Position numbers and translations under genes: made by a program. A DNA stretch of 22,505 bases from a virus. Lineage: Duplodnaviria; Heunggongvirae; Uroviricota; Caudoviricetes. The stretch lies in the IMG/VR virus record IMGVR_UViG_2681813269_000007. One strand, given 5' to 3'. Under the pieces are notes generated by a model. The model saw only the letters and a program-made list of their open reading frames with translations. It was not told the origin of the DNA and did not search any database. Position 1 is the stretch's first letter. The number at the start of each line of letters is the position of its first letter. Below, piece after piece: positions 1-22,505 of this stretch.

Positions 1-1
1 T

Positions 2-430
2 TACGGCACTAAATCCACGAATAACACCGGGGCGCATACGCACAGTCTGAGTGGCTCTACGGGGTCTGCCGGTGCTCATACTCATGGTAATGGTATTCGT
101 TGGCCAGGAGGCGGCGGTTCTGCGTTAGCATTTTATGATGGCGGTGGGTTCACTTATGTCAATGATTCACAGTATCAAGTAAGCCCGGGGACTTCTTCCA
201 GTAGATCGTATTATCAACGTATTCAGACACAGTCAGCAGGTGCTCATACCCACTCGCTGTCTGGTACTGCAGCAAGTTCTGGCGCACATGCACATACTGT
301 AGGTATTGGTGCGCATACGCACTCGGTTGCGATTGGCTCACATGGACACACCATCACCGTTAACGCTGCGGGTAACGCGGAAAACACCGTCAAAAACATC
401 GCATTTAACTATATTGTGAGGCTTGCATGA
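2..430 (+). CDS. Side tail fibre protein, C-terminal fragment (5' end lies outside the window)
   Basis: Frame 2 is open from the window edge to TGA at 428-430. Translation carries repeated G-A-H-T-H-S / H-x-H motifs and ends ...[18 protein letters not shown], which I recognise as the C-terminal signature of lambdoid/P2-type side tail fibres. Stop overlaps the next ATG (ATGA). Confidence 0.8.
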
Positions 431-1317
431 TTACGCTCATTCTTTCTGCACCAGTAACAGAAATGGCGGAAGCATTTAAGCGGGTATTTGCAAACGCAGA
501 TAATGTGAATATTGTCGGAAAGCCATTTGAAACAATCAGAGAATTTGACTGCATGGTAAGTGCGGCAAATAGTTTCGGCCTGATGGATGGCGGCGTTGAT
601 GCCGCCATTACCGCATTCTTCGGTACTCAGTTACAGTCCCGCGTTCAGAATCATATTCTTCGTGAATATTTAGGCGAACAGCCTGTAGGTTCTGCATTTG
701 TAATTGAAACGGGGCATAATCATCACCCCTGGCTGGTACATGCGCCAACAATGCGTGTTCCGCTGACAATTGACGGAACAGACGCTGTATATAACGCAAC
801 CTGGGCCGCTCTGCTTGCCATCTTTCAGCACAATAAACACGCAACGACAGACAGGAAAATAAAAACTGTGGTATTCCCTGCAATGGGAGCCGGATGTGGT
901 CAGGTGCCGTTTGAAAGTGTTGCCCGGCAGATGAAGCAGGCATGGGATAACTTTAATAAAAAAACAGAATCAATTAACTGGGAATACGCACAATCCCGCC
1001 AGTCGGCAGTATTTGGCACATATGCATACTGTCCGGGTAATTCTGTTTGCCGTTATGCGGATACTAAATATATTGGATGCGGCGATTATCGGACGTATTG
1101 CTCACGTTCCGGGCAGTTCTGTATTAGCCATGTGCATCAGGCTGATGACGTGCTGACTAATAATCGCTCTCGCCCTGATTCGCATACACACCGGTTTAAT
1201 CCAGAAAATCCCGTAGGCAATCTCACCTCTGGCGCACATAGCCACGGAAGTAGCATCGTTATTGGTGCTCCCACCCATACGCTCAATAAACAATATTCTG
1301 TCTCTGATATTAAGTAG
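427..1317 (+). CDS. Macro-domain (ADP-ribose binding/processing) protein with a Cys-rich, His-x-His tail-fibre-like C-terminal region
   Basis: 296-aa ORF with GAGG 5 nt upstream of the ATG. N-terminal ~180 aa carry macro-domain motifs ([17 protein letters not shown] and [14 protein letters not shown], compare YmdB NAANPSLMGGGGVDGAI and VAFPAISTGVYGYP). C-terminal ~100 aa have SHVH, SHTHRF and GAHSHGS motifs like the upstream tail fibre. Confidence 0.6.
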
Positions 1318-1319
1318 AG

Positions 1320-1901
1320 GTGAACATGGATTTTAGAATGACTGAACAACCACGGACCATAAAAATTTATAATCTGCTGGCCGGAACTAATGAATTTATT
1401 GGTGAAGGTGACGCATATATTCCGCCTCATACAGGCCTGCCAGCAAACAGTACCGATATTGCACCGCCAGATATTCCGGCTGGCTTCGTGGCTGTTTTCA
1501 ACAGTGATGAGGCATCGTGGCATCTCGTTGAAGACCATCGGGGAAAAACCGTCTATGACGTGGCTTCCGGCGACGCGTTATTTATTTCTGAACTTGGCCC
1601 ATTACCGGAAAATGTCACCTGGTTATCCCCGGAAGGGGAGTTTCAGAAGTGGAACGGCACAGCCTGGGTGAAGGATACGGAAGCAGAAAAACTGTTCCGG
1701 ATCCGGGAGGCGGAAGAAACAAAAAACAACCTGATGCAGGTAGCCAGTGAGCATATTGCGCCGCTTCAGGATGCTGCAGATCTGGAAATTGCAACGGAGG
1801 AAGAAAACTCGTTGCTGGAAGCCTGGAAGAAGTATCGGGTGTTGCTGAACCGTGTTGATACATCACTATCTCCAGATATCGAGTGGCCAAGTCAACCATA
1901 A
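1320..1901 (+). CDS. tfa: Tail fibre assembly protein (Tfa family)
   Basis: 193-aa ORF with AGAGGTGA RBS. C-terminus ...[22 protein letters not shown] is the conserved Tfa / P2 gpG-type signature. Sits directly downstream of the tail fibre region. Confidence 0.85.
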
Positions 1902-1906
1902 ATCAA

Positions 1907-1929
1907 TATCCCCTGCAATGCAGGGGATA
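1907..1929. terminator. Hairpin between convergent tfa and sopB (candidate bidirectional terminator)
   Basis: ATCCCCTG-caatg-CAGGGGAT, an 8-bp perfect stem, lies between the tfa stop (1901) and the sopB stop (1934). The flanking U-tract is weak. Confidence 0.45.
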
Positions 1930-1933
1930 GTTC

Positions 1934-2899
1934 TTAATTATCAGTAGATTGTTCCTCTAGTAACAACTCAATTCTGCTTAGTATTTCTTTAGATATTTTG
2001 CGGCTATCAATTTTTATAGTTACAAAATTACCTTTATATCTAGCCGTGATCCCTTCCCCATATTTTTTCTCGTCTTTTGTTTTTTCCTCGTCGCCAACCA
2101 GAACAGAGTCAGATAATATTTGTATAATCCGTGAAGCTTCTAAATCCTCGCCGTTTTTTTTAATTGCCAGAAGATGATGAGCAGCATTGCTCATGGCAGC
2201 CATGTTTTTTTTGTAAACCTTAAACAAAGAATCTCCAGCACGAGCTGACAGTTCTCCTGGATGATTGAAGATAGCTAATATATCTTTTGGTAGACCAGCT
2301 GTATTAATACAGCGAGTGATAATATTTCTATCTATATTTTCAGCCTCGGCTAATGCTTTAACGTTACCATCAAAGTCATTTAGCTTGCGTAAGTATCTCT
2401 TTCCTCTTTCGTATGCACTAATAGGCCTATAATCGTTACCAATTTGGGATAACCAATGCATCTGTTCATCGTCGAGATCACCAATTAAGACGCGATAGTC
2501 ACATCCTGTTAATATCGCTGCTTTTCTTCTACGTGAGCCGTCAGCGACTTCAACGATTCCAGATACTTTTCTGGCGAAAGCTGGATTTTGTTGTCCAGAC
2601 GTTAGAAAAGATGGGATTAAATCGGCTAGAGAGGATTCATTTAATAAATCTTGATCGCGTTCATTACCTAGCCATACCATTGTTGCCATTTCAACTTTAT
2701 CTGCGGGAATTGTCTCTAACTTAAAGTTAACATTACGTCCGCATACTGGCAAAGTTATGCTGTTACCGGTTAATGAACTCAGTTGACGTTTTAAATCACC
2801 AACCATAGGTGATACGGGCTGATGTTCAGGGGCATGATGATTATTACTCATAATGCGATTAATATCTGGAGCATTTTTTAGAAGAGAGCGCTGTTTCAT
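1934..2899 (-). CDS. sopB: Partition protein SopB (ParB family, centromere-binding)
   Basis: 321-aa ORF colinear with F-plasmid SopB as I recall it (ITLPVCGR, WxGNERDQ, DLIPSF, PAFxRxVSG, IADGSRRRKAA, DYRVLxGxLDDEQM, GNDYRPxSAYERG, CINTAxLPK, HPGELSAR). Start overlaps the sopA stop. Confidence 0.9.
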   Translation of the reverse strand: MKQRSLLKNAPDINRIMSNNHHAPEHQPVSPMVGDLKRQLSSLTGNSITLPVCGRNVNFKLETIPADKVEMATMVWLGNERDQDLLNESSLADLIPSFLTSGQQNPAFARKVSGIVEVADGSRRRKAAILTGCDYRVLIGDLDDEQMHWLSQIGNDYRPISAYERGKRYLRKLNDFDGNVKALAEAENIDRNIITRCINTAGLPKDILAIFNHPGELSARAGDSLFKVYKKNMAAMSNAAHHLLAIKKNGEDLEASRIIQILSDSVLVGDEEKTKDEKKYGEGITARYKGNFVTIKIDSRKISKEILSRIELLLEEQSTDN

Positions 2900-4065
2900 T
2901 ATTCGTTCTCCCAGCGAGGTTTTATTAGATCATCAAAAATTTCTCGGCAAACAGGGTCCCATATAGAAACAGCATTTCTCCATGCATTCAATGTTGAACG
3001 TTGGTTTGCTGCTTGTTCAAATACTGTTCTCATTTTTATCTGGCCTTTACCTACTTCATCGGTAACGCGTACAACCTGACGTAATACCATTGATCCCCAT
3101 GTATTTCTTATTTGTTCTTCCATCCATCGTGATTGATTCCCTGTAGTGAGACTATATTTAGTCAGAAGTAAGCGAACGGTTGGCTCAAATCCACCTAGGT
3201 CAACGCTTTCCAATAGATCGAGAAGCATTGTGAAAAACTGTAGAACAGAAGCGTAATCAAATAATTCTGCAGGTGTAGCAACAACAATAACGTCAGCGGC
3301 ACAAACAACGTTAATGGTTCCTGTACCGAGGTTCGGAGCACTATCTATAACGATAACATCGTAGTTATCCCAAACTGATTCAATAGCTGCGCGCAGCATA
3401 AGGTGTGGAGGATGAGGCAATTTACCCTGAGCATGATATTGCATGAGATCTGTTTCTATACGATGTAAAGCTAGGCAGCTAGGGATAATGTCTAGCCCAG
3501 GCCAACATGTTGGCTTTATAGCATATTCAGCGTTATCGCGTTCTCCTAAGTAAAATGGCAGTAAAGTATCCTCGGCATGGATATGTAAATCAGGAACATA
3601 ACCGTGATACATAGAGGCCGTGCCTTGAGGATCGTTACCTTCAACCAAAAGAACACGATGACCTTGTAATGCTAACCATTGAGCTTGATGTACCGCAGAC
3701 GATGTTTTATAAACGCCGCCTTTGTGTGACATAACGGCAAGCGCAACAGGGTTTTTATCTTGTGGTCGTTGGTTTGGGTTGCCAAAAACTGCTCGCATAC
3801 TGTTGATTTGATCTATGGTATAACCAGCACGACGTTCAATTCTTCCTCTCATTTCAAAGTCAGGTGCAGGTAAACGCCCGCTCTTCTCAGCATCTCTAAT
3901 TGCTTGAGGAGTTACACCAATTAAATCTGCTACTTCAGTTATACCCCATCGGCGGGTGATACGCCGAGCTTCAGGACTATCATCACCGAATTGAGCGATA
4001 GCAATTGCTTTGGTCATTTCTTGACCTCTCGTAACACAATCTTGCAATAACTTTTTCAAAGACAT
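2899..4065 (-). CDS. sopA: Partition ATPase SopA (ParA family, type Ia with N-terminal HTH extension)
   Basis: 388-aa ORF with GGAGATGA RBS. Deviant Walker A KGGVYKTS, a long N-terminal extension, and the same length as F SopA. Transcribed divergently from telN. Confidence 0.9.
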   Translation of the reverse strand: MSLKKLLQDCVTRGQEMTKAIAIAQFGDDSPEARRITRRWGITEVADLIGVTPQAIRDAEKSGRLPAPDFEMRGRIERRAGYTIDQINSMRAVFGNPNQRPQDKNPVALAVMSHKGGVYKTSSAVHQAQWLALQGHRVLLVEGNDPQGTASMYHGYVPDLHIHAEDTLLPFYLGERDNAEYAIKPTCWPGLDIIPSCLALHRIETDLMQYHAQGKLPHPPHLMLRAAIESVWDNYDVIVIDSAPNLGTGTINVVCAADVIVVATPAELFDYASVLQFFTMLLDLLESVDLGGFEPTVRLLLTKYSLTTGNQSRWMEEQIRNTWGSMVLRQVVRVTDEVGKGQIKMRTVFEQAANQRSTLNAWRNAVSIWDPVCREIFDDLIKPRWENE

Positions 4066-4086
4066 ACTGTCATCTCCAGCTTGTAA

Positions 4087-4164
4087 CTTTGCTTAATAAT
4101 TAAATCTTTGCTTATTTCTAGCAAATTTGCATAAAAAAGGCAAAGCAAAACGAAAAACGCAAAG
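4087..4164. promoter_or_regulatory. sopAB promoter/operator region with clustered CTTTGC / GCAAAG hexamers
   Basis: At least six CTTTGC or GCAAAG copies (4087, 4106, 4121-4130, 4140, 4159) lie just upstream of the sopA start. CTTTGC repeats are the SopA autoregulatory sites in the F sop promoter. Confidence 0.45.
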
Positions 4165-4352
4165 GCGAATATTTGAGCTAAATCATCTTTTTTTCCCCTC
4201 CCGAAATGCATAAAACGAACAACAATATAATCATAACTAATTGATATTTATGACCTTTCTTAAGAAAGGAAATCATATAAAACTAGAGAAACATGATAAG
4301 AATCATCAATGAGATACGTTTTCTCTATTAGTTCTCCCAACCTTACCAACAT

Positions 4353-4500
4353 AAGAACACAAATAAAGAACATAAAAAACAAGTAATAACACAAACACAA
4401 TAAAGAACATAAATAAAGAATTAAAACAAATATTAAATAAAACAGTACGCAAACTGAGAACATTACATCAAATGAAAACACTAATCAAGAACATAACGAA
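4353..4500. repeat. AT-rich array of AAGAACA(T/C)AA direct repeats next to telO
   Basis: AAGAACA occurs at 4353, 4366, 4403, 4487 and as GAGAACA at 4456. The 13-mer ATAAAGAACATAA is exact at 4363-4375 and 4400-4412. All copies are on the sopA side of the palindrome. Confidence 0.5.
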
Positions 4501-4542
4501 ACATAATCACCCATTATACGCGCGTATAATGGGGAATTATGT
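4501..4542. other. telRL / telO telomere-resolution site (protelomerase target palindrome)
   Basis: ACATAATCACCCATTATACGCGCGTATAATGGGGAATTATGT has dyad symmetry centred between 4521 and 4522. The central 24 bp (4510-4533) are a perfect palindrome containing TACGCGCGTA; two mismatched pairs separate it from 7-bp matched outer arms. It lies between sopA and telN, as in N15. Confidence 0.85.
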
Positions 4543-4712
4543 GCTGATTTTCAGAACAAAGTCAAGGAACAAATTTTAACGTTCCGACATTGTGTTTTTA
4601 TTTATTATCTGTTATTGCGTTCTGTTAGTTTGTGCCTAAGTTAACGCGTTATTAGTTATCTTATTCTCAAATTGTGTTACGATAATCCGAGCGGATAATC
4701 AGGAGAGGAAAG

Positions 4713-6626
4713 ATGAGCAAAGTAAAAATCGGTGAATTAATAAACTCACTTGTTAGCGATGTTGAGTCAATAGATAACTCTGACCGTCCTCAAGGGGAGA
4801 AAACAAAAAAAATAAAGGCTGTTGCATTAAAATTTAAAAATGCATTATTTAATGACAAGCGAAAGTTTAGGGGGAAAGGATTAGAAAAAAGAATTACAGC
4901 CAACACATTCAATGCCTATATGAGCAGGGCCAGAAAACGGTTTGATGATAAACTTCATCATAGCTTTGAAAAAAATATACATCGCCTATCTGAAAAGTAT
5001 CCTTTATATAATGAGGAGCTATTGTCATGGCTTTCTCTACCTGCTGCCGATATTCGCCAGAGAATGTCAGCTTTACAGGCAAAATTAAAATTAATTCTCC
5101 CTCTATCAGAAGATTTATCTAATATCAGAATTGGCGATAACAAAAGTCATAATAAGTTATTGAAATTATCAAATAAATATAAAGAGTGGCAATTCGCCAT
5201 TTCTGATTTAACTAGCGATAACTGGAAAGATAAGCGCGATTATTTATATAAATTACTACAGCAAGGATCTGCCTTACTTGAGGAGTTGAATCAGCTAAAA
5301 GTTAACCATGAGATTCTCTATCATCTTCAACTAAGCCCTGCCGAACGTGCATCTATCCAGCAACGATGGGCGGACGTTCTGCACAATAAGAAACGTAACG
5401 TGGTGGTCATTGATTACCCTAAATATATGCAAGCTATTTACGATATTATAAATAGCCCTGCTACATTAAATAATCTAAACACTCGTTCAGGTATGGCTCC
5501 TTTGGCATTTGCACTTGCTGCATTGTCAGGAAGACGAATGATTGAGATTATGTATCAAGGTACATTTACTGTTTCTGGTAAGTATACCGTTGATTTTTTA
5601 GGCCAAGCTAAAAAAAGAACTTCTGATGATATAACCAGAAAAATATATACATTATGCGAAGCAAAAACATTTGTTTATTTAATAAATGTACTTCGCTCAT
5701 GCCCAGCAGCATCTGATTTTGATGATGTCGTTAAAGGTTATGGAGATAACGATACACGCTCTGAAAACGGACGTATTAATGCCATATTAGCAAAGGCTTT
5801 TAACCCGTGGGTTAAATCATTTTTCAAAGATGACCGCCGTGTTTATAAAGATAGTCGTGCTATTTATGCCCGTATTGCGTATGAAATGTTTTTCCGCGTA
5901 GATCCTCGTTGGAAAAACGTAGATGAAGATGTTTTCTTTATGGAAATTTTAGGCCATGACGATGAAAACACTCAATTACACTATAAGCAATTCAAGCTGG
6001 CCAACTTCTCAAAGACATGGAGGCCAAATACTGGAAACGAAAATACCAGGCTGGAAGCATTGCAGCAGCTTGATGACGAAATGCCTGGATTCGCCAGAGG
6101 AGATGCCGGGGTTCGTCTGCATAACACAGTTAAGCAGCTGGTAGAGCAGGACCCCTCTATAAAAATCACGAACAGCACTCTAAGAGCGTTCAAATTTAGC
6201 CCAACAATGATTAGTCGATACCTGGAATTTGCTGCTGATGCTCTGGGGCAATTTGTTGGCGAAAACGGACAATGGCAACTGAAAATAGATACTCCAGAAA
6301 TCGTTATGCCTGACGAAGAAGAACTGGAAGCAATACCTGAACTGGCGGATGAATTATCAGAGGATGACGATCTGGATGACGACGAAATTGAGATAGAGGA
6401 AGAGGAAGAGGAAGAGGAAGAGGAAGAGGAAGAGAGCGTAGAAGAACAGCAACCGCCTGCACCTTCTTCGCCTGTATCTAAGCCGGTATTTAAGCCGGTG
6501 AGAAATATTGGTGATGGCTCATACGTTGTTGAGTTTCATTATAATGGCCAGAATTATGCGTGGTCCGGCAGTGCAAACAGCCCCATGTCAGCAATGCAGT
6601 TAGCATGGCTGACATATTTCGGTTAA
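4713..6626 (+). CDS. telN: Protelomerase TelN (telomere resolvase, tyrosine-recombinase-like)
   Basis: 637-aa ORF with AGGAGAGG RBS. The N-terminus MSKVKIGELIN... and overall colinearity match N15 TelN (about 630 aa) as I recall it. An acidic C-terminal tract precedes the conserved tail. Confidence 0.92.
   Translation: MSKVKIGELINSLVSDVESIDNSDRPQGEKTKKIKAVALKFKNALFNDKRKFRGKGLEKRITANTFNAYMSRARKRFDDKLHHSFEKNIHRLSEKYPLYNEELLSWLSLPAADIRQRMSALQAKLKLILPLSEDLSNIRIGDNKSHNKLLKLSNKYKEWQFAISDLTSDNWKDKRDYLYKLLQQGSALLEELNQLKVNHEILYHLQLSPAERASIQQRWADVLHNKKRNVVVIDYPKYMQAIYDIINSPATLNNLNTRSGMAPLAFALAALSGRRMIEIMYQGTFTVSGKYTVDFLGQAKKRTSDDITRKIYTLCEAKTFVYLINVLRSCPAASDFDDVVKGYGDNDTRSENGRINAILAKAFNPWVKSFFKDDRRVYKDSRAIYARIAYEMFFRVDPRWKNVDEDVFFMEILGHDDENTQLHYKQFKLANFSKTWRPNTGNENTRLEALQQLDDEMPGFARGDAGVRLHNTVKQLVEQDPSIKITNSTLRAFKFSPTMISRYLEFAADALGQFVGENGQWQLKIDTPEIVMPDEEELEAIPELADELSEDDDLDDDEIEIEEEEEEEEEEEEESVEEQQPPAPSSPVSKPVFKPVRNIGDGSYVVEFHYNGQNYAWSGSANSPMSAMQLAWLTYFG
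6396..6431 (+). repeat. Perfect (GAGGAA)x6 in-frame hexanucleotide tandem repeat inside telN
   Basis: Six exact tandem GAGGAA units encode the poly-Glu run in the TelN C-terminal acidic linker. Confidence 0.9.
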
Positions 6627-6636
6627 AGCATACAGT

Positions 6637-6665
6637 AAAGGCACCGAATTAACGGTGCCTTGTTG
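6637..6665. terminator. Hairpin between convergent telN and the antirepressor gene (candidate bidirectional terminator)
   Basis: AAGGCACCG-aattaa-CGGTGCCTT, a 9-bp perfect stem, sits 11 nt after the telN stop and is followed by GTTGTGTG. Confidence 0.5.
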
Positions 6666-6797
6666 TGTGACCTACCTCGCCTGCCCCCTGCAAAGGGCAG
6701 AAGTAACGGAGGAAACGCGGCTGCAACCACAGACATCACCGCCCCGACTGCGAGGCTTCCCTTCTCTAAGAAGGGCATAAATTCGGGCTGGTCAACC

Positions 6798-7580
6798 CTA
6801 TTTATTGGTGATTTCTGCTGGCTTTAGCTGCGCGGATAACTGCTCAAGTTTTTGAACTGCCAGTTCAAAATGCGCGGGTAACGCCTTTTCCAGATCAGAG
6901 TTAATATCGGTGATGGGTAAATCACCACACGACATACTCCGCCTACCCCCACGAACAACATCACGCAACAACTCTCGTTCATACGTGCGCATGTTCCCCA
7001 ATGCCGACTCAGCAGCCGTCAAAATCCGGCGCAGTTCTGCCGTAATTGCTGGCAAATCATCAACCGTTATGGGGTTCGGGGATGGATTACGACACGCCCG
7101 ACGCAAAGCTAACCATACACCGCTAATCCAGGCATTTCGGTACTGAAAACTTTGTGCTATATCGTTAATCAGCCCTCGCAGATACTCTTTCTGCCTCCAG
7201 TTCAACGGCTCCGCTGCTCGCATTGGCTCAGGCTCGATGTAAACGTACTCTCCATTTTTGCGAATAGAGGGCAAGACTTCGTTCGTTACCCATTTGCGAA
7301 ACCGCCAAGCTGTTGTGCCTTGCTTCACCGCGTCACGGCAGCGGAGGATCAGGGTGTATAGACCTGACTCTGAAATAATATTTAGCTTTTGCTCTCCGCC
7401 AGGGGTGTAACTTAAAGTTACACCCTTTTCATCCTCATCCAGAGACATTAGCGCCTTCCGGGAATTAACGAGTCTTAAAGCATCACATACATCCTTAGCC
7501 ACAAACCACGGCTCACCGTTAATCATCACTACACGAACCTGATGCTCTTCCTGAAAGGAAAAGACTGCTAACGCGCTCAT
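6798..7580 (-). CDS. Phage antirepressor with Bro-N-like N-terminal domain
   Basis: 260-aa ORF. The N-terminus (FQEEHQVRVVMINGEPWFVAKDVCDALRL...) fits the Bro-N / KilA-N antirepressor fold. Start overlaps the stop of the upstream small ORF. Position matches the N15 anti-immunity locus. Confidence 0.7.
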   Translation of the reverse strand: MSALAVFSFQEEHQVRVVMINGEPWFVAKDVCDALRLVNSRKALMSLDEDEKGVTLSYTPGGEQKLNIISESGLYTLILRCRDAVKQGTTAWRFRKWVTNEVLPSIRKNGEYVYIEPEPMRAAEPLNWRQKEYLRGLINDIAQSFQYRNAWISGVWLALRRACRNPSPNPITVDDLPAITAELRRILTAAESALGNMRTYERELLRDVVRGGRRSMSCGDLPITDINSDLEKALPAHFELAVQKLEQLSAQLKPAEITNK

Positions 7581-7810
7581 TCAGCCTCCTTATCGCGCAG
7601 CAAGTGCGACGAGAGAGACGCAGAATATCCCTGTGCTTCATGCGTTAACTCACACGCAATCTGCAGAAGTTTTCCAGCCTCTGAGAGGTAAATCGACGCC
7701 TCACAACTGGAGACTGTCCGATGGGCTGATGATACGAGCGCATAGACCTGAGCCAGACGTTCATCCAACGATTCCAGCAGGCCAACAGTGTTCATTTTTA
7801 CCTGATTCAT
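7577..7810 (-). CDS. Small protein, first gene of the antirepressor operon (icd-like position)
   Basis: 77-aa ORF with GAGGTGG RBS 4-5 nt upstream, translationally coupled to the downstream antirepressor. The Icd-like assignment is by position only (P1-style c4-icd-ant order). Confidence 0.5.
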   Translation of the reverse strand: MNQVKMNTVGLLESLDERLAQVYALVSSAHRTVSSCEASIYLSEAGKLLQIACELTHEAQGYSASLSSHLLRDKEAE

Positions 7811-8137
7811 GCAGCCACCTCGCGCACCGGAATACGGGCAGACAATACCAGGACAAACCGGCTGGCGAACTGGCGACGAGCTTCCCGTTCAGATGACGCG
7901 ATAGTGGAAAGATGATGAATGTGGGACTTTTTGTCTGTGCGAACGACTGCCGCAAATTTGAATTTGAACATGGTATGCACTCCGTTTTATTGGTCGTGCT
8001 ACCTCCAGAGTTGCGAATCTCTTTATTGGTGGTAGCCCAGGCGGGGTTCGCAATACCGGTAAACGAAGAAACCGGCCCGACCGAAGTCAGCCCCACCTGA
8101 GCCACCATAATTCGGATATGCGCAGGTCTATACACAT

Positions 8138-8213
8138 AAAAAAACACGCTGGCGCGTGTTGTGCGCTTCGTTTTGCCAGGATTGCGAAGTCCCGACTGCG
8201 GGATTTACCGCAG
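8138..8213 (-). ncRNA. Candidate small regulatory RNA (c4/cA-like) upstream of the antirepressor operon
   Basis: On the minus strand: -35 TTGACG (8250-8245), -10 TAAAGT (8226-8221), then about 75 nt ending in an intrinsic terminator (ACACGC-GCCA-GCGTGT plus U7, 8159-8138). The predicted RNA has a 5' hairpin CUGCGG-UAAAUC-CCGCAG. No convincing ORF in the region. Confidence 0.3.
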
Positions 8214-8263
8214 CGAGGTGACTTTACCTCCAAAACGACGCACACGTCAATAATTTGCAAAGA

Positions 8264-8300
8264 CATTTTACCCCGTGACCAGTCACGGGGACAGGTGTTT
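8264..8300. terminator. Hairpin separating the lipoprotein cargo block from the anti-immunity promoter region
   Basis: CCCCGTGAC-ca-GTCACGGGG lies just after the lipoprotein stop (8352, minus strand) and is followed on the plus strand by ACAGGTGTTTTTAT. Confidence 0.4.
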
Positions 8301-8351
8301 TTATAGTTTGCTTGAACAAACGATCAGAACATGAACAATGTTATTGTTCCG

Positions 8352-9164
8352 TTATAAGAAAGCCTCACGCGAACGGAACACCCACTCTAGCTGTACTGGA
8401 TAAATTTCTCCCGTTTTAATATTTATTAGGCGCGCGGCTAATAACTCACCCATAAAAACCTGAGTTTTATGGCTCATATCTGACGGGTTAAAAATAGTAG
8501 GTGATGTTATATCAATATGATTACTGCTTAACCCATTTATCTTTGCTAAATATTCAATTCTAAGGTCTTTTACATTAACATCTTTTGGTATTTGTCCTTT
8601 TATATCAATATCTGCCCATATTGTTTCAGGGTTCCCTTCATTTATTTGTGTACTACCAAAGATAATTTCGGCACCTAAAGTATTTAACACTTCTACATCA
8701 GCAGATATTCCAAAAGCATTAGCACCAACATAGCTTCCATGCTTTGTTATTTCAGAGGAATCGACATGAAAACCATACCATCCAGACATATCTCGAGATG
8801 TTATCACGCTATCACTACCGCTATTCTCAACAAAATCACGGTTAAGATATGTTCCTGAGTATGTGATACTTCTAGGGATAGACAAACCTTGAGATGTTAA
8901 AACGTTGTTGTATGGCGCGTATGTTAATGAGTGAACGACATATCCACGCCATAAACCATCATCTATCTTTGATGCAATAATTCTATTAAATTCCTTACCT
9001 GTGAGTATTTTGCTGCTAAAATCACCAACAGAGTTGATAGGTACTCTTTTTTCTTTTTCGAATTTATACTCAACGTCCGTTGATGCCTTATTATCATATT
9101 GATAAGTGCATCCAGATAATAACAAGATAGAGAGTAATAAAGCTGTTGTTTTTTTGTTACGCAT
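8352..9164 (-). CDS. Lipoprotein of unknown function (AT-rich cargo gene)
   Basis: 270-aa ORF with signal peptide and lipobox (MRNKKTTALLLSILLLSGC). The gene is markedly more AT-rich than its neighbours and has its own AT-rich upstream region. Confidence 0.8.
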   Translation of the reverse strand: MRNKKTTALLLSILLLSGCTYQYDNKASTDVEYKFEKEKRVPINSVGDFSSKILTGKEFNRIIASKIDDGLWRGYVVHSLTYAPYNNVLTSQGLSIPRSITYSGTYLNRDFVENSGSDSVITSRDMSGWYGFHVDSSEITKHGSYVGANAFGISADVEVLNTLGAEIIFGSTQINEGNPETIWADIDIKGQIPKDVNVKDLRIEYLAKINGLSSNHIDITSPTIFNPSDMSHKTQVFMGELLAARLINIKTGEIYPVQLEWVFRSREAFL

Positions 9165-9253
9165 AATATTAACTTAACCTATTTGATTAATAATATGTTA
9201 TTCCATTAAATAAAATATGCCGAGAACGGTTTAACTTGAACAGTCATCACTAT

Positions 9254-9661
9254 TCAATCAACTTTTTTAGCATCAGCCATACGTTTCAACCAGTAATCAA
9301 CAATCGGCTGCTCATCCACAGAATGTTTACCAGGTATAACTCGCCAGCTATCTTGCGAAAATCTGCCGTACTTACGCGGGAATAGGCCTTTCTTTATCTC
9401 CCGCCATGTACTAGGAAAACCATCCACAAAAGTACCAATTAACAGGAGAGGGACAAAAATCAGAGCTACAAACCATCGTGCAAGAAAGTGTTCAACAACA
9501 ACATTTTCACCGTTGTAGTAATACGCATACGCATCCAATATGCGAATTTTCCTTACCTTAAAAATAGCCTTATGCTGAGAACGACTTAACTTGATACGAA
9601 TGTATCCCTTATCCAAAGGGGATTCGTATTTGTATGATTGAACAGCCATTTTTAACCCCAC
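9254..9661 (-). CDS. Small membrane protein of unknown function
   Basis: 135-aa ORF with GGGG-containing RBS and one clear hydrophobic helix (FLARWFVALIFVPLLLIGTFV). Overlaps the upstream ORF by 10 nt. Confidence 0.6.
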   Translation of the reverse strand: MGLKMAVQSYKYESPLDKGYIRIKLSRSQHKAIFKVRKIRILDAYAYYYNGENVVVEHFLARWFVALIFVPLLLIGTFVDGFPSTWREIKKGLFPRKYGRFSQDSWRVIPGKHSVDEQPIVDYWLKRMADAKKVD

Positions 9662-9978
9662 TCACCATCAGCAAACAAAGCGTTATACTCTGACAATGGT
9701 AGACGGTTGCCCTCGATGTAGAGATTCAGTTCATACTTCGTCTCCGGGTTTTCCTTGTCGGCTCGTTCCCAACGCTCAGCAGCCTCACGCGCCAATAATT
9801 CCACTGCTTTCAGATAATCCTCCGTACGGAACCAGCCAAAGATAAGGCCACGATCTGTTACAGCCCAGGCAACCTTTTTTTCTTCCTCCTGGATAGCCTT
9901 AATGCGTCGATCGCATTCATCCCGGCAAAACTGCAGCTGACGGTAATCAAGTTTGTCCAAAAATGCAGTAGTAGACAT
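9652..9978 (-). CDS. Hypothetical protein (first gene of the three-gene cargo block)
   Basis: 108-aa ORF with GGGGAG RBS 7 nt upstream of the ATG. No recognisable motifs. Confidence 0.6.
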   Translation of the reverse strand: MSTTAFLDKLDYRQLQFCRDECDRRIKAIQEEEKKVAWAVTDRGLIFGWFRTEDYLKAVELLAREAAERWERADKENPETKYELNLYIEGNRLPLSEYNALFADGEWG

Positions 9979-10166
9979 ATTTTTACTCCCCGTTCACCGA
10001 AAAATCACGATAGAAACGTTTCCACATACGATAAGTCTGCGCGAGTTGTTCACCACGAAACATCGCCTTCCTGGCCTTCATGTTTTCCTTGTGAGACTTT
10101 CGATCTATGAACCAAAACCATTGCTGGAACACACAAAGCAAGAGACACAAAGATAATATCCACTGA

Positions 10167-13100
10167 TTACCCATAGAAAGCGCCCTGCTCTTCGTAGCTG
10201 CATGGGCTATTCCCGGTAATGTATTCACGTAACCGCCGCAGTTCATTGCTGGATAAGTGATCCATGAACTCTGTGAGGTACAGAGATGCAAACGTCATAG
10301 CTATGCTGGCTGATGACCATGATGACATAGTGGCCAGCTCCTCACCGGAAAGCGCACTCATCGCCCAGGACTCAGGTACAACCACTGGCAACACAGCCAA
10401 AGCCTCAGAAATTACTGAATGAGGGGCGTTTTGAACCTGCTCGTTTGTGGATCGCGTTTTATCATCCATATATATATTGAGATCCAAATCGCGATCCATT
10501 TCGATGGCGGTCTTCTCGGCTTTACGCGTTTTCAGGGTTAGGCCATCTTTCTGACGCTGAGCAAGAATATCCAGCATAAATGCCGCTGATTCAGGCTCAA
10601 CAAAACGCAAGGTTGGACGCTTATCGCCGTCTCTGCCGCGACGTTTACCTGTTTTAAGGCCAAGAGAGTCGCAAATGTTTTTAAACAACGCTTCCGGCAC
10701 TTTAGGCTTCCCTTTTGGCGTCATAAAACCACCAATGTGCAGAACGTTATTCAACAGGTCACGGCGTTCGGCTGTCATGAGGTTATCTCGAGCAAATTTG
10801 AGACGCTCCTGAGTCGCCTCGCCGGTCATAGTCTCAGGGTTGATACCGCAGTCGATAAAGTACTGCCGGAGAGTTGCTGATTTAAGCGCATAGAAACCGC
10901 GCGCCCCGACTTCAACAGTAGGAGTAGCTTTTACCTTGTGATCGATTATTCCAGGGAATTTAGTTTTAAAGACATCATCAGCCTGCTCGCGAGTCATCGC
11001 GGTCACTACAAAATATTGCCACTGTCCCGCCTGACGGTATGCGTAGGTAAAATTGATGGCTGCTTCTTCCCGGTCGTAACGACGAGCTGTTACCTCATCT
11101 AAAAGCATTGTTTCATAGCGGCGAACTTTGTCTCGAGCACCATCGAAATAGAATTTCAGCGTGCCTTCTTCAACCGGTAGTTTCAGTTCGTTTTCAATAT
11201 CCCAGCGGACAAGTTTTGCCTGTTCTTCAAGCGTCAGCGCGCGTTTTTTTAGCAGTTCTTCACGCTCTGATTCTTGTGGAGTTTCTGTATTGAGATGCAG
11301 ATCCAGTGTCTGTTCCCACACAATATCCCGCGCTTCTTTACGCAGCTCTTTACCGATATCATTCGCAGCATAATCGGTGGCCAGCGGCGATACCTTATAA
11401 CCGTCGCTGTGCATGATGCAGATCATGTTGCTGGCGTAGTCGTTACGCGCAGTCGCTTCAATAGCGGCTGCTTTAATTTTCATCCTGGTAAAGTCGGTAT
11501 TGGCCACCCCCATTGATATACGGTCGCCATCGAAAACGACATCCGTCAGTTCACCGTTCATACCTGCGGTAGCAAGCAATGCCTGGGCGAATGCTCGTTC
11601 TATTTTTTGCGGGTCAGTTTCACGTTTTGCACGAGCTTTATCAAAGCCGATAATAAATTCTTTTGCTGTACGGTCGCGGCGTAGCATTTGCACTGCGTCG
11701 CTGGGTACAACTTCACCACAGAACATGCCGAAATGACGGTCAAAATGTTTTTGCTCAATCGACACGCCGGATGAAATAGACGGGCTATAAATCAGGCCGT
11801 CGTATTTTTTGACCATCTTTTTCGGTTGATTGGTAAATGCTTCAACTTCTGGCTCTGGTTTGTTTTTCTGGTTTACACACAGAAATTTCTTACCAGGAAA
11901 ATGCATTCTCAGGGTGGCTGTCACATCTTCTGCAAAGGTGGAGCTGTCGGTGGCCAACATGATTTTTTCGCCATCCGATACAGCTTTCACCACCTCGGTC
12001 ATGATGCGATCTTTTTCTGTATAAAAAACCCGGATTGGCTCACCTGTTTCGCGGTTGCGAACATCAACAGGTAATTCAATTACGTGGATCTGCAGCCATG
12101 CCGGTAAACCTAGTTCTTCACGGCGTTTCATAGCCAGTTCAGCCAGGTCAACCAGCAGATCGTTCGCATCAGCATCCACCATGATTGGGTGTTGTTCCGT
12201 TCTGGCCAGCGCGTCAATTAGCGTATTGAATACAGCCACCGGGTTTTCCATAGCCCGACCGGAAAGAACGGCACGTAGCCCTTGTGTGGCCTCGTCAAAG
12301 CCAAAATAGTCGTGCTGGCGCATCAACGGTTGCCAGCAGTTTTTAACAATCGAGTTTATGCAGATGGTCAGTTTACTGGCGTATGGAGCCATTTCCTGAT
12401 AGCCAGGGTCCTGATAGTGCAGGATATCGGCTTTTACACCTTTTCCTTCTGTCATCATTTCCCACAGGCCACCAATAAGGGAGACACGGTGAGCAACAGA
12501 GATACCACGTTCTGAGCTATGCATTAATGGTCGTAACAATCCTGTAGATTTGCCGGAACCCATACCAGCACGGACGATGACTATCCCTTGTAGTGATTGC
12601 ACGTACTTCAGGACATCATCGGTCATTACCGAAGTTTCAAAACGCTTATAGGTGATATGTTGAGGGCGTTTATTGGGATCAGTTATGCGTTCGCTGAAAG
12701 AGCGCGGAGCCTGGGCAATACGGCACTTTTTATTCAGGCGACGGGCAATGTGGTCTTTTACCGTAGCGCGATAGATATTTTCCAGTCCCATTTCACGCAG
12801 AACGATGCAGAACATGTTAAATAAATCTGACGGACTGTTAGGAACCGGACAGGTTAGCATGCCTATATCCACCGCTCTCAGCAGCTCTTTGGCAAAAGTA
12901 CGACGGTTATCCCGCTTAATTGTCTTCAGGCGGTTGAGCGTCAGAGATAGCAAATCAGTACCGGTTTTCAGGCGGTTTGCTGTTGTAAATAGTTGACGTG
13001 CGGTTTCACGAAGTCCACGTAGTTTGTGCAGGTCGTTGAAGTCACTGCACTCCATTTGCGGATCGTCTTCAAAAGTTGGATAGACGCAGCGGACATCGTT

Positions 13101-14162
13101 GAATTTCGATAAGATTTCATAGCCAGTCCGCAGGCCGGTATTCCCTTTTCCTTCTGTGGCAGATTTCCGGTCATTATCCAGTGCGCAGGTGATTTTTGCC
13201 GCCGGGTACATGTTTACCAGTTGTTCCACAACATGAACCATGTTGTTAGCGGATACAGCGACAACCACAGCGTCAAAGCGTTTATATTTTTTCGTGGCAA
13301 GCCAGATGGATGCACCAGTAGCAAAACCTTCTGTAACAGCGATGTTTTGCGCCCCTTTCAGCTCACCGATAACAAAGCAGGCACCGACGAAATCGCCGCT
13401 GGTTACTGCGCTGGTCTGGTATTTCCCACCTTGTTTGTCGATTCGCTGCCAACCCACAATACGACCATCGTAACGACCGTCCAGGTGAGCCAGAGGGATA
13501 GCCATATATGTGGTTGGCCCCCGGCTCCATTTCGCACTGTCGTGACTGGTCACGCGACGCACATCACATGAACTAAAAACGTCACGAATACCTTTTTTAA
13601 TCGCATATGGCCATGAGCCGTCTTCAGCCGGAGCATGTTCCCACGCGCTGTGGAATGCCAGCCATCCCAGCAAACGTTCATGGTCCATTTGGTTGTTTTT
13701 CAGGTCATTAATTCGTTTTTGTTCTTCACGGCGACGACGTGCTTCGGCCTGACGTTCTATTCTTTCCCGTTCTTCTTCCGGTTGTGCGACCACGGTCGCA
13801 TTATTCCGTTGTTGCTCACGGCGATATTCAGAAAACAGGAAGGAGAAACCGCTCCATGAGCCAGCATCGCTGCCTTTATGGACGAAGTTAATGAACGGGT
13901 AATCAATCCCTTTGCTGTGTTCCAGCCGGGAGTAAATTTCTACGCGTCCTTTCAGGCTCTTTTCGAGAGCTTCTGGAGATGTTTTATTGTATGAAGAGTA
14001 ACGCTCAACTCCCCCGCGAGGGTTGAGTTGGATGTTGTCGGAACAGGCAGGCCAGTTGATACCAGCCATCTGTGCCAGCTCGGTTAGTTCATCCCGTGCT
14101 GCTTCAATTAGCGAGAACGGATCGCTGCCAAAGCGATCCGCATAGAAATCGTTTAATGTCAT
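10167..14162 (-). CDS. repA: Replication protein RepA (multidomain primase-helicase)
   Basis: 1331-aa ORF, close to the roughly 1324 aa I recall for N15 RepA. Walker A GMGSGKST in the central helicase region. Same orientation and position relative to cB as in N15. Confidence 0.92.
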   Translation of the reverse strand: MTLNDFYADRFGSDPFSLIEAARDELTELAQMAGINWPACSDNIQLNPRGGVERYSSYNKTSPEALEKSLKGRVEIYSRLEHSKGIDYPFINFVHKGSDAGSWSGFSFLFSEYRREQQRNNATVVAQPEEERERIERQAEARRRREEQKRINDLKNNQMDHERLLGWLAFHSAWEHAPAEDGSWPYAIKKGIRDVFSSCDVRRVTSHDSAKWSRGPTTYMAIPLAHLDGRYDGRIVGWQRIDKQGGKYQTSAVTSGDFVGACFVIGELKGAQNIAVTEGFATGASIWLATKKYKRFDAVVVAVSANNMVHVVEQLVNMYPAAKITCALDNDRKSATEGKGNTGLRTGYEILSKFNDVRCVYPTFEDDPQMECSDFNDLHKLRGLRETARQLFTTANRLKTGTDLLSLTLNRLKTIKRDNRRTFAKELLRAVDIGMLTCPVPNSPSDLFNMFCIVLREMGLENIYRATVKDHIARRLNKKCRIAQAPRSFSERITDPNKRPQHITYKRFETSVMTDDVLKYVQSLQGIVIVRAGMGSGKSTGLLRPLMHSSERGISVAHRVSLIGGLWEMMTEGKGVKADILHYQDPGYQEMAPYASKLTICINSIVKNCWQPLMRQHDYFGFDEATQGLRAVLSGRAMENPVAVFNTLIDALARTEQHPIMVDADANDLLVDLAELAMKRREELGLPAWLQIHVIELPVDVRNRETGEPIRVFYTEKDRIMTEVVKAVSDGEKIMLATDSSTFAEDVTATLRMHFPGKKFLCVNQKNKPEPEVEAFTNQPKKMVKKYDGLIYSPSISSGVSIEQKHFDRHFGMFCGEVVPSDAVQMLRRDRTAKEFIIGFDKARAKRETDPQKIERAFAQALLATAGMNGELTDVVFDGDRISMGVANTDFTRMKIKAAAIEATARNDYASNMICIMHSDGYKVSPLATDYAANDIGKELRKEARDIVWEQTLDLHLNTETPQESEREELLKKRALTLEEQAKLVRWDIENELKLPVEEGTLKFYFDGARDKVRRYETMLLDEVTARRYDREEAAINFTYAYRQAGQWQYFVVTAMTREQADDVFKTKFPGIIDHKVKATPTVEVGARGFYALKSATLRQYFIDCGINPETMTGEATQERLKFARDNLMTAERRDLLNNVLHIGGFMTPKGKPKVPEALFKNICDSLGLKTGKRRGRDGDKRPTLRFVEPESAAFMLDILAQRQKDGLTLKTRKAEKTAIEMDRDLDLNIYMDDKTRSTNEQVQNAPHSVISEALAVLPVVVPESWAMSALSGEELATMSSWSSASIAMTFASLYLTEFMDHLSSNELRRLREYITGNSPCSYEEQGAFYG
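13783..13802. other. sopC-like centromere palindrome, copy 1 (inside repA coding sequence)
   Basis: TGTGCGACC-AC-GGTCGCATT. Positions 13785-13800 (TGCGACC-AC-GGTCGCA) are a perfect 7+2+7 inverted repeat with the same GACC-AC-GGTC core as the F sopC SopB-binding site. Confidence 0.6.
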
Positions 14163-14284
14163 TTTTTAGCCATTCCATGCGAATTATGTTTTTTCGGGTT
14201 GAAAAAATCCGCAGGAGCAGCCACAATAAACGCATCTTGAATTGACGGAATCCGTCGCGTTACTGTGGCTGCTTCCTGAAAAGG

Positions 14285-14313
14285 ACCCGAGTTTGCCGAC
14301 TCGGGTTTTTTTT
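14285..14313 (+). terminator. Intrinsic terminator on the strand antisense to the repA leader
   Basis: ACCCGAGT-ttgccg-ACTCGGGT followed by T8, on the plus strand 123-151 bp upstream of the repA start codon. A possible -35 TTGAAA lies at about 14200 on the plus strand. Confidence 0.5.
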
Positions 14314-14407
14314 CGTCTTTTTTCTGCTGCTGTAACCTGAGTCAACCCACAGAACATATGCCCTGCATTAAACCAGATTTACAGCAAACAATAAACCCCG
14401 TATTAAG

Positions 14408-15004
14408 TCATCTACCCTCAACCATGAATGATTTGATCGTTCCGACTATTTGGTGAACAAATTCAAGATCGCTTTTCCTGAAGATGGCTCGTTGTGAGTT
14501 TGTTCCATCCAGATAGTAATTTTCATCATCAAAACGGGCCAGGCGCTGGATAGTGATATTTCCTGCAGTATCACGAACCAGAACATCCTCGCCGGGGACC
14601 AGTTCCAGCGCAGAATCGACCAGGAGAAAATCGCCTGGCTGATAGTTTCCCTGCGTAAGATTGCTGATAGTTAACGCATACACAGTATTGCGCTGGCTGA
14701 TGAATGGCAGGAATCGCTCAGTATTTGGAACCTGTCCCGGCTTCCATTCTTCATCAGGCCCACTTTCAGTTGTGCCAATAATAGGAATGCGATCAGGGTC
14801 ATATTCTGTCCCATATAGCACCCAATGCACTGGCTTGCGTAAGCACTTAGCCAGGGCAATACCTATCTCCAGTGACGGCATTACGTCGCCACGTTCTAAG
14901 TTTTGGACGCCTGCTATAGAGATATCGACAGCCTCAGCAACTTCTCGCAACGTCAGCTTCATCTCTAAACGGCGTGCTTTCAGTCGTTCGCCTCGTGTTT
15001 TCAT
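14408..15004 (-). CDS. cB: Prophage repressor CB (CI-like, N-terminal HTH, C-terminal S24-like domain)
   Basis: 198-aa ORF with an XRE-type HTH (LTLREVAEAVDISIAGVQNLERG) and a LexA/CI-like C-terminal fold (GDFLLVD ... ITIQRL). Divergent from cro across an operator region. Confidence 0.85.
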   Translation of the reverse strand: MKTRGERLKARRLEMKLTLREVAEAVDISIAGVQNLERGDVMPSLEIGIALAKCLRKPVHWVLYGTEYDPDRIPIIGTTESGPDEEWKPGQVPNTERFLPFISQRNTVYALTISNLTQGNYQPGDFLLVDSALELVPGEDVLVRDTAGNITIQRLARFDDENYYLDGTNSQRAIFRKSDLEFVHQIVGTIKSFMVEGR

Positions 15005-15026
15005 ACTGTAATCATAAATGATCTTC

Positions 15027-15068
15027 TTATAGCTGGCTATAAAATTTATTTATTATAGCTGGCTTTAA
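15027..15068. promoter_or_regulatory. Paired operators in the cB-cro intergenic region
   Basis: TTATAGC-TG-GCTATAA (15027-15042) and TTATAGC-TG-GCTTTAA (15053-15068) are 26 bp centre to centre, followed by TATAAT at 15084-15089. Confidence 0.6.
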
Positions 15069-15095
15069 TTGTTATTTATTGTTTATAATAACAAC

Positions 15096-15317
15096 ATGAA
15101 ACCAGAAGAACTTATTCGCCACTTTGGCAGTGTTGAAAAAGCAGCGGCAGGGGTAGGTGTAACACCCGGAGCTGTTTACCAATGGTTAACCGCTGGAGAG
15201 ATTCCTTCATTGCGGCAAAGCGATATTGAAGTTCGTACTGCTTACAAGCTGAAGAGTGACTTTACAACTCGGCGGGTAAAGCAGTCGATTAAGGAGAGTC
15301 GTAAGCGTGGAGCTTGA
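15096..15317 (+). CDS. cro: Cro-like repressor
   Basis: 73 aa from ATG 15096 (MKPEELIRHFGSVEKAAAGVGVTPGAVYQWL..., an HTH). The ORF track extends to a TTG at 15069 that lies inside the operator, so the shorter start is preferred. Confidence 0.7.
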   Translation: MKPEELIRHFGSVEKAAAGVGVTPGAVYQWLTAGEIPSLRQSDIEVRTAYKLKSDFTTRRVKQSIKESRKRGA

Positions 15318-16017
15318 GTATATACGCAGCTGCGTCTCTACGGCATTGGCTGATGTTCATTATCGCCAGCGTGGCATTCTGGAGGTCCAGCTTGAGCAGA
15401 TGCGTCTCGGTAGATCAGGACGGTTTAACAATAAACCAGTCCGGTCAATCAGTGTGGGGGATGATAACTCATACGAAGTGTCCGTTCCCGCTGAGCCGGT
15501 TAGATTCCACCAAGGGAAAACATTTAAACAATCATCAATATTGCTCACTGATATTGATTTTCAGAGCGCCAGCTGGCGCAGGGCTATTGGTCAGTTGAAT
15601 AACGAGGAATCAGCCTGGCTTTATTATTGCTACGGATGCAAGCCTGACTACAACAATGATGTGATTGTTTGTCAGTGGTTATGGCTTGATTTTCTGGTTG
15701 CTCATTCTGGGGGCGGCTTTAAAAAAATGAAGGCCTCCACGAAAAAAGCCATGCGGAAATTGATTTATTACGCGGCACAGCAGGTTAAATCAGAACTTAC
15801 GTGTGCTGAGGCAGTTGATGAGAGAGAACAGGACAGGCATCTGAGTTTTCTACTGAATATATCTATTGATAGCTGGAGACAAGATTATAAAGAACGCTGG
15901 CTTTTAATTAAGTCGCGATGTCTGAGCTTAAATCGAACCGCATTATTAAATGCGGCGGAGAAGCGCAGTGAAATCATCAAACGCCATCGGGCAGGAAGTG
16001 CCATTCTGCCTTTGTAA
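15307..16017 (+). CDS. Hypothetical protein in the position of a Q-like late antiterminator
   Basis: 236-aa ORF with GTG start and AAGGAG RBS, overlapping the cro 3' end. Function inferred from gene order only. Confidence 0.35.
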   Translation: MELEYIRSCVSTALADVHYRQRGILEVQLEQMRLGRSGRFNNKPVRSISVGDDNSYEVSVPAEPVRFHQGKTFKQSSILLTDIDFQSASWRRAIGQLNNEESAWLYYCYGCKPDYNNDVIVCQWLWLDFLVAHSGGGFKKMKASTKKAMRKLIYYAAQQVKSELTCAEAVDEREQDRHLSFLLNISIDSWRQDYKERWLLIKSRCLSLNRTALLNAAEKRSEIIKRHRAGSAILPL

Positions 16018-16022
16018 ACAAG

Positions 16023-16270
16023 TTATGTTCAGGAAACCGTCGAAGCCAGAATTAAGGTATTCGGGGGTAAGAAATGAATATGTTATCTGGTGTCCAACTT
16101 GTGGTTACAGGACACGACCAGATAGTAATAAGCAGTCTGTAATTGCCGATTGGTATTTATCAAATCAGCCAGGTAATAAGCATATAGAAAATCTTTGGAT
16201 TAAGCGTTACTTGGAAATCAGCGAGGGTGCGACCACGGTCGCACAAGAAAATGAAAATAACGCCATTTAA
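16023..16270 (+). CDS. Small zinc-ribbon protein (possible Lar-type restriction-alleviation protein)
   Basis: 82 aa from ATG 16023 with a CPTCG motif in YVIWCPTCGYRTRPD. No clear RBS; the start is uncertain and the ORF track offers an alternative at 15950. Confidence 0.35.
16227..16244. other. sopC-like centromere palindrome, copy 2
   Basis: GTGCGACC-AC-GGTCGCAC, a perfect 8+2+8 inverted repeat at the junction of two small ORFs. Confidence 0.6.
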
Positions 16271-16454
16271 GCAGGGGCCGATGACGCATGATGAAGCAGA
16301 GCGTCTTTCAGATACTTATCGGCGGCGTGGTAAGAAAGTTCTGGTTGTTCGTTCTGATTTTTTAGGTGATGGATATTGCGTTTATGTTCATTTACCTGAA
16401 TCAGAAAGAACGCCAAAACCATCCAGAACATATCAACAGAAAATTTGGGTATAG
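16251..16454 (+). CDS. Hypothetical small protein (start uncertain)
   Basis: ORF open from 16227; the first ATG is at 16251. No strong RBS. Kept for continuity of the early-gene block. Confidence 0.3.
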   Translation: MKITPFKQGPMTHDEAERLSDTYRRRGKKVLVVRSDFLGDGYCVYVHLPESERTPKPSRTYQQKIWV

Positions 16455-16477
16455 ATAAACGTTGAGGAGAATTATTC

Positions 16478-17077
16478 GTGACTAATCAGATTATTTACGA
16501 CAGGAAACGGTCTGATGTAATGATTGACCTTGAAACAATGGGTACTAACACATGTGCTCCAATTGTTTCTATCGGGGCAGTGTTTTTTTCTCCAGAAAGT
16601 GAGGAATTAGGTCCTACTTTTTATGTGCCAGTGAATCTCAGAAGCTCGATGTTGAATGGTGGTGTCGCCGATGGTGATACCATTTTATGGTGGTTGAAAC
16701 AGAGCAAGGAAGCCAGAGCCGCAATTTGTACTAATGATGCCCTTGATATTAAGGATGCACTTTTTGAATTATCACACTTTATTACTTGCCATGCATGTAA
16801 TTTAAAAAAATTGAAAGTATGGGGAAATGGAGCAACATTCGACAATGTAATTTTACGCGGTGCTTATGAGCGCGTTGGCTTAGCCTGTCCGTGGGAATAT
16901 TTTAATGATCAGGATGTTCGAACAATCGTTAATCTTGGTCAGTTTATTGGTTTCAATTCTAAAAAAGATATGCCATTTGATGGCGAACGACACAATGCCC
17001 TAGCTGATGCTATTCATCAGGCTAAGTATGTATCCGCAATTTTCTCCCGTCTCATAAAAGGGAAAGGAGAATCGTAA
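16478..17077 (+). CDS. DEDDh-family 3'-5' exonuclease (DnaQ / RNase T-like)
   Basis: 199-aa ORF with GTG start and GAGGAGA RBS. Exo motifs MIDLET (D-x-E), WGNGATFD, and HNALADA (H-x4-D). Confidence 0.8.
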   Translation: MTNQIIYDRKRSDVMIDLETMGTNTCAPIVSIGAVFFSPESEELGPTFYVPVNLRSSMLNGGVADGDTILWWLKQSKEARAAICTNDALDIKDALFELSHFITCHACNLKKLKVWGNGATFDNVILRGAYERVGLACPWEYFNDQDVRTIVNLGQFIGFNSKKDMPFDGERHNALADAIHQAKYVSAIFSRLIKGKGES

Positions 17078-17496
17078 TGGCAAAAGTTTTTACACCAGAA
17101 CAGCGTGAAGAACTGAAGAAACAAATTGTGGAACTCGTGCGTCTGAATGGGCGAGGAACGGTTAGGCAACTGGCAGATGAAATTAGTATTAGCCGATGTG
17201 CTGTTAATCGTTTATCCAGAGAGCTTGCCACCAGTGGTGATTTGTATATCTCTGGCTCCGGGATATTTCTGTCTGCACAAGCGCGCAAGGACTGGCAAAA
17301 CGCCCGCAAAAAGCTATCAAGAGTAAAGTCGAAGAAATCGGTAGTTGTTGATCCTGACCTTATCTGGTCATTACCTGATGGAGAAATACGTCGTTACGAC
17401 AGGCGCTTGAACATGATTTGTCACGATTGTCGGAAGAGCGAAGTTATGCAGCGTGTGTTGGCGTTTTATCAGGGAAATTTTCAGGAGGTGGCGTAG
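17077..17496 (+). CDS. Hypothetical protein with probable winged-HTH segment
   Basis: 139-aa ORF with GGAGA RBS; ATG overlaps the exonuclease stop. VRQLADEISISRCAVNRLSRELA is HTH-like. Confidence 0.6.
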   Translation: MAKVFTPEQREELKKQIVELVRLNGRGTVRQLADEISISRCAVNRLSRELATSGDLYISGSGIFLSAQARKDWQNARKKLSRVKSKKSVVVDPDLIWSLPDGEIRRYDRRLNMICHDCRKSEVMQRVLAFYQGNFQEVA

Positions 17497-17786
17497 TGAA
17501 TATCGACACCACGATAACGATCGATACGGCCCTAAATACCGGTCTGGCACTTCTCGGTTGGTTTTACATCATGTTCAGTTCGTGGAAGTGGGCGGCCTCT
17601 GTTTTTCTAAAGCAGTGGGGAAAGCGCCGCAAACAGGAAAAACGCCAGAAAGCGTTGGAGGCGTTCTATGACGCATTTGAACTTAGCCGCATTGAGCCAG
17701 GCACAACAGCCAAGATAGCGACAAAAGGCGACCTGATGATAGTGATGTTCCGACAGGAGAGAGCAGAGAAAGGTGAATCAGCATGA
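17497..17786 (+). CDS. Small membrane protein (GTG start)
   Basis: AGGAGG 7 nt upstream of GTG 17497. One hydrophobic helix (ALNTGLALLGWFYIMFSSW). The ORF track's longer form would overlap the upstream gene by about 80 nt. Confidence 0.4.
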
Positions 17787-18457
17787 AATTTTCTAAATTT
17801 TCTGAGTTGGTGAATCGTATTTTGTTGAATCGTATTTTGTCCAACAACCACAGGCATCGTCGCGATATGGATGTAACAATCGTTGTTCATTCGCCTGGCA
17901 GCATTGGTTCAACACCTTCAGTTGAGGTTCAGTCAATTCACGCTGGTTTTGATTGGGATTCCGGGAAAGTGCTTATTTTCCCAGCACAGCCACTGACCAC
18001 GCTAACACCAGAACAGATTACTGATATTACTGATAGTGTGCGCAAAGGTCAGTCTTGGCACGCATATCAGGAATATAAAAAGCATAAAGAGCAGTTGGAA
18101 AAATTGTCGATTGAGTTGGAATCAGCCAAAAATCATATAGCAGAACTGGAAGCCAAACCTGTAAGCCAAACTTACAAGTTAACTTTTGAGCAATGGCTGG
18201 AACAGCAGCATGACAAAATTGATGTTGATTGTGGATGTGTAAGTACAGAAATGCTTATGCACTGGATAAGGGTCGCGTATGAGGCTGGCAACTCTCCGGT
18301 AACTCCGGATGGTCATATTCAGTTTTCTGTTTCACTTCCTGCAGCATGTGGTGGAGATAAATATTTTATTGATGGTGTATTTCAACCTTTGAGATATGAG
18401 CGTGACTGTGAAAAAGCGGTTGTGGCCGCTGGCGGTGTAGTTAATTGGGTTAAGTAA
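17783..18457 (+). CDS. Hypothetical protein
   Basis: 224-aa ORF, ATG overlapping the upstream stop, with a GGTGA RBS. No recognisable motif. Confidence 0.6.
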   Translation: MKFSKFSELVNRILLNRILSNNHRHRRDMDVTIVVHSPGSIGSTPSVEVQSIHAGFDWDSGKVLIFPAQPLTTLTPEQITDITDSVRKGQSWHAYQEYKKHKEQLEKLSIELESAKNHIAELEAKPVSQTYKLTFEQWLEQQHDKIDVDCGCVSTEMLMHWIRVAYEAGNSPVTPDGHIQFSVSLPAACGGDKYFIDGVFQPLRYERDCEKAVVAAGGVVNWVK

Positions 18458-18472
18458 TTTTCAGGAGGATTT

Positions 18473-18799
18473 ATGGCGCTGACAGCTGCAGAACGGCAAA
18501 GGAGACGCAGGGAACGGTTGAAGAAGGAAGGCACATCAAGACGGGACTGGATTCTGGAACCTGACGAGCTACGTATGTTGGGGGAAATTTGTGTATTGCG
18601 TAGACCGGGACGAGTTCCATATTCAGAGAATGAAGTCATCGGTCTGCTGATCAGGAAAAACTATAAGGAGCTGCAGAAGCAGCTATCTACTACTTGCTCG
18701 CGATGTGGTCAGAAAATGCCTGTTTCAGAATGTATTTTTGATGGTGAAGGCTCATGTCACCTTACAACTACGAGGCTGAAACTTGTGCTCAAAGTGTGA
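18473..18799 (+). CDS. Hypothetical basic protein with Cys cluster
   Basis: 108-aa ORF with AGGAGG RBS. Arg-rich N-terminus (ERQRRRRERLKKEG) and a CSRCG...C...C motif. Confidence 0.6.
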   Translation: MALTAAERQRRRRERLKKEGTSRRDWILEPDELRMLGEICVLRRPGRVPYSENEVIGLLIRKNYKELQKQLSTTCSRCGQKMPVSECIFDGEGSCHLTTTRLKLVLKV

Positions 18800-18998
18800 C
18801 TGGTCACGGAATGATAAATAAACAAAAAGGCATAGTTTTTGAAATGATGAGAAAACGAAGCGAAAAGAGTTTTTCTTATGGTGATGATGGGCTTCTGTAG
18901 GTGGTTGAGTGAGGCGTAGGAAGAGAACATAAGTATCGGACTACAAAGCTATTAACCCTGTTAATCCATTGAAAGTTGGCTATAAAATTTGAGTTTTA

Positions 18999-19018
18999 CC
19001 CTGTAATTTTATACAGTA
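18999..19018. promoter_or_regulatory. LexA (SOS) box
   Basis: CCCTGTAATTTTATACAGTA is a canonical CTGT-N8-ACAG with AT-rich spacer, 23 bp upstream of the ATG at 19041. It is the only such match I found in the window. Confidence 0.6.
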
Positions 19019-19040
19019 TCAAATAACCTTTTTTAATTAA

Positions 19041-19259
19041 ATGGTATTAGATTCAATGACTGAAGCATCTGTATCAACTCTTGAAGAACTCGGATCAAAC
19101 CTAAAAGACATCGACGCCGTTTTGGATCTGGTTAGCGTTGCTCTGGCTTCTCCCGAAGCTAGCTTGCATCTTGGCGAGATTTCACGGCTTGTTAGTATGT
19201 CGCGGGAGATTGCTCAGAATTGCCAACAAGCGATTGCTGTGGAGTGTTTACATCATTGA
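19041..19259 (+). CDS. Small acidic protein under the LexA box (candidate SOS-inducible antirepressor)
   Basis: 72-aa ORF, acidic and predicted helical, immediately downstream of the LexA box and convergent with the toxin-antitoxin pair. Confidence 0.55.
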   Translation: MVLDSMTEASVSTLEELGSNLKDIDAVLDLVSVALASPEASLHLGEISRLVSMSREIAQNCQQAIAVECLHH

Positions 19260-19302
19260 TACACACCCCGCCCTTCTGGACGGGGTAGTGAAAAGTGATT
19301 AA

Positions 19303-19590
19303 TCAATAGACGGCATTAATATTAATTGTTGCGCCACATGCTTGGGCATATTTTGATAAAGTTTTCATGCTTGCCCCTAAAGGATTGCTTTCCAGGCGGC
19401 TGATGGCGGACGGGCGCAATCCCATTCGTTCTGCCAGAGCTGACTTCGTTAAACCTGCTCTTTCCCTCATTTCGTATAACATTTCGACCATCTCCAGTTC
19501 TTTATCGGCCTCTTCATATCCTTTGATAGCTTCTGGAGTGTTGAGTAGTTTTTCCTTTACTTCGTTAAACGGGATGCCTTTTGCTTTCAT
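19303..19590 (-). CDS. HTH (XRE-family) antitoxin, HigA-like
   Basis: 95-aa ORF with HTH LTKSALAERMGLRPSAISRLES. Start codon overlaps the toxin stop (ATGA). Confidence 0.8.
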   Translation of the reverse strand: MKAKGIPFNEVKEKLLNTPEAIKGYEEADKELEMVEMLYEMRERAGLTKSALAERMGLRPSAISRLESNPLGASMKTLSKYAQACGATININAVY

Positions 19591-19901
19591 CAGTTCATCT
19601 CCTTCAGGCGAGTTCTGGCGATTTCTATAGCCTTTACTGGTGTTTTCTGTGTCTTTTTTACAAATGCATGCAATAGATAAATTTCGTTACCAGTCGCGTA
19701 GGCGTATAGCGTTCTTGCGATGTTTTTATCCCCTACTCTTAGTTCAAAGAGTCCTCCGCCTATTACACGGCTATGGGGCATCTTAAGTTTGTTTCCCTCT
19801 TTCTCCAGTCGTTCAATTAGCCTGGTCATGCGACCTCGCAGATCGTCTGGTAGTTCAAGCAGTTCATCCAGTGCTGCAGGGTGGGTTATCACGTTAAACA
19901 T
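19590..19901 (-). CDS. RelE/ParE-superfamily toxin (HigB / Gp49-like)
   Basis: 103 aa from ATG 19901, chosen over the ORF-track start at 19946 because AGGAGG lies 8 nt upstream. C-terminal ...LYAYATGNEIYLLHAFVKKTQKTP... matches the Gp49/HigB-type fold as I know it. Toxin-first order. Confidence 0.75.
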   Translation of the reverse strand: MFNVITHPAALDELLELPDDLRGRMTRLIERLEKEGNKLKMPHSRVIGGGLFELRVGDKNIARTLYAYATGNEIYLLHAFVKKTQKTPVKAIEIARTRLKEMN

Positions 19902-19959
19902 ATTATAGCCTCCTAATGCGCAAAATACACCAAAACGAGAAAACAAAGCAAATATAAAA

Positions 19960-19977
19960 TTTCACTAAAAAGTGAAA
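19960..19977. promoter_or_regulatory. Inverted repeat in the toxin-antitoxin promoter region (candidate operator)
   Basis: TTTCACT-aaaa-AGTGAAA lies 60-75 bp upstream of the toxin start within an AT-rich region. Confidence 0.4.
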
Positions 19978-20046
19978 ATAACACTGGATGTGTTCTTTTG
20001 GCAGAGTTACAGTTCGTGTTGTTGAGGGGGATAACCCACTAACTAT

Positions 20047-20286
20047 ATGAATTTTGAGGATATTATGAATTATCAAGGTAACGAAAAAATGCGCGGCGAC
20101 GTTGCGGAGATAGCTAACGAATTGTATGAGTTGTGGCAGAAGGTTGAACGTTTCGAAAAGGAATATGGTTTCAACAGTACCAACCTGACAGACCGACTGG
20201 CTGGCCGCTTAATTGGGACTATGGGGCCAAAACTGGCTGAGTTGAACCGCTTTATGGCTGATGTTGATTTCCAGTTTCAAGATTGA
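20047..20286 (+). CDS. Hypothetical small protein
   Basis: 79-aa ORF. An alternative ATG at 20065 is preceded by GAGGA. Confidence 0.5.
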   Translation: MNFEDIMNYQGNEKMRGDVAEIANELYELWQKVERFEKEYGFNSTNLTDRLAGRLIGTMGPKLAELNRFMADVDFQFQD

Positions 20287-20299
20287 TTAGAGAGGCGTT

Positions 20300-20527
20300 A
20301 TGAATATTAATGAAATTCGTGGAAATATGACTGAAGCGGCCCTGAGTGTGGAATGTGTTATGCGTGGATACCCACGCATTTCCCTGAAAGAGTTAAGCGA
20401 AGCCTGTTTTTTGAGTCAAGCTGCCGTTGAATTTATCATCGAACAGATGATCTGTTTTGGGGTTGCAAAGCGTAGCGGATCTGGTCGATATTCTTTGACC
20501 GATGAATATAAGCAGGCAACTTTCTAA
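20300..20527 (+). CDS. Hypothetical small protein (possible DNA-binding)
   Basis: 75-aa ORF with AGAGAGG RBS. Confidence 0.6.
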   Translation: MNINEIRGNMTEAALSVECVMRGYPRISLKELSEACFLSQAAVEFIIEQMICFGVAKRSGSGRYSLTDEYKQATF

Positions 20528-20530
20528 AAG

Positions 20531-20552
20531 CTGTGCGACCACGGTCGCACAG
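20531..20552. other. sopC-like centromere palindrome, copy 3 (longest perfect copy)
   Basis: CTGTGCGACC-AC-GGTCGCACAG, a perfect 10+2+10 inverted repeat starting 4 nt after the stop of the preceding gene. Confidence 0.65.
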
Positions 20553-20635
20553 CACAAAAACGAAAAAGCTTGGCAAAATGACGGTTTTTAGTTATTGTTT
20601 TGTTAAGTTGGGTTTTTTGTACCCAACAGCCAACA

Positions 20636-20659
20636 AGCCGCCTTTATGGCGGTTTTTTT
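20636..20659 (+). terminator. Intrinsic terminator downstream of the small-gene block
   Basis: GCCGCC-tttat-GGCGG followed by T7. Confidence 0.5.
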
Positions 20660-20794
20660 GTGCCTGAAAAGTGGGCGCAGGACAAGTTGCAGCTTGTCCT
20701 GCGGTCAACCCATGCCAGAGCTATAGGCTGAACCTAAAGCCCACCCGCGATGCGCATCGCCGGGTTAGCTTACCCAGGCAAAAAAATAATAGCT

Positions 20795-21871
20795 ATGTTC
20801 AAAACCACTAATATTCATGGCGCACAACTCGTTTGCGCAGATTCTCTGCAATTTATCAAAACCATCCCTGATAACTCGGTCAATTTGATTGCAACAGACC
20901 CACCATACTTCGGCGTAAAGGCTAACGCATGGGATAACCAGTGGGATAGCGATGCTGACTTTTTGGGGTGGATTGACGAATTTTTGGCAGAATTTTGGCG
21001 GATATTGGCCCCTAATGGCAGCCTGTATATGTTTACCGGCTCTCGCCTTGCGTCAAAAATTGAATTATTAACTCGCGACCGTTTCAATGTTCTGAACCAT
21101 ATCATTTGGGCTAAACCCAGTGGTATGTGGCGCGGTTGTCATAAAGAAAGTTTAAGGGCTTATTTTCCTGCTACTGAAAGAATATTATTTGCAGAGCATT
21201 ACGGCGCGTCAGGTTATGCTAAAGGTCAGTCAGGTTATGCTTCAAAATGTGCAGATTTAAGAAAAAATATTTTTTCTCCACTAATTGATGCTTTTTCGCT
21301 GGCTCGCCGTCAGTTAGATATATCAGCCGCAGACATTAATTCAGCGACAGGAAAGCAGATGTGTTCACACTGGTTTTCTTATTCGCAGTGGCGGCTTCCA
21401 TCATTAATTGATTTTAATAAACTATGCGAATTATTTCGCAGGAAGGCAGATTCACTCGGTGTCCCGTGTCCATATCCTTTTAATGTTGATTATTCAGAAC
21501 ATGAAAAGCGTTATAGCGATCTGAAATTGCATTATGAGGAAGTAAAGAAGCAGTATGATGATTTGAAGGCTCAGTATGAAAATTTACGCCGTCCATTTCA
21601 TGTTACTGCTGATGTACCTTATACCGATGTATGGGAGTTTCCTCCTGTGCAATATTATCCTGGCAAGCACCCATGTGAAAAACCTGCAGCGATGATGGAA
21701 CATATTATAAAGAGTAGTTCACGCCCCGGAGATATCGTTGCCGATTTCTTTATGGGATCAGGCTCAACTATTAAAGCTGCGCTGAAGTTAGGACGTCAGG
21801 CAATAGGTATTGAGATTGAGGGCGAACGTTATCTTCAGACAGTTGATGAAGTGAAAAAGTTATTTGAGTAA
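20795..21871 (+). CDS. DNA methyltransferase (amino-MTase, DPPY motif before FxGxG motif)
   Basis: ORF open from 20750; ATG 20795 is preferred because the 20750 ATG sits inside a palindrome. IATDPPY near the N-terminus and FFMGSGST near the C-terminus. No adjacent endonuclease is visible. Confidence 0.8.
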   Translation: MFKTTNIHGAQLVCADSLQFIKTIPDNSVNLIATDPPYFGVKANAWDNQWDSDADFLGWIDEFLAEFWRILAPNGSLYMFTGSRLASKIELLTRDRFNVLNHIIWAKPSGMWRGCHKESLRAYFPATERILFAEHYGASGYAKGQSGYASKCADLRKNIFSPLIDAFSLARRQLDISAADINSATGKQMCSHWFSYSQWRLPSLIDFNKLCELFRRKADSLGVPCPYPFNVDYSEHEKRYSDLKLHYEEVKKQYDDLKAQYENLRRPFHVTADVPYTDVWEFPPVQYYPGKHPCEKPAAMMEHIIKSSSRPGDIVADFFMGSGSTIKAALKLGRQAIGIEIEGERYLQTVDEVKKLFE

Positions 21872-21885
21872 CTGGAGAATATATT

Positions 21886-21915
21886 CCCCTGCCGTTTTTG
21901 GTAGGGGTTATTTTC
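21886..21915 (+). terminator. Hairpin plus U-tract between the methylase and holin genes
   Basis: CCCCTGCC-guuuuu-GGUAGGGG (8-bp stem with one G-U pair) followed by TTATTTTC. Confidence 0.45.
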
Positions 21916-21966
21916 GCCATATAGTTTCCAAGCCGAAACCTCAGCAACTATTGCGAGGTAAGAGAT

Positions 21967-22239
21967 ATGAAGATGGATGAACGATACAGCAGTGCATCTT
22001 ATGGTAGCGCTGGTCTTGCTGCGTTCTTTGCCAGCCTGTCATTGCAGGATTGGGGCTTCATTATCGGTGTCGCGTTCAGCATTATCCTCGGTGTGCTTAC
22101 ATACCGGCTCAATAAACGCGAGCAGATGAAGCGCACGAAGATATTGCAGGACATATTGGATAAAACTAATACCAATAATCTTTCTGCTACAGCGATGGTT
22201 ATTGGAGAGCTGGGGAAGAGAGCAACGAAGGAAATATGA
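21967..22239 (+). CDS. Holin (phage 21 S-type pinholin-like)
   Basis: 90-aa ORF with GAGGTAAGAG RBS. Two hydrophobic helices ([33 protein letters not shown]) and a charged C-terminus. Stop overlaps the endolysin start. Confidence 0.8.
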
Positions 22240-22505
22240 TGCAGTCATCATTACGCAAAGCTGTCACAGCTGCTATTGGTGGCGGGGCTATTGCCATAGC
22301 GTCTATGCTCATCACTGGCCCAAGTGGTAACGATGGTCTGGAAGGTGTCAGTTACATACCATACAAAGATATTGTTGGCGTATGGACTGTATGTTACGGA
22401 CACACTGGAAAAGACATCATGCTAGGTAAAACGTATACCGAAGCAGAATGCAAAGCTCTCCTGAATAAAGACCTTGCCACTGTCGCCAGACAAATTAACC
22501 CGTAC
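22236..22505 (+). CDS. SAR endolysin (T4-lysozyme fold), N-terminal fragment (3' end outside the window)
   Basis: N-terminal signal-anchor-release segment ([20 protein letters not shown]) followed by the catalytic region [19 protein letters not shown] with E, D (+9) and T (+6) spacing. Open to the window end. Confidence 0.85.

Follow-up and report, generated by a model that had tools for sequence, protein, structure and literature searches.

The five genes at positions 16478-18799 of the window (the whole stretch of DNA that was analysed, 22,505 nt) are a mosaic of catalogued non-essential early genes; they are not a dedicated five-gene system, and they are not new. The block is quite probably the promoter-distal, largely cargo part of an N15-like rightward early operon, a mosaic and not a machine. 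Judged from its sequence, the element is an N15-type linear plasmid-phage of Escherichia coli. The window is that of an N15-like telomere phage-plasmid, in which a protelomerase, SopA, SopB (1934-2899), RepA and cB-cro-Q are all encoded. The nucleotide identity of the region to the Escherichia phages YDC107_1 (Ravinvirus) and PhiR46_1 was 95-96%, in agreement with the temperate phage that had been proposed in the earlier note, and its identity to the N15 immB region was 74%. Near-identical copies (99%) are present in RefSeq plasmids, where the block genes are already annotated.

Five plus-strand ORFs, designated A to E, fill 16478-18799 exactly. ORFs A and B overlap by 1 nt at 17077 (TAATG, with AAGGAG upstream), ORFs B and C by 1 nt at 17496 (TAGTG, with AGGAGG upstream) and ORFs C and D by 4 nt at 17783-17786 (ATGA); ORFs D and E are separated by a 15-nt gap that holds AGGAGG. 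Each of the four junction starts is preceded by a Shine-Dalgarno sequence, and the tight packing described previously was confirmed by direct reading of these overlaps. Support for coding came from Pfam matches for ORFs A (E = 9e-68), B (E = 2e-28) and C (E = 1e-41), from PHROG matches (E = 1e-32 to 1e-54) and from the pN/pS ratios obtained against phage YDC107_1, which were 0.15 for ORF B, 0.24 for ORF D and 0.06 for ORF E; ORFs A and C showed too few differences for this comparison.

The same packing was observed further upstream. The Q-like antiterminator gene (15307..16017, plus strand; PF06323, E = 1.8e-83), which has the same position in N15 and phiKO2, is an upstream cistron of the same operon. 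Its 3' end is overlapped by a Lar-like zinc-ribbon ORF (15950..16270, plus strand; phrog_6795, "Lar-like restriction alleviation", E = 4e-45), which scored 21.2 bits against Pfam PF14354, below the cutoff of 28.6, and whose homologues are part of orf QD1 in N15 and an unannotated ORF in phiKO2. A 75-aa ORF (16227..16454, plus strand; phrog_1212, E = 1.7e-25; likely start ATG 16251) follows; it is conserved in N15 and phiKO2, again after the Lar-like ORF, and had a pN/pS of 0.10. Since Q, the Lar-like ORF and the 75-aa ORF also overlap or adjoin, and packing is thus already tight upstream of 16478, the left boundary of the five-gene block is arbitrary.

Consensus scans of the plus strand revealed no convincing internal promoter or terminator, with site counts equal to those in shuffled sequence; between Q and ORF A no terminator was found in the scan, and the spacing leaves no room for one. 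The block and cro-Q therefore share the features expected of an operon, namely the same strand, close or overlapping cistrons and, in consensus scans, neither a terminator nor a promoter inside, and the gene order matches that of N15 and phiKO2. From the layout we infer a repressor-controlled rightward early operon, cro-Q-Lar-like-orf75-A-B-C-D-E, which would be co-transcribed from PR and would have the block at its promoter-distal end. The suggestion that the ORFs form one operon thus stood as far as an early rightward operon is concerned, but not for the five genes alone, because the operon reaches upstream to cro-Q. Nor are the five genes a natural unit, since the operon extends beyond them and the evolutionary histories of the pieces differ.

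These histories were evident from the distribution of the genes. Among 5426 complete E. coli genomes, only 17 had the whole block intact, as did 26 plasmids; 1422 genomes carried parts of it. ORF C and the N-terminal half of ORF D were colinear, at approximately 90% nucleotide identity, with an O157:H7 prophage early region and with P1-like plasmids, and synonymous divergence from YDC107_1 was 0.02 for ORFs A and C as against 0.2 for ORFs B and E. ORFs B, C and D are cargo common to lambdoid and P1-like phages.

The closest counterparts of the block are N15 genes 41-46 and phiKO2 gp39-gp45, which lie between Q and a toxin-antitoxin pair in the same type of element and in the same position and orientation. 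As in the window, these regions contain the Lar-like ORF, the 75-aa ORF and a partition-site palindrome, and the order of slots is the same, with a DEDDh exonuclease first, an Ea22-like gene next to last and gp46 last. The gp46 orthologues of N15 and phiKO2 are 78-81% identical to ORF E. In contrast, the exonuclease of N15 and phiKO2 belongs to a different DEDDh family (PF00929, DnaQ-like) from that of the window (PF16473, DexA-like), and the DUF977 and DUF4752 genes of the window stand in for N15 gp42-gp44 and for the phiKO2 methyltransferase. The block also resembles the exo-xis ("ea") region of lambda and Stx phages, which likewise consists of early genes that are non-essential and whose modules are heavily shuffled, but that region lies in the leftward operon whereas the genes of the window lie in the rightward operon after Q. 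In O157 prophages and P1-like plasmids, DUF4752 genes neighbour Ea22-like, DUF551 and DUF1382 (orf63-like) genes.

Profile searches placed all five ORFs in families, and the view that only the exonuclease was assignable had to be given up: ORFs B to E are, respectively, a DUF977/Ren-like protein, a DUF4752 protein, an Ea22-like modular protein and a member of the N15 gp46 family. The structural half of the check that had been proposed for each ORF was less productive, as AlphaFold2 models built from shallow alignments were poor (mean pLDDT of 56 for ORF E and 50 for ORF D). Within the block, nothing further came from searches of NCBIfam, Rfam or PADLOC, apart from a weak PADLOC match for ORF A.

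ORF A (16478..17077, plus strand) encodes a predicted DEDDh 3'-5' exonuclease of family PF16473 (Rv2179c-like/T4 DexA; E = 9e-68). Translation may start at GTG 16478, with GAGGAG 8 nt upstream, or at ATG 16520, the choice of the RefSeq pipeline (185 aa). The Pfam match scored 227.9 bits against a cutoff of 27 and spanned profile positions 2-176 of 177; T4 DexA scored 79.9 bits on the same model. The family carries the name of an exoribonuclease. A phmmer search of the PDB with ORF A matched 8KEL (E = 1.4e-7), a 227-aa chain deposited as "Exodeoxyribonuclease", which can be equated with T4 DexA because 8KEL is cited in PMC12153337 and T4 dexA encodes 227 aa in PF16473. The DxE, D and Hx4D motifs of ORF A (D17, E19, D122, H172 and D177) were invariant in alignment A1 and aligned with D7, E9, D119, H186 and D191 of DexA (residue list from PMC12153337). 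In total 2588 homologues were found, mostly of about 188-190 aa and mostly from Enterobacterales. The family match and the five catalytic residues bear out the DEDDh exonuclease assignment at the level of sequence, and the enzyme most likely acts on DNA that has free 3' ends, trimming or degrading it. Assignment to the DnaQ/RNase T type, as an orthologue of N15 gp41, was rejected (PF00929, 14 bits against a cutoff of 24; BLASTP to gp41, E = 0.35). N15 gp41 consists of a PF00929 domain and a Lar domain.

ORF C (17496..17786, plus strand) encodes a 96-aa DUF4752 protein (PF15944, E = 1.2e-41, 141.1 bits against a cutoff of 27; phrog_667, E = 4e-43). Its start is most likely GTG 17496, as annotated in relatives, and the mechanically called TTG 17418 is less likely. 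Near the N-terminus of the protein lies a single, moderately hydrophobic segment, and a Lys/Arg-rich stretch comes after it. The earlier description of a small membrane protein was borderline: the best 19-residue Kyte-Doolittle mean was 1.26 (residues 9-27), below the usual value of about 1.6.

If ORF C were a membrane exclusion factor and ORF A an EcD-like nuclease acting on modified T-even DNA, the block, or at least these two genes, might guard the lysogen as a prophage-encoded cassette for defence or superinfection exclusion. Both DexA and EcD, its homologue in E. coli, degrade DNA as 3'-5' exonucleases, and EcD (the "HREX" nuclease) protects against T4 even under leaky expression (PMC12153337); ORF A belongs to the same Pfam family as EcD and has intact catalytic residues. 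PADLOC also returned a CRISPR-associated DEDDh-domain match for ORF A, which was weak and sub-threshold (E = 0.0014) and contained no qualifying stretch; there was otherwise no PADLOC match in the block. Against this reading, DexA is only about 28% identical to ORF A, several DexA loops are missing from ORF A, and the 5hmC-recognition residues of DexA are not kept: W152 is replaced by F142, and D169 falls in a variable column where ORF A has F, both in a low-confidence alignment. Furthermore, the tetramer-interface Asp whose loss marks the defence variant (D90 in DexA, Ala in EcD) is retained in ORF A as D93. By these residues ORF A does not resemble an EcD-type defence nuclease. None of the ORF A homologues listed started with MIDTET, and the 17-mer core of the EcD primers given in PMC12153337 had only unrelated chance matches in the genome collection. 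The genes also lie in a probable repressor-controlled lytic operon between two partition sites, and in lysogens of NAR688, a telomere phage of Klebsiella, proteomics picked up nine phage proteins, none of them from the syntenic region between Q and the toxin-antitoxin genes (PMC12042878). Together with the borderline hydrophobicity of ORF C, these observations speak against a lysogen-protecting cassette, which is improbable.

ORF D (17783..18457, plus strand) encodes a modular Ea22-like protein (phrog_6026, E = 2.6e-54; phrog_368, E = 6.4e-42) with an N-terminal domain (residues 1 to about 95), a coiled coil (about 92-124), a middle module and a short lineage-specific C-terminal tail. The helix at 92-124 was the sole confident part of the AlphaFold2 model. 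Phrog_368, which lambda Ea22 matches at E = 2e-29, covers residues 23-216 of ORF D, and in piecewise tblastn residues 109-194 were approximately 54% identical to Stx-phage Ea22/EaA. Ea22 has been described as a three-domain protein (PMC10834534) that favours lysogeny (PMC7093339, PMC10834534). ORF D was not accepted as a true Ea22: it had no PF13935 match at E ≤ 0.1, a model on which lambda Ea22 scored 100.9 bits, and BLASTP to lambda Ea22 was not significant. The relation to Ea22 thus appears to hold only at the PHROG level and piecewise. The name DUF551, given by NCBI to close relatives of ORF D, was also rejected for ORF D, which had no Pfam match to PF04448 and, in contrast to those close relatives, lacks the domain; nor was the match present in relatives at 90% identity or more. 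Relatives that bear DUF551 diverge from ORF D exactly after the residues PVTPDG (alignment A3), and C-terminal domains are swapped at this fixed junction.

ORF B (17077..17496, plus strand) encodes a DUF977 protein ("LygF"; PF06163, E = 2e-28; phrog_142, E = 2.6e-41). The PF06163 match scored 99.5 bits against a cutoff of 22.1 and aligned residues 1-136 with profile positions 1-134. DUF977 has been reported to have a winged-helix fold (PMC2686095), and the full-length family match upheld the winged helix-turn-helix proposed for this protein. Phrog_142 is named "Ren-like exclusion protein" and placed in the host-takeover category; lambda Ren matched it at E = 1.6e-41, and both ORF B and Ren cover nearly the whole profile. 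In direct comparison by BLASTP, similarity between lambda Ren and ORF B was confined to a 20-residue C-terminal stretch (50% identity), and lambda Ren, unlike ORF B, has no DUF977 Pfam match. Close homologues of ORF B (65-73% identity) are found where ren lies in lambdoid phages, directly after the O/P-type replication genes. These lambdoid genes adjoin replication genes but ORF B does not, repA being on the opposite strand approximately 3 kb away.

The position of these homologues bears on a further explanation, in which the genes of the block would have an accessory part in replication or recombination of the linear plasmid: ORF A would serve RepA-driven replication by proofreading or by processing ends, ORF B would act as a Ren-like cofactor and ORF E would regulate copy number. 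Ren has been described as likely to be involved in DNA replication and as interacting with Rex proteins (bioRxiv 10.1101/2021.04.19.439022), DUF977 genes follow replication genes in lambdoid phages, a DEDDh exonuclease fills the slot in N15, phiKO2 and the window, and two of the 55 members of the ORF E family weakly match the RepB replication-regulator family. However, repA, telN and a telomere site are enough for replication of the N15 linear plasmid, and N15 and phiKO2 replicate well although neither has ORF B, C or D. Because the slot exonucleases belong to different families, no specific partner interaction is conserved, which also argues against such a role, as does the hhalign probability of 0.5% between the ORF E family and CopB/RepA2. 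An accessory replication role is improbable, and the alternative raised in the earlier note, in which all ORFs would prove to be replication or recombination accessory proteins with known roles, was not what the families revealed.

ORF E (18473..18799, plus strand) encodes a basic protein of 108 aa that is an orthologue of N15 gp46 (78% identity over the full 108 aa; phrog_536, E = 5e-32). It has an Arg-rich N-terminal helix, one CxxC motif and two single Cys residues. C75, C78, C87 and C95 were all invariant among close N15-like relatives (alignment A2), as would suit the basic Cys-cluster protein described earlier; in the 55-member family alignment A4, C75 and C78 were invariant, C95 was conserved in at least 90% of members and C87 in fewer than 90%. 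All N15-like phages examined had a member of the family, as did epsilon15-like phages, the latter at approximately 35% identity. ORF E is a core gene of telomere phages; its product probably binds zinc and probably has a regulatory function, which is putative.

Several more specific assignments of ORF E were rejected. No PF01258 (TraR/DksA) match was found in the 55 family members or their consensus, and the top PDB matches of the family profile, YbiI and TraR, reached only E = 0.015-0.025. TraR/DksA proteins contact RNA polymerase through an N-terminal DxxDxA motif and an Arg-Arg pair (PMC9239242), and both were absent from A4. TraR/DksA was rejected as the family of ORF E and kept as a distant possibility. 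The hhalign probability with lambda Orf73 was 19%. RepB/CopB (PF10723) was discarded, since no more than two of the 55 members matched it, and weakly (E = 0.028), and hhalign of A4 against CopB gave the low probability stated above; the CopB query was verified as plasmid RepA2 (100% identity). The "gp46" of the NAR688 lysogen proteome is the CB repressor by the numbering of that phage and not a homologue of ORF E.

A separate proposal, and one that we consider improbable, is that the Lar-type zinc ribbon and the DEDDh exonuclease form a linked early telomere-phage module and, separately, that the gp46/ORF E family is a divergent RNA-polymerase-binding zinc-finger regulator. Lar and exonuclease are fused in N15 gp41 and adjoin in the window, where the exonuclease is of another family, which suggests that the pairing is under selection. 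A possible logic is that a hairpin-ended replicating phage genome without a free 3' end would escape its own early exonuclease; such an enzyme could turn on the DNA of the host or of competitors, or on ends made by restriction, and leave the phage unharmed.

The region is bracketed by two partition sites. A SopB-type palindrome, GTGCGACCACGGTCGCAC, at 16227..16244, 234 nt upstream of ORF A, is an exact match to the phiKO2 "putative plasmid partitioning site"; zero occurrences would be expected by chance. The second exact palindrome (20533..20550) lies downstream of the block, just before a late-promoter-like site (20570-20598) and a terminator-like hairpin (20635-20655), a layout that N15 and phiKO2 also have. 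In addition, two copies of a 13-nt direct repeat, AATTTTCAGGAGG, bracket ORFs C and D on the plus strand, one in the Shine-Dalgarno region of ORF C (17476..17488) and one in that of ORF E (18456..18468). The repeat was rejected as a general cassette boundary; it was confined to this lineage of plasmids, and chance could account for two copies of a 13-mer.

Under the preferred reading, that of a promoter-distal and largely cargo segment, CB repressor bound at the cB/cro operators would silence the operon in the plasmid-prophage state, and SopB on the two bracketing partition sites may add to the silencing. Silencing by SopB has reportedly been seen in work on N15, and silence in the lysogen would be expected from synteny with NAR688. 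Upon induction or infection the operon would be transcribed as one mRNA, with translation of successive genes coupled by the overlapping stop and start codons. The block would then comprise three components: a conserved exonuclease slot, filled here by a DexA-family Mg-dependent 3'-5' exonuclease; exchangeable cargo, made up of the Ren-like, DNA-binding ORF B and the ORF C/ORF D pair (DUF4752 and Ea22-like), a pair drawn from the "ea/exo-xis" gene pool of lambdoid and P1-like phages; and the telomere-phage core gene of the gp46 family, ORF E. All five genes are probably dispensable for plaque formation, and they probably tune the outcome of lysis-lysogeny and competition with the host and with other phages. 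The roles suggested for ORFs C, D and E are extrapolations from relatives that are weakly related or uncharacterised.

Anti-defence roles are plausible for parts of the region, namely the Ren-like ORF B and the upstream Lar-like gene. A coherent anti-defence or host-takeover operon, whose products would jointly neutralise host immunity early in infection, is unlikely, although less so than the other alternatives. In this scheme ORF A would break down nucleic acids of the host or of its immunity, ORF B would counter Rex-type abortive infection in the manner of lambda Ren, and the targets of ORFs C, D and E would be other systems. Early expression can be inferred from the place of the genes downstream of cro-Q, a Lar-like restriction-alleviation ORF lies directly upstream and a Lar domain is fused to the exonuclease in N15, ORF B falls in a host-takeover family, and the region is hypervariable among relatives, as is often the case for counter-defence loci. 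However, there was no match to a validated anti-defence protein beyond the profile-level likeness of ORF B to Ren, which pairwise shrinks to 20 residues, and PADLOC gave no match apart from the weak sub-threshold one for ORF A; ORFs C, D and E have no tested relative in such a role. The characterised relative of ORF D, Ea22, is a lysis-lysogeny modulator and not an immune antagonist. The pieces have independent histories and are found separately in other phages, which argues against a single system and favours the mosaic.

If the mosaic reading is correct, little changes: the window would be one more unremarkable example of the N15-like phage-plasmids that are widespread in E. coli. Its early region after Q would have a fixed scaffold, consisting of the Lar-like ORF, the 75-aa ORF, the exonuclease slot, the Ea22-like slot and gp46, with exchangeable cargo in between. 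PF16473 exonucleases and DUF977, DUF4752 and gp46-like proteins are very common in enterobacterial prophages, and this compact operon would be a convenient test bed for their functions in temperate phages.

By its gene set and its nucleotide identities, the window belongs to the N15-like telomere phage-plasmids of E. coli. It encodes a protelomerase (4713-6626) and, on the minus strand, SopA (2899-4065), SopB (1934-2899), a RepA-type replicase of 1331 aa (10167-14162) and a CB-type repressor (14408-15004), which is followed on the plus strand by cro and then Q. The region 14300-19300 was 95-96% identical to the Escherichia phages YDC107_1 (genus Ravinvirus) and PhiR46_1, and its immunity part was 74% identical to N15 and phiKO2. 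In Rfam, the gathering score was passed on the minus strand at 8025-8214 by a C4 antisense RNA (8025-8112) and the Hfq-binding RNA isrK (8139-8214), a pair that suggests antirepressor control in a secondary immunity region of the P1/N15 type, and by an IS009 RNA at 1669-1867.

The earlier note described five tightly packed genes at 16478-18799, and this packing was borne out: plus-strand ORFs, lettered A to E in 5'-3' order, fill the interval with overlapping or near junctions. As read from the sequence, A/B (TAATG) and B/C (TAGTG) each overlap by 1 nt and C/D (ATGA) by 4 nt, a spacer of 15 nt separates D from E, and there is a purine-rich Shine-Dalgarno sequence at every junction. For ORF C the GTG at 17496 (96 aa) was the preferred start, matching the annotation of relatives; ORF A has two candidates, GTG 16478, with GAGGAG 8 nt upstream, and ATG 16520, the choice of RefSeq. 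Strong family matches were found for all five ORFs, and pN/pS values against YDC107_1 indicated purifying selection on B (0.15), D (0.24) and E (0.06), the differing sites in A and C being too few to judge. The left edge of the block, however, is arbitrary because Q, a Lar-like ORF (15950-16270) and a 75-aa ORF (16227-16454) run on into A with the same close packing and leave no space for a terminator; a consensus scan of the plus strand found no terminator in this stretch, including after Q.

A 13-nt exact direct repeat, AATTTTCAGGAGG, occurs at 17476-17488 and 18456-18468, the ribosome-binding regions of ORFs C and E. Its copies flank the C-D pair, and in plasmid pG749_3 the same two copies flank a longer, different insert. 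The repeat is peculiar to this plasmid lineage, and chance could account for it.

The block sits in a gene order common to N15, phiKO2 and the window: Q, the Lar-like ORF, the 75-aa ORF, a DEDDh exonuclease and variable genes, then an Ea22-like modular protein, gp46, gp47 and a toxin-antitoxin pair on the opposite strand, and finally gp50 and gp51, a second partition site and a late promoter with terminator. In all three elements the palindrome GTGCGACCACGGTCGCAC, annotated in phiKO2 as a putative plasmid partitioning site, lies within the 3' end of the Lar-like ORF. The window has three copies, at 13784-13801 (inside repA, one mismatch), at 16227-16244 (between Q and the block) and at 20533-20550 (just before a late-promoter-like site). 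By chance none was expected; two of the copies flank the early accessory region.

Several details of this scaffold were also recorded. The Lar-like ORF shares 68 nt with the 3' end of Q; it is unannotated in a 99%-identical RefSeq plasmid and also in phiKO2, where a homologous ORF is present, and the old immB record of N15 merges it with the ORF after it under the name 'orf QD1'. In YDC107_1 gp46 is followed by a gp47-like gene of 80 aa, of which the window has a 29-codon remnant (18811-18900, in the interval 18800-19040); the distance to the antitoxin gene is about 86 nt less than in that phage. The toxin-antitoxin pair (19303-19946, minus strand), a Gp49/RelE-ParE-type toxin with an HTH antitoxin, points towards the end of the early operon, in the same arrangement as genes 48 and 49 of N15. 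Few phage proteins were detected in lysogens of NAR688, a telomere phage of Klebsiella, and this toxin was one of them (PMC12042878). A promoter-like site (TTGGCA, 17 nt, TATTGT), presumably the target of Q, and then a strong terminator-like hairpin lie at 20570-20655, where N15 and phiKO2 have their annotated late promoter and terminator.

ORF A (16478-17077, plus strand) was correctly assigned in the earlier note as a DEDDh exonuclease: it matched PF16473 (E 9e-68), the Pfam family of T4 DexA, with D17, E19, D122, H172 and D177 invariant. It also matched PDB entries 8KEL and 8KEN (E 1e-7), deposited as 'Exodeoxyribonuclease'. These were taken to be T4 DexA on two grounds: 8KEL is cited in the DexA paper, and the 227-aa chain has the length of T4 dexA. 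At least 2588 homologues were found, mostly of about 188-190 aa, from Enterobacterales and named '3'-5' exonuclease'. DNA is the substrate of both DexA and its E. coli homologue EcD (PMC12153337), and by homology ORF A is probably a 3'-5' DNA exonuclease. That the block is an EcD-type defence cassette protecting the lysogen is unlikely, because the genes sit in the lytic operon, the residues reported for 5hmC recognition are not retained in ORF A (in a part of the alignment that is of low confidence), the interface Asp of T4 DexA is kept, and PADLOC returned nothing convincing.

ORF B (17077-17496, plus strand) matched DUF977 (2e-28), whose fold has been reported to be a winged helix, in agreement with the winged HTH seen earlier. 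Both ORF B and lambda Ren matched phrog_142, 'Ren-like exclusion protein', across the whole profile; in pairwise comparison only 20 C-terminal residues aligned. In lambdoid phages the 'LygF' relatives of ORF B (65-73% identity) come directly after the replication genes, in the place where ren lies. Ren is described as likely to have a role in replication and interacts with Rex proteins (bioRxiv 10.1101/2021.04.19.439022), and homology points to ORF B as a putative Ren-related DNA-binding protein. A replication-accessory role for the block is suggested by this connection and by the exonuclease slot. Against it, the slot exonucleases are non-orthologous, a PF00929 enzyme (gp41) fused to a Lar domain in N15 and a PF00929 enzyme in phiKO2, as opposed to the unrelated PF16473 enzyme of the window; furthermore, N15 and phiKO2 have no counterparts to B, C and D. 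ORF C (17496-17786, plus strand) matched DUF4752 (1e-41); its hydrophobic segment is no more than borderline for a membrane span.

ORF D (17783-18457, plus strand) is modular. Residues 1-123 also occur in Klebsiella, rV5-like and Pseudomonas phages, residues 109-194 in Ea22/EaA proteins of Stx phages, and the final 45 or so residues stand where close relatives have DUF551, the switch falling exactly after PVTPDG. ORF D and lambda Ea22 have phrog_368 in common; there was no passing match to Pfam Ead_Ea22 and no direct alignment with lambda Ea22. Homology would place ORF D near the Ea22 group, in which the proteins of lambda and Stx phages promote lysogeny (PMC7093339, PMC10834534). A 15-nt tandem duplication at 17807-17836 (NRILL/NRILS) is missing in most homologues (219 versus 224 aa).

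ORF E (18473-18799, plus strand) was 78% identical to N15 gp46, is kept in all N15-like phages examined and has relatives of about 35% identity in epsilon15-like phages; the family is small, with 105 cluster representatives in 1.8 billion proteins. The Cys cluster held up, C75, C78, C87 and C95 being invariant across close N15-like relatives; in the wider family alignment C75 and C78 were invariant, C95 was at least 90% conserved and C87 was less conserved. The N-terminal helix is Arg-rich. The quality of the AlphaFold2 models for D and E was too low to support a fold search. TraR and YbiI were the best PDB matches of the ORF E family, yet at an E-value of about 0.02, and membership of the TraR-like factors was rejected, there being no Pfam zinc-finger match, DxxDxA motif or Arg pair; comparison of the N-terminus with CopB gave no support.

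Of 5426 complete E. coli genomes, only 17 had the block intact, and 1422 had fragments of it; among PLSDB plasmids, 26 had the intact block. ORF C and the N-terminal half of D co-occur, at about 90% nucleotide identity, in an O157:H7 prophage early region and in 'ea'-type arrays of P1-like plasmids, beside Ea22-like, DUF551 and DUF1382 genes. Synonymous divergence from the 95%-identical YDC107_1 alternated between 0.02 (A, C) and 0.2 (B, E). The rarity of the intact block, the separate travel of its pieces and the shifting divergence indicate, from sequence comparison, that it is a recombinational patchwork rather than a co-inherited system. These independent histories weaken a coherent anti-defence operon, as proposed earlier, as an account of the whole block; with the Ren-like B and the Lar-like neighbour in its favour, such a function is possible for parts. 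In the O157:H7 prophage locus (5002-6652) and the P1-like plasmid locus (3469-5646), each in its own coordinates, a recurring junction (...TTCGCAAAGGA(A/G)GCA(G/A)CCAGTG) joins successive Ea22-like and DUF4752 genes and may mark where crossovers shuffle the modules of these arrays.

Transcription of the region would start from the CB-controlled promoter before cro after induction or infection, and the overlapping stops and starts would pass ribosomes from cistron to cistron. SopB-mediated silencing is known from N15, and SopB at the two bracketing partition sites could add silencing here. Of the nine phage proteins detected in NAR688 lysogens, none was encoded between Q and the toxin-antitoxin pair, the 'gp46' in that list being the CB repressor under that phage's numbering (PMC12042878); this lends indirect support to a region that may be silent in the lysogen.

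The four genes that had been left without a nameable function all have families, and the names were already in place: RefSeq plasmids 99% identical to the window carry them, and there are publications on related phages. The finding, though real, is an ordinary one, and the gene content lies within known kinds of phage genes. The one lead that might be worth an experiment is that, in telomere phages, a Lar-type zinc ribbon is repeatedly paired with a DEDDh exonuclease.

Follow-up and report, generated by a model that had tools for sequence, protein, structure and literature searches.

In phage N15, the product of antC is said, going back to work by Mardanov and Ravin in 2007, to be a LexA-controlled antirepressor of the prophage repressor CB. 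The anti-immunity operon is reportedly controlled by a small processed RNA, to go by the title of a 1999 report by Ravin and colleagues. Three papers describe N15 AntC in the same way, as a LexA-controlled antirepressor (PMC3121763; PMC4488713; PMC11652158). The N15 repressor is non-proteolytic (PMC10432266), and neither a RecA cleavage site nor the Ser/Lys dyad is present in CB of N15 and phiKO2 (PMC4997575). Induction by a LexA-controlled AntC directed at a non-cleavable CB is the route already published for N15-type phage-plasmids. In addition, the phiKO2 record describes Gp28 as 'similar to antirepressor encoded by Bacteriophage N15 AntA', and for the adjoining genes it notes similarity to icd and to AntB, the auxiliary antirepressor. 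Here we compare these systems with a locus in a 22,505-nt stretch of viral DNA (the window), in which a small open reading frame (ORF) is very probably antC, the gene of a LexA-controlled antirepressor of CB.

The window can be typed as an N15-like linear phage-plasmid (Table 1) from its telN, repA, cB, cro and Q, which have the same arrangement as those of N15, and gene order across it agrees with the N15 map. The nearest records are Escherichia phages PhiR46_1 and YDC107_1, with 93% nucleotide identity over positions 17000 to 21000. The locus was matched in 16 of 5,426 complete E. coli genomes, each time on a plasmid, and an identical 500-bp stretch was found on 46-kb plasmids in two complete E. 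coli genomes.

Table 1. Features of the window and of the antC region (positions are those of the window)
Feature	Position	Strand	Remarks
sopAB-like partition genes			present in the window
Protelomerase gene (telN)	4713-6626		637 aa
icd-antA-antB (immA) operon	8147-6798	minus	
antB ortholog	6798-7580	minus	260 aa; Bro-N protein; auxiliary antirepressor
antA ortholog (N15 gene 31)	7577-7810	minus	77 aa; 63% to N15 gp31
icd-like gene	7761-8147	minus	Pfam Phage_ASH match
repA	10167-14162	minus	1331 aa
cB	14408-15004	minus	prophage repressor; presumed AntC target
cro and Q	15069-16017		
Early rightward operon, methylase gene, holin gene			present in the window
ORF upstream of antC	18473-18799		phrog_536 (gene 46/47 neighbourhood)
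-35-like hexamer TTGAGT, putative antC promoter	18989-18994	plus	conserved TTTG
LexA operator (predicted SOS box)	18999-19018		20-mer CCCTGTAATTTTATACAGTA; core CTGTAATTTTATACAG, CTGT-N8-ACAG, at 19001-19016
-10-like hexamer TACAGT	19012-19017	plus	putative; inside right half of LexA box
GGTA, possible weak Shine-Dalgarno sequence	19043-19046	plus	9 nt before conserved ATG
antC ortholog	19056-19259	plus	stop codon included; 67 aa, acidic, helical-hairpin model
Stable hairpin after stop codon	19262-19290	plus	-17.5 kcal/mol, z -2.98
HTH_3 antitoxin-like protein gene	19303-19590	minus	95 aa
Gp49 family (PF05973)/DUF891 RelE-like toxin gene	19590-19946	minus	

The core CTGTAATTTTATACAG is the sole exact CTGT-N8-ACAG match in the 22.5-kb window. 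The bare 8-base pattern is weak in itself, with 0.24 matches expected and at least one match in 20 of 100 shuffles. On a LexA position weight matrix built from 19 E. coli operators, which themselves score 12.7 to 24.9 bits, the 20-mer reached 19.2 bits and the runner-up site in the window 10.6. When the window was simulated 300 times with a first-order Markov model, the maximum was 16.9 bits, so that 19.16 was never attained. Its heterology-index-like score, about 5.3, falls inside the range of the sites from which that score was built. It is, by these measures, the only strong candidate LexA operator in the window. In a family scan, all 36 distinct homologous loci had the operator in the same register; they come from phage-plasmids of E. 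coli, Klebsiella, Enterobacter and Pseudocitrobacter and from IMG/VR contigs. CTGT and TT.TATACAGTA are invariant across the alignment of these sequences, and CTGT-N8-ACAG with ...TATACAGTA is present in every one of the 30 distinct pairings of a protein with its upstream sequence; the left half-site of phiKO2 is ATGT. The box lies 54 to 58 nt before the conserved ATG (63 nt where the script picked a later Met), and a more distant relative (L070) also keeps it. Mean column identity in the 36-sequence alignment is 0.83 over 18989-19020 versus 0.72 immediately upstream. The LexA box that the first-pass annotation had reported upstream of a small acidic ORF is therefore well supported by its uniqueness, its score and its conservation, and we infer that LexA binds the 20-mer.

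The same annotation had placed the box over the likely promoter, and the conserved layout of the region argues for this too. TTTG at 18988-18991 is invariant in the 36 sequences, TACAGT is invariant in all homologs at 17 nt from the conserved TTG, and the arrangement TTG(A/C)(G/C)N-N17-TACAGT is common to N15, phiKO2, PhiR46_1, MStein, KpLi5 and NAR688. This conservation suggests that the LexA box spans the spacer and the -10 element of a putative promoter, TTGAGT-N17-TACAGT, which together with the box stands 40 nt upstream of the acidic ORF. An alternative -10 element is TATCAA at 19017-19022 (TATAAT in phiKO2). A simple promoter and terminator scan of 18800-19400 listed nothing, and the putative hexamers would have been missed because they fit the consensus at 8 of 12 positions only. 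The 5' leader (19020-19075) showed no structure above chance (z +0.6).

The ORF had originally been read as 72 aa from an ATG at 19041 (19041-19259; pI 4.4; 11 D+E against 3 K+R). Its existence and its acidic character are borne out, but its start is not: phiKO2 and KpLi5 have CTG or GGG in place of this first ATG, in PhiR46_1 an in-frame TGA comes after it, and it was dropped in favour of the ATG at 19056, which is invariant across homologs. On this comparison the product is most likely a protein of 67 aa (7.1 kDa, pI 4.5). No canonical Shine-Dalgarno sequence was found for the ORF. The segment AA.GGTA at 19040-19046, which overlaps the ATG at 19041, is invariant or nearly so, and reads GGTAGG in phiKO2 and KpLi5. 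Beyond the stop codon, the hairpin listed in Table 1 carries no U tract, was absent from the list of an intrinsic-terminator scan, and lies between the convergent antC and antitoxin genes; it is conserved in PhiR46_1, and its counterpart in N15 is a longer hairpin. The stable 3' hairpin and the convergent genes that follow on the opposite strand (19303-19946) point to a monocistronic antC, as had been proposed at first. These two downstream genes form a pair of the tad-ata toxin-antitoxin type, as do gp48 and gp49 of N15. The toxin ORF is probably over-extended by the listed TTG start at 19946. On the other side of the antC promoter, the homolog of N15 gene 47 (18754-18975) encodes 48 aa versus 80 aa in PhiR46_1 and 73 aa for N15 gp47; relative to both it has lost 87 nt and then runs into in-frame stop codons, and is therefore probably a pseudogene.

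With the 72-aa translation as query, tblastn aligned residues 1-68 with N15 39604-39807 (55.9% identity, E 5e-17). The N15 ORF (39604 or 39619 to 39831) lies between genes 47 and 48, and neither of the two N15 records (one of them NC_001901, our L014) has a CDS or a regulatory feature for the ORF or its box (39562-39831). In the window the ORF lies downstream of the homologs of genes 46 and 47 and is convergent with the tad-ata pair (gp48/gp49), a position on which the N15 and phiKO2 maps agree, and the LexA box stands in the same register before both ORFs. By alignment and position, the window ORF is the evident syntenic ortholog of the unannotated N15 ORF. There are three exact CTGT-N8-ACAG matches in N15. 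One, at 39562-39581, precedes the unannotated ORF and scores 21.1 bits; another, TACTGTATAAAAAAACAGTT at 21658-21677, scores 22.7 bits and precedes the umuD-like gene 26 by about 30 nt; the third, with a spacer rich in G+C, falls within the tape-measure gene and is outside the eight best-scoring sites. All other N15 sites score at most 10.9 bits. With strong LexA boxes before gene 26 and before the antC ORF, N15 seems to have two SOS-controlled genes, and a directly LexA-controlled N15 antC would have to be the ORF at 39.6 kb, because the only other strong box precedes gene 26. A literature search returned no coordinates or size for N15 antC. The N15 map in Ravin's reviews reportedly places antC between genes 47 and 48, and by elimination and from this map the published antC is most probably the ORF between those two genes. 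Since the N15 records contain no CDS at 39562-39831, the published gene appears to be missing from the N15 annotation. The first-pass annotation had taken the window ORF as perhaps distinct from the known N15 antirepressor, since it is small and unlike the Bro-N protein; that contrast falls away, since the Bro-N protein is the ortholog of AntB, part of a separate circuit, and it is AntC that this small ORF resembles. Because the LexA-controlled AntC of N15 is most probably orthologous to the window ORF, the route described here is a known one and not new.

The presumed target of AntC is similarly conserved. Over 198 aa, CB of the window shares 77% of its residues with the N15 repressor (E 6e-121), and it is 99% identical to CB of PhiR46_1. 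It has an HTH_3 domain, and its C-terminal half matches Peptidase_S24 below threshold (21.3 bits versus a cut-off of 23.3). In our alignment to the LexA and UmuD motifs, CB has TIQRL where those proteins carry the catalytic lysine (TVK(156)RL or TVKKL), and Ser-Gly where they have the Ala/Cys-Gly cleavage site. Taken with the published descriptions of the N15 and phiKO2 repressors (PMC10432266; PMC4997575), these features agree with the earlier view that the repressor appears non-cleavable. Across 32 distinct loci, divergence of AntC follows that of CB (Spearman 0.90) no better than that of Q (0.91), so that the co-variation reflects phylogeny only. That AntC contacts CB is what we infer. AntC is the fastest-evolving of four proteins compared: identity to the window copy is 51-57% in other lineages, versus 76-78% for CB. 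Two AntC alleles, one 97-100% and the other about 78% identical to the protein of the window, are found alongside 99%-identical CB, in L001, L031 and L037 versus the window and L021-L029.

The antC ORF bears the marks of a coding sequence. Variability by codon position 1/2/3 is 0.22/0.15/0.36 in the 36-sequence alignment, an order (3 > 1 > 2) that fits a protein-coding sequence under purifying selection, and none of the 30 distinct protein variants has a broken frame. Twenty-one alignment columns are invariant across the family. AlphaFold2 predicts a hairpin of two helices (3-30 and 39-66; pLDDT 87.5), for which a Foldseek search of the PDB returned generic helical hairpins only (best E 0.6). 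AntC matches phrog_6301 (E 3.3e-35, profile positions 1-70 of 71) and phrog_10889, labelled 'anti-repressor' (E 2.2e-6). Neither AntC nor AntA matches a Pfam family (E <= 0.01) or an NCBIfam model; the same searches gave no Bro-N or Ant/KilA-C domain in AntC, and Pfam no DinI-like domain.

The family appears narrow, since HMMER over 1.84 billion representatives gave 8 matches, made up of N15-type small proteins and two long repetitive proteins. Homologs were collected by tblastn and by scans of IMG/VR and species-representative genomes, which added about 50 loci; the genome-contig scan gave only 2 loci. Those found by tblastn are in PhiR46_1 and YDC107_1 (both 76%), N15 (56%), Enterobacter phage MStein-2023a, eight Klebsiella N15-like phages and phiKO2 (Gp47). 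In the searches made, the family is confined to N15-like phage-plasmids with a CB-type repressor. A Klebsiella-type AntC locus (51% to that of the window) was also met on a 52-kb contig labelled Limoniibacter endophyticus (L019, NZ_BMZO01000013.1). This contig has the size of an N15-like phage genome and sits in the assembly of an unrelated-looking genus; it could be contamination or point to an unexpected host. A metagenomic N15-like phage (L071 4431-5213; also L072) carries a distant AntC-like gene, P0054, of 70 aa (phrog_6301, E 1e-12). No LexA box was found at this gene, and the one match with a single mismatch in the whole 10-kb locus lies elsewhere. Opposite the gene, across a 250-bp spacer that by eye seems to hold inverted repeats, lies a divergent ORF of 106 aa, for which neither Pfam nor PHROG gave a match. 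In this phage the antirepressor may have been rewired to a dedicated regulator.

Evidence for antirepressor function also comes from AntA. The AntA of the window matches the same two PHROGs over its full length (phrog_6301, E 1.5e-36; phrog_10889, E 1.3e-18), and N15 AntA and the N15 AntC ORF likewise match both. Pairwise BLASTP of AntA against AntC found no match; hhalign aligned them over 53 gapless columns with a probability of 92.8% (E 4e-7). The two share the turn motif S-x-E-A-S-(L/I)-x-L-x-E, and the AntA model is a helical hairpin too. On profile evidence, therefore, the window ORF can be classed as a remote paralog of AntA, and the other branch of its family is an antirepressor that has been defined by genetics in this type of phage, which supports antirepressor function independently of the assignment to antC. 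The scan of the window with the LexA matrix gave no box near antA. It is conceivable, though we hold it to be doubtful, that a single CB-binding module, a helical hairpin, exists in AntC and AntA as two copies that have diverged, the one receiving LexA/SOS input and the other the antisense-RNA input of immA. The box would then have been lost in distant phages (L071/L072), where the gene faces a divergent gene, and the module would serve as an exchangeable sensor of induction like the TF-smORF modules discussed below. If this is true and undescribed, it would add a modest new point on how telomere phages diversify their induction signals.

Overall, the working model is as follows. In the lysogen, host LexA bound at 18999-19018 would keep antC off, since its operator extends over both the spacer and the -10 element of that gene's promoter. 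DNA damage would activate RecA and lead to self-cleavage of LexA, upon which a monocistronic antC mRNA would be made. The resulting 7-kDa acidic helical hairpin would bind the non-cleavable CB and remove it from its operators, and the ensuing derepression of cro, Q and repA would start lytic growth. The first proposal for this ORF, an SOS-inducible small antirepressor, is in our estimate highly likely to be right, given the N15 orthology, the conserved box, the paralogy with AntA and the phrog_10889 match.

Three other explanations were weighed. The ORF could encode a small acidic protein that is induced by SOS but acts on something other than CB, either a modulator of LexA or RecA (compare DinI and GIL01 gp7) or an inhibitor of cell division. 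Such proteins are, like this one, small, acidic, helical and LexA-controlled, and the AntC sequence does not track CB specifically, being matched in this by Q. However, homology to AntA, annotated as an antirepressor in N15, and the match to an 'anti-repressor' PHROG tie the ORF to repressor inactivation; no Pfam model, DinI included, matches it, and the family keeps to N15-like phage-plasmids with a CB-type repressor. Taking these points together, we consider a target other than CB improbable.

A second possibility is that the LexA box is a relic and that antC is transcribed mainly by read-through from the early rightward operon (cro-Q-...-gene 46). The genes at 15069-18900 all lie on the same strand, no terminator was detected before the box, and the promoter hexamers are weak. 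A relic would sit badly with a box and a TTG-N17-TACAGT layout that have stayed invariant while their flanks diverged, and the N15 literature puts antC in the SOS regulon (PMC4488713; PMC3121763; PMC11652158). We rate read-through as the main source of antC expression marginally lower still. It is hardly credible that the ORF is untranslated and the region holds a LexA-controlled small RNA or nothing functional: although a canonical ribosome-binding site is missing and the N15 record has no ORF annotated here, the codon-position pattern, the frame kept intact in every variant, the phrog_6301 match and the confident fold prediction all speak for a protein. The preferred reading therefore remains a translated, LexA-controlled antirepressor of CB.

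The value of these results lies in the annotation of antC; biologically they add little. More than 1000 contigs, from E. coli, Shigella and others, encode exactly the protein of the window, and it is called 'hypothetical' or 'uncharacterised' in all named entries examined. The matches on E. coli plasmids (16 plasmids, 5,426 genomes) are all 'hypothetical protein' among the matches listed, and the phiKO2 homolog is listed only as Gp47. Protein-database names for the N15, phiKO2 and window proteins were likewise only 'hypothetical', 'uncharacterised' or 'Gp47'. Where antC and its SOS box are recognised, induction of the phage-plasmid by DNA-damaging antibiotics can be predicted, and the paralogy of AntA and AntC offers a single repressor-binding fold for structural study.

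Among described systems, N15 AntC is the closest in genome type, gene position and register of the LexA box, in a protein 56% identical, and in a non-cleavable, 77% identical CB. The window protein differs from it in a diverged sequence (about 21 residues are invariant family-wide) and in its C-terminal tail, and the locus differs in that the neighbouring gp47 homolog is truncated. AntA (N15 gene 31; phiKO2 Gp28) resembles AntC in its PHROGs, hairpin model and turn motif, and presumably has the same target, CB; unlike antC, antA belongs to the icd-antA-antB operon between telN and repA and has no LexA box nearby. With the Bro-N/Ant antirepressors (P22 Ant type; N15 AntB) AntC shares the name only, being unrelated to them in fold and in size (260 aa, Bro-N). 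Tum of coliphage 186 and GfoA/GftA of the Salmonella Gifsy prophages offer a functional parallel, since they too combine a non-cleavable repressor with a small LexA-controlled antirepressor gene outside the immunity region (PMC3121763). No sequence relationship to them was detected, either with Pfam or in the family search, which stayed within N15-like elements, and Tum is a 146-aa protein with a DinI-like half (PMC3121763). The TF-smORF modules of linear plasmid-like vibriophages, described in 2023 by Silpe and colleagues (PMC10432266), resemble antC in that a small ORF inactivates a cI-type repressor non-proteolytically in phage-plasmids with telN and repA, and the distant AntC-like gene of L071, which has no LexA box and faces a divergent ORF, invites the same comparison. 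Those modules, however, are SOS-independent, are activated by the adjacent TF and occur with cleavable repressors (PMC10432266), whereas antC combines predicted LexA control with a non-cleavable CB.

Follow-up and report, generated by a model that had tools for sequence, protein, structure and literature searches.

The described systems closest to the locus analysed here are the centromeres of the F plasmid and of phage N15. F sopC is an array of 10 to 12 tandem 43-bp repeats at one locus next to sopB; its site has the sequence TGGGACCACGGTCCCA (PMC3597684). The SopB proteins of N15 and F recognise centromeres that differ at one nucleotide per half-site (PMC2910045), and oligonucleotides for the natural N15 centromere inverted repeats, IR1 to IR4, have been given by the Lane laboratory (PMC7205306, Table 4). 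For the dispersed repeats of N15, the cited literature establishes a function as partition centromere sites. Four core copies are found in the N15 genome, one within repA (33480), one past Q (35931), one directly behind gene 51 (41125) and a fourth at 45562. A 2008 study by Ravin, Rech and Lane connects, by its title, Sop of N15 with the expression of late genes, and the system reportedly facilitates Q-dependent late gene expression. A related arrangement is found in RK2/IncP plasmids, in which the ParB-family protein KorB serves both partition and transcription control from scattered palindromic OB operators, several of which are located just upstream of promoters. However, KorB is a repressor that acts with the partners KorA and TrbA, whereas a positive effect has been published for N15, and a Q antiterminator adds a further gate at the promoter; also, the OB operators have no sequence similarity to SopB sites.

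We analysed a stretch of 22,505 nucleotides from a virus of the Caudoviricetes (IMG/VR record IMGVR_UViG_2681813269_000007), which is called the window in the following. Its gene order and its sequence relatives identify it as an N15-like linear phage-plasmid of E. coli. In a megablast search against phage records, the whole window was 96.8% identical to Escherichia phage PhiR46_1 and likewise near-identical to YDC107_1, and N15, phiKO2 and other linear plasmid-prophages matched with about 75% identity. Genes are arranged as in N15: first come the tail fibre genes, next the minus-strand sopB and sopA, then the telomere-resolution palindrome and the protelomerase gene, followed by the antirepressor region, the gene for a 1331-aa RepA, cB, cro, Q, a block of small genes, the methylase and the holin. 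sopB (1934-2899, minus strand) encodes a ParB-family centromere-binding protein (Pfam SoPB_HTH, E value of 7e-25) that is 73% identical to N15 SopB, and sopA (2899-4065, minus strand), syntenic with N15 gene 28, encodes a ParA-type partition ATPase with AAA_31 and CbiA/ParA domains. The Q antiterminator gene (15307-16017, plus strand; Pfam Phage_antiter_Q, PF06323, E value of 2e-83) is syntenic with N15 gene 40, and its product presumably acts at the late promoter. Further downstream are a gp51-like small ORF of 75 aa (20300-20527, plus strand), whose relatives are annotated as winged-helix proteins, and the gene for an N6-adenine DNA methylase (20795-21871, plus strand; Pfam N6_N4_Mtase), which is the first gene of the late operon and is followed by the holin and lysis genes. 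In the complete relative, holin, lysozyme, Rz and terminase genes lie downstream of the late module.

The inverted repeat between the gp51-like ORF and the methylase gene occupies positions 20530-20553 and reads GCTGTGCGACC-AC-GGTCGCACAGC. The inverted-repeat search gave two arms of 11 nt each (20530-20540 and 20543-20553) that are 100% complementary and separated by the dinucleotide AC. A preliminary description of this DNA had reported a 22-bp perfect inverted repeat at 20531-20552. This repeat is real and sits inside 20530-20553, but the arms are longer and the AC centre is asymmetric; since AC is not self-complementary, the reverse strand matches with two mismatches and the element is not a perfect palindrome. 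The distance to the upstream gene had been read correctly: the 75-aa ORF stops with TAA at 20525-20527, 2 nt before 20530, and the 22-mer begins at the fourth base past TAA, the full repeat at the third. The 16-bp core, TGCGACCACGGTCGCA, is located at 20534-20549 and is identical in all three copies present in the window. The second copy (13785-13800) is inside repA and the third (16228-16243) about 210 bp downstream of the Q gene; these have arms of only 7 and 8 bp, so that the copy at 20530-20553 is indeed the longest, as the preliminary description had stated. A scan with the 18-bp core pattern GTGCGACCNNGGTCGCAC, allowing up to three mismatches, gave three matches in the window (13784, 16227 and 20533) versus 0.02 expected from 100 shuffles, and 0 of the 100 shuffles gave three matches. 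An F-type core was not found in the window, and 20530-20553 is a single copy without tandem 43-bp repeats; an F-type sopC tandem centromere was ruled out on these grounds.

The core matches the 16-bp inverted repeat TGCGACC-NN-GGTCGCA of N15 exactly and is identical to the sites within the N15 IR1 to IR4 oligonucleotides (PMC7205306), of which the IR3 oligonucleotide is the N15 site at 41125 plus its flanks. In comparison to F sopC, TGCGACCACGGTCGCA deviates from TGGGACCACGGTCCCA by one base per half-site, which is exactly the relation between N15 and F. The three window copies at 13785, 16228 and 20534 are dispersed rather than arranged in a tandem array, and they are syntenic with N15 IR1, IR2 and IR3, respectively. 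The flanks of N15 IR1 (ttcttcttccgg...ccattccgttg) are the same as those of the copy at 13785, the copy after Q corresponds to IR2, which in N15 lies 184 bp after gene 40, and the copy at 20534 has the IR3-type position between gene 51 and the late promoter, according to an alignment of ten relatives and the annotations of N15 and phiKO2. Core, synteny and copies together identify the palindrome at 20530-20553, from its sequence, as a predicted SopB centromere site of the N15 type and the ortholog of N15 IR3. This type of element is already described for N15 and phiKO2, and the locus is another example of it, with nothing new for the phage family in that respect.

N15 IR3 (NC_001901, 41125-41140) has the same 16-bp core except for its centre, which is AT instead of the AC of the window, and it is likewise located a few bases past the gene 51 stop. 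The distance from the site to the TTGGCA -35 hexamer is 21 bp in N15 and 20 bp in the window, and both have the same terminator, downstream leader and methylase and the same dispersed layout (repA, after Q, late promoter). The arms of IR3 are shorter (9 bp, CGTGCGACC/GGTCGCACG, versus 11 bp), the surroundings are only about 75% identical, and N15 has four sites, whereas the closest complete relative of the window, PhiR46_1, has five core copies, two of them past the end of the window. The site of the Klebsiella phage phiKO2 (AY374448, 45384-45401), upstream of the gene 52 late promoter, shares core, order of elements and spacing class with the window; its leader hairpin stems differ in sequence and are, hence, a source of the covariation described below. 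With F sopC, the window site shares the protein family, the 16-bp inverted-repeat architecture, the AC centre and 14 of 16 bases of the core. In contrast to the F array at a single locus, the window has single sites spread over more than 7 kb that adjoin regulatory elements, and the two systems differ by the one base per half-site and by the recognition helix of SopB (SRK versus DRN). The site after Q has AC at its centre in the window (16228-16243) but GT in PhiR46_1 (10375-10390), and the centres of N15 sites are AC, TC and AT. Since AC and GT are found in relatives that are 97% identical, the central dinucleotide appears free to flip or vary.

If the palindrome is bound by SopB, the recognition helix of the protein should fit the site. 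The SopB encoded in the window matches the crystal structures of F SopB, and the DNA-contacting arginines of F SopB are kept, including the arginine of LSAR that is equivalent to R219. Its recognition helix is ENIDRNIITRCIN; this helix, IDRNIITRC, has the D-R-N of the N15 type, unlike the S-R-K of F and of the Yersinia phage PY54, and the site and its cognate sopAB are thus found on the same replicon. I-D-R-N-I is common to the SopB proteins of N15 and the window and I-S-R-K-I to those of F and PY54. DRN goes with TGCGACC sites (N15 and the window) and SRK with TGGGACC sites (F and PY54). Indeed, PY54 has eight F-type sites (TGGGACC..GGTCCCA) and zero N15-type sites, and the window, N15 and PhiR46_1 have N15-type sites only. 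Moreover, phages with the F-type SopB residues (SRK) have F-type sites at the same position. The helix of SopB and the class of the site change together, which is the behaviour expected of a true protein/site pair.

Directly downstream of the palindrome, between the site and the -35 hexamer, lies an A-rich tract, ACAAAAACGAAAAAG (20554-20568, plus strand), which resembles an UP element and might function as one; its AAAAA run was invariant in the ten-relative alignment. The tract is followed by a late sigma-70 promoter (20570-20598, plus strand) that was detected by a promoter scan and is conserved. It has the -35 hexamer TTGGCA (20570-20575), a spacer of 17 bp and the -10 hexamer TATTGT (20593-20598) and is located 20 bp downstream of the palindrome. 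This promoter between palindrome and terminator had been overlooked in the first reading of the sequence, yet it is the key neighbour of the site. At the predicted transcription start, the alignment revealed the invariant element TAAGTTGGG (20604-20612, plus strand), which contains a second -10-like hexamer (TAAGTT). TAAGTTGGG was conserved in 10 of 10 divergent relatives (with the G at the ninth base in nine of them) and in nearly all of about 50 loci and, by analogy to lambda pR', may be a sigma-dependent pause or Q-loading element. An intrinsic terminator (20635-20660, plus strand), the counterpart of lambda tR', was found by a terminator scan, by folding and in the annotations of N15 and phiKO2; the predicted leader transcript ended by it is about 55 nt long. 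The GenBank record of N15 has -35, -10 and terminator at homologous places, and that of phiKO2 has there a "putative plasmid partitioning site," a "putative late promoter" and a terminator. The preliminary description had already postulated a terminator after the palindrome, which corresponds to the terminator-like hairpin with a T-run at 20635-20660, and two further palindromes upstream of the methylase, which we recovered as inverted repeats at 20676-20703 and 20744-20763, before the ATG at 20795. Its view of the region as a regulatory and partition hub rather than spacer DNA also agrees with our data: the palindrome precedes a conserved late promoter and terminator at constant spacing, and the core is exact to published N15 sites, has the synteny of N15 IR3 and is accompanied by its cognate sopAB in the window.

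With a sigma-70 promoter and an intrinsic terminator within about 100 nt, lysis and morphogenesis genes downstream and a Q gene, the module downstream of the palindrome is similar to pR'-tR' of lambda and would, by this analogy, be controlled by Q. Lambda pR'-qut-tR' has the same constitutive sigma-70 promoter, -10-like start element and near terminator, with Q upstream and the genes for lysis and morphogenesis downstream. The window differs from lambda in its Q, which belongs to Pfam PF06323, in the SopB site upstream and in a structured leader of about 130 nt downstream. The terminated late RNA of lambda is about 194 nt long, compared to the 55 nt predicted here. A hairpin, GTTGGGT/ACCCAAC, was also observed at 20607-20627, within the initial 25 nt of the predicted late RNA, and a comparable stem, with plus-strand G.U pairs, could be read off the alignment in the N15 and phiKO2 relatives. 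This hairpin may be part of a pause or antitermination signal. Our literature searches returned no relevant description of the late promoter or the leader in telomere phages.

To what extent the position of the site is kept was analysed with an alignment of 10 divergent relatives from Escherichia, Enterobacter, Citrobacter, Klebsiella and Yersinia. From E. coli to Yersinia, the order was the same: gp51 stop, SopB site, A-rich tract, -35/-10, TAAGTTGG, terminator, leader of about 130 nt and methylase ATG. In this alignment the -10 pattern T-A-x-x-x-T was preserved and the terminator GGCGGTTTTTTTRTGCCT was invariant, as was the ATG at 20795, which is also invariant in the leader alignment. The core was invariant among relatives that are only about 72 to 77% identical over gp51, the spacer and the methylase start. 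A pattern scan of IMG/VR for the junction of terminator and leader yielded 67 loci, and nearly all complete ones had an upstream SopB-type site. From these loci and the relatives collected earlier, 49 full-length unique sequences were used to determine spacing. The distance from the core to TAAGTTGG was measured automatically in 43 of the 49, and four more had the same arrangement by eye. The distance was 69 to 71 bp in 33 unique sequences (32 of the N15 type and one with a one-base core mismatch) and 58 to 59 bp in 10 unique sequences of the F type. The two classes are 11 bp, i.e., one helical turn, apart, and thus, seen from the promoter, the site keeps the same helical face in both. There were two exceptions: an IMG/VR contig (L048) has an IS insertion in place of site and promoter, and in another sequence (L012) an F-type site is displaced further upstream. 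Therefore, the coupling of site and promoter is not absolutely required for persistence of the element. In Klebsiella phage 020009 (L010), two SopB sites 47 bp apart are present at about 905-985, upstream of the late promoter.

Sequence identity, copy number, synteny, the cognate protein, co-variation of helix and site and positional conservation were observed directly, and with these data at hand it is very probable that the palindrome is a dispersed centromere (parS-type) site of an N15-like linear plasmid prophage that also acts on the late promoter. From them we infer that SopB binds and spreads, that the site functions in partition, and in which direction and by what mechanism the promoter is affected. 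In the proposed mechanism, a dimer of the phage's own SopB would recognise the 16-bp core through its helix-turn-helix and nucleate a larger complex on the flanking DNA. The repA copy, the copy after Q and, in complete relatives, two more beyond the lysis genes would join it in one partition complex, which SopA would position so that each daughter cell inherits the prophage. The centre of the site is about 31 bp away from the centre of the -35 hexamer, at roughly -64, and has a fixed helical phase to the late promoter; from this upstream position, a bound SopB complex would likely modulate Q-controlled late transcription. The promoter would be constitutive, the -10-like start element probably sets a sigma-dependent pause for Q loading, and the terminator would then act as the gate. 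The preserved helical phase suggests a direct, face-dependent contact of the partition complex with RNA polymerase or Q. If this were true, the locus would be a convenient natural system for promoter modulation by ParB-type proteins.

The effect on the promoter could also have the opposite sign. ParB-type complexes elsewhere silence neighbouring promoters, and silencing of flanking genes by ParB-family proteins is established, e.g., for P1 ParB and F SopB, as is repression by RK2 KorB; therefore, the effect here could be repression and not facilitation. SopB would then spread from its site over the late promoter and curb leaky transcription of the lysis genes in the lysogen. The location of the site immediately upstream of the A-tract and the -35 hexamer would fit, and positional conservation suits either sign of regulation. 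However, the only experimental study of the orthologous N15 system reports, by its title, facilitation, and the promoter already has a gate in the terminator, which needs Q. Thus, silencing is a possibility to be taken seriously but not the probable one.

That the palindrome acts as an RNA hairpin, either as terminator or stabiliser of the gp50-gp51 transcript or, with UUUU, as a leftward terminator, is very unlikely. It begins 3 nt past the gp51 stop, forms, on both strands, a stem of 10 bp with about -20 kcal/mol and is followed on the minus strand by UUUUAGAAAG; moreover, N15 IR4 is annotated as a putative terminator. But the tail on the plus strand is A-rich, not T-rich, the terminator scan called neither strand, and the minus strand has merely UUUU, followed by AGAAAG, a U-run that is absent from N15 and the closest relatives. 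Without a plus-strand U-run and without conservation of the one on the minus strand, a terminator was rejected as the main function. Also, no minus-strand sigma-70 promoter, which might likewise serve an antisense leader RNA, was found up to 420 bp to the right of the terminator in 51 unique relatives, and a hairpin function leaves the same core inside repA and the co-variation with the SopB helix unexplained. These two features also bear on the idea that the palindrome is the operator of another regulator of the late promoter, such as gp51. It adjoins the gp51-like gene, which in relatives is annotated as winged helix-turn-helix or PhiH1 repressor-like, and a position upstream of a promoter suits an operator. 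However, a sub-threshold PCI match was the only Pfam result for gp51, the core is identical to the experimentally used SopB sites of N15 and is also present at two loci unrelated to gp51, and the class of the site switches along with the recognition helix of SopB, which makes such an operator highly improbable. A chance feature of spacer DNA, finally, has nothing in its favour apart from the fact that short palindromes are common; it is refuted by the shuffles, none of which gave three matches, and by the invariance of the core in relatives of about 72 to 77% identity, and its probability is negligible.

The reading as a SopB site docked on the late promoter has consequences beyond this phage. 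The arrangement known from N15, with centromere sites dispersed beside control elements and one placed at the late promoter, holds across the whole group of enterobacterial telomere phages and is kept even where SopB and site have switched their specificity to the F type. The site merits annotation as a partition site in the widespread plasmid-prophages of E. coli. Modestly new are the co-variation of helix and site, the spacing classes that preserve helical phase and the structured leader; the rest mostly confirms existing knowledge.

The leader of about 130 nt (20664-20795) extends from the late terminator to the methylase ATG and is conserved in N15-, phiKO2- and PY54-like phages. It contains the two downstream palindromes. 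The first is a hairpin, H1 (20676-20703), with an 11-bp stem and a 6-nt loop that covaries across relatives; the second, H3 (20744-20764), was found by the inverted-repeat search and by folding, has a GCGC loop and one bulged base and is enclosed by a helix, P3 (AAGC/GCTT, 20737-20771), seen in the alignment and in folding. That these palindromes are additional SopB sites was considered and rejected, since they share no core with the SopB site and the substitutions in their stems are compensatory; instead of being centromere-like, they form covarying hairpins within the conserved leader. Covariation was analysed with 22 unique leader sequences aligned with MAFFT. The outer six pairs of H1, P3 and two pairs of H3 were 95% paired, compared to 23 to 44% when the partner columns were slid, and compensatory changes were found at five pairs. 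When single sequences were folded, H1 and H3 formed at the homologous place in every relative, with stems of different sequence. RNAalifold recovered only the outer parts of the helices from the leader alignment because the N15 and phiKO2 groups have stems of different length and bulges at different positions; therefore, only pairs in register were counted and each sequence was folded separately. A search of the whole window against Rfam 15 at gathering thresholds assigned neither the palindrome nor the short late transcript nor the leader to a family, and the best sub-threshold E values for 20480-20860 were 0.012 to 0.02, for unrelated families.

The oppositions in H1 that are not Watson-Crick pairs were all C.A or A.C on the plus strand, in seven distinct combinations of position and state, with no G.T. 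On the minus strand these correspond to G.U, and the stem of a minus-strand RNA would be uninterrupted in 21 of the 22 sequences. The leader is the sole nearby stretch with negative GC skew; the flanking plus-strand genes are G-rich and the leader is C-rich, and thus a regional mutational bias does not explain the strand asymmetry of H1, although a local mutational bias may be behind it. In our own reading of the sequences, another candidate helix of the leader, UGGG/CCCA, has G.U pairs on the plus strand, opposite to the pattern of H1, and the functional strand of the leader could therefore be either one. That the late operon has in this leader a new regulatory RNA, perhaps a leftward antisense RNA with the SopB palindrome and UUUU as its terminator, is doubtful; if so, the centromere site would have a role in both DNA and RNA, as a third layer of the hub.

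Annotation of this region differs between records. In PhiR46_1, a "hypothetical protein" CDS (14790-14951) corresponds to 20570-20731 of the window and would run across late promoter, terminator and H1; since relatives differ there by single-base indels, it is probably spurious. Also, the start codons of the methylase are annotated inconsistently. The methylase of PhiR46_1 (14970) starts at an ATG inside H3 (window position 20750), and for N15 gene 52, the annotated start (41621) comes 233 nt after the ATG shared by all relatives (window position 20795) and, judging from the DNA sequences as we read them, also after the DPPY motif.

A few observations were made elsewhere in the window. A 42-bp palindrome with the core TATACGCGCGTATA is located at 4501-4542, between sopA and the protelomerase gene, and is the telomere resolution site, telRL; the record of PhiR46_1 begins with an annotated 22-bp telL, and the homolog of the protelomerase gene follows about 200 bp further downstream. 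In the antirepressor region, a C4 antisense RNA (8025-8112, minus strand, 82 bits) and isrK (8139-8214, minus strand, 53 bits) were matched side by side at the Rfam gathering level, which fits the published finding that a small processed RNA controls the antirepressor of N15. Finally, a full-length Rfam match to IS009 RNA (220 bits) was found at 1669-1867 (plus strand) inside a 193-aa ORF (1320-1901), and in relatives this stretch is annotated as tail fibre assembly genes.
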